In this document: positions 1 through 64,000 of the stretch, one piece after another
How positions within the stretch are numbered: position 1 is the stretch's first letter
Layout of the letters: each line of letters starts with the position of its first letter
Assembly (NCBI GenBank): GCA_963765625.1
Contig: CAVXXD010000012.1
Coordinates: 207,491 to 271,490, forward strand
DNA from: an uncultured bacterium
GTDB lineage: Bacteria > Actinomycetota > Geothermincolia > Geothermincolales > Geothermincolaceae
Reading direction: 5' to 3'
DNA length: 64,000 nucleotides
Translations under genes and position numbers: made by a program
Notes under the pieces: model-generated
Told to the model about the DNA's origin: nothing
Database searches by the model: none
Seen by the model: the letters and a program-made list of their open reading frames with translations, nothing else

Positions 1-139
1 GATGCGAAGATCCCGCTTTGGTCAGCCATGCATATATTATACATGGTGTAAGATAACTATGGAGAACCTGTCCCCTGACATTGAAGGCGGTCTATCTCTC
101 CATTAACATTGGGGATAACGGATTATGGAGGAGGATCGA

Positions 140-3127
140 ATGATCTCAAAAGAATTCAAGAGGCTGACCCTTATGAGGCTGTCCCTGGCGGTGCTGTGCG
201 TGCTGGTTGCCGCCATCTTGACGGCGGCCTTCCTGCCGGTGACGGCGGGCGCGGAACGGCAGTCCCAGCCGGGGACAGCGGCGCCCAAGACGGCGGAGGA
301 GCACGGCATGGGCTGGAAGCGTACGCCCCCCGGCCAGTACGAGCAGTACGTGATCGACACCACCGACCGGCAGTTCAAGGCATCAGTGGACCTCTCCTCC
401 CAGATGCCCCCGGTGGGCGACCAGGACGGGCTGAGCTCCTGTGTAGCCTGGTCCACCGGTTATTACTACAAGAGCTGGCAGGAGAAGCAGGAGCACACCA
501 CCTGGGACCTCACCCAGGCCGAGTACCAGGCCAGCCCGGCCTTCGTCTACAACCTGGGCAACGGTGGAGATGACGAGGGTATGAACTTCGATGAGGCCTT
601 CGACGTTCTGCAGCGGAAGGGGTCGGTGGACATGGCGGAGTTCCCCTTCGTCGACGGCGACTACACCACCCAACCCACCGCCGCCCAGAAGCAGGCGGCC
701 CTGCCCTACCGTATCGCCGGCAACTGGTCCTACATCTTCTACCAGCCGGACTGGCCGCCCTACAACGACGGGCTGACCAACGACCTCGCGCCCCTCAAGG
801 CCCAGCTCGACTCGGGCGAGCCCTTCGTCATGGGGTTCGACGTCTATGGCGACTTTCCGGATTCCGGTCCGGGCTCTCCCGACGAGAATCCTTACTATGA
901 CTACGACGGCACCTCGGAAAGCACCGGCCTCCACGCCATGTGCGTGGTCGGCTACGACGACAACGCCAACCCCACGGGTGGTGACGACGACCACAAGGGC
1001 GGCTTCCTGGCCGTCAACTCCTGGGGGGCGGACTGGAACGGTGCCAGCGCCGGCTACGTATATTTCAGTTACGACTTCATGAAGCACTACGCCATGGAGG
1101 CCTGGCAGATGGACGACAGCACCACACCGGACACCCCCCATATCAACTCCATCACTCCCGACACCGGCGGCCCCGGCACCAGTGTCCGGATCGACGGCTA
1201 CAACTTCGGCACCGACCGCCGCGCCTCCAAGGTGACCATCAACGGCACCGAAGCCGTGGTCAATTCGTGGACCAACGCGCAGATCACCGTGACCGTGCCC
1301 GACCCCGTCATCAGCGGGCCGCTGGTCGTATATGACTGGGAAGGCAACGCTTCCAATTCCGCGGCCTTCCACGGCGCTCCCGTCCTTACCTCCCTCGACA
1401 AGAGCGAGGGTGTAACCGGCGAGACGGTGACCTTGACCGGCAGCCAGTTCGGCACTTCCCGGGGGACCTCCTATGTCTCCTTCGGCTCCGCCCGGGCCGA
1501 TACCTACACCCAGTGGACGGAGACCACCATAACCTGCGAGGTGCCACCCTCCGCCGGCGGCCTGGTCGATGTGGTCGTGACCACGGCGGGGGGGACCTCC
1601 GGGAGCCTGCCATTTTCGGTCGTTCCAACCCTGGACGCCCTGGGGCCGCCGGAAGGGGCGCCGGGCACCGAGGTGACCCTGTATGGCACGGGGTTTGGTA
1701 TCGAGCGTGGTTCTTCCACCGTGATGTTCGACGGGGTGCCGGCTACCGGCTACAACCTCTGGTCCGAGAACGAGATCAAGTGCCTGGCCCCCGAAACCGA
1801 CCCGGGGACAAGGGCGGTGAGCGTGCATACCACCGGCGGCGAATCCTCCGCCATACCTTTCCTCATGAGCCGGCCCGCCGTCATCTGGTACCTGGCGGAA
1901 GGCTCTACGGACGGCGGCATGGAGACCTGGGTGCTGGTACAGAACCCGCAGGGGGAAACGGTGACGGTGAGCCTCACCCTGATGACCGACACGGGTGAGC
2001 AGTCACCCGCGACCCTGCAGGACGTGGCCATCGCGGGCAATTCCCGCATGACCTTCAACCTCAACTCCTACGTCACCACCTTTAACGTCTCCACCCGGGT
2101 GGAAGCGAGCGACAACGTGGTCTGCGAGCGTGCCATGTACGGCAACAACCGCGCCTGGGCTCACGAGTCCGTCGGCGTTACCGCGACTTCTTCCACCTGG
2201 TTCCTGGCCGAGGGCTGCACGGACGGTGGCATGGAGACCTGGGTGCTGGTGCAGAACCCCAATGTCTTCGACGTCACCGTCACCCTGGAACTGCAGGACG
2301 TGGCCAGCGGGGGGGCGGTCATCGCCGACGTGCTCATCGCCGCAGGCTCCCGCCGCTCCTTCAACCTGGGTGATTCCCTCACCACCTATAGCGTTTCCAC
2401 CATGGTCGCCTCGCGGGGCGGCAACGTGGTCTGCGAGCGGGCCATGTACGGCAACGGCCGGGCCTGGGCCCACGATTCGGCCGGCGCCAGGACGGCCTCC
2501 GACACCTGGTACCTGGCCGAGGGTTGCACCGACGGCGGTTTCGAGACCTGGGTACTGGTGCAGAACCCGGGGACCGTACCGGTGGAAGTGGACCTGGAAC
2601 TCCAGACCGACCAGGGGAGCCAGACGCCGGCCGGCCTGCAGGGCGTGACCATCGCCCCGCGGACCCGGCAGTCCTTCAGCCTCGGGGACTACGTCACCAC
2701 CTACAACGTCTCCACGCGGGTCACCTCCACCGGGGGCGGGGTGGTCTGCGAGCGGGCCATGTACGGCAACGATCGCGCCTGGGCCCACGAGTCGGTGGGG
2801 GCATCCGCTCCCGCCTCGACCTGGCTGATGGCCGAAGGCTGCACGGCCGGCGGCATGGAGACCTGGGTCCTGGTGCAGAACCCCAACGCCGCGGAAGTCA
2901 CGGCTACCTTCACCCTGATGACCGACCAGGGCCCCGTTTATCCACCTGGCCTGACCGGGGTGACCATCGACGGAAACTCGCGCCGCTCTTTCAACCTGGG
3001 GTTCTACGCCGCGACCTACAACGTCAGCACCATGGTGGTCACCACCGGCGGCGACGTGGTCTGCGAGCGGGCCATGTACGGCAACAACCGCACCTGGGCC
3101 CACGACTCCGTGGGTTACGCCCCCTGA
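140..3127 (+). CDS. Secreted multidomain protein: signal peptide, papain-like (C1) cysteine peptidase domain, 4 IPT/TIG domains, then 4 tandem copies of an unnamed ~105-aa repeat
   Basis: ORF 125..3127 (1000 aa). RBS GGAGGAGG lies just before the ATG at 140. Hydrophobic N-terminus. Active-site-like Cys motif GLSSCVAWS and His motif HAMCVVGYDD...AVNSWG. IPT-like ITPDTGGPGT..IDGYNFG repeats. C-terminal repeats read YLAEG.TDGG.ETWVLVQNP...NSR.SFNL...YNVST...VVCERAMYGN.RAWAHDSVG. Confidence 0.8.
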   Translation: MISKEFKRLTLMRLSLAVLCVLVAAILTAAFLPVTAGAERQSQPGTAAPKTAEEHGMGWKRTPPGQYEQYVIDTTDRQFKASVDLSSQMPPVGDQDGLSSCVAWSTGYYYKSWQEKQEHTTWDLTQAEYQASPAFVYNLGNGGDDEGMNFDEAFDVLQRKGSVDMAEFPFVDGDYTTQPTAAQKQAALPYRIAGNWSYIFYQPDWPPYNDGLTNDLAPLKAQLDSGEPFVMGFDVYGDFPDSGPGSPDENPYYDYDGTSESTGLHAMCVVGYDDNANPTGGDDDHKGGFLAVNSWGADWNGASAGYVYFSYDFMKHYAMEAWQMDDSTTPDTPHINSITPDTGGPGTSVRIDGYNFGTDRRASKVTINGTEAVVNSWTNAQITVTVPDPVISGPLVVYDWEGNASNSAAFHGAPVLTSLDKSEGVTGETVTLTGSQFGTSRGTSYVSFGSARADTYTQWTETTITCEVPPSAGGLVDVVVTTAGGTSGSLPFSVVPTLDALGPPEGAPGTEVTLYGTGFGIERGSSTVMFDGVPATGYNLWSENEIKCLAPETDPGTRAVSVHTTGGESSAIPFLMSRPAVIWYLAEGSTDGGMETWVLVQNPQGETVTVSLTLMTDTGEQSPATLQDVAIAGNSRMTFNLNSYVTTFNVSTRVEASDNVVCERAMYGNNRAWAHESVGVTATSSTWFLAEGCTDGGMETWVLVQNPNVFDVTVTLELQDVASGGAVIADVLIAAGSRRSFNLGDSLTTYSVSTMVASRGGNVVCERAMYGNGRAWAHDSAGARTASDTWYLAEGCTDGGFETWVLVQNPGTVPVEVDLELQTDQGSQTPAGLQGVTIAPRTRQSFSLGDYVTTYNVSTRVTSTGGGVVCERAMYGNDRAWAHESVGASAPASTWLMAEGCTAGGMETWVLVQNPNAAEVTATFTLMTDQGPVYPPGLTGVTIDGNSRRSFNLGFYAATYNVSTMVVTTGGDVVCERAMYGNNRTWAHDSVGYAP

Positions 3128-3159
3128 ACTGAAATCGGGGTCAGACCCCGATTTCAGTT
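3127..3159. repeat. REP-like palindromic hairpin, core GGGGTCAGACCCC, between convergent genes; likely bidirectional terminator
   Basis: Perfect palindrome aactgaaatcggggtc-a-gaccccgatttcagtt starting at the stop codon of the upstream gene. Related copies at 7310..7408 and 14971..15011. Confidence 0.6.
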
Positions 3160-3164
3160 TGACG

Positions 3165-4730
3165 CTATCTGCCCAGCTTCAGCCGGGCCCCCACCAGCAG
3201 GGAGACGATGCGGCCGGAGATGATGGCCGAAGGCGCCCCTCCCGGGGTCATGGCCCAGTGCCCTACCTGGTAGAGGTTCTTCACCGGGGTGAGGAAACCG
3301 GTCATGGGCATGAAGTGACGGAAGAAGCCCTTGCGGGGATGGTAAGTCCATCCCACCGTGGTGCCCCCGGCGTTGAGGGTGTAGCGCTCGTGGGTGTAGG
3401 GGGTGGCGGTCAGCTTCACTTCGATGTGCTCGGCCAGGCCCGGGACGATCCGGCCGGCCCGCTCGATGAGCAGCTCCGCGCACTCTTCTTTCAGTTTCTC
3501 GTAGTCGGGCCCGGGCTTGCCGTCGACGACGCCCCAGGAGGCGGTATCCGGGTCGGCCATGGAGTGGATGACCATGGCGCTCTTGCCGGGAGGGGCCAGG
3601 GAGGGGTCGTGCAGGGAGGGCACGGATATCTCCATGAAGGAATAGCGGTACATCTCCGGCAGCTTCTCCCAGTCCCGGTCCTCCGGCTCCATCTCCGGAT
3701 AGACCAGCAGGTGATGACAGCCCATGGTTTCCAGCTCGTGCGGGGGTATGTCCAGGCCCAGGAAAACAGTAAAGGCCGACTCGGCCAGCTCGGCCGCCTC
3801 CAGGCGCTGGTGGAAACGCCCAGGCACGGCGGAAGGCGGCAGCATCTTGGCATAGGCGCGCCGGGCGTCCCCGCCGTTAATAACGAAGGGGGCGCGGAAA
3901 GAGCGTCCGTCGGACAGGCGCACACCACAGGCCTGCTTGCCTTCAAGCATGATCTCATCCACCAGGGCTTTGTACTCTATGCGGCCGCCCCGCTCTTCGA
4001 TAAAGGCCGCCAGGGTGTCGGGCATGGCCTGCACACCACCTTCGGAGTAGTAATAGTCGAGGAAGTAGCTGACGAAGGAGAGGCCGAAAGAGGCGGGGGT
4101 GCCGCGGTAGGAGACCATGCCCAGGATGCGCTTGAGCTCCGGTGAGGTCAGCCGGCTGTCGAAGTAATCTTCCATGGGGGTGTTGACGTACTTGAGGAAG
4201 CGGGGGAAGTACTTGAGCGACCGCCCTTGTCTGACCGCCCAGCCAGGGAAGCCCAACATCACTTTCCACATGGGCATGAGCATGGGGTTGGGCATGGTGC
4301 TGAAGCATTCCACGGCGCGGCTGAAGTCCACAGCGTCGCGGCTGATATCCGCCAGGGCTGCCGCGTCGGCCGGGAAGCGTTTGGCCAGCGCTTCGTAGAT
4401 AACGGCGATGTCGGGTATGCTGACCACCGGGGCCCGGAAGTCCCCCATGCACGCGCCGTAGCGGCTCTTGTGGAAATGGATCCGCTTGTCCAGGCCCAGC
4501 TGCCGGAACATGTTAAGCAGCATGCCAGCGTCCTCCGAGCCCTGGATGCCTCCGTCGAACACGTAGCCTTTGTGCTTGAAAGAAGTGAAGTAGCCGCCGG
4601 GCTGGTGGTGTTGCTCGAACATAAGCACTCTGACGCCCTGCTTTGCCAGGTAGGCCCCGGTCGCCAGGCCTCCCAGGCCGGCTCCGATGATAATGGCATC
4701 CGCGTCGCGGTCTCCCTTTATAGCGCCCAT
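3165..4730 (-). CDS. FAD/NAD(P)-binding oxidoreductase, phytoene-desaturase (CrtI-like) family
   Basis: ORF 3165..4970. Real start is probably the ATG at 4730 with RBS GGAGGAAATG; the longer N-terminal extension is a shadow of the MFS gene start. Rossmann motif IIGAGLGGLATGAYLAKQG. Confidence 0.7.
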   Translation of the reverse strand: MGAIKGDRDADAIIIGAGLGGLATGAYLAKQGVRVLMFEQHHQPGGYFTSFKHKGYVFDGGIQGSEDAGMLLNMFRQLGLDKRIHFHKSRYGACMGDFRAPVVSIPDIAVIYEALAKRFPADAAALADISRDAVDFSRAVECFSTMPNPMLMPMWKVMLGFPGWAVRQGRSLKYFPRFLKYVNTPMEDYFDSRLTSPELKRILGMVSYRGTPASFGLSFVSYFLDYYYSEGGVQAMPDTLAAFIEERGGRIEYKALVDEIMLEGKQACGVRLSDGRSFRAPFVINGGDARRAYAKMLPPSAVPGRFHQRLEAAELAESAFTVFLGLDIPPHELETMGCHHLLVYPEMEPEDRDWEKLPEMYRYSFMEISVPSLHDPSLAPPGKSAMVIHSMADPDTASWGVVDGKPGPDYEKLKEECAELLIERAGRIVPGLAEHIEVKLTATPYTHERYTLNAGGTTVGWTYHPRKGFFRHFMPMTGFLTPVKNLYQVGHWAMTPGGAPSAIISGRIVSLLVGARLKLGR

Positions 4731-4863
4731 TTCCTCCACGTCCTTTCGTTGTGGTAAGTAGAAATGACCAAACAGTAATAATATACTTTCTGATACTTCA
4801 CATGTAAAGACGGCCAGGCAGGATGTATAATTCTTAGCGATCCTAAGTAAGGGAGGGACGTTA

Positions 4864-6588
4864 ATGGAACAGGTTGAGCCGAAAGAGACACAAGAAAAGA
4901 TGAGCGCGCTGCGCAAGTGGGCCCCGTTATCCGTCCTGGCTCTCTCCCTGGCCATCATCCTCATCGACATGACCCTGCTGAACGTGTCTCTCTCCTACAT
5001 CATCCAGGACCTGGACACCACCATCCAGAAGATCCAGTGGGTGATCACCGCCTACTCCCTGACCATCGCCATGTTGATGATCACCGGCGGCCGGCTGGGG
5101 GACCTCTACGGCCGCAAGAAGATGTTCGTGCTGGGTGCCTTCATCTTCGCGGTAGGCTCCCTCATCTGTTCCTTCAGCCGGAACGTGCCCACCATGATCA
5201 TCGGGGAATCGATTATCGAGGGTATCGGCGCGGCCCTGATGATGCCGGCCACCATGTCCCTGCTGGTCTCCACCTACCGCGGACGCGACCGCGCCCTGGC
5301 CTTCGGTATCTGGGGCGGCGTAGCCGGGGCGTCCACCGCCATCGGCCCCCTGCTGGGCGGCTGGATCACTACGAACTACAGCTGGCGCTGGGCCTTCCGC
5401 ATCAACGTAGTCGTAGCGGCGGTGCTGATAGCCGGTTCTTTCATCATCAAGGAGTCGCGCGACCTGGAGGAAAAGCCGCAGCTGGACTGGCTGGGCGTCA
5501 TCTTATCCTCCGGCGGCATGTTCTTCCTGATCTGGGGGATCATCGAGTCCTCCACTTACGGCTGGGTCAAGGCCAACGAGCCCTTCACCCTGTTCGGCTG
5601 GACCTTCGGGACCGTTTCCATCTGCTTCTGCTCCATGGTCCTGGGCCTGGTGATTCTGGCGGGGTTCGTCCTGTGGGAACGCCGCAGGGAGAGGGGGTGC
5701 TGCACCCCGCTCGTCTCCATGAAGCTTTTCCGCAACAACCAGTTCGTCTCGGGCGCTTCCATAACCGGCATCGTAGCCATGGGCCAGGCCGGCCTGATCT
5801 TCTCGCTGCCCGTCTTCCTCCAGGCGGTGCGGGGATACGACGCCTTCCACACCGGGCTGGCGCTACTTCCCATGTCTATCGGGTCGCTGATAGCCGCCCC
5901 CGCCGCGGGGGTCTGGAGCAACCGCGTGGGCTCCAAGCTGCCGGTGCAGACCGGTCTGCTGGTAGGCCTGGCCGGGTTCGTCTTCCAGTTAGCGATATGG
6001 GACGTCAACTCCACCACGTCCAGCTTCATCCCCGGGCTTTTCATTCTGGGTGTGGGCATCGGGATGTTGATGGGGCAGATCAACAACCTCACCCTGTCGG
6101 CCGTTTCGGTGGAGCAGTCGGGAGAGGCCTCCGGCGTCAACAACACCTTCCGCCAGACGGGCATGACCCTGGGGACGGCCATCATCGGCACGTTGATCAT
6201 CGCCTCCATCTCTTCCGGCATGATCAGCGGGGTCCAGGAGAGCACGGTCATCCCCGAGCCGTTCAAGGCCAACGTGGAGGACGCGGTGCGCGAGCAGGTC
6301 TCCAACATCGAATTCGGGGGCGGCGCTGAACTCGACAGCAGCATCCCCACCCAGATCAAGGACGAGATCGTGAGCATCGGCCACCAGTCGATCACCGATG
6401 CCAACCGCATGGCCATCATCTTTGCCGCCTGCTTCTGGCTGCTGGCCTTCTTCCTGTCCTTCCTGCTGCCGTCGCGCCGCAAGCAGGTTGAGGTCCACGG
6501 CGAGAGCATCGCCGTCCATGGCCCTCCGGGCAGAAAGCTCGCCGAACCTACCCTGGAGCCGGTCCCGGTCCGGGGCGAACCCGACTGA
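4864..6588 (+). CDS. MFS transporter, DHA2 (EmrB/QacA-like, 14-TMS) family
   Basis: 574-aa ORF with multiple hydrophobic helices. N-terminal LSVLALSLAIILIDMTLLNVSL and GGRLGDLYGRKK motifs are typical of DHA2 drug exporters. Confidence 0.75.
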   Translation: MEQVEPKETQEKMSALRKWAPLSVLALSLAIILIDMTLLNVSLSYIIQDLDTTIQKIQWVITAYSLTIAMLMITGGRLGDLYGRKKMFVLGAFIFAVGSLICSFSRNVPTMIIGESIIEGIGAALMMPATMSLLVSTYRGRDRALAFGIWGGVAGASTAIGPLLGGWITTNYSWRWAFRINVVVAAVLIAGSFIIKESRDLEEKPQLDWLGVILSSGGMFFLIWGIIESSTYGWVKANEPFTLFGWTFGTVSICFCSMVLGLVILAGFVLWERRRERGCCTPLVSMKLFRNNQFVSGASITGIVAMGQAGLIFSLPVFLQAVRGYDAFHTGLALLPMSIGSLIAAPAAGVWSNRVGSKLPVQTGLLVGLAGFVFQLAIWDVNSTTSSFIPGLFILGVGIGMLMGQINNLTLSAVSVEQSGEASGVNNTFRQTGMTLGTAIIGTLIIASISSGMISGVQESTVIPEPFKANVEDAVREQVSNIEFGGGAELDSSIPTQIKDEIVSIGHQSITDANRMAIIFAACFWLLAFFLSFLLPSRRKQVEVHGESIAVHGPPGRKLAEPTLEPVPVRGEPD

Positions 6589-6612
6589 CGGGAGTCATAA
6601 AGCCTGACCCTA

Positions 6613-6927
6613 TCAGTCCAGGTCGAGGGCAAAACGGATCGCGCGGGAAACCGAGGCCATCTTCTCCGGCGAGAGAAAGGTCACTTTTTCCTCCAGGCAT
6701 GACCGGGGAATGGTGAGGATATCATCCAGGTTTACAACGCAACGCGCCGGCATGCCGTCCTCCAGGCCCAGGGGAACCTCCACCGGGATGTCCCTGATGG
6801 TCCGGGTGATCAACCCCACGGTGACGGATGTGCGTACGCGGTAAGCGGCATTTCGCGACAACAGCAGCACCGGCCTCCGGCCGGCCGGGGCCGGCAGGTC
6901 GGTCCACCAGACTTCCCCCCTCCGCAT
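6613..6927 (-). CDS. mazF: Type II toxin, MazF/PemK family mRNA interferase
   Basis: 104 aa. N-terminus RGEVWWTDL with PAGRRPVLLLSRN, characteristic of PemK/MazF. Start overlaps the upstream antitoxin gene. Confidence 0.75.
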   Translation of the reverse strand: MRRGEVWWTDLPAPAGRRPVLLLSRNAAYRVRTSVTVGLITRTIRDIPVEVPLGLEDGMPARCVVNLDDILTIPRSCLEEKVTFLSPEKMASVSRAIRFALDLD

Positions 6928-6928
6928 T

Positions 6929-7180
6929 TCACCACTTCTCCGAGGGAAGGACCTTCCCCGCCAACTTCATCTGGGCCGCCGCGGCTTCCGGCGCTTCGGG
7001 GCAGCGTTCGTAGCCGTTCTGATAAGCACGGTCGAGTTCCTCCTGCTCGGATCTCCTGAGGTACTCGCGGCATGACTCCCGGATCAGCTCGGCCCTTGCG
7101 ATACGCTTCTCCCCACACAACTTGTCCAGGTTCGCCAGGAGTTCCGGGTCCATGGGGACCTGAATGATCCTCTTGGCCAT
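6929..7180 (-). CDS. Type II antitoxin, ribbon-helix-helix (CopG/MazE-like)
   Basis: 83 aa, directly upstream of mazF with a 1-nt gap. RHH-like N-terminus MAKRIIQVPMDPELLANLDKL. AT-rich promoter region at 7196..7260. Confidence 0.65.
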   Translation of the reverse strand: MAKRIIQVPMDPELLANLDKLCGEKRIARAELIRESCREYLRRSEQEELDRAYQNGYERCPEAPEAAAAQMKLAGKVLPSEKW

Positions 7181-7309
7181 TTACCCTCCATTCCACATAA
7201 ACATATATAAAGCATTACACATAATATACCACAATATATAAATGAAAAAGAAATGAAAAAGAGGCCTGTTGCCGTATTCTTCAGGGGCGAACCCGGTTGA
7301 AGCCGCTGA

Positions 7310-7408
7310 GGAAATTTGGGGACAGACCCCTTCTTGAATTTCTCAGAAACTGAAAGTAAAAAGCAACATTCCGGAGAAATTCAAGAAGGGGTCTGACCCC
7401 AAATTTCC
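7310..7408. repeat. 35-bp inverted repeat pair of the GGGGTCAGACCCC palindromic element family, separated by 29 nt
   Basis: ggaaatttggggacagaccccttcttgaatttctc at 7310..7344 is the reverse complement, with 1 mismatch, of gagaaattcaagaaggggtctgaccccaaatttcc at 7374..7408. It ends 2 nt before the usp stop codon. Confidence 0.65.
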
Positions 7409-7410
7409 TG

Positions 7411-8254
7411 TCAGGTCCGTATCAGCAGGACCGGGGCTTCGGCCCGGGTCAGCACCCCGCGCACCGTCTCCGCCAGCTTGTCGTGGAGCAGGCCGCGCCA
7501 GGAGAGGGCGATGATGTCTTCGCTGTTCTCCATGGCGAAACGCAGGGTCACCGTGTCCGGCTTGCCCCGCCGGTGGAAGAGGCGGAGCTGGGCGTCGGGG
7601 TGGAGGTAGGTGTAGAAGCGGTAGAGAAACTCCTCGCTCCAGGCCGGCCAGTCGTACTGGGGATGGTCGAGGTAGCGTGGGCTGGTGAATGCCCCCGACT
7701 TCCATGGGCGGTTTCTTCTTGGCCACCGCGATGTGCAGGATGTCCAGGTCGATCTTCATGTCCTGGGCCAGGCTGAATACCTGCTTGATGACGCAGTCCG
7801 CCAGGGGGGAACCTTCCAGGGGGACCAGCATCCTGGTGGGGCGCCACTCCGGGCCCGGCACTTCGCGCATGGTGGCGCGGATGACCATCACCGGGAAGGT
7901 GGAGCGCTGGATGAGGCTCAAGGCCGTCTGGCCCGCCATGCGCTCGGGGTCGTTGGTCTGGCCCTGGCCGGACATGACGATCATCCATGCGCCGGCCGAA
8001 GTGGCCAGGTCGAGGATGGCCCCAGCCACCTCTCCCTTCACCTGGTGGAAGACGAAGTCTTCTTCCATGGGGGTTATCTGCAGGTAGCGTGCCAGCCGGT
8101 GTTCGGGCATGGGCTGGTCGGTGACGTGCACCACGTGGAGTACCCCTTCCAGGATGCGTGCAAGGGCCCGGGCCGGCCCGAAGGCGGCGGCCGAAGTGAC
8201 GGAACCGTCAAGTGGCAGAACGATAGCCGGACGCTGTCTGGCCTCCACGGTCAA
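7411..8254 (-). CDS. Universal stress protein with tandem Usp domains, interrupted by a 1-nt frameshift near 7700
   Basis: ORF 7343..8254 gives the first Usp domain and then turns to junk. The alternative frame gives SGAFTSPRYLDHPQYDW...LAETVRGVLTRAEAPVLLIRT, a typical Usp C-terminus, ending at stop 7411..7413. Confidence 0.65.
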
Positions 8255-11200
8255 TCGCCCTCTCCCTCAACGAAATCGCTCCATGCCTCGTCGGTCCAGG
8301 TGGAGACGTAATGCGTTCCCGTCCGAACCATTCGCGTGGGGCGTTCGAATATACCCACTTCCACCTCGAGGCCTTCGACTCCCGACACCGTGAGGGTCAT
8401 GCTCCGGTTGCGCTTGATGTCGAAGTCGAGCCAGACGCTACGCCAGGTCAGCGAGAACTCCAGCCTGCGCCAGCGGGCCGGCAGCTTCGGGCAGATGAAG
8501 AGCCCCGCTTCCCAGGCCCGTACCCCGGCGAAGCCCATTATCAGCAGCTGCCAGAGGCCGCCCAGGGCCGCGGCGTGGACCCCGCCCGCGGCGTTGCCCA
8601 TGTTGTCCACCAGGTCGATGGTGCCCGCCTTACGCAGGTACTGCAGGGCCTCCTTGGTCATGCCCAGCCGCGCCGACACCAGGCCGTAGATGGCGGGGGA
8701 GAGCGAGGAGCCGTGGGCGGTGCGGCGGTCGTAGTAAAGGTAGTTGGTCTCGATATCCTCCTGGGTGAAGAGGTCCTCCAGCAGGTAGAGCGCCATTACC
8801 ACATCGGCCTGTTTGACCAGCTGGGAGTTGGCGGTACGCTCCCGCCCCAGGATGGTGTCGAGGGCGGCGGTGCGCGGCTCGTAACGGCGGACGTCGATAT
8901 CTTCCAGCTGGAAGAAGCCGGCGAACTGCTCGAGCAGGCCGGCCTCCCCGTGCCCGTTGCCGTACATGCGGTCGGCCACGTCCGTCCATCCGTCCGCCTC
9001 GTCCGGTTTGAGACTCTATCTTCTGGATCAGTGCCGTGAGGTCCTCCGGGTGGCGTTCTTTCAAGAAGTCCATCGCCTTGACGGCGTGCCGCAGGTTGTA
9101 GACGGCCATCAGGTTGGTGTAAAGGTTGTCATTGACTTCCTCGTGATACTCGTCTGGCCCCTCGACGTTGAGAATGTGGAAGTGGCCGTCGTCGCCCTCC
9201 GTCACCCGGCTGGTCCAGAAGCGCGCCGTCTCCATGAGGATCTCGGCTCCCGCCCGCACCAGGAACTCCTCGTCCAGGGTGGCGTTCCAGTAGGTCCAGA
9301 CCCCGTAAGCCACGTCCGCGGTGATGTGCTGTTCCCGCGGGCCGGAGAGGATGGGGATGACCTCGCCGGTGGGGGAGAGGGCGGCCGGAGGGGTCATCTC
9401 CTCCCCGCCTCCCGTCGATTCCCAGGCGTACTGCGCCCCCTCGTAGCCGTTGCGGGCCGCGTTGGTCCGGGCGCCGTTCAGGGTGTGGTAACGGTACATG
9501 ATCATGGCGCGCGCCGTGGGGGGATGGGCGAAGATGAAGAAGGGGAGGATGAACATCTCCGAGTCCCAGAAGATGTGGCCCTTGTATATGGGGCCGGAAA
9601 GCGCGCGAGCCCCGATGGAGACGCGCTCGTTCTCGTCGTTGCCGGCACTGATGAGGTGATAGGCGGCGAAGTTGGCCCAGTGCTGGGCTTCGGGGTCGCC
9701 GGTGATGCGTACCGCCGCTGTCTTCCAGCGCTCCTCCCAGGCTGCCATGTGCTCTAAAAGAAGCTCCTCGAAATCTCTTCCCGCCAGTTTCCGGGTATGT
9801 GCCAGGGCGGCCTTCTCCGCCGACTCCACCCCGTCGTTGGAGGTGAAGATGGAGACCAGCTTCTCCAGCGTCACTTCCTGGGCGATCATGCCGACCCAGC
9901 GCCAGCGCTCCAGCACGGTCAACTCGTCCATGCGGTAGGAATGCTCCGGTTCCACGAACCCGTCGGCGATCCGGGAATGCTGGGCCACCGCCGCGTCGAT
10001 CAGGGTGAAGAGGGTCTGGGCACGGATCAGCACCCCACGCCCGTCCCGGCCATCCGGTTCGTCCGCGCCGGTGATCTTCTCCACGCCGTGCAGGGGCGGG
10101 GCCCCGCGCGGGTTGAGGCGCAGGCCGGTCTCCACCCGCAGTTCGCCGCGGTAGTTGCGGGGTATGACGGTGACCCGCAGGGCCAGGGCGTGGGGGTCGG
10201 CCAGGGAGGCGAAGTGGAGGTAGAGCACCCGGGTGACCCGGTCGGTGATGTCCTCGTAGGTCAGTTCACGGAAGAAGCAGCCCCTTGCGCATGTCCAGGA
10301 TGCGCCGGTGCTCCACGATGTTCTTGCGCTTCATCTGCATGCGCTCGTCGTCGACGAAGATGCGGGTGTAGAGCCAGTCGGGAAAGATGGGCAACTCGTC
10401 CGGCGCCCGTTGGCTGCGGCGGTCGAACACCCCGGCCACCAGGGTGGTGGGGCTGGAGGCTTCGTCCTGCTCGGCCAGGGAGCCGCGCGTGCCCAGGTAG
10501 CCGTTGCCCACGGTGAAGATGGACTCCACCTCTCGCTCGCGCACCGGGTTGAACCCTTCTTCCACGATGAGGAAGGTGGGGTCGTCGGTGGGGAGGAAGA
10601 GCTTGTGCAGGCGGGCCTGTTCTTTTACAATGCGAAGAAATTCAGCGGGGCCGCCCCCCAGGTGCTCGACTCCTTCGGGGACGCCGTTGGGCTCCTTGCC
10701 CACCGAGACGTATTCTATTCCTTCCACCCCGGGCACCACCATGCGGAAGTCGGAACCCTCGAAGCCGGCGATGGGGCCGAACTCGTCGCCCAGGACCAGG
10801 ATGTCGTGATAGGGGATGTTGCGCCGCTCGGCTATCTCTTTCAGTATCCAGCGGAGGGAGTCGGATTTGTCGGTCAGGCCTACCTCCACGTGCTTGACGT
10901 CGAGGTGATGCGGGGGTCGGCCAGCCCCATCTCCCGGGCGAAGCGCTCCGTGGCCTCGTAGGCCCCCTTGATGCCCGCCTTGTACCCTCCCTTGCGCAGG
11001 CGCTTCTCCGTCTCCCGCAGCAGCTTGTCGATCTGCGACTTGGGGGGGTCGGGCCACTCCGGGATGAGGTCTATCTTCCGCCGGTTGAGGCGGTTGTAGA
11101 CGATATCGATGGTGACGCCGGAAGCCCCTTCCACCTCGGCTTTGACCGCCTCGGCGGTGCGGTCCAGGGCCAGGTTCTCCTCGTCCGTGGACTCCCTCTG

Positions 11201-11476
11201 GTAGAGGAGGAAGAGCTCGGAGCGGGCGTCGAAGCCGAAGACCTCGGAACCGCGATTGGTGCAGATGTAGAGGTTGCGCTTGGCGGGGCCGGTCACGTGG
11301 CAGGAGAACTGGCGCTCGATGTTGGCGAAGTTGGTGCCGGTGACCACCACCACGTAGACGTCCAGCTCCAGCAGCTCCTGCAGGGCAGCCGCCACCGGCC
11401 GGGCGTCGACGGTACGGTCCCTGACCGCGGTGCCGTCCCAGTCGAAAACGATTATACGGAAAGCTTTGCTGCGCAT
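8251..11476 (-). CDS. Fused HAD-family phosphatase / glycoside hydrolase family 65 (OtsB1-like) protein, split by at least 3 frameshifts
   Basis: Four consecutive same-strand ORFs (10880..11476 HAD domain with DWDGT; 10266..11057 GH65 N-domain; 8630..10228 GH65 catalytic domain; 8251..8979 GH65 C-domain) form one architecture. Frame breaks are near 10900, 10245 and 8990. Confidence 0.65.
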
Positions 11477-11599
11477 ATCAACAGTATATCCCCTGACCCT
11501 TGTCGTTTAAACTAAGGAAAAATCGCGGACAGTCGAATCGGCGTCTGGCCTCGATCCGGCAGGTGGCCTCTTTTTCGAAAGGCGGCGTCTAAGAGAGCT

Positions 11600-12379
11600 A
11601 TGAGACATTTGAGAGGGGAACGAGTCCCTGACGGGGACGAAAAGGCCAAAGTGACCGTTGCCGTGATAGCCGCGGTTATAGTGGTGGCCGCGGCGCTTCT
11701 CGGCCCCCTCATCGCCGATGACCGGCTCTCCGTGAACTCGAAGTATCCTCTCCTCTCTCCCCTCCGGGGCATCGACGTCTCCGAGTATCAGAAGGAGATC
11801 GACTGGAACAAGGTGAGGAGGGCCGGTTACGGCTTCGCCATCATCAAGGCGACGGAAGGGCGGGACTACAAAGACCCCTTGTTTCGGGACAACTGGAAGA
11901 AGGCGGGCAAGGCGGGCCTCATGCGCGGCGCCTATCACTTCTTTCTCTTCTCGCGCACCGGGCTGGAACAGGCGGAGAACTTCATCGAGAGCGTCCCGGT
12001 GGAGGAAGGCATCCTGCCGCCGGTCATCGATGTGGAAATGGGCGGGAGCAACGGCGGCGATCCCGACGTCGAGGCGGTGCGGAACGAAATGACCGTCTTT
12101 ATGCAGGAACTGTTGAAGCGCTATGGACAGGTGCCCATCATCTACACCAATCAGTCCACCTATGACCGGCTGATATCCGGCTACTTCCCCGAATGCCCCA
12201 TCTGGATCGCCTCCCCCGAAAAAGCCCCATCCCTCTCCGACGGCCGCGCTTGGATGATCTGGCAGTACACCTTCACCGGCAGCGTCGACGGCATCTCCGG
12301 CAACGTGGATCTCAACGTCTACAATAACGGGGAGGCCGGGCTGGAGGCACTCATCCTCGCCGAGCAGGCGGCGCTCTGA
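11600..12379 (+). CDS. GH25 family lysozyme (muramidase) with N-terminal membrane anchor
   Basis: 259 aa. N-terminal TM helix, then GIDVSEYQKEIDWNKVRRAGYGFAIIKATEG...GAYHFF, the canonical GH25 signature. Confidence 0.75.
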   Translation: MRHLRGERVPDGDEKAKVTVAVIAAVIVVAAALLGPLIADDRLSVNSKYPLLSPLRGIDVSEYQKEIDWNKVRRAGYGFAIIKATEGRDYKDPLFRDNWKKAGKAGLMRGAYHFFLFSRTGLEQAENFIESVPVEEGILPPVIDVEMGGSNGGDPDVEAVRNEMTVFMQELLKRYGQVPIIYTNQSTYDRLISGYFPECPIWIASPEKAPSLSDGRAWMIWQYTFTGSVDGISGNVDLNVYNNGEAGLEALILAEQAAL

Positions 12380-12422
12380 CCCGATCAGGTAAAATCAGGG
12401 CAAAAAGAGGCGTGGCGGGAAG

Positions 12423-13169
12423 GTGAAAAAGAACAAGAAGGCGTGGGTCATCGCTGCCGTAGCCCTGTCGTTGTTGCTGGTGGCCGCGGCGGCGGTCACG
12501 GCCCTCCTGTATTACGAAGGCTACATCTGGTTCAACGAGCCCAGCCGGGAGGAGTACCCGGTGCGGGGCATCGACATCTCCGAGCACCAGGGGACCGTAG
12601 ACTGGGAGCCGGGTGCGTGCAGGCCGGGTATGACTTCGTCTTCATCAAGGCCACCGAGGGCCTGGACCACGTGGACAGCCGCTTTGCCGGGAACTGGGAA
12701 GCAAGCCGGGGCGGCAGGCATGACGCGCGGGGCCTACCACTTCTTCACCTTCCGCAGTCCCGGCCTGGAGCAGGCGCGCAACTTTATCGCCAACGTACCG
12801 GTGGAAGCGGGCTGCCTGCCCCCGGCGGTCGACATCGAGCTGGGCGGGAACAGTGTCGATGTGCCGGACCGCGAGTCCTTCCGGCGCGAGCTGGACGACT
12901 TCCTGGGTGAGGTCGAAGCCACCTATGGCCGCAAGCCCATCCTCTACGTCAACGACGAGTCCTACGAGCGCTTCATCATGGGCGCCTACGAGGAGTACCC
13001 CGTCTGGAACGCGGATGTGTTCTGGTCTCCCGGGCTGGCTGACAGCCGTTCCTGGCTCTTCTGGCAGTACAGCCCGCGCGGCCGCGTGGACGGCATCGAC
13101 GGCTACGTCGACCTCGACGTCTTCAACGGCACCCCCGAGGAGTTCACGGCCTTCGTCGCCGCGGAATGA
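12423..13169 (+). CDS. Second GH25 lysozyme paralog with N-terminal TM anchor, frameshifted near 12600-12720
   Basis: GTG start. RGIDISEHQGTVDWE is in one frame and VQAGYDFVFIKATEG in the other (ORF 12443..12910). The C-terminal half is GH25-like. Confidence 0.6.
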   Translation: MKKNKKAWVIAAVALSLLLVAAAAVTALLYYEGYIWFNEPSREEYPVRGIDISEHQGTVDWEPGACRPGMTSSSSRPPRAWTTWTAALPGTGKQAGAAGMTRGAYHFFTFRSPGLEQARNFIANVPVEAGCLPPAVDIELGGNSVDVPDRESFRRELDDFLGEVEATYGRKPILYVNDESYERFIMGAYEEYPVWNADVFWSPGLADSRSWLFWQYSPRGRVDGIDGYVDLDVFNGTPEEFTAFVAAE

Positions 13170-13270
13170 TCCCTGCCGGCGCGTCCTTCTGGCAAAGCCG
13201 GCCCGGCTGTGAAAGAATATTCTCATGGACCTTACTCGCCCGTCGGGGCAGCCGAGGAAAGGAGTGCGCC

Positions 13271-14969
13271 ATGATCCTCTTCAATCCCAAGGAGTCCGAC
13301 TGGAAGTTCCCCGACCCCGACGACAAGCGGCTGATACTCGACACCGTGGGCTTCTTCGAAAGAAAGGGCCGCGGCAACATCCTAAAGGATGACCACGAAC
13401 GCGTCTGGTACCGCGACTTCCTCGACTTCCAGCGCGCAGGCGGACCTCTTCTCGACCCTGCTCACCCCGGCCGGCTACGGCAGGCCCGACGCCCGCTGGG
13501 ACACTTACCGCAACTGCGCCGCCAACGAGGTCCTCTCCTTTTACGGCCTGTCCTACTGGTACACCTGGCAGGTCTCCATCCTGGGGCTCGGCCCCATCTG
13601 GATGGGGGAGAACGAGGAGGTGAAGAAGCGCACGGCCGAACTGCTGAAAGAAGGGGGCATCTTCGCCTTCGGGCTCTCCGAGAAGGAACACGGGGCCGAC
13701 CTCTATTCCACCGGGATGTCCCTGGCCCCGCAGGGGGAGGGCAGGTACCTGGCCAACGGCCGCAAGTACTACATCGGCAACGCCAACGAGGCGGCGCTGG
13801 TCTCCACCTTCGGCAAATTCACCGACTCCGGCGACTACGTCTTCTTCGCGGTGGGGGACCGCAACCCCAGGTTCGAGGTGGTCAAGAACGTGGTGGCCAC
13901 CCAGAACTTCGTGGCCGAGTACGCCCTCACCGACTACCCCATCACCGACGCCGAGATACTCAGCCGCGGCCGCGACGCCTGGGACTCCGCCTTGAACACC
14001 GTCAACGTGGGCAAGTTCAACCTGGGCTGGGCCTCCATCGGCATCTCCACCCACGCTTTCTACGAGGCCGTCGACCACGCCTCCAACCGGGTGCTCTACG
14101 GCAAGCACGTCACCGACTTCCCCCACGTGCGCCGGCTCTTCGTCGACGCCTTCACCCGCCTGGCGGCCATGCGCCTCTTCGCCCTGCGCGCCATCGACTA
14201 CATGCGCGCCGCCTCCCCCGAGGACCGTCGCTACCTCCTCTACAACCCCATGGTCAAGATGAAGGTCACCACCCAGGGCGAGGAAGTCATCAACCTGCTG
14301 TGGGACGTCATCGCCGCCAAGGGCTTCGAGAAGGACAACTACTTCGAGATGGCCGCCCGCGACATCCGGGCCCTGCCCAAGCTGGAGGGGACGGTCCACG
14401 TCAACATGGCCCTGATCATCAAGTTCATGCCCAACTTCTTCTTCAACCCGGGTGTTTTCCCGGCGGTGCCCAGGCGCGACGACGCCACCGACGACGCCTT
14501 CCTCTTCCGGCAGGGGCCCACCAAGGGGCTGGGCGGCATCCAGGCCCACGATTTCAACCTGGCCTACGACAGCGTGAACCTGCCCAACGTGAGCATCTTC
14601 CGCGAGCAGATCGAGGCCTTCAAGCAGATGCTGCTGACGGCCGGCCCCAGCGAGGGGCAGCAGAAGGACATCGACTTCCTGCTGACCCTGGGCGAGATCT
14701 TCACCCTGGTGGCTTACGGCCAGCTGATCATCGAGAACTGCGCCCTCTCAGGGATCGAGAATGCCCTCCTCGACCAGATCTTCGACTTCATGGTGCGCGA
14801 TTTCTCCTCCTTCGCCCTGCAGCTCTATTCGAAGACCAGCTCCACCCCGGAGCAGATGGACGCCTGCCTGAAGATGATCCGCAAGCCAGTGACTGACGAC
14901 GCCCGCTTCGAGCACATCTTCACCGACTACGTCCTCCCGCTGAAGGGCGCCTACAAGCAGAACGACTGA
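13271..14969 (+). CDS. Acyl-CoA dehydrogenase family protein (long form), frameshifted near 13440
   Basis: N-terminus MILFNPKESDWKFPDPDDKRL is in frame 2 and the body (ORF 13389..14969) in frame 3. The acyl-CoA dehydrogenase (ACAD)-like middle and C-terminal helical domains are intact. Confidence 0.65.
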
Positions 14970-14970
14970 A

Positions 14971-15011
14971 CAGAAAATCAAGATGGGGTCAGACCCCTTC
15001 TTGATTTTCTG
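14971..15011. repeat. REP-like palindromic hairpin with core GGGGTCAGACCCC, immediately after the stop codon of the upstream gene
   Basis: cagaaaatcaagatggggtc-a-gaccccttcttgattttctg, with 1 mismatch in the stem. The next gene starts 3 nt later. Confidence 0.6.
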
Positions 15012-15013
15012 GC

Positions 15014-15928
15014 ATGACGACCGAGTCAAGCAAAGGAGAGCAAGTGAGGGATTTCAAGGAAAAGACCGTCGTGGTCACCGGCGCGGCTTCCGGCATCGGG
15101 CGGGAGATCGCCCTGGCCTTCGCCCGCAGGGGCGCGCACCTGGCGGTGATCGACGTCGACGAGACGGGCCTGGCGCGGGTCCGGCAGGAACTGGAAGGAG
15201 AGGGCTGCCTGGTCTACTCCGAGGTGGTGGACGTTTCCCGGGCCGAAGAGATGGAGCACTTCCGCGACAACGTCTTCGACCGCTTCGGACGCTGCGACGT
15301 CCTGGTCAACAACGCCGGTATCGCCATCGGCGGGCCCATGGAGCACATCCCGCTCGAGGGTTGGCAGCGGATCGTCGGCATCAACCTCTGGGGGGTCATC
15401 CACGGCTGCCACTTCTTCTATCCCCGCATGATCGCGCAGGGAGGTGGGGGCAGCATCGTCAACATCGCCTCCTCCGCGGCCCTGGCGCCCGGGCCCCGCA
15501 CCTGGCCGCCTACGCCTGCACCAAGCACGGGGTGCTGGGCCTGTCGGAGACCATGCGCATCGAGGGTGCCCAACACGGCATCAACGTCTCCACCATCTGC
15601 CCGGGGATGGTCGACACCCCCATCTACGGCCGCATCGAGATGAACGTCGACGGCGGCAGGGTCACCGCGGAGGACATCACCACGATGATGCGGACGATCG
15701 TCAGAGAAATACGGCTGTCACCCGGAAAAGATCGCCCTGGCCGTGATCGACGCGGTGGAGCGCGACCGTGGCGTGGTCCCGGTGGGGCCGGGGGCCCGGC
15801 CGATGGACTACAGCCGCCGCCTCAGCCGGGAGTTCTACAACAGATCAGTCCGCGCCGTCACCCGGCTGGCCGACTGGGCCGCGAAGAGAAAGTCCCTGAA
15901 AGAAGAAGGAGGAACCGCGCGTGCATAA
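15014..15928 (+). CDS. SDR family short-chain dehydrogenase/reductase, interrupted by 2 frameshifts (~15490, ~15725)
   Basis: TGAASGIGREIA cofactor motif and NNAG motif. The catalytic region resumes in ORF 14983..15933 (AAYACTKHGVLGLSE) and the C-terminus in 15743..15928. Confidence 0.65.
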
Positions 15929-16491
15929 AGTGATACTGCTCTGCGCCAGCCCCCGCAAGAAGGGCAACACCGCGCAACTGCTCCAGGAGTGCGCGAAGGT
16001 CATCGAAGACGCCGGGGTGGAAACGGAGACCATCTCCCTGGCCGGCATGCAGGTACGCTCCTGCATCGCCTGTGGCAAGTGCGCGAAAGCTGGCCGCCTG
16101 CTCCCAGGACGACGGCCTCAACGACATCATCGACAAGGTGCGCGCAGCCCAGGGCTTCATCGTCGGCACCCCCGTCTACTTCGGCACGGCGCGCGGCGAC
16201 CTCATGAGTGCCCTGCAGCGCATGGGCATGGTCTCCAAGGCCTCCGACGGCTACCTCTCCCGCAAGGTGGGGGGCCCGGTGGCGGTAGCCCGGCGCGGCG
16301 GCCACACCGCCACCATCCAGGAGCTGCTGATGTTCTATCTCATCAACGACATGATCGTGGCCGGCTCCACCTACTGGAACATGGTCTTCGGCCGCCTGCC
16401 CGGCGAGGCCATGCAGGACGAGGAGGGCGTGGGCACGGTGCGCCGTTTCGCGGAGAACGTGGCCTGGCTGGTGAATAGGCTCAACGACTGA
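15921..16491 (+). CDS. NADPH-dependent FMN reductase / flavodoxin-like iron-sulfur flavoprotein, frameshift near 16090
   Basis: N-terminus KVILLCASPRKKGNTAQL with CIACGKC. Continues in ORF 16072..16491 (GTPVYFGTARGDLMSALQRM). Confidence 0.6.
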
Positions 16492-16504
16492 AAAGGAGGA
16501 AGGC

Positions 16505-16708
16505 ATGCCGACCATCTATCTCGACGGGCCGCCCGTCACCGACCTGGACCGCAAGCGCCAGGTAATCAGGGAAGTCACCGAGGTGGCGTCGCGTTACTAC
16601 CGGATACCGGAAGATGCCATGGTGGTGATCATCAAGGAGAACTTGCCGGAGAACGTGGGTTTGGGGGGCAACCTGCTGGCTGACCGCCAGAGGCCAGACA
16701 CCGCCTGA
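16505..16708 (+). CDS. 4-oxalocrotonate tautomerase family protein
   Basis: 67 aa beginning MPTIYLDGPP (catalytic Pro1), typical tautomerase size and pattern. Confidence 0.6.
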   Translation: MPTIYLDGPPVTDLDRKRQVIREVTEVASRYYRIPEDAMVVIIKENLPENVGLGGNLLADRQRPDTA

Positions 16709-16940
16709 CAGCGACGCATATAGTCGATGGTTTCCAGACAAGCCAGCTGGTAGAGACGCGGTAGCTTACGCCGCCGGCCGGGGGTGGCGTTTCATCCGGC
16801 CCCGACGTTCCCGGGCGCCCCAGGCGAGATAACTGTCAACCGTGCGGCTTCTTTCTTCCATGTAACTATTCTATGACATTCGTCTTACTGTTCTTTGACT
16901 TCGAACCACCCGGTGATATCCTGTTAAACAGAAAAACGCA

Positions 16941-16950
16941 GAAACGTTTC
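16941..16950. promoter_or_regulatory. Perfect 10-bp palindrome GAAACGTTTC upstream of the TetR gene; candidate autoregulatory operator
   Basis: Lies ~25 nt upstream of the TetR start codon, flanked by an extended imperfect symmetry aaacag...gaaacgtttc...gagttt. Confidence 0.4.
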
Positions 16951-16973
16951 AGAGTTTACCGGGAGGCGTGGAA

Positions 16974-17558
16974 ATGGCCGTGGACAAAGATTGTGGCCCC
17001 AGGGCTTCCATGATTCTTGACGAGGCGGAGAGAATATCCCTGAACCAGGGCTTCCGCCGCCTCAACATCGACGATCTGGCACGCACCCTGCGCATCAGCA
17101 AGAAGACCATCTACGACTTCTTCCCATCCAAAGAAGAACTCTTTTTCGCCGCGCTTAACCGGCGGGCCAGCCGCCTGGTCCAACAGTTGAAAGTGATCGT
17201 CGCTTCCCAGGACAGCTCCGGCGACAAACTCTACGCGGCGAGCCAACTGATAGCGCGGGACATCTCCGACCTGGACGTATCCCTCATGCGTGACCTGGAG
17301 GAACTCTTCCCCGACTTCTACATAGTCTCGCAGGAATATTTCCGCAAGCTCTCCCGCTACATCTCCGCCATCCTGGTGGAGGGAGCCCGCAAAGGGGAGT
17401 TCCGCGGCGATCTCAGCCCGGTGCTGGTGACCCGGCACTTCCAGAGCATCGGGGATTACGTAGGCGACCCGGAATTCCTGGAGCGCAATCACCTCAACAT
17501 GGAGAAGGTCTATAAGGGCAGCATGGACCTGCTGATGAACGGGATCCTCGAGCGATAG
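16974..17558 (+). CDS. TetR/AcrR family transcriptional regulator
   Basis: HTH LNQGFRRLNIDDLARTLRISKKTIYDFFPSKEELF. RBS GGGAGG lies 7 nt before the ATG at 16974. Confidence 0.8.
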   Translation: MAVDKDCGPRASMILDEAERISLNQGFRRLNIDDLARTLRISKKTIYDFFPSKEELFFAALNRRASRLVQQLKVIVASQDSSGDKLYAASQLIARDISDLDVSLMRDLEELFPDFYIVSQEYFRKLSRYISAILVEGARKGEFRGDLSPVLVTRHFQSIGDYVGDPEFLERNHLNMEKVYKGSMDLLMNGILER

Positions 17559-17624
17559 AGAGCATTATGCCGTATCGCTAAAGCCGGATACCCGAAAATC
17601 CGATAAAGCAACTCTAGAAAGAGC

Positions 17625-18505
17625 ATGTCTGGCTGGAGAAGGGGAGGTATGCCGGTGGGCGTTTTTTCCAGGAGCTGGCTGCTTCTAAAAGAGAGCTTGG
17701 CGGTGCTGAGGGACAACACCGGACTGGTCATGTTCCCCGATAGTGTCGGGGATATGCACCCTGATCGTGACGGCATCTTTTGCCGTTCCCGGCTTCCTGC
17801 TCTTCAACAACAGCGCCGATTCGGAATCGGTGAGCCCTCTCGTCTATGTCCTTCCTGTTCCTCTTTTACCTGGTCAACTACTTCGTGATCATCTTCTTCA
17901 ACGTCGGTCTGGTGTTCTGTGTGCGCAAGATCCTCTACGGCCAGCAGACCACCTTCAGCGAAGGGCTCAAGGAGGCCTGGAGCCGTTTCGGCCAGATCCT
18001 GGGCTGGGCGGCCATCTCCGCCACGGTGGGGATGGTCCTCCAATTTCTTCGCGAGAACGCCGGCCTGCCCGGCAAGATAGTAGCGGGGCTGATGGGGATG
18101 GCCTGGAACCTGCTGACCTTCTTCGTCATCCCGGTGCTGGTCTTCGAGGGAGTAGGCCCCATCGAGGCCATCAAACGCTCCGGCAGCATCTTCAAGCGCA
18201 CTTGGGGCGAGAGCGTCGTCGGCCAGTTCTCGGTGAGCGCCATTATCGGACTACTCTCCATCCTGGGCATCGTGCCCATCGTCCTGGCCGTCGTGACCGA
18301 GCAGGCCGCCCTGATCGTAGGCGCGGTGCTGCTGGCAGTCGTCTACTGGTTCATGCTGGGCATCATCGCGGCCAGCTTGAACGGCATCTACCGCACCGCC
18401 CTCTACGTCTACGCCAGCACTGGCCAGGTATCGCCCCTCTTCACTCACCAGGCCATCACCGCCGCCTTCCAGCCCCGGCAGAAGAAGGGCCTCTTCGGCA
18501 TGTAG
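17625..18505 (+). CDS. Polytopic membrane protein (GP-PDE-membrane-domain / DUF-type), apparently split by 2 frameshifts
   Basis: Three overlapping same-strand ORFs (17625.., 17743.., 17846..18505) each carry hydrophobic helices and read as one continuous membrane protein. Confidence 0.4.
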
Positions 18506-18511
18506 TACAAT

Positions 18512-18859
18512 ATGCCCATGGAAGAAAAAGAAAAGAAGCCAAACCCGCTGGCCGCCCAGGTGCTGGACGCAGCCGCGCTGGTCGACTACCAGGAAGGCGC
18601 GGTGGTCAGCCGGGAGATCGTGCGGGGCGAAAAGGGCACCGTCACCGTCTTCTCCTTCGACCAGGGCCAGGGGCTGAGCGAGCACACCGCCCCCTTCGAC
18701 GCCCTGGCCCACGTCATCGACGGCGAGGCCGAGATCCTCATCGAGGGGGAGCCTCACGAACTGGTCGCGGGAGAGATGATCATCATGCCCGCCGGCCGGC
18801 CCCACGCCCTCAACGCCCGCAAGCCCTTCAAGATGATCTTGACCATGATCCGGTCCTGA
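18512..18859 (+). CDS. Cupin domain protein
   Basis: 115 aa with a two-His/Glu cupin-like pattern, GEKGTVTVFSFDQGQGLSEHTAP...MIIMPAGRPHAL. Confidence 0.6.
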   Translation: MPMEEKEKKPNPLAAQVLDAAALVDYQEGAVVSREIVRGEKGTVTVFSFDQGQGLSEHTAPFDALAHVIDGEAEILIEGEPHELVAGEMIIMPAGRPHALNARKPFKMILTMIRS

Positions 18860-19079
18860 GGAGGCGCCCCGCTGACCCCTGCCCACCGAGTGGCGCTGAA
18901 CCCTCAATAATTGTTACATGCCGTAAAATACGCCGCTTAAGCCCGGTTCGCTACCGTTCGCCCCAAATACTCAAGAAAAGCAGCCTGAAAGCCGACTCTA
19001 TCAGCGGATATGGATAAGTAAGGGCAATACAAGTAGCAGGGTAGTGAAAGCTGTTCCATGGAGATCGGAGGGGGATAAG

Positions 19080-20015
19080 ATGGTACCGGCTGAAAGCCTC
19101 AGAAAGAAACAGTTGGGCATACTCTGGGAGATCACCATACTGTTGGTGGTGGTCTTTCTCGTCTACGGATTGCTGACCTACGCCGTTTTCACAGCCTCGG
19201 GGAACCGCCTCATAGACAAGAGCATCGAAAAGCTCAAGCAGACGGAGGCGGAGAACATCTCCTCCAGCTACACTTACGTTATGAACCTGCTCACCCCGAC
19301 CCTGGAAGCGAAAGCTATCGACAAGGACCCGCAGGAGATCATGGCGGCGGTGATGAGCAAGCAGACCTCCGACATCCAGACCAACATCAGCGGCGACCTG
19401 GCCACGATGGTGGACTCGGGCATGCTGGGCATGTCCAAAAACCTCTTCATTTTCGAGAAGTGGCCGGTCAGTGACGAACCCTTCGTCTTCGCCTCCAGCG
19501 ACCTGTCACTGGTCTCAGCCTGGGACGTACCCGGCTACCTCAGCCAGGCCATCGATGAAGGCATCTCCTACATCTGGATGGAGGACGGCATCCCCGAGTT
19601 GGGGCTGGAAGACGAACAACTCATCGTGGTCATCCGGAAGAACTTCGCCCAGTACAACCTGCTCACGGGCTTCGTGGGCATCAAGCCCATGCACGACAAC
19701 GTCGCTGCCATCGAGGATTTCTACCAGAGTGACAGGAGGAACACCAACCTCATAATGCTGACCATGGTCCTCGGCGGGATTCTTATCATCGCCCTGATCA
19801 CCTTCTTCATCCTCTCCTACCTCATCCGCACCCGTATCACCGAACCCATCCAGGAGCTCTCCAGCGCGGCCGAACAGGTGATGGAAGGAGACCTGGATAT
19901 CCATATTACCATCCGTTCGGGGGAGGAGTTCGAACAACTCAAACGGGCCTTCCAGTCCATGGTGGACGAGTGGGGCAGGCTGATGGCGCGTTCCATCGAG
20001 GGAGGGGAAAACTGA
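19080..20015 (+). CDS. Membrane protein with extracytoplasmic sensor-like domain and a C-terminal HAMP domain only (no output domain)
   Basis: RBS GGAGGGGG before the ATG at 19080. TM1, a ~200-aa periplasmic-like region, TM2, then a HAMP-like segment (TEPIQELSSAAEQVMEGDLDIHITIRSGEEFEQLKRAFQSM). Stops 30 aa later. Confidence 0.55.
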   Translation: MVPAESLRKKQLGILWEITILLVVVFLVYGLLTYAVFTASGNRLIDKSIEKLKQTEAENISSSYTYVMNLLTPTLEAKAIDKDPQEIMAAVMSKQTSDIQTNISGDLATMVDSGMLGMSKNLFIFEKWPVSDEPFVFASSDLSLVSAWDVPGYLSQAIDEGISYIWMEDGIPELGLEDEQLIVVIRKNFAQYNLLTGFVGIKPMHDNVAAIEDFYQSDRRNTNLIMLTMVLGGILIIALITFFILSYLIRTRITEPIQELSSAAEQVMEGDLDIHITIRSGEEFEQLKRAFQSMVDEWGRLMARSIEGGEN

Positions 20016-20046
20016 CTCCGGCCACTGTTGAAGCTGCGGCTACTAG

Positions 20047-20979
20047 TTATTCTTCGAACTGGAAGAGCGGCGTCGACATGTACCTCTCTCCCGTGTCGGG
20101 CAGTATCACTACGATGAGCTTGCCCGCGTTGTCCTGCCGTGACGCCACCTCCACCGCGGCGTGGGCGGCTGCCCCCGAGGAGACGCCGGCCAGGATGCCC
20201 TCTTCCCGGGCCAGACGGCGAGTCATGGCATAGGCATCCTCCGTAGACACCCTGATTATCTCGTCCATTACGCCGGTGTCGAGTATGGCAGGGACGAAGC
20301 CGGCCCCGATCCCCTGGATGCCGTGGGGCGAAGGGCTTCCGCCGGAAAGAACCGGCGACTCCGCCGGCTCCACCGCGACCACCTTGACCGAGGGTTTCTT
20401 CTCCTTCAGGGCATTGCCGGTGCCGGTGATGGTTCCCCCGGTTCCCACCCCGACCACCAGTACGTCCACCTTTCCGTCGGTGTCGTCCCAGATCTCCTCG
20501 GCCGTGGTCAGGCGGTGGGCCTCAGGATTGGCGGGGTTGTCGAACTGCATGGGGACGAAGTAGTCGCGGCTGGTCTCTTCCATCTCCCTCGCCCTGGCGA
20601 TGGCGCCGCGCATGCCGTCCGGCCCCGGGGTCAGCACCAGGGTGGCGCCCAGAACCTTGAGCAGGTTGCGCCGTTCCAGGCTCATGGTCTCGGGCATGGT
20701 CACCACCAGGCGGTAGCCCCGGGCGGCGCAGACCCAGGCCAGGGCGATGCCGGTGTTGCCGCTGGTCGGCTCGACGATGGTGGTGCGGCCTGGAGTGATG
20801 CGCCCATCCCGCTCGGCTGCGTCGATCATGCTCACTCCGATACGATCCTTCACCGAGCCGCAGGGGTTGAAGAACTCCAGCTTTGCCGCGACTTCGGCTT
20901 CAATTTTTCCGACAACCCGGTTGAGCCTGACCAGGGGAGTGTTCCCGGTCAGCTCGGTCATGTTCCCGGCTATCCTCAT
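20047..20979 (-). CDS. cysK: Cysteine synthase A (O-acetylserine sulfhydrylase)
   Basis: [14 protein letters not shown]...CGSVKDRIG (PLP lysine), GNTGIALA, a complete ~310-aa CysK-like sequence. Confidence 0.85.
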
Positions 20980-21145
20980 GAGCCATCCTCCTAAGTGTCC
21001 CTTACGGCCCCTCACGCATATCAAACATCGTAATCCATATCGGAATAGTAATAAATAGAGAAAAGTTTGAAACGGTCGGACTATTTGAGTAAAATGATGA
21101 AGATTTATAGCAACTGTCGATTCTCAAGGGAAGGAGAAATAGAAG

Positions 21146-22123
21146 ATGAAGCATCCGAAGGTCGTGCTGGTCTTGTTGCTGACCGTCCTCACCGTCCTGG
21201 CGCTGAACGCCGGCGGGTGCGATACCGGGGAGCCGCCGATCTATCGCAACACATCCAGTCCGATTTACGTTGGCTTGAACGACGAGTTCGTCATAGCCCT
21301 CGAGGCCAACCACACCACCGGTTACTCCTGGCAGCTGACCGAAGAGGTCGATGAGAACATCCTGTCGCTTGAAGGCGTCGAGTATGAGGCCGGCGATTCC
21401 GAGCTGGTCGGTGCGCCCGGCGAGGAGGAGTGGACTTTCAAGGCCGTGGGAGAAGGCCGGACCGAGTTGACGTTCAAGTATGTTCGCCCGTGGGAGACCG
21501 AAGAGGCCGAGGGCGAAGAGGCTGAGGCCGGCAGGCGCACATCCGGGACCGAGACCGTCACCGAGACTCATGCCACTACCACTGAGACCACTACCACTGA
21601 GACCACCACCACCGGGACCGAAGCCGCCACTGCTTCTGAAGAAGAGGCAGCAGCATCGGAAGAGACGATGACCTACACGATTGACGTAGGCCCCTCCGGG
21701 TCGGCCGCCGATAAGGCCACCGAATACAAGTACGAAGACGGCAAGATAATGGAAGACGAGAAGGAAGTCCCGGAAGCGGAGGTCGAGCTGGGTGCCCAGT
21801 TCGCCCTGGTCGTGCCGTCCAACCCCACCACCGGTTACGTGTGGCGCCTGGCCGAGCCCCTCGACGGGAGCCTGCTCATACTGGTGAGCATGGGGTCCGA
21901 GAAGCTCAAGGAGGAAGGCGAGAAAAAAGAGGGCGAGGAGGAAATGGTCGGCGTAGGTTACGACGAGATCTGGACCTTCCGCGCCATCGGCTCGCATGGG
22001 GACGAGGCCACCGAGACCGAGATCACCCTGGAGAAGGTACGGCCGTGGGAAGAGGATACCGCCCCCGTCGATTCGGTGACTCTGACTGTCAAGATAACCA
22101 AGCCCGAGGAGGAGAAGAAATAG
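21146..22123 (+). CDS. Lipoprotein with two tandem chagasin-family (MEROPS I42) cysteine-protease inhibitor domains separated by an acidic Thr/Glu linker
   Basis: Lipobox LNAGGC. Two copies of the chagasin L2 signature NPTTGYxW (ANHTTGYSWQL and SNPTTGYVWRL). Each is followed by the conserved W..KA.G and RPWE motifs. Confidence 0.75.
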   Translation: MKHPKVVLVLLLTVLTVLALNAGGCDTGEPPIYRNTSSPIYVGLNDEFVIALEANHTTGYSWQLTEEVDENILSLEGVEYEAGDSELVGAPGEEEWTFKAVGEGRTELTFKYVRPWETEEAEGEEAEAGRRTSGTETVTETHATTTETTTTETTTTGTEAATASEEEAAASEETMTYTIDVGPSGSAADKATEYKYEDGKIMEDEKEVPEAEVELGAQFALVVPSNPTTGYVWRLAEPLDGSLLILVSMGSEKLKEEGEKKEGEEEMVGVGYDEIWTFRAIGSHGDEATETEITLEKVRPWEEDTAPVDSVTLTVKITKPEEEKK

Positions 22124-22150
22124 CCCTTCACCCTGGTACTGACGTTAACG

Positions 22151-22177
22151 GGCCCCGCTGCGGCGGGGCCTTTCTTT
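22151..22177 (+). terminator. Rho-independent terminator
   Basis: GGCCCCGC-tgcg-GCGGGGCC followed by TTTCTTT. Confidence 0.6.
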
Positions 22178-22228
22178 ATAGTAGAATAGAATTGAAAAAA
22201 CAAGTTTGATCGGCTGAAGGAGGAGAGC

Positions 22229-23137
22229 ATGAGAGACCTCAAGTCCAGGACGTTGCTGGTCGTTTTCCTTGCCATGTTGCTGCTGGTGGCGCTGGTAGGA
22301 TTCGCGGGTTGCGGCAACAAGAGCACCGGTACCACCACCAGTGGGGAAGAGCAGGAGGAAGAAGAAGCGACCCCCGAAGACGTCGTGGTGAAGTTCTTCC
22401 GCGCCGTGGAGAAGCAGGACGCCAAGGCGCTGGCGGGGCTGTTCGACCCCGACTCCCTGGACGAGATAAAGGATGCCCTGGGCAGTGAATACAGGTCCCT
22501 GATCGGCGACTATTTTTTTGCGGACATGCCCGAGGACGTCAAGTTCAAGAGCCTCAAGTTCGACACCGACATTGAAGGCAAGGAAGCGGTGGTCGATCTC
22601 ATGAAGGGCAAGGTCGTCTACACCGACGAGTACGGGGACGAGGCCACCGAAGACCTCATGGATTCGGACGACCCGGTCACTTTCTACCTGGTCAAGGTAA
22701 AGGGCGAATGGTACATATCCATCGACACCTTCCCTGATCTGATCGCCGAATACGATATCCCCGACACCGCCCCCACCGACACCACCCCTGACCCCAACCC
22801 CAACCCCAACCCTGACCCTAACCCTCAGCCTACGGCGGAGTACGTAACCTGCCCGGATTGCGCCGGGTGGGGAGGCTGGGAAGTGGGCGCCGACACCACC
22901 TGCTACTACTGCAACGGCTCGGGTGTGCAGGACGTGCAGTACTATTGTGATGTCTGCGGCGGCAACGGTTACTACTACACCGAGAACGGGTCTTTCGAAT
23001 GCGAATACTGCGGCGGCACCGGCCTGATCTGGGACTGGGCCCCATGCGAATACTGCGGTGGTTCCGGCCTGGTCAGCGAGACCAGCTGGGCGGTCTGCGA
23101 GACCTGCGAAGGGACCGGCTGGATCCTGCAATACTGA
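22229..23137 (+). CDS. Lipoprotein: N-terminal NTF2-like/DUF4878-like domain, PNPNPDPNP linker, C-terminal DnaJ-type zinc-finger domain with six CxxCxGxG repeats
   Basis: Lipobox VGFAGCG. Six repeats: CPDCAGWG, CYYCNGSG, CDVCGGNG, CEYCGGTG, CEYCGGSG, CETCEGTG. Confidence 0.65.
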   Translation: MRDLKSRTLLVVFLAMLLLVALVGFAGCGNKSTGTTTSGEEQEEEEATPEDVVVKFFRAVEKQDAKALAGLFDPDSLDEIKDALGSEYRSLIGDYFFADMPEDVKFKSLKFDTDIEGKEAVVDLMKGKVVYTDEYGDEATEDLMDSDDPVTFYLVKVKGEWYISIDTFPDLIAEYDIPDTAPTDTTPDPNPNPNPDPNPQPTAEYVTCPDCAGWGGWEVGADTTCYYCNGSGVQDVQYYCDVCGGNGYYYTENGSFECEYCGGTGLIWDWAPCEYCGGSGLVSETSWAVCETCEGTGWILQY

Positions 23138-23314
23138 TGCCACAACCATTTCGCCGGAACGCGGCTCCGCTTGCTTGTTATCGCTGCTGCGTGGTGCTAC
23201 AACAAAGATAGGGCAATGAAACTTGGGATCAAGCGGCAGGACGTAGTATCTCGAAGTTCAACCCTCCTTGACCGGCCCTCTCTGCCGCTTATCCCGCCAC
23301 GGGAGGTGAAGGAC

Positions 23315-23758
23315 ATGCCGAGAGTGGACAGAGAGATCGAAATCGGAGCCCCGGTGGAAAGCGTCTTCGCGTTCATGTCTAACCCCATCAACATGCAGCT
23401 TTATCCAGGCATAATCATGGTACACGAGATGACCGGCGAAGGGCTGGGACGCCACTGGCGGGAGGTCTACAAACTGGATGGCGTGGACATGCCGGAGGAG
23501 TGCACGGTTATCGAGTACGACCCCTATCATCGGGAAGTGCTGGAGAATCGCGGCCCCATCGAGAGCACCTGGACAGAGGAGTTCGACCCCGAGGAGGCGG
23601 GTACCCACCTGCACTTCACTCTGGATTGGAAGATCCCCGATTTCCTCTCCGACGAGGAGGCTCTCTACAACCTGGACGACCTGACGCGCCACTCGGTGGA
23701 CGACTACCTGCACCACGTCAAGGACACCCTGGAAAGCATGATGTCTTTCCACGCCTGA
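23315..23758 (+). CDS. SRPBCC superfamily protein (polyketide cyclase/START-like)
   Basis: RBS GGGAGGTGA before the ATG at 23315. ~147 aa starting MPRVDREIEIGAPVESVFAFMSNP, typical SRPBCC. Confidence 0.6.
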   Translation: MPRVDREIEIGAPVESVFAFMSNPINMQLYPGIIMVHEMTGEGLGRHWREVYKLDGVDMPEECTVIEYDPYHREVLENRGPIESTWTEEFDPEEAGTHLHFTLDWKIPDFLSDEEALYNLDDLTRHSVDDYLHHVKDTLESMMSFHA

Positions 23759-23873
23759 GCAACCCAGCCGTGTCGGAAATCGCCTCGGAGAAAACACTTT
23801 CCTGAAACACGCGATATAATTAGCGGGTATCGTGTCTTGAAGTGTTATACGCATTTTCTTGGAAGGAGAGATC

Positions 23874-24686
23874 ATGGAAGACCTCAAGGGAAAACTGGTC
23901 CTGCTAACCGGGGCAGCCCGGGGCATGGGCAAGGTGCACGCCATGAACTTCGCGCGGGAAGGCTGCCGCGTGATAATCACCGACGTTGACTCCACTGAAC
24001 TGGAGAGGACGGCTGGCGAACTCGAGTCCAAGGGCTGCGAAGTTTTCCACTATCTCCTGGACGTCTCGAACCGCGAGGCCTGTTTCGAGCTGGCCGAAAA
24101 GGTGGAGTCGGAAGTCGGGCCTCTCGACATCCTGGTCAACAACGCCGGCATAGTCGAGAACTATGCCGTGCTGGAACTATCCGAAAGATCTCTCCGGCGC
24201 ATGATGGAGGTCAACTACTTCGGCCAGATCTGGATGATGCATGCCTTCGTGCCGCGCATGGTCAAGCGGGGCAGGGGACACGTGGTCAACGTCTGCTCGG
24301 TCGCCGGAAAAGTGGGCAACCCGCTCATGGGCGGCTACTGCGCCTCCAAGCACGCCGCTATCGCCATCACCGACACCATCCGCCAGGAAGTGCACGGTAC
24401 CGGGGTAAACTTCACCATCGTCAACCCGGCTTACGTCAAGACGGGGATGTTCGAAGGGGCCAAGCTCCCCTTCATCACCAGCTGGCTGACCTCCGAACAG
24501 GTGTCCGACGCCTTGATGCAGGGGCTGAAGAAGAACAAGGTTGAAGTGAACGTGCCGCTGGTGGCGGTCTGGGGAATGGGCTTCGCGCGCGGCCTGCACG
24601 CCGGGATCATCGACTTACTCTTCCGCCTCTTCAAGCAGGAGAAGTCCATGGCTGGCTGGAAGAAGGATGAAAGCCGCCCCTTCTGA
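23874..24686 (+). CDS. SDR family oxidoreductase
   Basis: TGAARGMGKVHA and NNAG motifs; catalytic YCASK. Confidence 0.8.
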   Translation: MEDLKGKLVLLTGAARGMGKVHAMNFAREGCRVIITDVDSTELERTAGELESKGCEVFHYLLDVSNREACFELAEKVESEVGPLDILVNNAGIVENYAVLELSERSLRRMMEVNYFGQIWMMHAFVPRMVKRGRGHVVNVCSVAGKVGNPLMGGYCASKHAAIAITDTIRQEVHGTGVNFTIVNPAYVKTGMFEGAKLPFITSWLTSEQVSDALMQGLKKNKVEVNVPLVAVWGMGFARGLHAGIIDLLFRLFKQEKSMAGWKKDESRPF

Positions 24687-24700
24687 GACCAGAGAGAAGA

Positions 24701-24732
24701 AGGCCCCGGGAGTCCGGGGCCTTCTTTGTTTT
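24701..24732 (+). terminator. Rho-independent terminator (bidirectional, between convergent genes)
   Basis: GGCCCCGG-gagt-CCGGGGCC followed by TTCTTTGTTTT. Confidence 0.7.
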
Positions 24733-24748
24733 CAGCGGTGCTTTCGCG

Positions 24749-27153
24749 TCAGGGCGTGAAGCCTATCGAGTCATGTGCCCAGGTGCGGGCGGTATCGTAC
24801 ATGGCCCGCTCGCAGATGACCCCTCCGCCGTTGGAGGTGACCATGGTGGAGACGTTGTAGTCGGTGACGTAGTCGTTGGCTTGAAGGTGACGCGGGAGTT
24901 GGCGGGGATGGAGACATTCTGCAAGTCAGTTGGGGTCTGGACCCCTGCCCCGGTCATCAGCGTAAGGTCCACGGTGACCGCCGCGGCGTTGGGGTTCTGT
25001 ACCAGCACCCAGGTCTCGAAGTCGCCGGCGGTCGCCCCCTCGGCCAGGTACCAGGCGTAGGCCATGCTGGTCGCCCCGATGGAGTCGTGAGCCCAGGTCC
25101 TGCCGTTGCCGTACACGGCCCGCTCGCAGATGACCGGCATGTTCGCCGTGACCATGGTGGAGACGTTGTAGTCGGTGACGGAGTCGTTGGCCTTGAACGT
25201 CTTCCTGGAATTGGCCGGGATGGACACATTCTGCGGCCCGGGCACGGCCCCCGCCCCGGTCATGAAGTCGACGTCGACGGTGACCGCCATGGCGTTGGGG
25301 TTCTGAACCAGTATGTAGGTCTCGAAGTCGCCCGCCGTAGCGCCCTCGGCCAGGTACCAGCCGTAGGCCGGGTCGGTCACCCCGATGGAGTCGTGGGCCC
25401 AGGTGCGGGCGGTGTCGTACATGGCCCGCTCGCAGATGACCGGCATATCCGCCGTGACCATGGTGGAGACGTTGTAGTCGGTGACGGAGTCGTTGGCCTT
25501 GAACGTCTTCCTGGAATTGGCCGGGATGGACACGTCCTGCGGCCCGGGCACGGCCCCCGCCCCGGTCATGAAGTCGACATCGACGGTGACCGCCGTGGCG
25601 TTGGGATTCTGCACCAGCACCCAGGTCTCGAAGTCGCCGGCGGTGGCCCCTTCGGCCAGGTACCAGGTATCGGCCGGGTCGGTCACCCCGATGGAGTCGT
25701 GGGCCCAGGTCCTGCCGTTGCCGTACATAGCCCGCTCGCAGATGACCCCTCCGCCGGTGGGGGTGACCATGGTGGAGACGTTGTAGTCGGTGACGTACTC
25801 GTTGGCCTTGAAGGTGACGCGCGAATTGGCGGGGATGGAAGCCCCCTGCGGTCCGGCCTTCAAGCCGGCCGAGGTCATGAAGTCGACGTCGACGGTGACC
25901 GCCGTGGCATTGGGGTTCTGCACCAGTATGTAGGTCTCGAAGTCGCCGGCGGTCGCACCCTCGGCCAGGTACCAGGTGGGGGCGACGTAAGTCCGCCACA
26001 CGCCGCAGCCCTCCACGGTGGTATCACTGTAGCCTGTGCCGGCCCAGAGATAGCCCTCAAAGACGGCCATGGAGTGGATGGCCAGGTTGTCGTCCAGGTC
26101 GCCGAAGCCGTTGACGTTTCGCTGGTCCCAGGCGGTGCCGCTCCACGACCACACCTCGCAGCCGGTGTCGTCGTCGCTGAGGCCGCAGTAGAGTTCTCCC
26201 CCGTAGATGAGCATATTGCGCACGGCGTCCGGGGGGTCAACCAAAGCCATCCAGGGCGGGGTGAGATCGGTCCAGGAGGTGCCGCCGTCATACTTATAGA
26301 TGGTGCCGCCGTTGCTTGAGTTTCCGATTCCCATGTAGAGTTCGTTATTGTAGACGGCCAGGCTGCGGGCGTCTTCGTTGTTCACGTTGCCGAGACCGGC
26401 GTCAGCCACCTTGGTCCAGTCAGTTGGGTCCGGGCCGTCATGACACCATACCTGGCAGCCGGTGTCACTGTTATAGACTCCCGCGTAGAGCTGGTCTTCA
26501 AAGACCACCATTGCCCGGACTCCCCAGTTATCGATGTCCCCGAACGCGTCGGTATTGGCTTGGGCCCAGTCGGTGCCGTCGTAAGCCCAGACCTCCGCCC
26601 CGGTGACGTCGTTGCCTGCCCCTACCCAGAGCAGGCCGTTGAAGTCGAGCATATACGCAGCCGTGTCGGTGTTGACGTCCCCGAAGCCGTCGGTGTTGGC
26701 CTGGGCCCAATCGGTGCCGTCGTAAGCCCAGACCTCCGCCCCTGTGATGGAATTCATCGTACTCACATAAAGCAGGCCCTTGTAAACGGCCATATGATAA
26801 GCGATGCGGTTGTTGACGTCCCCGAAACCGTCGTCATTGACCTGGACCCAGTCTGCCGGGTCCGGACCGTCGTACCGCCAGACCTGGCAGCCAAGGACAT
26901 TATTGAACGTCCCGGCGTAGAGCTTGCCGTTGTATCCGGCCATTGAGAAGGTGCTTCTGTTGTCGGTGGGGACCGTGATGCCGAAGCCCGGTTCGTTCAC
27001 TTCCTCCCAGGTCAACGGCGCCGCCAGCGCCGCGCCCGTCAGGACGAACGCCGGCAGCAGCAGCGCGGCTGTCAGCAACAGGGCCGCCGCGCCTTTCAAG
27101 AGTCTTTTCCCCATACCTCTCACTCCTTTCATGCTTGCTTTACCTGACGACAC
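24749..27153 (-). CDS. Secreted protein: signal peptide, ~8 beta-propeller-like ~46-aa repeats, then 4 copies of the ~105-aa repeat; frameshift in the last repeat (~24865)
   Basis: Propeller repeats read LY.G..N..TGAEVWAYDGTDWAQANTDGFGD.N. Four copies of the module WYLAEGATAGDFETWVLVQNPNA...ANSR.TFKAND.VTDYNVSTMV....VICERAMY...RTWAHDSIG. After a 1-nt correction at ttcaag|gccaac the last repeat completes to stop 24749..24751. Confidence 0.75.
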
Positions 27154-27314
27154 ATCCGAGGTTTTCCTCCCTAACGGGTTATTTATATCCAGATTGCTTT
27201 GTAAATATGCATCATCCCGCGCCTTCGACCCCGACTGCTGCTGTAACCTTTCGCAGTCCGGGTGTTACAATCAGTTGAAACCGGTTCGACTTTTTCGGCA
27301 AAGGCGGGGTTTAT

Positions 27315-28151
27315 ATGTGGTGGAGATACGTGATGATGAGGCCCATAATCGGGGTCATGGCCCGGGGCAAGAAGTACCGGCTGGAATATGACGGCGTGGA
27401 GAACGTGCCGCGTTCCGGCCCCCTCATCGTCGTCTCCAATCACCAGTTTTCCACCGACGTCCTCGCCGTCGGCTTGGCCTTGAGGCCGGCCCTTACCCAC
27501 AGCCACATGAGGCCCTGGGCCAAGCAGGCCATCGGTGAGGGGAAAGAGGGCCTGCTGGGCAAGTTCTTCTGGAACTTCTTCGGGGTGATACCGGTGGACC
27601 GGGAAGAGGGCAACGCCGAGGAAGTCATCCGCATGAGCCTGGAATGTCTTAAGAAGCGGGAGATCGTCCATGTCTTTCCCGAGGGCACGCGCAGCGGGAA
27701 GAAGGAGCTGGGGTGGTTCCGCTACGGGGTGGCCAACCTGGCCCGGACGGCGCCCGCCCCCATCCTGCCAGTGGGCGTGTACTTCCGGGACAAGGATGGC
27801 GGGGTGCAGGTAAGTGTCGGCAAGCCCTTCTTCATGCCGCCTCGCAAAGAGATGCTGGAGAAGCTGGATAAACTGGAGAGCAAGGCGGAGGAGACCATGG
27901 TCACCCAGATCGACGCCTTGCGCCAGTGGAGCGAGGGCATCAACCGGGACCGCAAGGGCATGCGCATGATCAGCCGCATCATCAAGGTCGTCGTCGATTT
28001 CATCGATCGCCAGGACGTTAACTTCGATCACTTCTGCCGCATGGCCGAAGCCGAGGACAACGAGTTCATCCGCGACCGGGTCTACGAGCTGCTGCCCTCC
28101 GACTGGGTCAAGATGGAGGCGCCTTCCAAGCTTTTACCGCCGCCGCGGTAA
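27315..28151 (+). CDS. plsC: 1-acyl-sn-glycerol-3-phosphate (lysophospholipid) acyltransferase
   Basis: NHQFSTD (HX4D-type) and FPEGTRS motifs. Confidence 0.75.
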   Translation: MWWRYVMMRPIIGVMARGKKYRLEYDGVENVPRSGPLIVVSNHQFSTDVLAVGLALRPALTHSHMRPWAKQAIGEGKEGLLGKFFWNFFGVIPVDREEGNAEEVIRMSLECLKKREIVHVFPEGTRSGKKELGWFRYGVANLARTAPAPILPVGVYFRDKDGGVQVSVGKPFFMPPRKEMLEKLDKLESKAEETMVTQIDALRQWSEGINRDRKGMRMISRIIKVVVDFIDRQDVNFDHFCRMAEAEDNEFIRDRVYELLPSDWVKMEAPSKLLPPPR

Positions 28152-28201
28152 TCGCCTTAGAGGATCGAGGGGCACGGGGGCACGAATAGGAGGTAACGTT
28201 T

Positions 28202-28987
28202 ATGCTGGCCGAGATGACCAACCAACAGTGGGCGCTGATAGGGATCGGCGGGGCGCTGTTCCTGTTCGGCATCATCGCCGTGATCATGGGCATGAAGGAC
28301 AGGGGCAAGCTGGCGCAGATGCGCGACACCAGCACGGTCAGCGTGGCCCAGCTGGCCGGCGCGCCGGCCGGGGCGCAGGTGGAACTGAAGGGCACGGCGG
28401 AAGCGATGGAGTCGCTGACTTCTCCCGCCACCAACACCCAGTGCCTCTACTACAAACACAAGGTGGAAGGCTTGAGGGAGAAGCAGAAGCGGGACGAGAA
28501 CGGCAACCTCCACACCGAAGAGAGCTGGGAGACGGTGGCGGAAGATGAACGCCACACCTCGTTCGTCCTCCGCGACTCCAGCGGCGGCGTGCGGGTAGAC
28601 CCGGACGGTGCGGAATTCATCTCCATCCCGAGCATGAACGACCAGGCCGGCGCTTATGGCTATTCGTTGCCGGAAGAGGGGCAGAGCGTCGCCGATACCG
28701 TGCTCGACATCCTCACTGACGATGACCGCTACAGCCATTTCACCAGGTACCGCACCTCGGAGTGGATAATCCCGGTGGGCCGGGAATGCTACGTCCTGGG
28801 CAGCGTGGCCGGGCAGGGAGACAACATCTCCATCGGCAAGGGCGACGGCAGATTCATGGTCAGCTGCAAGAGCGAGGAAGAGTTGCAGAAGAAATTCACC
28901 CGGCACTACGTCCTGTGGCTGGTCTTCGGAATCCTTACCCTGGTGGGCGGGGCGGGGCTCGCCATCTTCGGGGCGGTCAAGAAGTAA
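28202..28987 (+). CDS. Two-TM membrane protein with a central globular domain (GIDE-like family)
   Basis: An N-terminal and a C-terminal TM helix flank a ~200-aa soluble domain. The architecture matches bacterial GIDE-domain proteins; the family assignment is tentative. Confidence 0.4.
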   Translation: MLAEMTNQQWALIGIGGALFLFGIIAVIMGMKDRGKLAQMRDTSTVSVAQLAGAPAGAQVELKGTAEAMESLTSPATNTQCLYYKHKVEGLREKQKRDENGNLHTEESWETVAEDERHTSFVLRDSSGGVRVDPDGAEFISIPSMNDQAGAYGYSLPEEGQSVADTVLDILTDDDRYSHFTRYRTSEWIIPVGRECYVLGSVAGQGDNISIGKGDGRFMVSCKSEEELQKKFTRHYVLWLVFGILTLVGGAGLAIFGAVKK

Positions 28988-29003
28988 GTTTATTATGTAA
29001 AAA

Positions 29004-29036
29004 AGAAGAGGCGCGGAAAGCGCCTCTTCTTTTATT
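29004..29036. terminator. Bidirectional rho-independent terminator between convergent genes
   Basis: AGAAGAGGCGC-ggaaa-GCGCCTCTTCT followed by TTTATTT. Confidence 0.7.
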
Positions 29037-29049
29037 TCCCTCTTACGAT

Positions 29050-30969
29050 TCAAGCGAAGACCAGGACGGCGATCACGACCCAGAACGCTATCGCCAGGAT
29101 CAGCCCTGCTACCCCGAGCAGCATTGCCATGTAGACCATGGTCATTCCCTTGTCGCTTCCGGAGGAAGCTATATCCTTCATGGCTATCTTGCCTTCGATC
29201 AGGGCGGACAGGGGACCTATGAACAGTATGAGGGGCAGTACCATGACGAATGAGGCGATGGCTATCACCAGGGCGGTCAGAGCCGAGTTGTAAGCCTTCG
29301 ACGTCGAGACCTCCTCCTGGGACGGGAGTTCGAGCAGGGGTGCGACGACCTTCTGCTCAGCCGTTGCCTCCACGGGGGTCGGTGCCTCCTCGGTTGCCGG
29401 TACCGACATGGTTGCCGGGGCGATCTTCAGGGCCCGGTTCTTCTTCCGTGCTCGAGCCCTCTGCTCGGCCGGTGTCTCCTCCGGGGACGGGGCGGCAATC
29501 GGAGCAGGTGCCTCCTCCGGGGCCGGGGCTTTTACCACAGGCGGTGCTACCTCAACCGTGGGTGTCTTCTCCGCGGCCGGCAGCGCCGTTACTCCAGGCT
29601 TCAAGTCCTGGAAGAAATCCAGCTCATCTTCGACGTACGCAGCCCCGGAAGCAGCGGGTTTCTCTGCGTCGGGTGCCTTTGCCTCGGCCGGCCCGGCTGC
29701 CTGGGGCGCTACGAAAAGGCTCTGAGCACTTGATTCAGAGGCTTCGGCCGCCATGAGAAGATCAAACGAATCCGCTTCCTCCACTGCTGCCGCGGATGCT
29801 TCCACCCCGGCTGCTTCCTCGACGGCGGGCTCGGCCTCTACGGCGGGTGCCTCCGCGGCCTCTACCGCTTCGGGCGGCTCAACTTCCGCCTCCGGGGCTG
29901 GCGCTGCAGCCGCAGCCGGTTCCACAACTGCTTCCGCAACCGCGAGTTCCGCCGCCACAGCTTCCATCTCGGCTGCCGCGGATGCTTCCACCCTGGCTGC
30001 TTCCTCGACGGCAGGCTCAGCCTCTACGGCGGGTGCCTCGGCGATCTCAACCGGTTCGGGGGCTTCGGGCTCCAGGGTCGCCGCGGCCTCGGCCGGTTCC
30101 GGTGCGAAGAAGAAGTTCTCAACCTCCTCAACTGCGGGCACTTCTACCGACGCCGTGGGTTCCTTCTCAACCGCGGGCGCTCCTACCTCTACCGTAACCG
30201 CGGATTCCTCCATTGCCGCTTCCTCAACCGCGGGCTCGGCCTCTACGGCGGGAGCTTCGGCGATCTCAACCGGTTCGGGGGCTTCGGGCTCCAGGGTCGC
30301 CGCGGCCTCGGCCGGTTCCGGCATGGGCGAGGAGAAAACTCCTGGCATGAATATAGGCGCGGAGGGCAGGACGGTGTCGCGGACTGGCAGCGAGGAATGC
30401 TGCCTGGGCTCATCCTCATCTTTGAACGTGAGCGTGGGCGATGAAAAAGCCTCGGAAACATTGACGGGAGTAGCCGGCAGGACTGCGTCGCGGATTGGCA
30501 GCGAGGAATGCTGCCTGGGCTTCATGTCGTTTTCAGCTTCAGCACCCGTAACGGCCTGCTCTGCCTCTTCTTGTCCCACTGCCGCCTCTACGGTTTCTCC
30601 GGCTTCTAGAGTGGGGGTGGAGGATTCAGGCAAGGTCAGGGCTTCCAGCAATCCATCGCCCGGCAGGACTTCGGCCGGAAGCGCTTCCTCCTTGCCGACG
30701 GTCAGGAACTTCTCCAGCGCCCTGGCGATGGCTTCGTCTTCACTTATAAATGGGGCGAACGTCTCCAGCGATGACGTGTCCGGGAAATCAGGCGTCTCCG
30801 GCATCAGTGGCGGTTCCTCCGTGGTCACTTCCCGTACTGCTTCATCTTCCGGCGGCAGCGGGGCCGGCCCGCTCTCGTCCACATGTCTGCCGCAAAAGGA
30901 GCAGACGTCGTACCCCTGTTCCAGTTCCATGCCGCACCCTTGGCAGTTCATCTCCAATGCATCCTCCAA
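29050..30969 (-). CDS. Zinc-ribbon / long acidic Ala-Glu-Pro repeat region / C-terminal DUF4190-like two-TM domain protein
   Basis: N-terminal CQGCG...CSFCG zinc ribbon. ~450 aa of low-complexity (PEAxEAAEAPAVEAEPAVEEAA)n with exact internal nucleotide duplications. C-terminal paired TM helices, ALVIAIASFVMVLPLILFIGPLSALIEGKIAMKDIASSG, typical of DUF4190. Confidence 0.6.
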   Translation of the reverse strand: MEDALEMNCQGCGMELEQGYDVCSFCGRHVDESGPAPLPPEDEAVREVTTEEPPLMPETPDFPDTSSLETFAPFISEDEAIARALEKFLTVGKEEALPAEVLPGDGLLEALTLPESSTPTLEAGETVEAAVGQEEAEQAVTGAEAENDMKPRQHSSLPIRDAVLPATPVNVSEAFSSPTLTFKDEDEPRQHSSLPVRDTVLPSAPIFMPGVFSSPMPEPAEAAATLEPEAPEPVEIAEAPAVEAEPAVEEAAMEESAVTVEVGAPAVEKEPTASVEVPAVEEVENFFFAPEPAEAAATLEPEAPEPVEIAEAPAVEAEPAVEEAARVEASAAAEMEAVAAELAVAEAVVEPAAAAAPAPEAEVEPPEAVEAAEAPAVEAEPAVEEAAGVEASAAAVEEADSFDLLMAAEASESSAQSLFVAPQAAGPAEAKAPDAEKPAASGAAYVEDELDFFQDLKPGVTALPAAEKTPTVEVAPPVVKAPAPEEAPAPIAAPSPEETPAEQRARARKKNRALKIAPATMSVPATEEAPTPVEATAEQKVVAPLLELPSQEEVSTSKAYNSALTALVIAIASFVMVLPLILFIGPLSALIEGKIAMKDIASSGSDKGMTMVYMAMLLGVAGLILAIAFWVVIAVLVFA

Positions 30970-33053
30970 AACTCTACTATGCTGATCCTACTTTTCTGTT
31001 TCTTCGGGGGGCAGGGCCTCGTCTGGAGAAGGCGGCCGCATGCCGCCATCCATGTCCGGCCCGGGTTCGGGCGCCGTTTCGTCCCGCGGGGTGAGGGCGC
31101 CCTGCCCCCGGCCGCCGACGCTTCTTTTTCGGGAGCGCGCGCCTGGCTCATAACCTGCATCAACTGCGCCGCCAGGCCTTCGAGCACGCCACCCCCGCCG
31201 CCGGCCACCAGTATCTGAGGCACGAAGTTGGTGCCGCTGCGGGAGAGGGAGTCCACTGCATTGACCATCGCCGTGGGCATCGAGCCCAGTGCCTGTACCT
31301 GGGCCCAGTAGGCTTTGGCGCGGGCCATGCCCACCGCCTCCACCTCCGCCCCCTTGGCGGCGCCGGTCTCGCGGATGAAGGCGGCCTCGCCGTCCGCTTC
31401 CGCTTTGCGGGCGTCGGCGTTGTTGGTCTTGATGTCCACGCCCACCTTGGACTGCGCCAGGCTGGCCTGCATGTCCGCGGTGCCCTTGGCCTGTTCGGTG
31501 TCGATGCGCTGGGTCTGGGCGTCCTTCTGCCTCTTGAAGGTCTCGATCTCCTGGCGGGCGATCTCACGCTCGGTCAGCACGCGCACCAGGTCGGGCGGGA
31601 AGACGACGTCCTGGATGTACACACCCTTGGTCTCCACCTGGTATTCGTTCAGCTTCTCCTTGATGTGCTCGAAGGCCTGGATCTGCACTTCCTGGCGGGT
31701 CTCGATGAACTGCACCGCCTGCATGCTCTGGAGCTTGTCCCGGAAGTGGTTGCCTACCGCTGCCTGCAGCACCTCGTTGACCAGGTTCTGCATGGTGCCC
31801 ACCATGGAGATGACCTTGGGGGCGCGGGTGTCGGGCACGTGTATCTGTACCTGTAGATCAATGGAGAAGACGAAGCCCTCTCGCGACTTTGCTACGATCT
31901 GCTTGAGCTGGCGGTCCAGGCTGTGGGCCTCGGAGGAAGCCTCGGCCCAGTTGAGGGTGAGGATGGCGGTGGGGACGACCTCCGCCTGGTATATACGGGG
32001 ATTGAGGGGATACTTGCCGGTGCGCAGGGGCTCCTGCCAGATGCCGCGGTGGCCGGGACGGACCAGCGAGCCGAACTTGAACTCCGCGCCCGAAGTGTCC
32101 TCGGTGGAGAGGCCGACATAGGCCTTGATCACCGCCACCTCTCCCTGTTCCACCACCAGCATGGGCACCAGCTCCACTCCCACCAGGAAGGGGTTGAGGG
32201 CGTAAGCCCCGTAGAGCAGCGGGTCGTGCTGCAGGCCGATACGGCCGCCGTTGTCCAGAAAAGCCTGGTAGTCCTGGAAGTTGTTGTGCAGGTTGTTCTT
32301 GCTGCCCAGCAGGGCGTCGATGAGCTCCAGGTCTCCCGCGCCGTTGGCCTCCAACTGGAGCGCGTCGTTAAACTCTCCCAGCCGGTTGGCGATGGACCCC
32401 GCCTGCAGGGGATCGCCCTCGTAAGTGGTGACGATGCCCACCGTGTCGATTAGCTCTCCGGATTGTTCGCCGGGCTGGGGGGAGATGCGCACCAGGTCCA
32501 GCTGCCAGGGGGCCAGCCCGAATGACTGGGGAAACAGTTTGCCGTCCTTGTCCGCCAGCTTCTTTAAATCGGGGGAGACGGGCAGGCCGTAGACCTGGTT
32601 CTTGGTGATCACCATGAACGCTACCGGGTGGATGGGGGCCATGGTCCCCGGGGGGAGCACCGGGCGCTGCACGCCCTTCTGGCCCTGGTTGTTCATGAAG
32701 GTCTCCAGGCTCGAGAAGTTGGCATGTTCCTTTTTATAGACGGCCGACTTGGCTCCGATGGGGAGGGGGTGGCCGACCTGGGCGATGACTACGCCGATCT
32801 GACCCGCGGGCACCTGTACCCAGGGATATTTTTCCACTTTGAATACCAGCCAGAACTTGAAGCGCAAGCCCGGCATGAGCAGTACTGCCTGATAACCCGC
32901 CTCTTTGTTGAAGGCGACGGGATCATCCTCGGTGAGCTTTCTAAATGAGAAGCGCTTCATAACCAGGCCCACCTGGGTCGGCCCGATTTTGTGGATCGAA
33001 GGCAGGATTACGAGAATGAGCAGAACCAGGATACCCAATAGCGACCATAACAT
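30948..33053 (-). CDS. SPFH/band-7 (flotillin-like) family protein
   Basis: N-terminal TM, SPFH domain, then a long coiled-coil rich in EA repeats (flotillin/YqiK-like). The last ~50 residues of the ORF look like frame junk. An alternative frame ends at 30988 with an acidic Pro-rich tail, so a terminal frameshift near a G5 run (~31100) is possible. Confidence 0.7.
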   Translation of the reverse strand: MLWSLLGILVLLILVILPSIHKIGPTQVGLVMKRFSFRKLTEDDPVAFNKEAGYQAVLLMPGLRFKFWLVFKVEKYPWVQVPAGQIGVVIAQVGHPLPIGAKSAVYKKEHANFSSLETFMNNQGQKGVQRPVLPPGTMAPIHPVAFMVITKNQVYGLPVSPDLKKLADKDGKLFPQSFGLAPWQLDLVRISPQPGEQSGELIDTVGIVTTYEGDPLQAGSIANRLGEFNDALQLEANGAGDLELIDALLGSKNNLHNNFQDYQAFLDNGGRIGLQHDPLLYGAYALNPFLVGVELVPMLVVEQGEVAVIKAYVGLSTEDTSGAEFKFGSLVRPGHRGIWQEPLRTGKYPLNPRIYQAEVVPTAILTLNWAEASSEAHSLDRQLKQIVAKSREGFVFSIDLQVQIHVPDTRAPKVISMVGTMQNLVNEVLQAAVGNHFRDKLQSMQAVQFIETRQEVQIQAFEHIKEKLNEYQVETKGVYIQDVVFPPDLVRVLTEREIARQEIETFKRQKDAQTQRIDTEQAKGTADMQASLAQSKVGVDIKTNNADARKAEADGEAAFIRETGAAKGAEVEAVGMARAKAYWAQVQALGSMPTAMVNAVDSLSRSGTNFVPQILVAGGGGGVLEGLAAQLMQVMSQARAPEKEASAAGGRAPSPRGTKRRPNPGRTWMAACGRLLQTRPCPPKKQKSRISIVEFWRMHWR

Positions 33054-33195
33054 ACCGGTCCACCTCCCTGTTTCCGGTGCCTGAATGCCTGTTGGTTCGC
33101 TAATTTTATCATACCAGCTCGCGGACGCCTTAACGGAAAATTAACACCAGCCTCCTTGGGGGATAACATCTTCCTGCCATGATGGTTCTCAGGAG

Positions 33196-33786
33196 GTGGA
33201 TGAGATGAAAAAGAAATTCGAGGCGAAGAAGAAGATCGGCACGGCCCTATTGGTGCTGACGATGATGGTTGCCGGCCTGGGCGCGCTCGCTCCCGCCGCC
33301 CTGGCGCAGAGTGAAGGTGCCGGAAAAGAGGGTGGTCTCCCACCTGAGCTCCAGGAATACGAGGGCAGGATACATGAAGCCCTTGCCCTCTTGAAGGAGC
33401 CGTTGGAGCGGGTGCGTGCCCTGGCGGGGGATCTGAAGGACAGCAAGGGAGTCGTGCGAGACGCCCTGAGCGAGAAGGGCGAAGGCGCGGTGGAGGCTTT
33501 TGCCGGGGAGCTGCGCACCTACGCGCGGGACGCGCGAGACGTATCACGTCATCTCGGGAGGGCCCGCTCCGGGGCGAGCGGCTTCCGCGGGCTACGCAGG
33601 CGGGTGACCCGGGCGGTGCGTGACGGTGACACCGAGAAGGCTATCGAGATGATCGAGGATGCCCTGTCCAGGGTGGACGAAGCCAAGGCCGGCCTGGAGC
33701 ATCTGGCATCCGACATTGAAGCTCTCCTCGCGGAGCAGGCCGGGCTGGTCGACGCCATCAACGCCTGGTCCGAGCAGGTTAGATGA
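33196..33786 (+). CDS. Secreted alpha-helical protein of unknown function
   Basis: Signal peptide with AAL-AQS cleavage-like site, then charged helical segments. No recognizable motif. Confidence 0.35.
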   Translation: MDEMKKKFEAKKKIGTALLVLTMMVAGLGALAPAALAQSEGAGKEGGLPPELQEYEGRIHEALALLKEPLERVRALAGDLKDSKGVVRDALSEKGEGAVEAFAGELRTYARDARDVSRHLGRARSGASGFRGLRRRVTRAVRDGDTEKAIEMIEDALSRVDEAKAGLEHLASDIEALLAEQAGLVDAINAWSEQVR

Positions 33787-33792
33787 ACGGTG

Positions 33793-35515
33793 TCATTGGT
33801 CGCGGGCGATGCAGCGCCTGACCTCCGCAAGGGAAGTGGCGCCCGCGATCACCTTGGCCACCGCGTTGTGCCAGAGGGTGTTCATGCCCAGCTGCACCGC
33901 CGTCTTCTTGATCTCACGGATGGGCACCTGCGTGGTCATCATCTCCTGGAGTTCGGCAGTCATCGGCATGACCTCGTAGATACCGGTGCGGTCGAAGTAA
34001 CCGCTACCTTCGCAGCCCTCACATCCCCGCGGCCTGTAGAAAGTGACCCCGGCATCCTCGACACCGGTTTCCTCGAGCTCCCGAGCGTCCGGGGTGTAGG
34101 CTTCCTTGCAGGCGGGGCAGAGCCGGCGCACCAGCCGCTGGGCGATGGCCAGCTTGACCACTTCCCGGACGTAGAAAGGCTCGATGCCGATCTCAACCAG
34201 GCGGAGAAGCGTCTCGGGAGCGTTGTTGGTGTGCAGGGTGGAGAGGAGGAGGTGGCCGGTGAGGGCTGCCTGTACCGCGGTGTGGGCGGTCTCGAGGTCG
34301 CGTATCTCCCCGACCAGGATGATGTCGGGGTCCTGCCTGAGCACCGAACGGAGCACGCGGTCGAACCCCAGGCCGATCTCGTGGTTGACCTGGATCTGGT
34401 TGACCAGTTCCAGCCGGTATTCCACCGGGTCCTCGATGGTGACGATCTTTTTCGACATGTTGGAGACGAGGTTGAGCATGGCGTACATGCTGGTGGTCTT
34501 ACCCGAACCGGTGGGACCAGTGCTCAGGATAAAACCATAAGGTTCAGCTAAAGCTTTATATATCTTTTCGAGATCACCAGGCTCGTAGCCCAATTCTACC
34601 AGTTGAACTGCGGCTTTTCCCTGGTCGAGGAGGCGAATGCTCACCGATTCCCCGTAGATGGTAGGGGAGGTGGACACGCGGAAATCGACGTCCCTGGCGC
34701 CCTGTTCGGCAAAGAAAGGACCCGTCCTGAGGCACCCGCTTCTCGGCGATGTCCAGGTTGGAAAGGACCTTGATGCGGGAGACGATGGCTGCGTGCAGTT
34801 CGGGGGTGAAGCGGTTCTCTTCCCGCAGTACCCCGTCCACCCTGAAACGCACCAGGGTATCCGCCTCTCCAGGTTCGATGTGAATATCGGACGCGCGGTC
34901 CTTGATCGCCTTAACCAGCAGGAGGTTTACCAGCTTGACGATGTTGGCTTCGTTGATATCCTCGATGTCTACTTTAACTTCACTTTTAGCGTCGATGAAC
35001 CTCAGGGACTCGTCATCCCACTCGCCTATCTTCTGTTCCAGGGTGTCGCCGCGCGAGAACCTCTCGATGACCTCGATGATGTCTTCCTCGTCCGCCAGCA
35101 CCTGTTCCAGGTCCATCCCCGACGAAAAAGAAAGCTCGTCGATGGCCACAAGCCCCAGGGGAAAGGCGGCGGCAACGGTCAGGCGTTCGCCGTCTTTCAT
35201 TACCGGGACGGCAAGGTGTTTCCTGCAGAGCGCCGTAGGGATGATAGTGGCGGTTTCGGAATCGATGGCTTCGGGGTTGAGGCGCACGTAGGGCAAGCCG
35301 CTGAAGTTGCTGGCCGCCTGGGTCACGACCGTCCTGTCCATCAGCCGCATGTCCATGAGGGCGCGGCCCAGGCCGGCGTCTCCATCCGGAGAAGTGCCCA
35401 TGGCCTCATCCAGGCGGGCCTGTTCCAGATAGCCGTGTTCCACCAGCCAGGCACCGAACACGTTCGCGTCTCCTTCCGGCATGCGCATCGCCTCCTCGGG
35501 CAAGAATCGAAACAT
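33793..35515 (-). CDS. GspE/PilB-family secretion/type IV pilus assembly ATPase, frameshift near 34620
   Basis: ORF 34574..35515 gives the N-terminal T2SSE_N-like domain. ORF 33793..34677 gives the ATPase core with Walker A GPTGSGKTT, Asp/His boxes and a tetracysteine CPAC...CEGCEG. Confidence 0.7.
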
Positions 35516-35607
35516 CCCCCTGAAATCTTAACATCTCGTGCCCGCTTTGTGCCCGCCACGCACATGCCGGGGTGGCGTGGGTTGATTTCAACCTGTAAAA
35601 TTTAAGC

Positions 35608-36429
35608 ATGAGCGGAATGGCTGTCATAGAGATCCAGGGACCTGGTCAAGGTCTACCCCGAGCCGGCGCGTCTCTCCGGTTTTAAAAGCCCCAAACGGCG
35701 AGGCGGCGGGACGAGGGCGCTTGACGGCGTAAGCCTCGACCTGGCGCGGGGAGAGGCCCTGGGGCTGGTGGGCACCAACGGAGCCGGAAAGACCACTCTT
35801 CTTAAAGTGATCTGCAACCTGCTCCTGCCGGACGGCGGGAGGGTGCTGGTCGACGGACTGGATGTGGTGAAAGAAGGGCGCGAGGCGCGCCGCCGGCTGG
35901 GGCTGGTGGTTTCGGACGAGCGCAGCTTCTACTGGAGGCTGACTGTCAGGCGCAACCTCGAATTCTTCGCGTCCCTGCACGACATGTCCGCCGCCACGGC
36001 GGAAGCTCGGCTGACGGAACTGGCTTCCTGGCTGGGCATGGAGGATTTTATGGACCGGCCTTTCTCCGATCTCTCCAGCGGCATGCGCCAGAGGGTCTCG
36101 CTGGCCCGCGGCCTGCTTCACGACCCGGACATCCTCCTGCTCGACGAACCCATCCATTCCCTGAGCCCCGACGCGGCGCTGGAGGTCGACCACATACTTT
36201 ACCGGACAACTGCGGAGAGAGAGAGGCAAGACGCTGCTGCTAGCCACCCAGTCCATGAGCGAGGTGGAGAGGGTCTGCGGCGCCATGTGCCTGCTCCATC
36301 GCGGCCGGTTACTTTTTCATGGCACGCGTGGACGGTTTTCGCCAGGAAGCCCTCAGCCGGGGCGGCCGGCCGGACATGGACCCCGACGAACTCTTCTCCG
36401 CTTACATGGGGGCCGAGTCCGATGCGTAA
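35608..36429 (+). CDS. ABC transporter ATP-binding protein, interrupted by ~3 frameshifts
   Basis: Walker A GTNGAGKTT, signature LSSGMRQRVSLAR, Walker B ILLLDEP. Start MSGMAVIEIQG at 35608. Frame switches near 35640, 36200 and 36330. The stop overlaps the permease start (ATGCGTAA). Confidence 0.65.
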
Positions 36430-37216
36430 GGCCTGGGCTTTCCTCAAGCGGGACTTCCGCATAGAGTTCAGCTACCGGCTCAACTTCCTGCTCTCGCTGG
36501 CGAGCATCTTCCTGGCTACCGCGGTCTTCTATTTCCTGGGCAAGATCGTCGACCCCTCGGTGGTGGAAGAACAGGGCACCGATTATTTCTCCTTCGTCAT
36601 CATCGGCATCGCCTTCTCTTCTTACCTGCGCACCGGGCTTTCCGCTTTTTCCGAGACCCTGAGGGAGGAGCAGATGATGGGGACCCTGGAAGCCATGCTC
36701 TCCACTCCAACGGGATATACCGCCGTGATAATGTACAGCTCGATCTGGCGCTTCCTCTTCACTTCGGTGAGCGCCCTGGTCTACCTGTTGATGGGGGCCC
36801 TCTTCTTCGGCCTCTCGCTGGGACAGGCCAACCTGCCCCCGGCCCTGGTGCTGCTGGTCCTGACCATCATCTCCTATTCCTCCCTGGGGATACTAGCCGC
36901 CTGCTTCATCATGGTCTTCAAGCGGGGCGATCCCATCAACTGGCTGGTAGGCAACCTCTCCACGCTCCTGGCGGGTGTGTATTATCCCCTGACGGTGATG
37001 CCCGGGTGGATGCAGGGCCTGGCCAAACTTCTCCCCTTGACCTGGTCGCTCCAGGGGCTGCGGCTGGCTCTGCTCAAGGGTTACGGCTTCGGGCAGTTGA
37101 AGACGGAGATCCTGGCCCTGCTGGCACTCAGCGCGGTTCTCCTGCCGGCCAGCCTCCTGCTCTTCCGGCTGGCCGTCGAACACACCAAGAGGGTCGGCAG
37201 CCTGATTAAGTACTGA
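36422..37216 (+). CDS. ABC-2 family transporter permease
   Basis: 264 aa with 6 predicted TM helices, translationally coupled to the upstream ATPase. Confidence 0.7.
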   Translation: MRKAWAFLKRDFRIEFSYRLNFLLSLASIFLATAVFYFLGKIVDPSVVEEQGTDYFSFVIIGIAFSSYLRTGLSAFSETLREEQMMGTLEAMLSTPTGYTAVIMYSSIWRFLFTSVSALVYLLMGALFFGLSLGQANLPPALVLLVLTIISYSSLGILAACFIMVFKRGDPINWLVGNLSTLLAGVYYPLTVMPGWMQGLAKLLPLTWSLQGLRLALLKGYGFGQLKTEILALLALSAVLLPASLLLFRLAVEHTKRVGSLIKY

Positions 37217-37232
37217 CGGGGCCAGGAGCCGC

Positions 37233-38132
37233 TTACTCGGCAGCCAGGGTGTCCACTTCGACCAGAGCCCAGCCGCAGTGCTCCGTCTTCTGGTAGCGGA
37301 AACCCAGGGTGTCTTCCGGGTACTGCAGGTAGACGTAAGCCGACCCCATGCCGGCGTCGAATTGAAAGCGCCCGACGGCATAGTCCTCATCCGGCCGGGT
37401 GGCTTTGGCGTAGCTCTCGGTCTGAGTGACGACCCAGGCGTCATCGGACAGCCAGGTGTAGGCGTCCAGATCGCCGACCAGGTCGTCGGGCAGTCCGGGT
37501 ATAGCGGCGATGTCGTGGCCGGCGTACTTGATAAGCCAGTCCTTCCCGGAACCGTGCACGGCCACCACCGGACCGTCTATCACGAAGTCCCCGGTCTCCC
37601 CGTCAAACCAGGCCAGGGCCCAGGTCGGGTCACTGCGGCTCACTGCCATGGCATAGATATATTGTTCCTCGGAGAGGCTTGACTCCAGCAGCGGCCGGAT
37701 CTGGGCGAAGATCTTTTCCTGCTCCGCCAGCGGTAGGAGGGCCTGCCCGGAAGCGTCGGCGGCCAGCTTGCCGTCCATCTGTTTCTGGATCTCGGCCGTG
37801 AGCCAGGCGATGACTGCTTCTATGTCGGCGTTGCGGTTGTCGCCGGTCTCGAGGTAATACTGCTTGAGGTCCTCCTCTTCCGACGTCAGGTCCAGTCGGA
37901 CCTTTTCAAGAAAGGTGTCGTCGACTCCCGCCTCCCTGGCTTCGGAGTACTTACTCCAGGCAGCGTCCAGTACGGGATTGTCGATATCGACCTTGGAGTA
38001 ATCCGGCTGGCCGCAGCCAGCCCCGGCTGCCGCGAGCAGGACTACCAGCGCTGCCATCAACACCTGCGGGAATATCCGCCGCAACGACCAACTCCTCTCA
38101 CTCGACTCAGCTTTCAACCCGGCCACACCCAT
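37233..38132 (-). CDS. Lipoprotein of unknown function with Tat-like signal (SLRRIF) and lipobox AGAGC
   Basis: The ORF extends to 38171. RBS-like GGGGAAGGGA precedes the ATG at 38132, and a terminator for fadB overlaps the longer extension. Confidence 0.45.
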   Translation of the reverse strand: MGVAGLKAESSERSWSLRRIFPQVLMAALVVLLAAAGAGCGQPDYSKVDIDNPVLDAAWSKYSEAREAGVDDTFLEKVRLDLTSEEEDLKQYYLETGDNRNADIEAVIAWLTAEIQKQMDGKLAADASGQALLPLAEQEKIFAQIRPLLESSLSEEQYIYAMAVSRSDPTWALAWFDGETGDFVIDGPVVAVHGSGKDWLIKYAGHDIAAIPGLPDDLVGDLDAYTWLSDDAWVVTQTESYAKATRPDEDYAVGRFQFDAGMGSAYVYLQYPEDTLGFRYQKTEHCGWALVEVDTLAAE

Positions 38133-38177
38133 TCCCTTCCCCGCCCCGGAACCTTTACGGCAGCGGGGCATTCTTTG

Positions 38178-38222
38178 CTCATTCTTTACTAAAAGAAAGG
38201 AGGGGCTCCGGAGAGCCCCTCC
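38178..38222 (-). terminator. Rho-independent terminator downstream of fadB
   Basis: GGAGGGGCTC-cgga-GAGCCCCTCC followed on the minus strand by a T-rich tract. Confidence 0.55.
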
Positions 38223-38237
38223 CCGCGAACTCTATGC

Positions 38238-40271
38238 TCAGTGGAATTTCTTCCCCAGCACCTTCTCGGAGTATCCGGCGTAATCGAGGAACTGAGTGAC
38301 GCCGCCGTTCCAGAAGGGGTAGCCGGCGCCGAAGATCATGCACAGGTCGATGTCCTCCGGGCCGGCCACCACGCCCTCGTCCAGCATGATACCGATCTCC
38401 TCGGTCATCGCCTCGCAGGCGCGGTCGACCATCTCCTGAGGCGTGGCCTTCTTCGGCGGGTCGGCCACCACCATGGCCGCGCCGTACTCGGGGTCGACGT
38501 TGCCGTCCGGCCCGTAGACGCTGCCCTTCTTCATCTCCACCAGTTTGCGCAGGTTCTCGCTGATGTGGTAGCGGTCGGGGAAGGCGGCGGCCAGGGTCTC
38601 CTGGGCGTGCATGCCCACCGCCGGGCCCACCATGGCCAGCAGGAAGAAGGGCGGCATGGGCGCGCCCAGGGCCACCAGGGCGGAGTCGATCTCGGAGAAG
38701 GTGTTGCCCTCATCCACCAGGTCCCAGGTGACCACGTTGGTCCGGATGAGCAGGCGGTTGACCACGAAGGCCGGGCGGTCCTTGCAGAGCACCGCCTTCT
38801 TGCCCAGCTGCTTGGCGATGTTGACGGCGGTGATCAGGGTCTGGTCGTTGGTCTTGTCGCCACGGATTATCTCCAGCAGGGGCATGGCCGCCACCGGGTT
38901 GAAGAAGTGGAAGCCCACCACCCGCTCGGGATTTTTCATGTCCGAGCTCATGTCGGTGATGGGGAGCGAGGAAGTGTTGGTGGCCAGGATGCAGGTTTCG
39001 CTGATGGCCTCCTCGAGTTCGGCGAAGACCTTCTTTTTGATGGGCATCTCCTCCAGCACCGCTTCGATGATGAAGTCGCAATCGGCCATGTCGGCGTAGT
39101 CGAGGGTCCCCGAGATCAGGGTCTTGAACCAGGGAAGCTGATTCTCGTTGATCCTGCCCTTCGAAGCCAGCTTCTCGAGTTCCCCGTTGATGTAGGCCAG
39201 GCCCTTGTCGACGAACTCCTGCTTGATGTCCTTGATGACCACCGGCACCTTGAGCCGGCGCATGAAGAGCACGGCCAGCTGGCTGCCCATCAGGCCGGCC
39301 CCCAGCACCCCGACCTTGGTGACGGGAGAGGGCCAGCCCTCCGGCACCCCCACCGGCTTCTTGGCGCGCCGCTGTACCAGGTCGAAGGCGTAGATGGAGG
39401 CGCGGCACTGGTCGGTGGCGCCCAGTTCGGCCAGGGCGTCATCTTCCAGGGCGAAGCCCTCGTCCACCGAGACGCTGCCGGCCTGGCGGATGATCTCGAT
39501 GGCCTTGTAGGGGGCGGGCGCCTTGCCGTGGGTCTTGCCGTCGGCCAGGGCCTTGGCGGCGTCGCAGAGCGCGTCGACGCTGGAGAAGTCGGGGGCGGGG
39601 CGCTCCACCTTCTCCGTGCCCTCAATGAGGCCGATGGTGAACTCGACGCTCTTGTCCAGGAAATCCACCGGCTCGAAGATGCGGTCGGCGATACCCAGTT
39701 CGAAGGCCTTCTTGCCGTTGATCATCTTGTTGTTGTTGAGGGCATTGTTGATGATTACCTGCAGCGCCTTCTCCGGCCCGACCAGCTTGGGCAGCAGGGT
39801 GGTGCCGCCCCACCCCGGCAGCAGGCCGATAAAGCACTCCGGGAAGGCCAGGGCGCCCACCCCGGTGGAAACGGTGCGGTAGGCACAGGCCAGGGCGATC
39901 TCCAGCCCGCCCCCCATTACCGCGCCGTTGATGGCGGCCACGGTGGGGTAGGGCAGGTCCATGATGCGCTTGAAGGCGGCATGCCCGGTCACTGAGATGT
40001 TCTTGGCCTCATCGTAGGTCTTGATGGTTTCCATCTGGGTGATGTCGGCCCCCACCGCGAAAATGAACACCTTGCCGGTCAGTATGAGCGCTTTGACGTC
40101 GGGCACCGCGGAGATGCGGTCCAGGCATTCGTTAAGGCTGGCCAGGCTGCCCAGCCAGAACGCGTTGGGCTTGGTGTAGTCGAAGCCGTTGTCCATGGTC
40201 ACCAGGGCTATTTTGCCGGCCCGGGTATCGGCGTAGGTCTCCTTGAACTGGGTGATCACTTCGTCCGCCAT
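38238..40271 (-). CDS. fadB: Fatty-acid oxidation complex alpha subunit (enoyl-CoA hydratase / 3-hydroxyacyl-CoA dehydrogenase)
   Basis: 677 aa. N-terminal crotonase fold, NAD-binding VGVLGAGLMGSQLA, C-terminal 3-hydroxyacyl-CoA dehydrogenase (3HCDH) domains. Confidence 0.85.
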   Translation of the reverse strand: MADEVITQFKETYADTRAGKIALVTMDNGFDYTKPNAFWLGSLASLNECLDRISAVPDVKALILTGKVFIFAVGADITQMETIKTYDEAKNISVTGHAAFKRIMDLPYPTVAAINGAVMGGGLEIALACAYRTVSTGVGALAFPECFIGLLPGWGGTTLLPKLVGPEKALQVIINNALNNNKMINGKKAFELGIADRIFEPVDFLDKSVEFTIGLIEGTEKVERPAPDFSSVDALCDAAKALADGKTHGKAPAPYKAIEIIRQAGSVSVDEGFALEDDALAELGATDQCRASIYAFDLVQRRAKKPVGVPEGWPSPVTKVGVLGAGLMGSQLAVLFMRRLKVPVVIKDIKQEFVDKGLAYINGELEKLASKGRINENQLPWFKTLISGTLDYADMADCDFIIEAVLEEMPIKKKVFAELEEAISETCILATNTSSLPITDMSSDMKNPERVVGFHFFNPVAAMPLLEIIRGDKTNDQTLITAVNIAKQLGKKAVLCKDRPAFVVNRLLIRTNVVTWDLVDEGNTFSEIDSALVALGAPMPPFFLLAMVGPAVGMHAQETLAAAFPDRYHISENLRKLVEMKKGSVYGPDGNVDPEYGAAMVVADPPKKATPQEMVDRACEAMTEEIGIMLDEGVVAGPEDIDLCMIFGAGYPFWNGGVTQFLDYAGYSEKVLGKKFH

Positions 40272-40295
40272 AGCTTCCTCCTTTCCTCCGCTCCG

Positions 40296-41486
40296 CTATC
40301 CCTGCACGTTTTCCCAGATGACCGAGCCGCCCTGGCCCAGGCCTACGCACATGGTGCAGAGGCCGTACCTGGCGCTCTTGTCTTCATCGAAGAGCTGGGC
40401 CAGGTGGGCCATCAGGCGCGGGCCGGAAGAGGCCAGCGGGTGGCCGAAGGCGATGGCCCCGCCGTAGCGGTTGAGACGCGGGTCGTCGTAGAGCTTCATC
40501 CCGAACTCCTTCATAAAGGCCACTACCTGGACGGCGAAGGCCTCGTTGGACTCGACGATGTCGAGGTCGTCGAACTTGAGCCCGGCGTTTTTCAAAGCCT
40601 TGTGGGTGGCGGGGATGGGGCCGTAACCCATGATCTCCGGCTTGACCCCGACGAAGGCGTAGTTGACCAGGCGCATCTTGGGCTTGAGGCCAAACTCCTC
40701 GCAGGCCTTACCCGAAGCCAGCAGCACCCCGCAGGCGCCGTCGTTGAGGCCGGAGGCGTTGCCGGCGGTGATTCTGCCCTTGACCCGGAAGGGGGTCTTG
40801 AGGTCCCTGATCCCTTCCAGGGTGGTCTGCGGGCGTGGCTGCTCGTCCATGTCCGCCACCTTCCAGCCGTTCTCGGTCCAGACAGTCATGGGCACGATCA
40901 TCTTCTGGATCTTGCCTTCCTTGTAGGCCTTGTCGGCTTTCTGCTGACAGAGCACGGCGTACTCGTCGCACATCTCCTTGGTGATGTCCGGGAACTCGTC
41001 GTGCAGGTTCTCCGCCGTGGTGCCCATGTTCAGGGCGCTGGGGTCCACCAGCTTCTCGGCCAGGATGCGCGGGTTGGGCATGGCCCCCTCGGCCATGGGG
41101 TGATGCCCCATGTGCTCGCACCCGCCGGCGATGATCAGGTCCGCGTTCCCCATGGCTATCTCGCCCGCGCCCAGGCAGACGGAAGTCATGCCCCCGGCGC
41201 ACATGCGGTCGATGGTAGTGCCGGGAACGGTGTAGGGCAGCCGGGAGAGTATCACGGTGGTGCGTCCCATGGTCAGCCCCTGGTCTCCCCACTGTGTAGT
41301 GGCTCCCCAGACGTTGTCGTCGATACGCTCCGGCGGCATCTCCGGGTTGCGCTCCAGCAGTGTGTTGATGACCTTGATCAACAGGTCATCCGCCCGGGTC
41401 AGCCAGAACATCCCCTTTGGGCCGGCCTTTCCGTAGGCGGTCCGCACCGCGTCCACCAGGTAGACTTCGTTCAATTCCCTGGCCAT
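40296..41486 (-). CDS. fadA: Acetyl-CoA C-acyltransferase (3-ketoacyl-CoA thiolase)
   Basis: 396 aa. Thiolase catalytic Cys motif DRMCAGGMTSV and C-terminal CVGLGQG. Confidence 0.85.
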   Translation of the reverse strand: MARELNEVYLVDAVRTAYGKAGPKGMFWLTRADDLLIKVINTLLERNPEMPPERIDDNVWGATTQWGDQGLTMGRTTVILSRLPYTVPGTTIDRMCAGGMTSVCLGAGEIAMGNADLIIAGGCEHMGHHPMAEGAMPNPRILAEKLVDPSALNMGTTAENLHDEFPDITKEMCDEYAVLCQQKADKAYKEGKIQKMIVPMTVWTENGWKVADMDEQPRPQTTLEGIRDLKTPFRVKGRITAGNASGLNDGACGVLLASGKACEEFGLKPKMRLVNYAFVGVKPEIMGYGPIPATHKALKNAGLKFDDLDIVESNEAFAVQVVAFMKEFGMKLYDDPRLNRYGGAIAFGHPLASSGPRLMAHLAQLFDEDKSARYGLCTMCVGLGQGGSVIWENVQG

Positions 41487-42003
41487 TGCTTCCCCTCCTT
41501 CTCTATAACTCGACGCTGCAATATCTTTTCGCCAACGCGCGAACTGACATCCAGGGTGAATCGCAGGGTTTAGAGACCTTTTTTTGCCGGCTCAGGTTGC
41601 AATTCCGGTACATCCTTTCGTCCGGACACAAGTGCTGAACAGCCATTGAACAATTAATATTCTATCATGCCCGGACACTGCGATAAAGAAACCTACCGGC
41701 GGGTAAGCGGCTTTCCGGCCGGAAGACGATTGCCTGTTCTATTCTTCCCTACACATGGTAAAATAAACATAGGAATGCGACGGGATTGCGATTTGAGAAA
41801 GCCTTGATAAGAGGATATCGGCGGGTTCGGCTTCCCCATTTTTCCTCGGAAAAAGAAGGGTTAGAGGCCCGGGTCGTGGAAATTTATTAAGGCTCTTAGA
41901 ACATTCTCATGTGCTGTTCGATCGCGAGGAGGTGGTGGCGTGTCGTTTGTAAACCTTTCCAGCTCTATTCGAGCGTACCCAGATCTACTTAGGAGGTGAG
42001 TGT

Positions 42004-42552
42004 ATGAAGAGAAACCTGATTTTAGCCGGTGTCACCGTCGTAGTCGCCTTTCTGTGGATCTGGCTCTTTAGTTACATCGGCGCGAAAGGCTTCTGGGTCG
42101 CCCTGATTGGTTTCGGGATCTACCTGGCGGCGGACGCGCAGCCGAAGAAGCTTCCCTGGATGACCCTGGGCGGCGTGCTCGGCGTCATCGGCGGCTTGGC
42201 GACCTACATCCTGGCCATGATGGTGCTGCCCATGAACGCCTCTGTTTCCATCACCATCGCCGGGACCATTTTCATCCTGTTCGGCGCGGCCGTCAGCCTG
42301 CCGAAGTTCACCGAGATCTTCCCCTTCTACCTCCTGGGCTGGGGCGGTTTCCTCGGGGTCATCTACCGCTACGACTTCCTCTTCCCGGAGAAAGCGACCG
42401 AGGCGATGCCGCGGGTCATGTCGACCTTTTTCGGCGTGCTGCTCTCGGTCCTCATCGGGCTGCTGCTGGGGGCCCTTATCGGCACCCCCATATTAAAGAT
42501 GGGCAAGAAGGAAGAAAGCGTCGGCGAAGTGGCCGCGGCGGAAATGGAATAG
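42004..42552 (+). CDS. Small polytopic membrane protein (DUF1097-like)
   Basis: 182 aa with ~5 hydrophobic helices. RBS AGGAGGTGAG. Confidence 0.4.
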   Translation: MKRNLILAGVTVVVAFLWIWLFSYIGAKGFWVALIGFGIYLAADAQPKKLPWMTLGGVLGVIGGLATYILAMMVLPMNASVSITIAGTIFILFGAAVSLPKFTEIFPFYLLGWGGFLGVIYRYDFLFPEKATEAMPRVMSTFFGVLLSVLIGLLLGALIGTPILKMGKKEESVGEVAAAEME

Positions 42553-42565
42553 GGGGTGAGTCGGG

Positions 42566-45384
42566 ATGCGTAAAACGAAGAAGAAAATCATAGTACCGGC
42601 GCTCGGGCTCGCTCTGTTGATCGTCGCGTCCGTCTTCCTGCCTGCCGGGGCAGCCACCACCTCGGTACCGGAAGGGGACGCCATGTCGCAGGAGTTCGTC
42701 CTGTGCGAGACCGACGCCTCCGGCGTGATCGAGAAGGTAAGGGTATTCAACATACTGAGCGTCGCCGAACAGGCGGGTGCCGGTAACTTCGACTTTAAAA
42801 TGACCAACGAGTTCGCCGGGGAGGATGCCAGCGTCTACGGTACCAGCAGCTTCAAGAAGCCCGAGCTGGACGGCGACTACATCATCTGGAGGGACGTCAG
42901 CGCCGAGGAGAACGCCAACTTAGTCTCGGACACCAGGTTCAGCAAGTCTATGGTGGAGGAGGCTAAAACCCGCATACCCCTCGACGTCGAGTACAAGTAT
43001 TACCTGGACGACAAGCTGGTCAGCGGACCCAAGGACATCGAGGGCAAAAACGGCCACTTCCGCCTCGAGTGCACCATGAAGAACACCAGCAAGGAGAAGA
43101 CGCCGGTCAAGTACAAGGACCCCGAAACCGGCGAGACGGTCGTGGTCAACACCGACGTCTATCTGCCCCTGGTGATCTCACCGTACATGTGGCAATGGGA
43201 CAACCAGCACTTCTTCAACATGGAGACCGACCAGTACTGCCTCAACATCTACAAGCCGGACTGTTACCAGACCGGCTGGACCATCCCGCTCTTCCCGCCG
43301 GCGACGGACGAGAAGCTCACCATCTGGGTGGAGGCGGACGTCAAGGACTTCCGCATGCCGGCCCTGACGCTGGTCTGCGCCTTCGTCTTCCCGGAGACCA
43401 ACCAGAACGACGCGCTGGAGCAGCTGGGGCCGGGTATCGCCCAGCTCTACGACGGGGTCAAGCAGCTCGACGGCGGCCTGAACGAAGCAGTGGCCGGCCT
43501 GGGCAGCGCCACCACCCCGGACACCCTCATCTACGGCATCAGCCAGATCTACGACGGCCTGCTCACCCTCTCCAGCAACGAAGGCCTGGCCAAAGCCAAG
43601 TCGGCCATAGATGATGTGATGATCCCGGGCGTCGAAGAGGCGGCTGCCGGCATTGACAACAAGATGATCCCGGGCGTCGACCAGGCGGTCGCGGGCATCG
43701 GCAGCGCCACCACCCCGGACACCCTGCTCTATGCGGCCAGCGCGACCCAGATCGGCTTGGAGCAGATGTCGGCCGGCATCGGAACCACCACCACCGACGG
43801 CACCCTGCTCTACGGGGTCGACGCGGTGTCCGGAGGCCTCAACCAGGCCGTGGCCGGCATCGGCAACCCCACCACCGGCGGCACCCTGCGCTACGGTGTC
43901 GACCAGGTGTTCGCGGGCTGAGTGATGCCGTGGCCGGCATCGGCAGCGCTTCCACACCGGGTACCCTGCTCTACGCCGTGAACGCGGTGCAGGGTGGGTT
44001 GAATGGCCTCTATGGAGGGCTGGGCCAGGTGATGCTGGGCCTGTCCAATGCCTCGCCCACGGGAGGTATCCTGGAAGGGTTGACCGCCATGAAGGCTGCT
44101 CTCGACGCGCCTTACCCCAACGGAGTCGTCGCCGGCCTGCAGGCCATGGCAGCAGGCTTAGGCCCTGCGTCCACGGCGGGCACGCTGCTCAACCAGGTCA
44201 ACCAGCTGATCGCCATGTTCTCCGCCGACAACTTCGCCGCTACGTCGCCCCCTGATCCTACGGGAGCCACCATGTACGCCTACGTCAACCACAACGCGGC
44301 TTACGGCGGGGCCATGAACCCGCAGGACATCGCCGTACTGAACGGCATGATGTCGGGAATCGCGGGCCAGTTGAACGCTGCGCTGCCCAACCTAAACCTG
44401 ATGTACAACAGCCTGGTCGCCCCTTATCCCAACGGGATTATCGCCGGCCTGCAGGCCATGTCCACAGGCATGGGGCAGATGATCACGGGCATCGGCAGCG
44501 CCTCTACGCCGGGCACCCTGCTCGGCGGGCTGGCCGCCATGCAGGCGGGCATCGGCAGCGCCTCTACGCCCAACAGCCTGCTCTATGCCATGGCCCAGAT
44601 GCAGTTCGGTCTGACAGCGATGCAGGCCGGCTTCGGCAGCGCTTCCACTCCCGACACTGCCCTCTACGGGCTGGACCAGGTCGAGGGCGGGCTGGCGCAG
44701 ATGCAGGCCGGCTTCGGCAGCGCCTCCACCCCGGACACTGCCCTCTACGGCCTGGCCCAGATCCAGTTCGGCCTGGCCCAGATGCAGGGCGGCATAGGCA
44801 GCACGACGGCCCAGGACACCCTGCTCTACGCCATCGCCGCCATGAGCGGGGGCATGACCCAGATCAGGTATGGACTTTCCTCCGGGTCGGCCGCCGAGCC
44901 GGGCCTCAAAGAAGGCCTGGTCCAGCTATCCGGAGGCATGTACGAGCTATCCGGAGGCCTGGACCAACTTTCCGGCGGGCTGGATGAAGCCATCACCGGG
45001 CTGGGCAGCTCTTCCACCCCGGACACCGCGCTCTACGGCGTCAACCTGGTCAAGGAGGGCATGGTCACCCTGCAGGAGGGCCTGACCCAGGCCACCGCTG
45101 AGGGCACCCAGGTGATGCTCACCGGCCTGGACGGCAGCCTTACCACCATCAACCTGACCCAGGGTGAGCTGGAAGCCATCGAGGAGCGTGCCGCCGAGTT
45201 CAGCTCCTTCCTGGGCGCGCCGGTGAGCGGCGAGAGCGAAGTGCGCTTTGTCATGCAGACCCCGCCCACCTACGGCTACTCTGACAACAGCGGCACCAGC
45301 GGTCTCGTCGCATTGATACTATCCTTAGTGATCGCCATCGCGCTGGTACTGCTGGGCATCTTCGCCTTCCGCAAACTGGCTTGA
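42566..45384 (+). CDS. Large double-anchored surface protein with ~30 degenerate ~25-aa Gly/Ala repeats; frameshift near 43920
   Basis: N-terminal TM/signal and a ~280-aa globular domain. Repeats (A.AGIGSASTPDTLLYG.......GL.Q) span two consecutive ORFs, 42566..43921 and 43930..45384. C-terminal TM LVALILSLVIAIALVLLGIFAF. Confidence 0.6.
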
Positions 45385-45454
45385 AGCGAACGTTAGACTG
45401 GAGCGGGGGCCTCGGCCCCCGCTCTTTTTATTTCCCATCGACTATGATGAAGGT

Positions 45455-46534
45455 ATGGAAGAGAAAGAGTTCACCGGAGTGCCGCGGATGTCGCCCACCC
45501 TGCACGACTTCCCCTACGACCACCCCCGGCGCAAGTGTTACCACAAATGGATCATCAACGTCGCCCCGCCCGGTCGGGAGCACTGCATCCACCAGTGCCT
45601 CTACTGCTACGCGCGCGACGCCGTCTACTCCCGCAACCGCGAGAGCGGGCCGCTCTACTACACCGGCCTGGCCGAAAGGGTGGAGAAGGAACTCGGCAGC
45701 CTGCGGCTCTGTCCGCCCGTCTCCCTCTCTAACGCCACTGACCCTTGCCAGGACGTCCCGCCTCTCCGGGCCGAAGTGAGGCGCCTTACGGGCATGCTCC
45801 TGGGACGGGGCGTGTCCCTGAGCATCATCACTAAAGGAGACCCTTCTTTCCTGCTGGACCTGCCCGGTTTCACCGCCAACCCGCGCGTCTTCGTGGCGGT
45901 GAGCGTAGAGGGCCCCGGCGAGGTCCTGGAGATCCTATCGCCCCAGGCCCCTTCTTTTAAAAGAAGGATCGAAGCGGTAAGCGCCGTTTCCGCGGCTGGC
46001 GTGTCCACCGTAGCCAGGATAGACCCGGTGTTGCCCCACCTCTACCGGGCCGTCTACGGCGGGGGATGGATGGGGGAGCTGGAAGGGCTGGTGAGCGAGC
46101 TGGCCGGCGCCGGGGCGAAGCACGTGGTGGCCTCCACCGGCACCCTCAATGCCGCCGCGCGCCTGAGGGTGCACCGGGTCATCGAGGCTCGCTCGCCTGC
46201 CGCCGCCGGGGACTTCCTGCACGACTACCGCTACGACCGAGAATACTCCGGCCGGGGGTACCGTTGGGTCAGGGACGCGCGGCTCGAGTTCCACCGGATG
46301 CTGCGCGCGGCCTGCGCGGAACGGGGGATGACCTACGCGGCCTGCATCGAGCTGGACTCAGGCGAAGCCGACACACCCGGCCTGGACCACTGCGAGGCCT
46401 TTCCCGCCCCCTTCTGCCGCCGGGACGAAGACGGGATCTTTCACCCCGTGGAGGGTTGTACGGCCAATTGCCGGGTCGGATGTGCGCGAGAACCCCGCCC
46501 CGCCCTGCGGCGTCACCCTCGCTGGCCGGTCTGA
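45455..46534 (+). CDS. Radical SAM protein (SplB / DNA-photolyase-like subfamily)
   Basis: CIHQCLYC = Cx3Cx2C radical-SAM cluster motif within a ~350-aa protein. Confidence 0.55.
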   Translation: MEEKEFTGVPRMSPTLHDFPYDHPRRKCYHKWIINVAPPGREHCIHQCLYCYARDAVYSRNRESGPLYYTGLAERVEKELGSLRLCPPVSLSNATDPCQDVPPLRAEVRRLTGMLLGRGVSLSIITKGDPSFLLDLPGFTANPRVFVAVSVEGPGEVLEILSPQAPSFKRRIEAVSAVSAAGVSTVARIDPVLPHLYRAVYGGGWMGELEGLVSELAGAGAKHVVASTGTLNAAARLRVHRVIEARSPAAAGDFLHDYRYDREYSGRGYRWVRDARLEFHRMLRAACAERGMTYAACIELDSGEADTPGLDHCEAFPAPFCRRDEDGIFHPVEGCTANCRVGCAREPRPALRRHPRWPV

Positions 46535-46958
46535 GCGCCCCGTTTCGCCCCTCCCAGTTCCGATAACGTCGCTGACATGATGGTGCAAGATGACACAAAG
46601 ATAAAGTATAGATAAGTAAAAAAGACGCCCTGGCAGGCGCCTTTTTTATTAGGTGCTATTAGCCACCGACATATAGGGCTATTTCAGGGGGTGGAATGTG
46701 CTGATTCCATCTCATGCTATAGGGCATATGGGGTTGGCCGGCAGCTAATAGCGTTGGGCCGTATTAAATTTCAAGGTACATAGCTATAAAAGCTAGATAC
46801 ACAAGCTTAATGAGAGAAACTCAAACATTCTTCTGAACGAGATCTGCTGGCTTTCGGTCCCACCCGTTAAGCTCGATATAAAAGTAGCATGTGGCGCTGG
46901 TTGGTGTCAAGGCGCTGGTACCCTGAAAAGATGATACATATCAACCCTCGGATTTGTT

Positions 46959-48108
46959 TCAGGGGCGGCCGTTGCGCCTCTCTTCCAGGTGCTCCTTTAT
47001 GAGCAGGCTCCGCCCCCAGATGGTGGAGCGGAGGAAGTGCTCGACGTGGGCTTTAGCCCGCCCCGACAGGTCCTTCAACTCCTCGGAGACGTCGTCGCGC
47101 GGCGGCAGCAGCTCCAGTTGCTCCTGCTCCGGCGGTTCCCCACCCGGCGCGAAGGGGAGTTTCCGGTTGGTCAGTGACTCTTCCGGCACCAGCACCCGCA
47201 GGGCGTGCGGCACCACGCTGACGTCGATCACCCTGCCGGCCTCCAGCCGGTAGGCCTCGCCGTCGATCTGGACGAAGGTGTCGGTCTTGCACTCGATGCG
47301 CATGTTCCTCGCCTGGTGGAAGGAGATCTTGCGGGAGAAGCCGTGCCGGCCTCCCATTATCGCCAACATCACCAGAACGAAGCCGTAGAGGTTAGGAACT
47401 TCTCCCGCGATGGTCAGGCCCAGGACGCCGTCGTTCATCACGGCTCCCGGGTGGACTCTGACGTAGCGCCCGTAGAGGGGGGCGTTGCAGAGGACGGCCA
47501 GGATGGACCAGCCGTCGAACACCTGCCCGTCGTATTCGAAGTGCAGGTGGTACTTCTTCCTTTCTTCGAAAGAAGACCATCTTCAGTCCGCTGTAGAAAT
47601 ACGCCGGTACGCGGAAGCGCTTGTGCTTGAAGGTGGCGTCGGCGATCTCGGAGTCCACCCCCAGCCCGAAGGTGACCGCGGCGTAACGGTTGTCGTAGCG
47701 GATGAGGTCGATGGTGCGGTAGCTGTCGCCCAGGATGGCCCGCAGCGAGGATTCGCGGTCGGTGCGGCTGTAGCCGACGTTGCAGGCGAAGTCGTCGGCG
47801 GTGCCGGCCGGGAACATGGCCAGCTTGATCCGGGCATTGGGCACCTTCATGATGCCGTTGATGATCTCGTTGGCGGTGCCGTCACCGGAGACGGCCACCA
47901 CCACGTCGAAGTCCTGTGACCACTCGGTGACCATCTCCTCGGCATGGCCGGTCCGCTCGGTGAAGAGGGCCTCGTAATCGACGCCCAGCTTCTTCATGCG
48001 GTTGAGCAACCAGATGCCTTCTTTCTGGGCCTTGCCGCCCCGGGAAACCGGGTTGACGATCACCAGGTATCGTTTTTCCTTGAAAGTCTTGAGCACGATT
48101 TCCCGCAC
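46959..48108 (-). CDS. Diacylglycerol/lipid kinase catalytic-domain family (YegS/BmrU-like), frameshift near 47560
   Basis: N-terminal part (ORF 47392..48108) has VIVNPVSRGGKAQ and AVSGDGTANE motifs. The C-terminal beta-domain is in ORF 46959..47522. Confidence 0.65.
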
Positions 48109-48209
48109 CTCTTCCCTGGACCTCTCTGCCGACGGATTGAAAAAATCTTACCACAAATCGCTTGCTATAATAAGAAAAGTCCGGCAGCGCTTACGGGGAA
48201 GGCAGGTCC

Positions 48210-49160
48210 ATGGTAGAAGAGCTGTTCGAGAGGCTTCTGGGCGGCGACCGCAGGGCCGCTGCGCGCATCATCTCGCTGATCGAGAACGATGAAGCCGGCG
48301 CGGGCGAGATGGCCCGGCTGCTCCACCGCCACACCGGCCGGGCCCACATCGCCGGTATCACCGGCCCGCCCGGTGCCGGCAAGAGCACCCTGCTGGCCGC
48401 GGCGGCGCGGGAACTGCGCGGGCGGGAGAAGACGGTGGGCATCGTAGCCGTCGACCCCACCAGCCCCTTCAGCGGCGGAGCCCTGCTCGGCGACCGGGTG
48501 CGCATGCAGGACCTGGCCACCGACGACGGGGTGTTCATCCGTTCCATGGGCTCGCGCGGCTCCCTGGGCGGCGTGGCCCGGGCCACCATCGACGCCGTCA
48601 ACGTGCTGGACGCCTTCGGCAAGGACGTCATCCTGGTGGAGACGGTGGGGGCCGGGCAGGCGGAGGTGGACATCGTCCGCTTCGCCCACACCTCGGTGGT
48701 GGTGGCCATGCCGGGGGCGGGGGACGAGATACAGGCCCTCAAGGCGGGCATCCTGGAGATAGGGGATGTCTTCGTGGTCAACAAGGCCGACCGGCCGGAG
48801 TCGGCCCGCACCGCCCTGGAGCTATCCATGATGCTGGAGCTGTCCGAACGCACGCCGGGCGCCTGGGTCCCGCCCATCCTTTCGACGGTGGCCACCACCG
48901 GCGAAGGGGTGAAGCCGCTGGTGGACGCCCTGCTCTCGCATTACGATTACCTGCGGGAGCACGGACTGCTGGAGGCCAAGCAGAGGGAGCGGCTGGTGGC
49001 GGAGATGCTGGATATCGTCGGCCGGAAGGTGGGGGAAGAGGCGCGAGGCCTCATCCGTGAGGGCGGCCCCATGGACGATCTCATGCGGCGGCTGCTCGAT
49101 ACGCGCGAACTGGACCCTCACGCCGCCGCCGGTCTGATCATCCAACACCTGCTGAAATAG
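48210..49160 (+). CDS. meaB: Methylmalonyl-CoA mutase-associated GTPase MeaB/ArgK
   Basis: P-loop GPPGAGKSTL, then VETVGAGQ and NKAD motifs. Confidence 0.8.
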   Translation: MVEELFERLLGGDRRAAARIISLIENDEAGAGEMARLLHRHTGRAHIAGITGPPGAGKSTLLAAAARELRGREKTVGIVAVDPTSPFSGGALLGDRVRMQDLATDDGVFIRSMGSRGSLGGVARATIDAVNVLDAFGKDVILVETVGAGQAEVDIVRFAHTSVVVAMPGAGDEIQALKAGILEIGDVFVVNKADRPESARTALELSMMLELSERTPGAWVPPILSTVATTGEGVKPLVDALLSHYDYLREHGLLEAKQRERLVAEMLDIVGRKVGEEARGLIREGGPMDDLMRRLLDTRELDPHAAAGLIIQHLLK

Positions 49161-49262
49161 GGTCAGGTCTATCGTTTATTATTTTCATCCATAATTTACC
49201 AATACCCTGAAATCGGGGATTACCAATAACTGGGAGAAAATAATAAACGATAGACCTGACCC
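49160..49262. repeat. Perfect 27-bp inverted repeat with a 49-nt loop, exactly filling the gap between the meaB and ychF stop codons
   Basis: Left arm gggtcaggtctatcgtttattattttc at 49160..49186, right arm its exact reverse complement at 49236..49262. The loop contains ctgaaatcgggg, half of the 3127..3159 palindrome. Confidence 0.7.
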
Positions 49263-50353
49263 TAAGAGAAGCGGAAGCGGATGACGTCGCCGTCCTTTAC
49301 CTCGTAGTCGCGGCCTTCGGCGCGCAGGTGGCCGGCTTCGCGTGCCGCCGTGAACGAGCCATACTGCATGAACTCCCCGTAGGTCAGCACCTCGGCCTTG
49401 ATGAAGCCGTGTTCCATGTCGGTGTGGATGTTTCCGGCGGCCGGGGCGGCATGGGTGCCGCGAGTCACCGGCCAGGCCCGGCATTCCTTTGATTCGGTGG
49501 TGAAGAAGGTTATCAGGTCGAGCAGGCGGAAAGAGGCCGTAACCAGCAGGCGCAGGCCCAGTTCCTCGATGCCGTAGTCGGCCAGGAAGTCGGCCATCTC
49601 ATCCGGCTCCAGCTCCTCCAGCTCCGCCTCCAGCTTGGCGCAGAAGGCCACCACTTCCGCCCCCTCGGCGATGGCGCGTTCCCGCACCGCGGAAAGGAGA
49701 GGGCCTCCGCCGGGCAGGGAATCCTCCCCCAGGTTGGCCACGTAGATCACCGGCTTCATGGTCAACAGGAAGATGTCGGCCAGGCAGCTCTTCTCTTTCT
49801 CTTTCAAAGGTACGCCGCGGGCCGGGCGCCCCTGGTCCAGGGCTTCGCGGACCTGCTCCAGCACGGCCAGGTCCGCCTGCTTCTCCTTGTCCCCGGTACG
49901 GACCGCGCGCGACACCTTGTCCAGCCGCTTCTCCAGGGTCTCCATATCGGCCAGGACCAGTTCGGTGTTGACGATGTCGATGTCCCGGGCCGGGTCGAGG
50001 GTGGCGGCGATGTGGGCCACGTCAGGGTCCTCGAAGCAGCGCACGGTGTGGGCGATGGCGTCCACTTCCCGGATGTGGGCCAGGAAGCGGTTGCCCAGGC
50101 CTTCCCCGTGGTGGGCCCCGGCCACCAGGCCGGCGATGTCGACGAAACGGACCGTGGCCGATACGGTCTTAGCACAGCCGGCCCTGGCGGATACCTCTTC
50201 GAGGCGGGGGTCGGGGAGGTGGACGACGCCGGTGTTGGGCTCCACGGTTGAGAAGGGATAGCTCGCCACCGTGGCATGGGTGGCGGCCAGGGCGTTGAAC
50301 AGCGTTGATTTACCGGAATTGGGAAGCCCTACGATGCCGATCTCCAGACCCAT
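49262..50353 (-). CDS. ychF: Ribosome-binding ATPase YchF (Obg-like)
   Basis: Start MGLEIGIVGLPNSGKSTLFNAL. 363 aa with C-terminal TGS domain. The longer ORF (to 51328) is a shadow of the kinase gene. Confidence 0.85.
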   Translation of the reverse strand: MGLEIGIVGLPNSGKSTLFNALAATHATVASYPFSTVEPNTGVVHLPDPRLEEVSARAGCAKTVSATVRFVDIAGLVAGAHHGEGLGNRFLAHIREVDAIAHTVRCFEDPDVAHIAATLDPARDIDIVNTELVLADMETLEKRLDKVSRAVRTGDKEKQADLAVLEQVREALDQGRPARGVPLKEKEKSCLADIFLLTMKPVIYVANLGEDSLPGGGPLLSAVRERAIAEGAEVVAFCAKLEAELEELEPDEMADFLADYGIEELGLRLLVTASFRLLDLITFFTTESKECRAWPVTRGTHAAPAAGNIHTDMEHGFIKAEVLTYGEFMQYGSFTAAREAGHLRAEGRDYEVKDGDVIRFRFS

Positions 50354-50404
50354 CCTCAACACCTCCGATACCACTATATCACCATGTAAAGCTATAATAA
50401 CCAC

Positions 50405-53400
50405 ATGGACGTCTTCAAACACCCGGCCCGGCTGCTGGAAGCGGTCCACTGGTCCAGTGTGGGGGTGATCGCTTTTCTTCCCCTGTACCAGGGGGCGGAC
50501 ATCTCCATCCTGCTCTGGGCGATCATCATGGCATCCCTGGTACTCGTCGGGGCCGCGCTCTTCTTCTATCTCAAGAAGAAAAAGAAGCTCCCCCAGCTCG
50601 GTTACCCGGTCCTGCTCATCCTGGACTCGGCCCTGGTTTCGCTGCTCATCTACAACAGCGGCGGGCTGTCCAGCCCCCTCTACCCCATGCTGATCTTCTT
50701 CGTCATGCTCAACTCGCTGGCGCGGCGCTGGAACCTGGCCCTCGTCGGGACGTTCACCATCGCCTCCTTCTACCTGGCCGCGTGCCTGCTGGAGAACTCG
50801 AGTTCTCTGGGTTACGTCCTGATCGTGAGGGTGGGGGTGATGGTCGTTTCCGCCCTGGTGCTGACCTGGATGATGATCCTGGACACCGAGGCGCACGGGC
50901 GCGGCGCCCGCATGCAGACCCTCTACGAGATCAGCACCTCGCTCTCCCGCTCCCTCGACCTCGAGCTTACCCTGGCCAACATCCTGGAGTCCACGGATCG
51001 GGTGTTCAAGACGGACATCAGCTCCATCCGCCTGATGAACCTCAATGCCAACACCCTGGTGGTCAAGGTCTCCGGCGACCCCGAACACGACCCGGAGGAG
51101 GCGGTGGAGATCGAGCTGGGCGAGGGTTTCATCGGGTGGGTGGCCAAGGAGGGCCGGCCCATCATCGTCAACGACGTCCCCCACGACCCCATGTTCGCCA
51201 TCTTCCCCAAGGCCAAAAAAAAGGTAGCCTCGGTACTGGCCGCCCCCATCTACCTGGGCGACACCGTGGTGGGCGTGCTTTCCTGCGCCAGCTCCAAGCC
51301 GGTCGAGTTCACCGATGACGACCTGCAACTCCTGGTTACCATCTCCAACCTGGCCGCCACGGCCATCGAGCGGGCCGAGTTGTTCGAACGCATCAGTACC
51401 CGCGGCGAGGTCATCGTGGAGAATATCAACTCCAGCATCATCGTCACCGATCCCGAAGGGGGCATCTCCCTCATCAACCAGGCGGCCCTGGACCTGCTGG
51501 ACCTGGAGGAGGACGTCAGGGGCGCCAATGTCCTGGGTCTGCTCGAAGGGAGGATCCGCAATTTCGATATCTTCTGGAAACGGATCGAGGAGGAGTTCGC
51601 GGTCCTGGAAAAAGAAGAGGGCGCCCCGGAAGAAGGCATGAGGGCCGGCCTCTCTCAGGAACTCCGCACCATCGGGCCCAACGAGAGATACCTGCTGGTC
51701 AAGTCCTCGCCCATCCGCGCCAGTTACGACGCCCTTTCCGGCTTCGTCTTCATCCTGGACGACATCACCGAACGGGTCAAGGTGGACGAGATCCGCAACG
51801 AGCTGATGCTGATGATCGCCCGGCGCGTCGAGGAGTTCAGCGCCCTCTACGAGATGGGTTACTCACTGGCCGGCATGAGCGACACCCAGTACATGCTGGA
51901 CCTGCTCATCCGGCGGGCCGTGGAATTGCTGGACGCAAGCTCCGGCGCCCTGGCCCTCTACGACCAGGACCAGGACGTCTTCGTCTACAAGGCGGCGGCG
52001 GGGATGAGGGACGAACTTCCAGGCATCACTTTCAAGGCGGGGGAAGGGCCCTCCGGCGAGGTGGTGGAGCGCCGGGAGTCGCTCCTCCTGGAGAGGTCGG
52101 TGCCGGAAGGGTCGGCCCTGCTGGCCGAGGAGGTCCCCAACGAGATCACCGCGCTGCTGAGCCCCATCGTCTGGAGGGACCGCTCTACCGGCATCTTCGA
52201 GATATACCGGGACGCCGAAGAGCGCCCCTTTTCCGGGGACGACCTCTCGCTGCTGGCCCTCTTCACCAGCCAGACGGCTATCGCTCTCGAAAACGTCAAC
52301 CTCTACCAGATCATGTCGGAGGACAAGACCAGGATGGAGTCCATCCTCCTGTCGGTGGCCGACGGCGTGGTGGCCCTGAACAACGACGCCCAGGTGATCC
52401 TGGTCAACTCGGAGGCGGAAAAGATCCTCAACCTTCCACCCTTCCAGGATATACAGGGGAGCCACGTCAAGGAGGTCATCCGCAACCCGGACATCGCCAA
52501 CCTTCTTTTAAAGAGCCTCTACACCCAGGACGAGCTGGCCCTGGAGATAACCCAGAGCATTCCCCGCAAGCTGATCATGGAGGTGCAGACCTCGGTCATC
52601 GACGACGAGAAAAAGGAGCGGCGGGGCGTGGTGGCGGTGCTGCGGGACATCACCCGCATGCGCGAGCTGGAGCAGGCCAAGTCGGACTTCGTCTCCACCG
52701 TCTCCCACGAGCTGCGCACTCCCCTCACCTCCATTAAAGCCTACACCGCCACCCTGCTGCGGGAGGACGTGACCTTCGACACCTCCACCCAGAGGGAATT
52801 TCTCAGTATTATTGAGGAGGAAGCCGACCGCCTGACCCGCCTCATCGCCGACTTGCTGGACGTGTCCCGCATCGAATCCGGCAAGTTCGAGCTGAAGACG
52901 CGGGAGTTCGACTTCATCAAGCTGATCAACATAGTCCTGGACAAGTTGATGTCGCAGACGGACATCCACGAGGTGGACGTGATCACTCCTGGCAGCCTGA
53001 CCCCGCTGATGGCGGACCCCGACAAGATCGAGCAGGTGCTTATGAATCTGCTCGGCAACGCCGTGAAGTACTCGCCGCGTGGCGGCCGCATCGAGGTGGA
53101 GGTCAAGGAGTATTCCAACAAGATCGAATGTTCCGTCAAGGATTCGGGGGTGGGCATCCCCAAGGAATACCTGGTAAGGGTGTTCGAGAAGTTCAGCCGG
53201 GTGGACAACCGCGCCACCCGGGGCATCGGCGGTACCGGACTGGGGCTCTACATCACCAGGAGTATCGTAGAGGCGCACGGCGGGACCATCTGGGTGGAGA
53301 GCAGCCCCTCCAAAGGGAGCAAGTTCCATTTCACCCTGCCCCTGGACTCCACCTTGAAGAAGAGCCTGCCCAACCCGGACGGTACTTCGCGTGGTCAAAA

Positions 53401-53419
53401 TCGGGACAAGGGCATATAA
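50405..53419 (+). CDS. Multi-sensor histidine kinase: N-terminal polytopic membrane domain, GAF/PAS sensor domains, HisKA and HATPase_c
   Basis: 1004 aa. ~6 TM helices, then three GAF/PAS-like segments, H-box VSHELRTPLTSI, and N/G boxes in the C-terminus. Confidence 0.8.
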   Translation: MDVFKHPARLLEAVHWSSVGVIAFLPLYQGADISILLWAIIMASLVLVGAALFFYLKKKKKLPQLGYPVLLILDSALVSLLIYNSGGLSSPLYPMLIFFVMLNSLARRWNLALVGTFTIASFYLAACLLENSSSLGYVLIVRVGVMVVSALVLTWMMILDTEAHGRGARMQTLYEISTSLSRSLDLELTLANILESTDRVFKTDISSIRLMNLNANTLVVKVSGDPEHDPEEAVEIELGEGFIGWVAKEGRPIIVNDVPHDPMFAIFPKAKKKVASVLAAPIYLGDTVVGVLSCASSKPVEFTDDDLQLLVTISNLAATAIERAELFERISTRGEVIVENINSSIIVTDPEGGISLINQAALDLLDLEEDVRGANVLGLLEGRIRNFDIFWKRIEEEFAVLEKEEGAPEEGMRAGLSQELRTIGPNERYLLVKSSPIRASYDALSGFVFILDDITERVKVDEIRNELMLMIARRVEEFSALYEMGYSLAGMSDTQYMLDLLIRRAVELLDASSGALALYDQDQDVFVYKAAAGMRDELPGITFKAGEGPSGEVVERRESLLLERSVPEGSALLAEEVPNEITALLSPIVWRDRSTGIFEIYRDAEERPFSGDDLSLLALFTSQTAIALENVNLYQIMSEDKTRMESILLSVADGVVALNNDAQVILVNSEAEKILNLPPFQDIQGSHVKEVIRNPDIANLLLKSLYTQDELALEITQSIPRKLIMEVQTSVIDDEKKERRGVVAVLRDITRMRELEQAKSDFVSTVSHELRTPLTSIKAYTATLLREDVTFDTSTQREFLSIIEEEADRLTRLIADLLDVSRIESGKFELKTREFDFIKLINIVLDKLMSQTDIHEVDVITPGSLTPLMADPDKIEQVLMNLLGNAVKYSPRGGRIEVEVKEYSNKIECSVKDSGVGIPKEYLVRVFEKFSRVDNRATRGIGGTGLGLYITRSIVEAHGGTIWVESSPSKGSKFHFTLPLDSTLKKSLPNPDGTSRGQNRDKGI

Positions 53420-53458
53420 TTATTTTGACATCCCATAAATATTCAGGGAGGGCAAGGC

Positions 53459-54403
53459 TTGGAGGTTAGCGAGAGGGCCATCAAGATTCTTCTGGTCGAC
53501 GACGAGCGCAACATCCTGGACATCGTCCAGTTCAACCTGGAGGTTGAAGGCTTCGAGGTGACGACCGCGTCCGACGGCATGGAAGCCCTGCGCGTGGTGC
53601 ACGACGCCGCCCCCGACCTCATCCTCTGCGACATCATGATGCCGGAGGTGGACGGTCTCGAGGTCTGCCGCCGCCTCAAGGCGGACAGCCGCACCAACCA
53701 GATTCCCATCGTCATGCTCTCGGCCAAAGCGCAGTCCCAGGACAAGCTGGATTCCATCGCGGCGGGGGCGGACGACTTCGTCACCAAGCCCTTCGACTTC
53801 AACGATCTGGTGGCGCGGATCAAGGTCAACCTCATCCGGGCCAAGCAGAAGAAGGACGTCAGCCCGCTCACCGGTTTCCCCGGCTCCATCTCCATCGAGG
53901 CGGAGATCAAAACTCGCGTCAAGCGTGCCGAGGCCTTCGCCACTCTCTACGTGGACATGGACAACTTCAAGCCCTTTAACGAGGTCTACGGCTTCCCCCA
54001 GGGGGACAAGGCCATCAAGATGCTGGCCGACATCATCGACGACGCCGTGCGCAAGGCGGGGAACATGGAGGACTTCGTGGGCCACGGCGGCGGGGACGAT
54101 TTCATGATCATCTCCACCCCGGACCGGGCCAAGGCCATCGCCATCTTTCTCATCGAGAACTTCGACCGTCGGGTGACCGCCCTCTACCGCGAGGAGGACC
54201 TCCAGCGGGGCTACTTCATCCGCGTCGACCGGGCGGCCAAGGAGAGCTACATTCCCATCACCACCATCAGCATCGGCATAGCCAGCAACGAGCACCGGAG
54301 GATCACCACCCATTGGGAAGTGGGCGAGATCGCCAAGGAAACGTTGAACTACGCCAAATCCATACCGGGAAGCACTTTCTTTATGGACAGGAGGGTCAAG
54401 TAA
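53459..54403 (+). CDS. Response regulator receiver fused to a GGDEF-type domain with degenerate GGDDF motif
   Basis: TTG start after RBS GGGAGGG. REC domain (LLVDDE...DLILCDIMMP...D, K). GGDEF fold with LTGFPG, DMDNFKPFNE and GHGGGDDF. Confidence 0.7.
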   Translation: MEVSERAIKILLVDDERNILDIVQFNLEVEGFEVTTASDGMEALRVVHDAAPDLILCDIMMPEVDGLEVCRRLKADSRTNQIPIVMLSAKAQSQDKLDSIAAGADDFVTKPFDFNDLVARIKVNLIRAKQKKDVSPLTGFPGSISIEAEIKTRVKRAEAFATLYVDMDNFKPFNEVYGFPQGDKAIKMLADIIDDAVRKAGNMEDFVGHGGGDDFMIISTPDRAKAIAIFLIENFDRRVTALYREEDLQRGYFIRVDRAAKESYIPITTISIGIASNEHRRITTHWEVGEIAKETLNYAKSIPGSTFFMDRRVK

Positions 54404-54445
54404 CCGGGGAGATGGAAGGGTTTGCAGGAGGACCAAAGGGGAGAT

Positions 54446-55219
54446 ATGGAAGAGAAATATAAAGTGCTGGTGGTTGAGGACGACGAATCCATCTCCAACG
54501 TGGTGGAGTTGAACCTGCGCCTGGACGGCTACGAAGTGTTCCTGGCCGCCGACGGGGAGGAGGGGCTGGCCAGGGTGGAGGAAGTCGAGCCCGACCTGGT
54601 CATCCTGGACGTGATGATGCCCAAGGTGGATGGCTGGGAGGTGCTCATGCGCCTGCGCCAGCAGCCGGAGACCAAGGATATCCCGGTGATCATGCTCACT
54701 GCCATCGGCGACGAGCAGTCCAAGGTGATGGGCCTGCGGGGCGGCGCCGACGACTACGTTGCCAAGCCCTTCAGCCCACTGGAGCTGACCGCCCGGGTCA
54801 AGGTCATCCTGGACCGCGTGGGCAAGGCCCAGCGGATGGCGGAGCGCGTGGCGGAGCAGGGGGAGGCCGGCGAAGCCCCCATCAAGCTGGAGCAGATCCC
54901 CGTGCAGAAGGGCGACACCATCATCCTCGTCCCCAAGGAAGACATCTACTTCATCGACACCAAGTACGAGTACGCCAACATCCATACTTACTCCGATTCC
55001 TACCTCACCACCTACAGCCTGACCGAACTGGAGAAGTCACTCGACCGCAACATGTTCTTCCGGACCCACCGCAGCTTCATCGTCAACTTGCGCAAGGTCA
55101 AGGAGATCATCAAGATATCCCGCAACAGCCTCATCGTGGCCCTGACCGACGAAAAGGCCAGCCGGGTGCCGGTCAGCCGGCGGCAGGCCACCCTCTTAAA
55201 GGACGCCCTGGGCATCTAG
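54446..55219 (+). CDS. LytR/AlgR-family response regulator (REC + LytTR DNA-binding domain)
   Basis: REC domain, then the LytTR signature ...FFRTHRSFIVNL..V. Confidence 0.75.
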   Translation: MEEKYKVLVVEDDESISNVVELNLRLDGYEVFLAADGEEGLARVEEVEPDLVILDVMMPKVDGWEVLMRLRQQPETKDIPVIMLTAIGDEQSKVMGLRGGADDYVAKPFSPLELTARVKVILDRVGKAQRMAERVAEQGEAGEAPIKLEQIPVQKGDTIILVPKEDIYFIDTKYEYANIHTYSDSYLTTYSLTELEKSLDRNMFFRTHRSFIVNLRKVKEIIKISRNSLIVALTDEKASRVPVSRRQATLLKDALGI

Positions 55220-55303
55220 GCGAACGGCTTCCACCCCGTTTATATGCACCCATCATCGGGCATAATATATCTGGTAATATTCCTTTGAGATGGAGGTGGT
55301 TTC

Positions 55304-55513
55304 ATGCAACTCAGCGCGAGGAACGTCCTGAAGGGCAAGGTCAAGAGCATCGAGCATGGCGCGGTCAACTCCGAGGTCGTGGTGGAGCTTCCGGGTGGGG
55401 CGGAAGTGGTCTCGATAATCACCAAGACATCAGCCGAGGGACTGAAGCTGAAAAAGGGCAAGAAGGTCTACGCCGTGATCAAAGCCTCCAACGTCATGAT
55501 CGGTGTGGACTGA
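55304..55513 (+). CDS. Mop / TOBE-domain molybdate(tungstate)-binding protein
   Basis: 69 aa, MQLSARNVLKGKV..I......V.V..GG...V..IT..S...L.L..G..V...IKAS.V, a classic single TOBE domain. Confidence 0.7.
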   Translation: MQLSARNVLKGKVKSIEHGAVNSEVVVELPGGAEVVSIITKTSAEGLKLKKGKKVYAVIKASNVMIGVD

Positions 55514-55534
55514 GCGCCACCGGGCGAACTTTGC

Positions 55535-55563
55535 TTGACAAGCAATTGACCGCGTGCTAACTT
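55535..55563 (+). promoter_or_regulatory. Sigma70-like promoter (TTGACA, 17-nt spacer, TAACTT) driving the riboswitch-like leader
   Basis: Consensus -35 hexamer and a 4/6 -10 hexamer immediately 3' of the Mop stop codon. Confidence 0.45.
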
Positions 55564-55571
55564 AACTTCGC

Positions 55572-55672
55572 ATTGTAGGTTTTCCGAGCAGACCGGCCTA
55601 AAGCGTAAGCCAGGGCTGCCTGCCGATAGGGTACAACGGGAAACGGTTGTGCCTCCCGCATTTGGAAAGGGA
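55572..55672 (+). promoter_or_regulatory. Candidate molybdenum/tungsten-cofactor (Moco/Wco) riboswitch aptamer, copy 1
   Basis: Leader shares blocks with the 63347..63447 copy: AGGUUUUCCGAGCAG, CCUAA, GCCGAUAGGGUA, GGAAACGG, UGCCUCCCG, UUUGGAAAGG. The CCGAG, GCCUCC and GGAAAGG blocks match my recollection of the Moco-motif consensus. Downstream genes are Mo/W-related. Confidence 0.55.
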
Positions 55673-55695
55673 AACCGGGCCGGCGGACTTTACGT

Positions 55696-55730
55696 GGGCA
55701 TCCTTTCCAGGAGGGATGCCCTCTTGTTTT
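55696..55730 (+). terminator. Intrinsic terminator forming the expression platform of the leader
   Basis: GGGCATCC-tttccaggag-GGATGCCC followed by TCTTGTTTT. The 5' arm CCTTTCCA is complementary to the aptamer 3' end UGGAAAGG, an anti-terminator/terminator switch. Confidence 0.55.
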
Positions 55731-55827
55731 AACGCCGCGTGCCGTCCTTTCCTATGCGGGTAGGGCGGTATTTTTGTTGGGAGAGCCGGCAAGCAAGGCG
55801 GTAAAGAGGATTCTTGAGGAGGAGAAG

Positions 55828-58331
55828 ATGCGAAAGTTCCTAGTGTTAATGACAGTGGCGGCGTTATGTGCCGCACCGGGATTGGGCCTCTTCGGCGCCG
55901 CGGCTTCCCCCCGGCTAGCGCCGGATTCCAGGCGGACGCCCTGTCCGCGGCATCACCGAACTACCGGGTCTTCAGTGAGACCGACCTGAAGTCCATCAAG
56001 AAGATAACCCACAATCTCGATGCCAGCATCACCGAAGGACTGGCGGGCGGTCATTACACCTGTCAGAAGAATTCCGACCCCTTCACCTATTTCGAGCAGG
56101 ACTGGAAGGGAGTAGACCTCTCCTACCTGCTGAACCAGGAAGTGGGCATCAAAACAGGCACCACCGGTATCAAGATCATTGCCGCCGACGGATACGCGGT
56201 GACCCTGACCCTTGCGGACATCGAGGGTTACAATGGGCTGCCGGCCCTGCTCGGCTACCTGCGCGGTGACTCCAGTGACAACAATCCTCCCAACGAAGAA
56301 GGAACCATGGATGGAACCGGGACCTTCCCCTCCGTGGACCCGGTTGATACGAACGTCGAGATCGACGCGGAAGAAGGCCCCTTCCGGCTGGTCCTTCCCC
56401 AGAGCACCATCGGCCCGGATCCCCGCGACGTCGCCTACAGTCCGGTGGGAAGTGGTACCGCCAACTGGAACAAGGCGGTCATGCAGGTGCGCGCCGTCGA
56501 GGTACAGCCGGTATCCCCGGGCATCCCGGCCATCGATTACGAGGCCATTCCCAGCAACCAGGTTGTCGTTTACGGCAACATCGAGAACCGCCATACCTTC
56601 ACCGTCGACCAGCTCAAATCGATCAACCCCGTCAGTGGCACGTATACCTTCAGGAAGTCCTTCGGTGACCCGCCCGAATACAGCGAGGAGAATCACGAAT
56701 GTGCAGGGGTCACTCTGTCCTACCTGCTGGACGATGTCCTCGGGCTGCAGGACGCGGCTGAAAACGTAACGACCATATGCTCGGACGGCTATGGTGTCGG
56801 AAAGGTCATCTCCCTGGAAGACATGAGGCAGGTCGGCTTGAACGGCATGCAGTTCATGCTCTGCCTGAACCTGGACGGGGCGGACCTGGGTCCCGAGCCT
56901 GATGACAAAGGCCCAGTTTACCTGGTCAAGCCGCTGATGACCGATGACCCCCTCGAGACCAACAGTAGCAAATGGATGAAGAACATCAGGTCGATCGTGG
57001 TGAACACCTCATCCGACCCGGGGCCCGATTGGGCCAGGATCCCAACTGACCGCGTCATCGTCAGCGGCCTCTCCAACGCGGGCAACATCCCCAACGAGTG
57101 GTTCCTGCCCGAGGGGTGCACCGGCTTCGGCTTCGAGGAATGGATCCTCATCGAGAACCCCAACCCCTGGCCCACCGACGTCATCGTCGATTACATGATC
57201 GAGGGTGAGGCCATGCAGACCAGGACTTACGACGACGTTGCGGCCGAATCGCGCTTCTCCATCAATGTGGCAGCCGAGATTGGCACGGACAAGAACGTCA
57301 GCGCCAGGGTGGAAGGTTACCACGGCGACTCCATCGTCGTGGAGCGCGCCATGTACTGGGGCGACCGCGACGGCGGTCATTGCTCCGGCGGCATCCAGCG
57401 GGCTCTCAACACCTGGTACTTGGCCGAGGGGTGCACAGCCGATATCTTCGAGACCTGGGTGCTGGTTCAGAACCCGGGCGACACCGACGTCATCGTGGAC
57501 TTCACTCTTATGACTGAAGCCGGTGAGCAGAATCCTGAGGGCCTGCAGGACCAGACCATAGCCGCTAATTCTCGCCGCACCTTCAACCTGGGAGACTTCG
57601 TCCAGTCATATGACGTCTCCACCAGGGTTGTCGCCTCCGGTGACGTCATCGTGGAACGTGCCGTTTACTGGAACGACCGCGACGGCGGCCACTGCGCCGG
57701 CGGCGTTGCCGGCCCCGGTAACGAATGGTATCTGGCCGAGGGGTGTACTAATTCTCCCTTTGAGACCTGGGTGCTGGTGCAGAACCCGACCGCGGCTGCC
57801 GTCAACATCGACATGGACCTGATCACCGACACCGGCGTGGTGCAGGGCCCGCAGGAAGCTATCGCCCCCAACTCGCGCAAGTCCTATAACCTGGTCGACT
57901 ACACCGCGAGTTATGACGTGTCGACAAGGGTCACGGCGGACGGTAGCGGGATCATCGCCGAGCGCGCCGTCTATTGGAACGACCGCGACGGCGGCTCCTG
58001 CGAGAGCGCCAGCGACCACGGCAAATTCAAGGCCTACCTGGCCGAGGGCGCCACGGCCGGCGGCTTCGAGACCTGGGTGCTCTTCCAGAACCCCGGGGCC
58101 GTCGATGCCACCATCAATGTGACCTATCTCACCGATTCCGGCGTGGTCGTCAAGGAACCCTTCGTAGTGGCCGCCGGGACGCGTAAATCAGTCAACGTCA
58201 TCGAAGACGTCGGAGAAAAATACGATGTCTCCACCGTCGTCACGGCCAGCGCGCCGGTGGTGGTGGAGCGTGCCGTCTACTGGGCCGAGCGCATCGAGGG
58301 AAGCTGCGCCAAGGGGCTTTCCGCCTGGTAG
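55828..58331 (+). CDS. Secreted protein with two sulfite-oxidase-fold (molybdopterin-oxidoreductase-like) domains followed by 5 copies of the ~105-aa repeat; frameshift in the signal-peptide region (~55905, C5 run)
   Basis: Signal peptide MRKFLVLMTVAALCAAPGLGLFGAAAS is in ORF 55774.. and the body in ORF 55866..58331. SUOX-like blocks GGHYTCQKNSDPFTYFEQDWKGVDLSYLL ... DGY.V.L.L and FRLVLPQ. Repeats carry WYLAEGCT..FETWVLVQNP ... VVERAVYWNDRDGG. Confidence 0.65.
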
Positions 58332-58478
58332 CGCTGGAAATGACCGCCTGACAAGTGGATTTTCCTCCCACTTGTTCGAAGGGGGCTCTTCGGGGTCCCC
58401 TTCACCTATTTTTATAACTCCCGCGTGTTGGGATAATAAGATAGATAAATAGCAAGCATCGGATAAGAGGAGGCAGGC

Positions 58479-59984
58479 TTGACGGCGAAATCCCGCATAT
58501 TGTTGGTCGTATCCATTATCCTCCTGCTGGGAGCGGCCTTCGCCCTGGTCTTCCGCTATGTCGAAGTGGAGCACAACAGGGTGCTTTCATACGACGACGT
58601 CACCGGGATGCCGGCGGTAAGCGCGAGCTACCACAGCATCAACAACTGGGCCACGGTGGAGGACACCGATTTCACCGGCGTGCCCCTTTACCAGGTCCTC
58701 GAGAAGGTCGGCGTAACCGATGGGGTGGTTCAGATACAGGTGATCGCGCCCGACGGTTATTTCTGGCCGGCCGTGGACGATACCCTGACTCTGGACGAGT
58801 TGCGCACCCCCAACCAGCAAGGGCTCTATGCCCTGCTGGCATGGGAGATGAACGGAGAGACGCTTCAGCCGGAACCGGACGGCTCCGGGCCCCTGCGGCT
58901 GGTCTTGCCCCAGTATGGCGAGGAGGAAGTCAACAAGCCCTCCTGGGTGTCCAACGTCCGCCTGCTCCTGGTCGGGCCACTCGAAGAGGGTTACCAGGCG
59001 CCCGATGCAGGGGAGGTGCCGGTAGAGGAGGTCCGGATAGGAGGGAATGTCCCGCCCGGGTACCCATACCCGCTCTGGCCGGTGGTCCTGATGGGGATCA
59101 TCGGCCTATTGCTGCTGGGGGAAGTCGCGGCAGACAAGCTCAGAATCCGTCAGATGGGGCCCCAGAAGGTGGCTGTTCTGATCCTTGTGGCCACCGTCTT
59201 TTCCGTATCGTTGGCGATGATGGAGGCGGATCGGGCTGTCGCGGAGAGTCCGCAGGCGGTCTTTTCTCTGGAAGAACTGCGGTCCATGCCCGCCTCCGGC
59301 GGACATTACACCTTCCTGAAATCACAGGAGCCCTTCACCTATTACGAAGAGGATTACGAAGGGGTCTCACTCTCTTACCTGCTCCAGGGAGCCACGCAGC
59401 TGGAGCCCGGCGCCGACGGGGTGGTAGTGAGGTGCACGGACGGCTACAAGGTCAGCCTGAGCCTCTCCCAGGCCGTGCAGGTCTACCCCGGAGGCCTCCA
59501 GGCTATAATCGCTTATTCCAAAAGGGGAGAGTCTTTCAAAGGGGATGAAGGGCCACTCCGCCTCATCGTGCCCCAGGCCAGCCCCGGCGACAAGGCCGGC
59601 GGTGGCGACGCCAACACCCCTTACTGCGCCCGCATGGTCTATGCGGTGGAGGTAACGCCGCTGCCGGCCGGCCTGACACCGCCTTCCGCGGCCAGTGTGC
59701 CGGCAGGGTCACTGGCCGTGTACGGGGCGGTCACCGTGCCGGCGGCACCTGAACAGCCGGCGGTCACACCACCGCTGGAACCGGTAGAGGAAACCACGAC
59801 GCAAGCGAATGTGGAGACCCCCGCCAATAACATCGCCGTGACCCCGGCAGCGACGGAGTTTACCCTCAACGGACTGCCCCCAAGCCTCTCGCGCCTGGTG
59901 CTTGGCGTGACCCTGGCGGGAGGGCCCTACCCGCTTACCATGCAGCTCTGGATAGCCTCCGAAAGTGAACGTGGTCCCTCATGA
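58479..59984 (+). CDS. Membrane-anchored protein with two sulfite-oxidase-fold domains separated by two TM helices
   Basis: Domain 1 has GVPLYQVLE ... LAWEMNGETL ... GPLRLVLPQ ... KPSWVSNVRLL, close to the SUOX/YedY core motif LAYEMNGEPL..GFPLRLVVPG. Domain 2 has GGHYTFLKSQEPFTYYEEDYEGVSLSYLL ... GPLRLIVPQ. The putative Mo-ligand Cys is absent from domain 2. Confidence 0.6.
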   Translation: MTAKSRILLVVSIILLLGAAFALVFRYVEVEHNRVLSYDDVTGMPAVSASYHSINNWATVEDTDFTGVPLYQVLEKVGVTDGVVQIQVIAPDGYFWPAVDDTLTLDELRTPNQQGLYALLAWEMNGETLQPEPDGSGPLRLVLPQYGEEEVNKPSWVSNVRLLLVGPLEEGYQAPDAGEVPVEEVRIGGNVPPGYPYPLWPVVLMGIIGLLLLGEVAADKLRIRQMGPQKVAVLILVATVFSVSLAMMEADRAVAESPQAVFSLEELRSMPASGGHYTFLKSQEPFTYYEEDYEGVSLSYLLQGATQLEPGADGVVVRCTDGYKVSLSLSQAVQVYPGGLQAIIAYSKRGESFKGDEGPLRLIVPQASPGDKAGGGDANTPYCARMVYAVEVTPLPAGLTPPSAASVPAGSLAVYGAVTVPAAPEQPAVTPPLEPVEETTTQANVETPANNIAVTPAATEFTLNGLPPSLSRLVLGVTLAGGPYPLTMQLWIASESERGPS

Positions 59985-60515
59985 GCCTGCGCGGGTGGCT
60001 TACGGCCACGGCCCTGGTCTGCCTTATCGCCGGTTGTGCCTTCGCCGGGGCCGGCTGCGGGGATGAGCAGCAGCCGTCACGCTTCTTGAAGAGCGAGGAA
60101 CGCCTGGAAGGGATGTACGAAGCCTGCAAGACTATCGCCATCAGCGACCCGGCGGGAGAGCGCCCTCCCATCCTCGCGGACGAGCTGGCGGGGTATCCCC
60201 GCGTCGATGTGACCACGGAACTGGTGCGGTCCAACGGCATGCGCCTGCCGGGCACCTGGAGCGGCGCGTCGATCTCGGAGGTCCTGGCGAAGCACGGTGT
60301 GGAAGGACCCTTCACCGAGCTGCGCATCGTTGCCTGGGACGAATACGTGGCCAAGGTACCCTTACGACATCGCCATGCGCCCCGACACCATTCTCGCCTA
60401 CGAGCAGGAAGGAGAACCCCTCCCGCGGGAGGACGGCCCGGTGCGGCTGGTGGTGGGGAGCGAGGACGGCTTCTTCTGGATCCGCATGATCGTCCGGCTG
60501 GAAGTGGTGCGTTGA
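59981..60515 (+). CDS. Lipoprotein with a single sulfite-oxidase-fold domain, frameshift near 60360
   Basis: Lipobox LIAGCAF. RLPGTWSGASISEVLAKHGV is in ORF 59981.., then ILAYEQEGEPLPREDGPVRLVVGSEDGFFWIRMIVRLEV in ORF 60297..60515. Confidence 0.55.
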
Positions 60516-60526
60516 AGCGCCTGTCC

Positions 60527-61363
60527 ATGCGCGCCGCCCTGATCTTCGTCCTGTCGGCCTGCCTGACCCTCGCCGTCCTGTCATCGGGGTGCGGAGGTGG
60601 CATCCCCGAGTCGGAGCGGAGCGAACTGATCCTGGCCACTACCACCAGCATGCTCGACTCCGGTCTGCTCGAGGAGTTGGTCGTCCGCTTCGAAGAAGAG
60701 TATCCCTACCGCGTGAAGGCCATCGCCGTGGGGAGCGGCGCGGCGCTGCTGATGGCCAGGCAGGGTGAAGCGGACGTGACCGTCACTCATGAGCCCAATG
60801 CGGAGAAGGAACTGATGGAAGCAGGGTTCGGGGAGAGCTGGCAGGAAGTGATGTACAACGACTTCATCATCGTCGGGCCCCCGGAAGACCCTGCCGGGAT
60901 CGCGGGCATGACCGAGGCCGCGGAGGCCTTCCGGCGGATCGCTGAAAGTGAAAGCTCCTTCTTTTCCCGCGGTGACGCTTCCGGGACCAACGCCATGGAA
61001 CTGGCCACCTGGAGCCGGGCGGGGATAAACCCGGATGGTGACTGGTATCACGAGAGCGGCCAGGGCATGGGGTACAGCCTCCGGATGGCGGATGACGGGG
61101 GAGCCTACACCCTCTCGGACCGGGCCACCTTCATAGTGCTGGAAAAAGCCCTGCGCATGGAAGTTATGGTGGAAGGCGACCCCGACCTCATCAACCATTA
61201 TTCGGCTATAGTGGTGAACCCCGAGAAGTTCTCCGGGCTGAACCACCAGGGGGCCGTGGACTTCGCCAATTTTCTTTTAGGGGACGAGACCCAGGAGTTC
61301 ATTGCCGGATTCGGCTGGGACCGCTATCACCAGCACCTCTTTTACCCCGTCAGCCCGGAATAA
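60527..61363 (+). CDS. tupA: Tungstate ABC-transporter substrate-binding lipoprotein
   Basis: Lipobox LSSGCGG. The TupA anion-binding signature ATTTSMLDSGL is present, with the remainder PBP-type-2-like. No tupB/tupC is adjacent. Confidence 0.7.
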   Translation: MRAALIFVLSACLTLAVLSSGCGGGIPESERSELILATTTSMLDSGLLEELVVRFEEEYPYRVKAIAVGSGAALLMARQGEADVTVTHEPNAEKELMEAGFGESWQEVMYNDFIIVGPPEDPAGIAGMTEAAEAFRRIAESESSFFSRGDASGTNAMELATWSRAGINPDGDWYHESGQGMGYSLRMADDGGAYTLSDRATFIVLEKALRMEVMVEGDPDLINHYSAIVVNPEKFSGLNHQGAVDFANFLLGDETQEFIAGFGWDRYHQHLFYPVSPE

Positions 61364-61388
61364 TCACGGGAACAACCATTAACGGGCC

Positions 61389-61736
61389 TTACTCGATGAG
61401 CAGCAGGTCTCCCGGCTCCGTCGAGGTCTCGCTCAGCCTGCCGGCTGGTAGCTCCAGGGCCTTCCGGCCCTTCAGGCAAACAGGGCTGATCCGCCCCGGG
61501 CGGAGAGACGGCGCCGTCTTGAGCACTCTTCCCTCACGATCCAGGAAGGCCACGTCGATGGTGTAGCGCATGCCGAAGGTGTGGACGTTGCGGCAGGGTA
61601 CCAGGAGCATGCCGTCGCGTCCCTGCCAGCCTTCGCTTGAGAGCAGGCCGCGCGATCTTGCGCGGGCGGTGTCCGCCACTTCAACGACCTCGCCCAGCAG
61701 GGTATTCTTGCTCCGGTTGCTTATTCTTACGAACAT
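61389..61736 (-). CDS. DUF192 (COG1430) family protein
   Basis: C-terminal 115 aa of ORF 61389..62102 from MFVRISNRS. GMLLVPC..VHTFGMRY.IDVAFLD is the DUF192 core. The upstream extension is a shadow of fdhD. Confidence 0.55.
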   Translation of the reverse strand: MFVRISNRSKNTLLGEVVEVADTARARSRGLLSSEGWQGRDGMLLVPCRNVHTFGMRYTIDVAFLDREGRVLKTAPSLRPGRISPVCLKGRKALELPAGRLSETSTEPGDLLLIE

Positions 61737-61793
61737 GTTGAAAGAATAGACCGGCGCCAGGGGGCGCGCAAGCGTTATGCTATTCTTTATGAA

Positions 61794-62660
61794 GTGCAAG
61801 GGAACGGGACATTGTCGGAGGTGGGCATGTCTACGGTGGATTGGGAGATAAGCAGGATTTACGCGGACGGCGGGCGCGAGACGCTGCTCGACCGGGTGGT
61901 TGTGGAGCAACCCCTGGAGATCAGCGTCAACGGCATGCCCGTGGTGGCCCTGATGCGCCTGCCCGGCAACGACAAGGAACTGGCGGTGGGCTTCTGCATC
62001 ACCGAGAAGATCATCGTCTCCGCCGCCGACATCAAGCTGCTCAGGCACTGCGGTGAACTGGAGAAGAAGGTTGCCGCAGGCGAAAGTGGGGAAGAGGCGC
62101 AATCTCCCTACGACCGGTCCAACCTGGTCGAGCTGGAGGTGGAGAGGGCCTGCGACACCGGCCGGTTCGCCTCCACTTACGTGGTCCGCACCGGCTGTGG
62201 TGGCGCCGACCTCTCAGCCATGCTGGAGGATTATGCCGGCGTCGTCACCTCGGACCTGCGGCTCAAAGGCGAGGCTGTACACGGCCTGGGGGGCAAGCTC
62301 ACCGCTTGCCAGGAGGTCTTCCGGGGAACGGGCGGGACACACGGGGCGGCCGTCTTCACGGCCGCGGGGGAACTGGTCGTGGCCCGGGAAGACGTCGGCC
62401 GCCACAACGCCCTGGACAAGGTGGTGGGGCACTGCGCCATGGCCGGCATCCCCCTCGAGGACAAGGTCCTCTTCATCTCCGGGCGCATCAGTTACGAGAT
62501 GGCCTTGAAAGCCATCCGCTCCGGTTCCCCGGTCCTGGCCTCACTGGCCGCCCCCACCAGCCTGGGGCTGCGTATCGCCGAGGAGGCCGGGCTCACGGTC
62601 ATCGGCTTCTCGGACGGCCGCCGTTTCAATGTCTACACCCATCCCGGCAGGGTGGAGTAA
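61794..62660 (+). CDS. fdhD: Formate dehydrogenase accessory sulfurtransferase FdhD
   Basis: 288 aa. TGCGGADL catalytic-Cys loop and C-terminal GRHNALDKVVGHCAMAGIPLEDKVLFISGRISYEM. Confidence 0.75.
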   Translation: MQGNGTLSEVGMSTVDWEISRIYADGGRETLLDRVVVEQPLEISVNGMPVVALMRLPGNDKELAVGFCITEKIIVSAADIKLLRHCGELEKKVAAGESGEEAQSPYDRSNLVELEVERACDTGRFASTYVVRTGCGGADLSAMLEDYAGVVTSDLRLKGEAVHGLGGKLTACQEVFRGTGGTHGAAVFTAAGELVVAREDVGRHNALDKVVGHCAMAGIPLEDKVLFISGRISYEMALKAIRSGSPVLASLAAPTSLGLRIAEEAGLTVIGFSDGRRFNVYTHPGRVE

Positions 62661-63288
62661 CAGGCATGAAAGACAGGCCGGCCGGAGTTTCCTGCGCCAT
62701 CCTGGCGGGAGGAGAGGGCAGCCGCCTGCGGGCCGAGAAGGCCCTGCTGACCATCGGCGACCAGTTTCTGGCGGAGACCCTCATCGCCAACCTGCGCCCC
62801 CTCTTCGACGACATCATGCTGGTGGCCAGGAGTGAGCATTCCCCCTTGAGGGCCTTGAGCGGCCCCGGGGTGCGGCTGGTGACGGACATAATGTACCGCA
62901 AGGGTCCCCTGGGGGGCATCCACAGCGCCCTTCACTACTCCGAGAAGCCCGTTCTGCTTCGTCATCGCCTGCGACATGCCCTTTCCCGCCCTCACTCTGG
63001 TTGAGCGGATGGTGCAGCTGGCCGAAGGGCATGAGGCCGTGGTGCCCCGCCGCGGTGAATATATCGAGCCGCTCTTCGCCGTCTATGCGCGGAGCCTGGA
63101 GGAGCGGGCCCGGGTTTTCCTGGAGGAGGGGAAGAAGAAGATCCACGACTTCCTGGACGAGGTGGACGTCCTCTACCTGGAATGAGACGGAGATCGAACT
63201 GCTTGACCCGCAAGGCTTCTCCTTCTTCAACATCAACACCCCCGAGGACCTGGCCAGGGCCAGGGAGATATACCTGAACAAGGAATAA
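62657..63288 (+). CDS. mobA: Molybdenum cofactor guanylyltransferase MobA, interrupted by 2 frameshifts (~62960, ~63185)
   Basis: SCAILAGGEGSRL..EKALL N-terminal motif in ORF 62657... Continues in ORF 62976..63185 (VVPRRGEYIEPLFAVY) and ORF 63001..63288. Confidence 0.6.
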
Positions 63289-63304
63289 CCGCCACGTCCT
63301 CAGC

Positions 63305-63333
63305 TTGACACGCTTCTTGTCCGTCATGATAAT
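63305..63333 (+). promoter_or_regulatory. Sigma70-like promoter (TTGACA, 17-nt spacer, GATAAT) driving the second riboswitch-like leader
   Basis: Same -35 hexamer and spacing as the promoter at 55535..55563. Confidence 0.45.
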
Positions 63334-63346
63334 TTTCCTCATGTAT

Positions 63347-63447
63347 TGCAGGTTTTCCGAGCAGCCCCACCTAAGGCCGCGAGGCTAGGGAGAGGTTGCC
63401 GATAGGGTAAGGTTGGAAACGGCCCTGCCTCCCGTGTTTGGAAAGGA
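63347..63447 (+). promoter_or_regulatory. Candidate Moco/Wco riboswitch aptamer, copy 2
   Basis: Same conserved blocks as copy 1, with different intervening sequence. Downstream CUGCUCGG at 63565..63572 can pair with the aptamer 5' block CCGAGCAG. The start codon of a SUOX-domain gene follows at 63617. Confidence 0.5.
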
Positions 63448-63616
63448 AGACCTAAAGCGCTCGCCGGTGAAGGGTATCTCCTCCCTGGAGAAACCTCGAT
63501 CTGCAGGGCTTGGTTTTCTTGCAGACATGCGGCGGCCCCCTTTTCCAACTTCCGAATAACGGCTCTGCTCGGAGCGGATTTCGTCTACTGATGGAAAGCG
63601 AGGAGGTAAGGGGTAT

Positions 63617-64000
63617 GAGAAAGGCACTGACGTTCCTGCTGCTGCTGGTACTGTGCCTGGGCACCATGGTCACCATGGCGGTGACGCCGGTCTCGGGGCC
63701 CGGCGCGGCCGTGGCGGCCACCGGCGAGTCACAGCCGCACTTTTTCCTATAACTACTTGAAGTCGCTACCCGAGACCCACGGGCACTACGGCTTGCAGAA
63801 CAGCGGCACCACCTACTACGAGCAGGACTGGTTGGGAGTCGACCTGCAGTACCTCCTGGATACGGAGGTTGGCCTCGCCGCGGGCACGACCGGCGTCAAG
63901 GTGCAGGCCTACGATTTCGCGAACGGTACGAGCATGACCCTGGACCAGTGCAACGGCAACAGCAGCGACAAGGGCCTGAAGACCCTTCTTGCTTACAAGA
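63617..64000 (+). CDS. Secreted sulfite-oxidase-fold domain protein, 5' part (runs off the window); frameshift near 63750
   Basis: Signal peptide MRKALTFLLLLVLCLGTMV, then in the next frame HGHYGLQNSGTTYYEQDWLGVDLQYLLDTEVGLAAGTTGVKVQAYD, homologous to the domains in 55828..61363. Confidence 0.55.

Follow-up and report, generated by a model that had tools for sequence, protein, structure and literature searches.

A P3-less Moco/Tuco riboswitch with a long, apparently terminator-less leader upstream of a SUOX-like gene in an uncultured Actinomycetota lineage

Introduction

The Moco riboswitch of Escherichia coli moaA (Rfam family RF01055) is built from P1, P2 with its tetraloop receptor, P3, P4 with a GAAA loop and P5, and carries the core blocks CCGAGC, AGGG, CCUCCC and UUGGAAAGG; its ribosome-binding site lies within the 3′ strand of P1 (PMC2408646). 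The ligand is unstable and even the E. coli evidence is genetic (PMC2408646). RNAs of the P3-less subtype have been assigned in the literature to the tungsten cofactor, Tuco, their selectivity for Tuco over Moco being a correlation only (PMC2408646; PMC11725836). Five Tuco riboswitches of Eubacterium limosum, a Firmicute, use terminators, direct SD masking and an RBS sequestor with antisequestor in one genome, and the antisequestors were proposed to overlap the 5′ aptamer helix (PMC11725836). The occurrence of both platform types within one organism was noted in 2008 (PMC2408646); differing Moco/Tuco platforms inside one genome are already published (PMC2408646; PMC11725836).

We analysed a stretch of 64,000 nt from an uncultured Actinomycetota lineage (hereafter the window) which carries two such leaders, copy 1 and copy 2. 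Copy 2, examined here, has the same P1, P2 with tetraloop receptor, P4 with GAAA loop, P5 and core blocks as the E. coli moaA RNA but lacks P3. Its SD is located 150 nt downstream instead of within the P1 3′ strand, and the regulated gene codes for a secreted SUOX-like protein, involved neither in cofactor biosynthesis nor in transport. With the E. limosum riboswitches it shares the absence of P3, several copies per genome, differing platforms, tungstate-transporter-like genes in the vicinity and a proposed pairing of the platform with the 5′ helix, put forward here by a first-pass annotation of the sequence. Copy 2 differs from them by its host, a much longer spacer, another gene family and the absence of a clear, demonstrated sequestor/antisequestor pair.

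Results

Copy 2 carries a full-length RF01055 aptamer devoid of P3

The description of copy 2 as a riboswitch-like leader with aptamer blocks was borne out by comparison with Rfam. Positions 63343-63464 (+) matched RF01055 over model positions 1-135 with 78.3 bits (E 2.8e-17), the curated gathering score being 36 bits, and this was the sole family to match 63200-63700 in an all-family scan up to E=1. Copy 2 is, with near certainty, a genuine member of the Moco/Tuco riboswitch family. The blocks CCGAGC, CCUAAG, AGGG, GGAAAC, CCUCCCG and UUGGAAAGG were all found in its aptamer and are kept in three orthologous leaders. The model positions of P3 are deleted, leaving the junction GCC-G-A-U-AGGG, and P3 is likewise missing in copy 1 and in every related locus. 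By analogy with the described P3-less RNAs, the ligand would be Tuco rather than Moco.

Every P1 pair is retained across the four orthologous leaders (that of the window included), yet the P1 positions themselves are invariant. The ‘5′ block’ (Table 1) likewise shows no variation among these leaders or in copy 1. The aptamer is placed in a 5′ leader near molybdenum/tungsten cofactor genes, 10 nt downstream of a promoter.

Table 1. Features of the copy 2 leader and gene, and of copy 1, in window coordinates
Feature	Position	Strand	Basis
Copy 1: P3-less RF01055 aptamer (55570-55688), then intrinsic terminator (stem 55696-55721, T-run to 55731)	55570..55731	+	covariance model, 67.9 bits; terminator scan
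Sigma-70-like promoter: -35 TTGACA (63305-63310), 17-nt spacer, -10 GATAAT (63328-63333)	63305..63333	+	11/12 consensus matches
Moco/Tuco aptamer, P3-less: P1, P2 with CCUAAG receptor, P4 with GAAA loop, P5	63343..63464	+	covariance model
P1 5′ strand GGUUUUCC, partner GGAAGACC at 63445-63452	63351..63358	+	covariance model, alignment
5′ block (U)CCGAGCAG: P1 end, P1/P2 junction and P2 start	63356..63364	+	sequence
P1 3′ strand GGAAGACC, after conserved core UUGGAAAGG (63438-63446)	63445..63452	+	covariance model, alignment
Box A GCUCGCCGG, conserved block just 3′ of P1 (orthologues GCUYRCYGG)	63459..63467	+	alignment
Box B GCGGCGG (orthologues GYGGCGAG)	63529..63535	+	alignment
C/U-rich tract CCCCCUUUUCCAACUUCC, start of C-rich, G-poor zone	63536..63553	+	folding; C:G about 16:8 per 40 nt
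GAAUAACG, degenerate equivalent of GGRRRACC in the orthologues	63554..63561	+	5/8 pair with P1 5′ strand
Weak local hairpin UCUGCU-CGG-AGCGGA, then UUUCGUCUAC	63564..63588	+	terminator scan; -7.2 kcal/mol
CUGCUCGGA, exact 9-nt complement of 63356-63364; partner proposed in the first-pass annotation	63565..63573	+	sequence
SD region CGAGGAGGU	63599..63607	+	9-mer without variation across the four leaders
Regulated gene, first part: start codon (63615-63617), Sec-type signal peptide	63615..63752	+	open reading frame
Same gene continued in the +1 frame, cut off by the window end; SUOX-like N-terminal domain	63745..63999	+	homology

Promoter, regulated gene and genomic surroundings

The promoter claimed earlier for copy 2 was recovered as a near-consensus sigma-70-like element (Table 1), from which transcription would start at about 63340-63343. 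The orthologous leaders keep TTGACT as -35 box and a similar -10. About 150 nt separate the end of the aptamer from the SD. The segment proposed as partner of the 5′ block, placed by the annotation ~45 nt upstream of the start codon, in fact stops 43 nt short of the ATG; this codon begins at 63615, not 63616.

The first reading frame stops at a TAA (63750-63752) shortly after a T5 run (63741-63745). Deleting one T fuses it to the next frame, and residues 1-128 of the fusion then align with P0063 1-129 at 54% identity. The closest relative of the gene product is P0052 (64% identity, 909 aa, TIG domains). The gene is called SUOX-like by homology to proteins matching Oxidored_molyb. As the annotation had it, copies 1 and 2 are paralogues, and so are the genes that follow them: the N-terminal domain behind copy 2 is 38% identical over 121 aa (E 3e-16) to that of the copy 1 gene (55866-58331).

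Neighbouring genes tied to molybdenum/tungsten code for a Mop/TOBE protein, FdhD, Oxidored_molyb proteins, a TupA-like binding protein and MobA. The gene at 60530-61363 scored 179 bits (E 9e-53) against NCBIfam TupA (NF041772), far under the equivalog cut-off of 400, and is designated TupA-like only. The TOBE protein of the window has an exact match in two Logan contigs. Single bases of the leader may be wrong, because the assembly carries homopolymer indels; reading frames are broken at 63741-63745, at 55907-55912 and within mobA.

Copy 1 and copy 2 carry different platforms

The 129-aa fragment encoded by the copy 2 gene gave no matches when used as a protein query; orthologues were found via the copy 1 protein and then P0052. 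The orthologous leaders, in L029, L030 and L031, carry RF01055 aptamers of 73-76 bits and make up, with the leader of the window, a set of four, three of them close relatives and with P0063 and P0064 as the only full-length orthologues. An FdhD-anchored search for close genomes gave relatives of at most 41% identity plus one partial match of 51%, none of them syntenic. Scanning metagenomes for the pattern TTCCGAGCAGNNNNNCCTAAGGC brought up 15 loci with about nine aptamers, terminator-type wherever downstream sequence was present, and no additional long leader. L047 was rejected as an orthologous leader: it has a syntenic riboswitch after mobA, but belongs to another sub-lineage, has a terminator and precedes a different gene.

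Copy 1 and its orthologues resemble copy 2 in their near-identical P1 strands (GGUUUUCC, GGAA[G/A]ACC), 5′ block, promoter layout and paralogous downstream gene. The platforms differ, as claimed. Within 8 nt of its aptamer, copy 1 has a terminator of 11 pairs (6 G-C) with a T-run, followed by a second hairpin; copy 2 and its orthologues have neither, and the same contrast was observed in three other metagenome-derived genomes. The P1 3′ strand of copy 1 is complementary to the 5′ arm of its terminator (-14.3 kcal/mol). In all six terminator-type leaders examined from this lineage the P1 3′ strand complements a terminator arm 18-57 nt after P1 (-14.3 to -15.5 kcal/mol), against complements of only -9.0 to -12.9 kcal/mol at scattered positions in the four long leaders.

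The terminator scan of copy 2 gave a sole hit, the hairpin 63564-63578 (6 pairs, 3 G-C, tail TTTCGTCT), which sits 100 nt past P1 and is made from the CTGCTCGG segment itself. The absence of an obvious terminator noted in the annotation holds for a strong one, as found in copy 1, though not for this weak hairpin. The features of an intrinsic-terminator platform, a G+C-rich hairpin with a U-run after the aptamer and an antiterminator sharing the P1 3′ strand, were not found in copy 2, which probably lacks an intrinsic terminator. Since no conserved one was found in copy 2 and its three orthologues, a readout at translation initiation is most likely, and we give control of the copy 2 gene at the translation level, as modelled below, an even chance.

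Control could instead be exerted during elongation, either by Rho acting on the C-rich, G-poor stretch after box B (about 63536-63560), primarily or following blocked translation, or by weak genome-specific hairpin terminators. Rho-dependent riboswitch control is established in other classes (Mg2+ mgtA, FMN ribB). At one shared location of the alignment, each of the four leaders has a zone in which 40 nt hold about 16-18 C against 8-10 G, a skew that is modest and short relative to typical Rho-binding (rut) regions. The length of the leader, with 150 nt from aptamer to SD and no classical switch sequence, would also agree with this mode. Two leaders contain a weak hairpin followed by a U-rich tail, that of the window (63564-63588) and that of L029 (9863-9881, directly after P1). 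However, these positions are not homologous: no counterpart of the window hairpin was found at its position in the three orthologous leaders, and no terminator-like hairpin at all in those of L030 and L031. Moreover, sister leaders of the same organisms have canonical terminators with T-runs, so that loss of the T-run argues against hairpin termination. We consider elongation control unlikely.

The proposed long-range helix with the 5′ block is not conserved

The annotation pointed out that CTGCTCGG (63565-63572) is the exact complement of CCGAGCAG (63357-63364) in the 5′ block and suggested a long-range alternative pairing. The complementarity itself is exact and even reaches 9 nt, CTGCTCGG(A) at 63565-63573 facing (T)CCGAGCAG at 63356-63364 (TCCGAGCAG / CTGCTCGGA); two extra G-C pairs can form past a 2-nt bulge, for a duplex of -18.5 kcal/mol. 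Dinucleotide shuffling of the platform placed the match not clearly above chance: 8% of shuffles contained an exact complement to the aptamer of 9 nt or longer, 6% a complement to the 5′ block of 8 nt or longer, and 6% reached a duplex energy of -17.0. CTGCTCGG was found 9 times on the + strand of the window. The predicted equilibrium probability of the CUGCUCGG:CCGAGCAG helix was about 1.6%.

The annotation had named the absence of the segment from orthologous leaders, or of supporting covariation, as arguments against its own proposal. In the three orthologous leaders the segment was missing: the 5′ block is invariant, yet the downstream segment reads CGCUGGGA, CGCUGGAU and UACCGUGU, keeping 7/9 of the proposed pairs in L029 and 4/9 in both L030 and L031. 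Alignment cells of the CUGCUCGG:CCGAGCAG helix paired at 64%, compared to 53-58% when the partner was slid by 1-2 columns, and no covariation for this helix was detected in the four-leader alignment. The specific switch helix proposed was thus not upheld. Judged by these alignments, CUGCUCGG:CCGAGCAG is not the conserved switch helix; it is at most a lineage-specific version of P1-strand pairing.

It could nevertheless operate in this genome. In the ligand-free RNA, CUGCUCGGA (63565-63573) would pair with UCCGAGCAG (63356-63364) and dismantle P1 and P2; the SD would be exposed, or the hairpin 63564-63578 (followed by UUUCGUCU) kept from terminating, and ligand binding would let the aptamer hold the 5′ block and turn expression off. 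Besides the nine contiguous Watson-Crick pairs and the two extra ones, this scheme is consistent with the helix-forced fold (-110.7 kcal/mol), which is as favourable as the aptamer-enforced fold (about -110), lies 3.3 kcal/mol above the MFE and leaves the SD open. The segment is also the 5′ arm of the only terminator-like hairpin of the leader, which makes the logic self-consistent, and antisequestors using the 5′ aptamer helix have a precedent (PMC11725836). The combined 5′-block shuffle tests lean low (0.06, 0.05, 0.17, 0.40), and 7/9 pairs are kept in L029. Another 5′-strand complement in the orthologues, described below, would fit turnover of a functional element. Against it stand the chance level of the match, the low equilibrium probability and the lack of conservation despite an invariant 5′ strand. 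In addition, the segment lies more than 200 nt downstream, so that the 5′ block folds into the aptamer long before the segment is transcribed, the hairpin is weak and without counterpart in the orthologues, and the predicted opening of the SD is partly an effect of the pseudoknot-free folding model. Such a switch is improbable here, in our view.

About 10 nt upstream of the position of this segment, the orthologues carry a GGRRRACC element (GGAGGACC / GGAAAACC / GGGAAACC). It pairs with the P1 5′ strand GGUUUUCC in 24/24 cells in the three orthologues and in 5/8 in the window. The principle of a distal pairing to the P1 5′ strand thereby survives weakly, and an alternative pairing that uses this strand is possible, if rather doubtful.

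Predicted masking of the SD region

The SD 9-mer CGAGGAGGU is invariant and its flanks are variable. Folding predicts it to be largely paired, with an unpaired probability of 0.07 to 0.37 in every modelled state; this probability was 0.22-0.35 in the four long leaders versus 0.20-0.96 in seven terminator-type leaders, two ranges which overlap. The predicted partners of the SD and spacer in the window are CCCCUU with AAGGGG (63608-63613) and ACUUCC (63548-63553) with GGAGGU (63602-63607), the pair probabilities of 63548-63553 being 0.5-0.8. This exact partner in the C/U tract is not conserved, and the MFE partner of the SD is different in each orthologue.

The four leaders were folded (MFE and ensemble) in free, aptamer-enforced, P1-5′-strand-blocked and P1-penalised states. 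Across these states, SD pairing did not respond consistently to the ligand, and the leaders had no architecture in common. Shuffle tests of how well the platform complements the 5′ block, the P1 3′ strand or the SD were all non-significant (fractions 0.05-0.92), as was a combined ‘switching sequence’ score for the four long leaders (0.17-0.75). The annotation had called for structure prediction of the leader with and without the aptamer constrained: predicted SD accessibility was nearly equal between aptamer-enforced and P1-forbidden ensembles. When the 5′ strand was forced to pair with the distal element, predicted accessibility rose in 3/4 leaders (0.17->0.34, 0.13->0.52 and 0.21->0.34).

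Boxes A and B are conserved within the platform. Box A could pair with box B (25/26 cells) or, in the SD region, with CGAG (93% of cells), and RNAalifold gave the 63566-63572 region as an alternative partner of box B. No two-sided covariation was observed for the box A pairings. Nor did the energy model treat them consistently: when box A was constrained to box B or to the SD, the energy difference varied in sign and size among the sequences. More generally, two-sided changes were found in no pair across the four leaders outside short local hairpins. A conserved upstream ORF was rejected, as indels that are not multiples of three cross the region, including a 26-nt deletion in L030.

Pairing of the SD with the aptamer side would give the opposite polarity, an ON switch. 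Without ligand, CGAGGAGGU would pair either with the P1 end and box A (ACCU...CUCG, 63450-63463) or with the core GCCUCCCG (63426-63433), and ligand would free the SD. RNAalifold paired the post-P1 segment with the SD region in 93% of cells, one-sided C/U changes preserving the pairing, and nowhere in the platforms of L029 and L031 does the SD have a better partner than this segment; however, it pairs poorly in L030 (-6.3 kcal/mol), the post-P1:SD helix is disfavoured by 4-13 kcal/mol in the energy model, and the RNAalifold helix coexists with P1 and would thus predict an OFF switch. Among conserved complements of the SD 9-mer, the core GCCUCCCG is the strongest in each of the four leaders (-11.7 to -11.8 kcal/mol), lengthened by a conserved CG before GGAGG, but CCUCC is a universal RF01055 core motif complementary to any SD. 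The consensus was moreover derived from and tested on the same four sequences, and copy 1, its paralogue, has the construction of an OFF switch. An ON switch therefore appears quite unlikely.

Discussion

Taken as a whole, our reading of copy 2 is a P3-less Moco/Tuco riboswitch controlling translation initiation, most likely as an OFF switch, and it has about an even chance of being right. Binding of the cofactor would lock P1 (63351-58 with 63445-52), and with P1 locked the SD would be kept masked by pyrimidine-rich segments of the platform (here 63537-42 and 63548-53). In absence of the cofactor, the P1 strands would become free to pair with distal elements of the platform, and the SD would be less tightly masked. 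Family membership, the lack of P3, the promoter match, the paralogy, the missing conserved terminator and the non-conservation of the proposed helix are shown directly; the ligand (Tuco or Moco), the OFF polarity, the translational level and the helices which exchange are what we infer.

A more specific version would make the long leader a distinct Moco/Tuco platform. The P1 5′ strand would be invaded, over about 200 nt, by a distal element situated 40-60 nt ahead of the start codon (GGRRRACC in three genomes, CUGCUCGGA here), with a register that turns over in evolution; the platform would control translation, possibly also Rho access, of Sec-exported SUOX-like proteins. As such proteins would not receive their cofactor in the cytoplasm under this scheme, it would suggest riboswitch-governed extracellular acquisition or processing of molybdenum/tungsten in deep-branching Actinomycetota. 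This elaboration is a long shot.

Conversely, the aptamer might be a remnant, its ancestral terminator having decayed and the 150-nt spacer uncoupling ligand binding from expression. The TIG-domain paralogue P0068 (L050) has retained a terminator-type leader with a two-hairpin platform, and the long leaders yielded no significant switch element. Yet the four long-leader aptamers score 73-78 bits and their core is invariant, in the midst of platforms diverged to about 50-60% identity, a sign that the aptamer is under selection; inside the platform, conservation extends to boxes A and B and to the SD 9-mer. Decay of the switch is very improbable.

The analysis thus settles copy 2 as an ordinary high-scoring member of the Moco/Tuco family, both copies of the window being P3-less. 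The combination of a terminator-type leader with a long one devoid of a terminator, the genes behind them being paralogous, has been kept in no fewer than four genomes of uncultured Actinomycetota; by this comparison the long platform is probably functional, although its mechanism cannot be read from four sequences. Sec-exported SUOX-like proteins beside TupA-like binding proteins represent an unusual regulon for a cofactor-sensing RNA, and in this lineage the riboswitch has multiplied to two or three copies per 10 kb, its platforms being of three kinds.

Two P3-less cofactor riboswitch leaders

Searching the entire window against Rfam gave exactly two matches above the gathering score of 36, both to RF01055, the aptamer of the molybdenum/tungsten cofactor riboswitch (Moco RNA motif). 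With 78.3 bits, copy 2 is thus placed in the class of element proposed in the first-pass annotation, a riboswitch leader. Both alignments skip the model positions of the P3 hairpin, leaving GCC-G-A-U-AGGG as the P2-P4 junction. A permissive Rfam search of 63200-63700 revealed no other family. The copy 1 promoter, read directly from the sequence, is TTGACA-17-TAACTT and lies as far from its aptamer as that of copy 2. The 134 nt that separate the copy 2 aptamer from the Shine-Dalgarno (SD) sequence hold no strong hairpin followed by a T-run.

Aptamers and leader features (window positions unless a retrieved contig, L029 to L049, is named)
Feature	Coordinates	Strand	Details
Copy 2 promoter	63305-63333	+	sigma-70-like, TTGACA-17-GATAAT; ends 10 nt 5′ of the aptamer match
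Copy 2 aptamer	63343-63464	+	RF01055, 78.3 bits, E 2.8e-17, full model
Box A	63459-63467		GCUYRCYGG, just after P1; conserved in the long platform
Box B	63529-63535		GYGGCG(AG); conserved in the long platform
C-rich, G-poor stretch	63536-63553		YCUUCC-like motif; conserved in the long platform
Copy 2 SD	63599-63607	+	CGAGGAGGT; ATG at 63615
SD block	63599-63607		9-mer CGAGGAGGU; invariant in the long platform
Copy 1 aptamer	55570-55688	+	RF01055, 67.9 bits
L029 aptamers	9732-9852; 16530-16648 (-); 16806-16924
L030 aptamers	6282-6402; 12822-12939 (-); 13100-13219
L031 aptamers	256-376; 7788-7906 (-); 8075-8193
L047 aptamers	5296-5414; 13388-13506; 15242-15365
L048, L049 aptamers	~9131-9864

The long-range helix in the window and in orthologous leaders

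The first-pass annotation had proposed a switch in which a distal segment pairs with the aptamer 5′ block. The exact complement does exist: CCGAGCAG at 63357-63364 is matched by CTGCTCGG at 63565-63572, and the pairing grows to 9 contiguous pairs plus 2 G-C pairs past a 2-nt bulge, with a duplex energy of -18.5 kcal/mol. A duplex at least as stable turned up in 6% of shuffles. Dinucleotide shuffling of the platform produced an exact complement to the aptamer of 9 nt or more in 8% of cases, and a complement of 8 nt or more to the 17-nt 5′ block in 6%. The complementarity is therefore real, yet statistically unremarkable and not clearly beyond chance. At equilibrium, its pairs have a predicted probability of about 0.016 in the 63340-63633 RNA. 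Forcing the helix costs 3.3 kcal/mol over the minimum free energy. Enforcing the aptamer is about equally costly, and the folding model thus makes this state thermodynamically admissible, not favoured. The unconstrained fold places the distal segment in a small local stem-loop (63564-63578) with TTTCGTCT after it.

No close genome was found among GTDB representatives. Homologues of the copy 1 protein came from uncultured Actinomycetota, including Candidatus Solincola, with at most 57% identity, and orthologues of the copy 2 gene from three contigs, L029 (GCA_040757835.1), L030 and L031. Each carries a P3-less RF01055 aptamer (73-76 bits) about 125-150 nt 5′ of the start codon. Aligning these four long leaders shows hardly any variation in the aptamer, and all four share an identical 5′ block, GGUUUUCCGAGCAG. 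Opposite the window's CUGCUCGG, the three orthologues show CGCUGGGA, CGCUGGAU and UACCGUGU, so that the 9-pair helix of the window is reduced to 7 pairs in L029, with a central G-G mismatch, and to 4 in both L030 and L031. Overall, 64% of alignment cells pair; sliding the 3′ partner by 1-2 columns as a control gives 53-58%, and the four leaders offer no covariation for the helix. The specific long-range pairing is thus not upheld: its partner segment is not kept in the three orthologues, an outcome that the first-pass annotation itself had named as refuting it.

Scanning for 5′-block complements, we observed a conserved element common to the three orthologues (GGAGGACC, GGAAAACC and GGGAAACC, respectively) about 10 nt upstream of that position. 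All 24 cells pair with the P1 5′ strand GGUUUUCC, the changes being A/G opposite U. Its window counterpart is a degenerate GAAUAACG (63554-63561) with 5 of 8 pairs. Comparison of the sequences suggests, weakly, that a downstream complement of the aptamer 5′ strand may recur in a register that differs in the window; the suggestion is weak because the three orthologues are closely related, one strand is invariant and per-sequence shuffle fractions range from 0.05 to 0.40. The copy 1 leader (55570-55845) also has a strong complement to its own 5′ block, past the terminators (-18.7 kcal/mol, reached in 2% of shuffles).

Terminators, platform elements and level of control

The first-pass annotation saw no obvious terminator in copy 2, in agreement with our results. 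The only terminator-like site reported in this leader, the 63564-63578 hairpin, is poor (6 pairs, 3 of them G-C, -7.2 kcal/mol). L029 has a different weak terminator-like hairpin directly after P1, L030 and L031 have none, and no intrinsic terminator is conserved among the four long leaders. In the sister leaders (copy 1, its orthologues, that of the TIG-domain paralogue on contig L050 and most metagenome matches to the aptamer pattern), a strong hairpin with a T-run lies 10-30 nt after P1, and usually a second one comes next. Their P1 3′ strand complements the terminator 5′ arm (-14.3 to -15.5 kcal/mol), a classical antiterminator arrangement. No such P1 3′-strand complement occurs in the long leaders: values range from -9.0 to -12.9 kcal/mol, positions are scattered, and shuffle fractions span 0.06-0.67. 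In the copy 1 leader we noted two successive hairpins (55696-55731 and ~55741-55779), of which the scan flags only the first; here, as in most terminator-type relatives, each has CCUUUCC in its 5′ arm and a T-rich tail. The arrangement resembles a tandem terminator, or one terminator joined by a second hairpin with a regulatory role.

Since no terminator is conserved and the SD block is invariant, the long leaders most likely act on translation initiation. We give translational control of copy 2, in the OFF sense, roughly even chances, this estimate covering the level of control, and lower ones to any particular helix. In such a switch, of the sequestor/antisequestor kind, the distal element would pair with the 5′ strand in the ligand-free state and SD accessibility would rise. 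In keeping with such a switch, enforcing this helix raised predicted accessibility in three of the four leaders (0.17 to 0.34, 0.13 to 0.52 and 0.21 to 0.34); it left L031 unchanged (0.34 to 0.36). Predicted SD unpaired probability is 0.22-0.35 in all four long leaders, that is, mostly paired, versus 0.20-0.96 in seven terminator-type leaders. Against the translational reading, the predicted SD partner is different in every long leader, SD pairing did not change between aptamer-enforced and P1-forbidden ensembles, and a combined score over the four long leaders gave no switching sequence above chance. An ON switch, with the SD paired to the segment after P1 or to the CCUCCC core, is conceivable.

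Among the conserved elements, box A and box B can pair in 25 of 26 cells; alternatively, box A can pair with CGAG of the SD region (93% of cells) and box B with the region of the window's UGCUCG, all judged on the same four sequences from which the RNAalifold consensus was built. No two-sided compensatory changes were found for any of the three helices in the four leaders, and constrained-ensemble energies disagree between sequences. Rho-dependent attenuation acting on the C-rich zone is also conceivable.

Platform diversity in known and related systems

The copy 2 leader, with its 150-nt platform, belongs to an already known riboswitch family. The Moco RNA motif was reported in 2008, with 58 of 176 representatives lacking P3, a subtype that correlates with tungsten cofactor metabolism; in E. 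coli moaA the ribosome-binding site lies inside P1, and other Moco RNAs have terminators (PMC2408646). Eubacterium limosum has five P3-less tungsten cofactor (Tuco) riboswitches in one genome, and their platforms are of three kinds: RBS sequestors whose complementary regions overlap the aptamer 5′ helix, direct start-site masking, and terminators (PMC11725836). The actinobacterial loci retrieved here are equally diverse. L029 alone combines a terminator-type copy, a long leader and a copy in which the P1 3′ strand doubles as the SD (AAGGAGG, 16903-16909, AUG 16914). Thus the 'evolutionary pair' of the first-pass annotation holds as a paralogous pair with different platforms, and is not new, because the literature, E. 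limosum included, already shows several platforms per genome.

Related Actinomycetota contigs carry two or three P3-less aptamers per 10 kb, often as divergent back-to-back pairs, with terminator, SD-in-P1 3′ strand or long-leader platforms.

Regulated genes and their neighbourhood

ATG 63615 starts a typical Sec signal peptide, MRKALTFLLLLVLCLGTMVTMAV, whose frame stops at 63750-63752, right after a T5 run (63741-63745); the adjoining frame runs to the window end, reading SYNYLKSLPETHGHYGLQNSGTTYYEQDWLGVDLQYLL... With one T removed, the fused sequence (128 aa) matches the N-termini of intact metagenome proteins along its full length (54% identity to P0063 residues 1-129); the break is therefore a homopolymer indel. 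The copy 1 gene is likewise broken at a C6 run (55907-55912): in both riboswitch-controlled genes signal peptide and mature protein lie in different frames, and orthologues are unbroken. Also, mobA occupies three frames between 62666 and 63279, and a 177-aa Oxidored_molyb gene two (break ~60354-60361). These breaks point to a (long-read) assembly prone to indels more than to programmed frameshifting, with gene decay as an alternative; either way, single leader bases call for some caution.

The copy 2 domain and the N-terminal domain of the copy 1 protein are paralogues (38% identity over 121 aa, E 3e-16); relatives of the copy 1 protein weakly match Pfam Oxidored_molyb (SUOX fold). Closest to the copy 2 fragment is P0052 (mature part 64% identical), which comes from a metagenome-assembled genome of Actinomycetota and whose 909 aa include TIG and InlB-repeat domains. 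The SUOX-like proteins behind these cofactor riboswitches have Sec-type signal peptides (MRK...) without a twin-arginine motif, as seen at 63615-63720, 55828-55900 and the N-termini of P0052, P0063, P0064, P0068, P0006 and P0002. Since the Tat pathway is the normal export route of exported Moco enzymes, these domains may depart from the usual mode of carrying the cofactor.

The neighbourhood is devoted to molybdenum/tungsten metabolism, with a Mop/TOBE protein, more Oxidored_molyb proteins, a TupA-like binding protein, FdhD and MobA. The TupA-like periplasmic protein of the copy 1 operon (60530-61363) scores 179 bits with NF041772, far short of the 400 set as equivalog cut-off. Its ligand, tungstate or molybdate, matters for Tuco sensing by the P3-less riboswitches here. 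The 69-aa Mop/TOBE protein (55304-55513) recurs identically on short contigs of Logan assemblies ERR12035938 and ERR15459710, and the source organism or a close relative is present in these runs. L047 (JGI contig Ga0598253_0001613) is syntenic over 1-18004 with window 50405-63300 (histidine kinase 82% identical, LytTR regulator 93%, FdhD 80%, TupA-like protein 77%). 3′ of mobA it has a riboswitch of a different sub-lineage, with a terminator, then a 253-aa protein and an ABC transporter of the tungstate/molybdate type with another riboswitch. Finally, the C-terminal DUF5719 repeats of the copy 1 protein family also match 1865-3115 (+) and 24773-26007 (-) at 40-47% identity, and the window therefore encodes further paralogues of that repeat protein.
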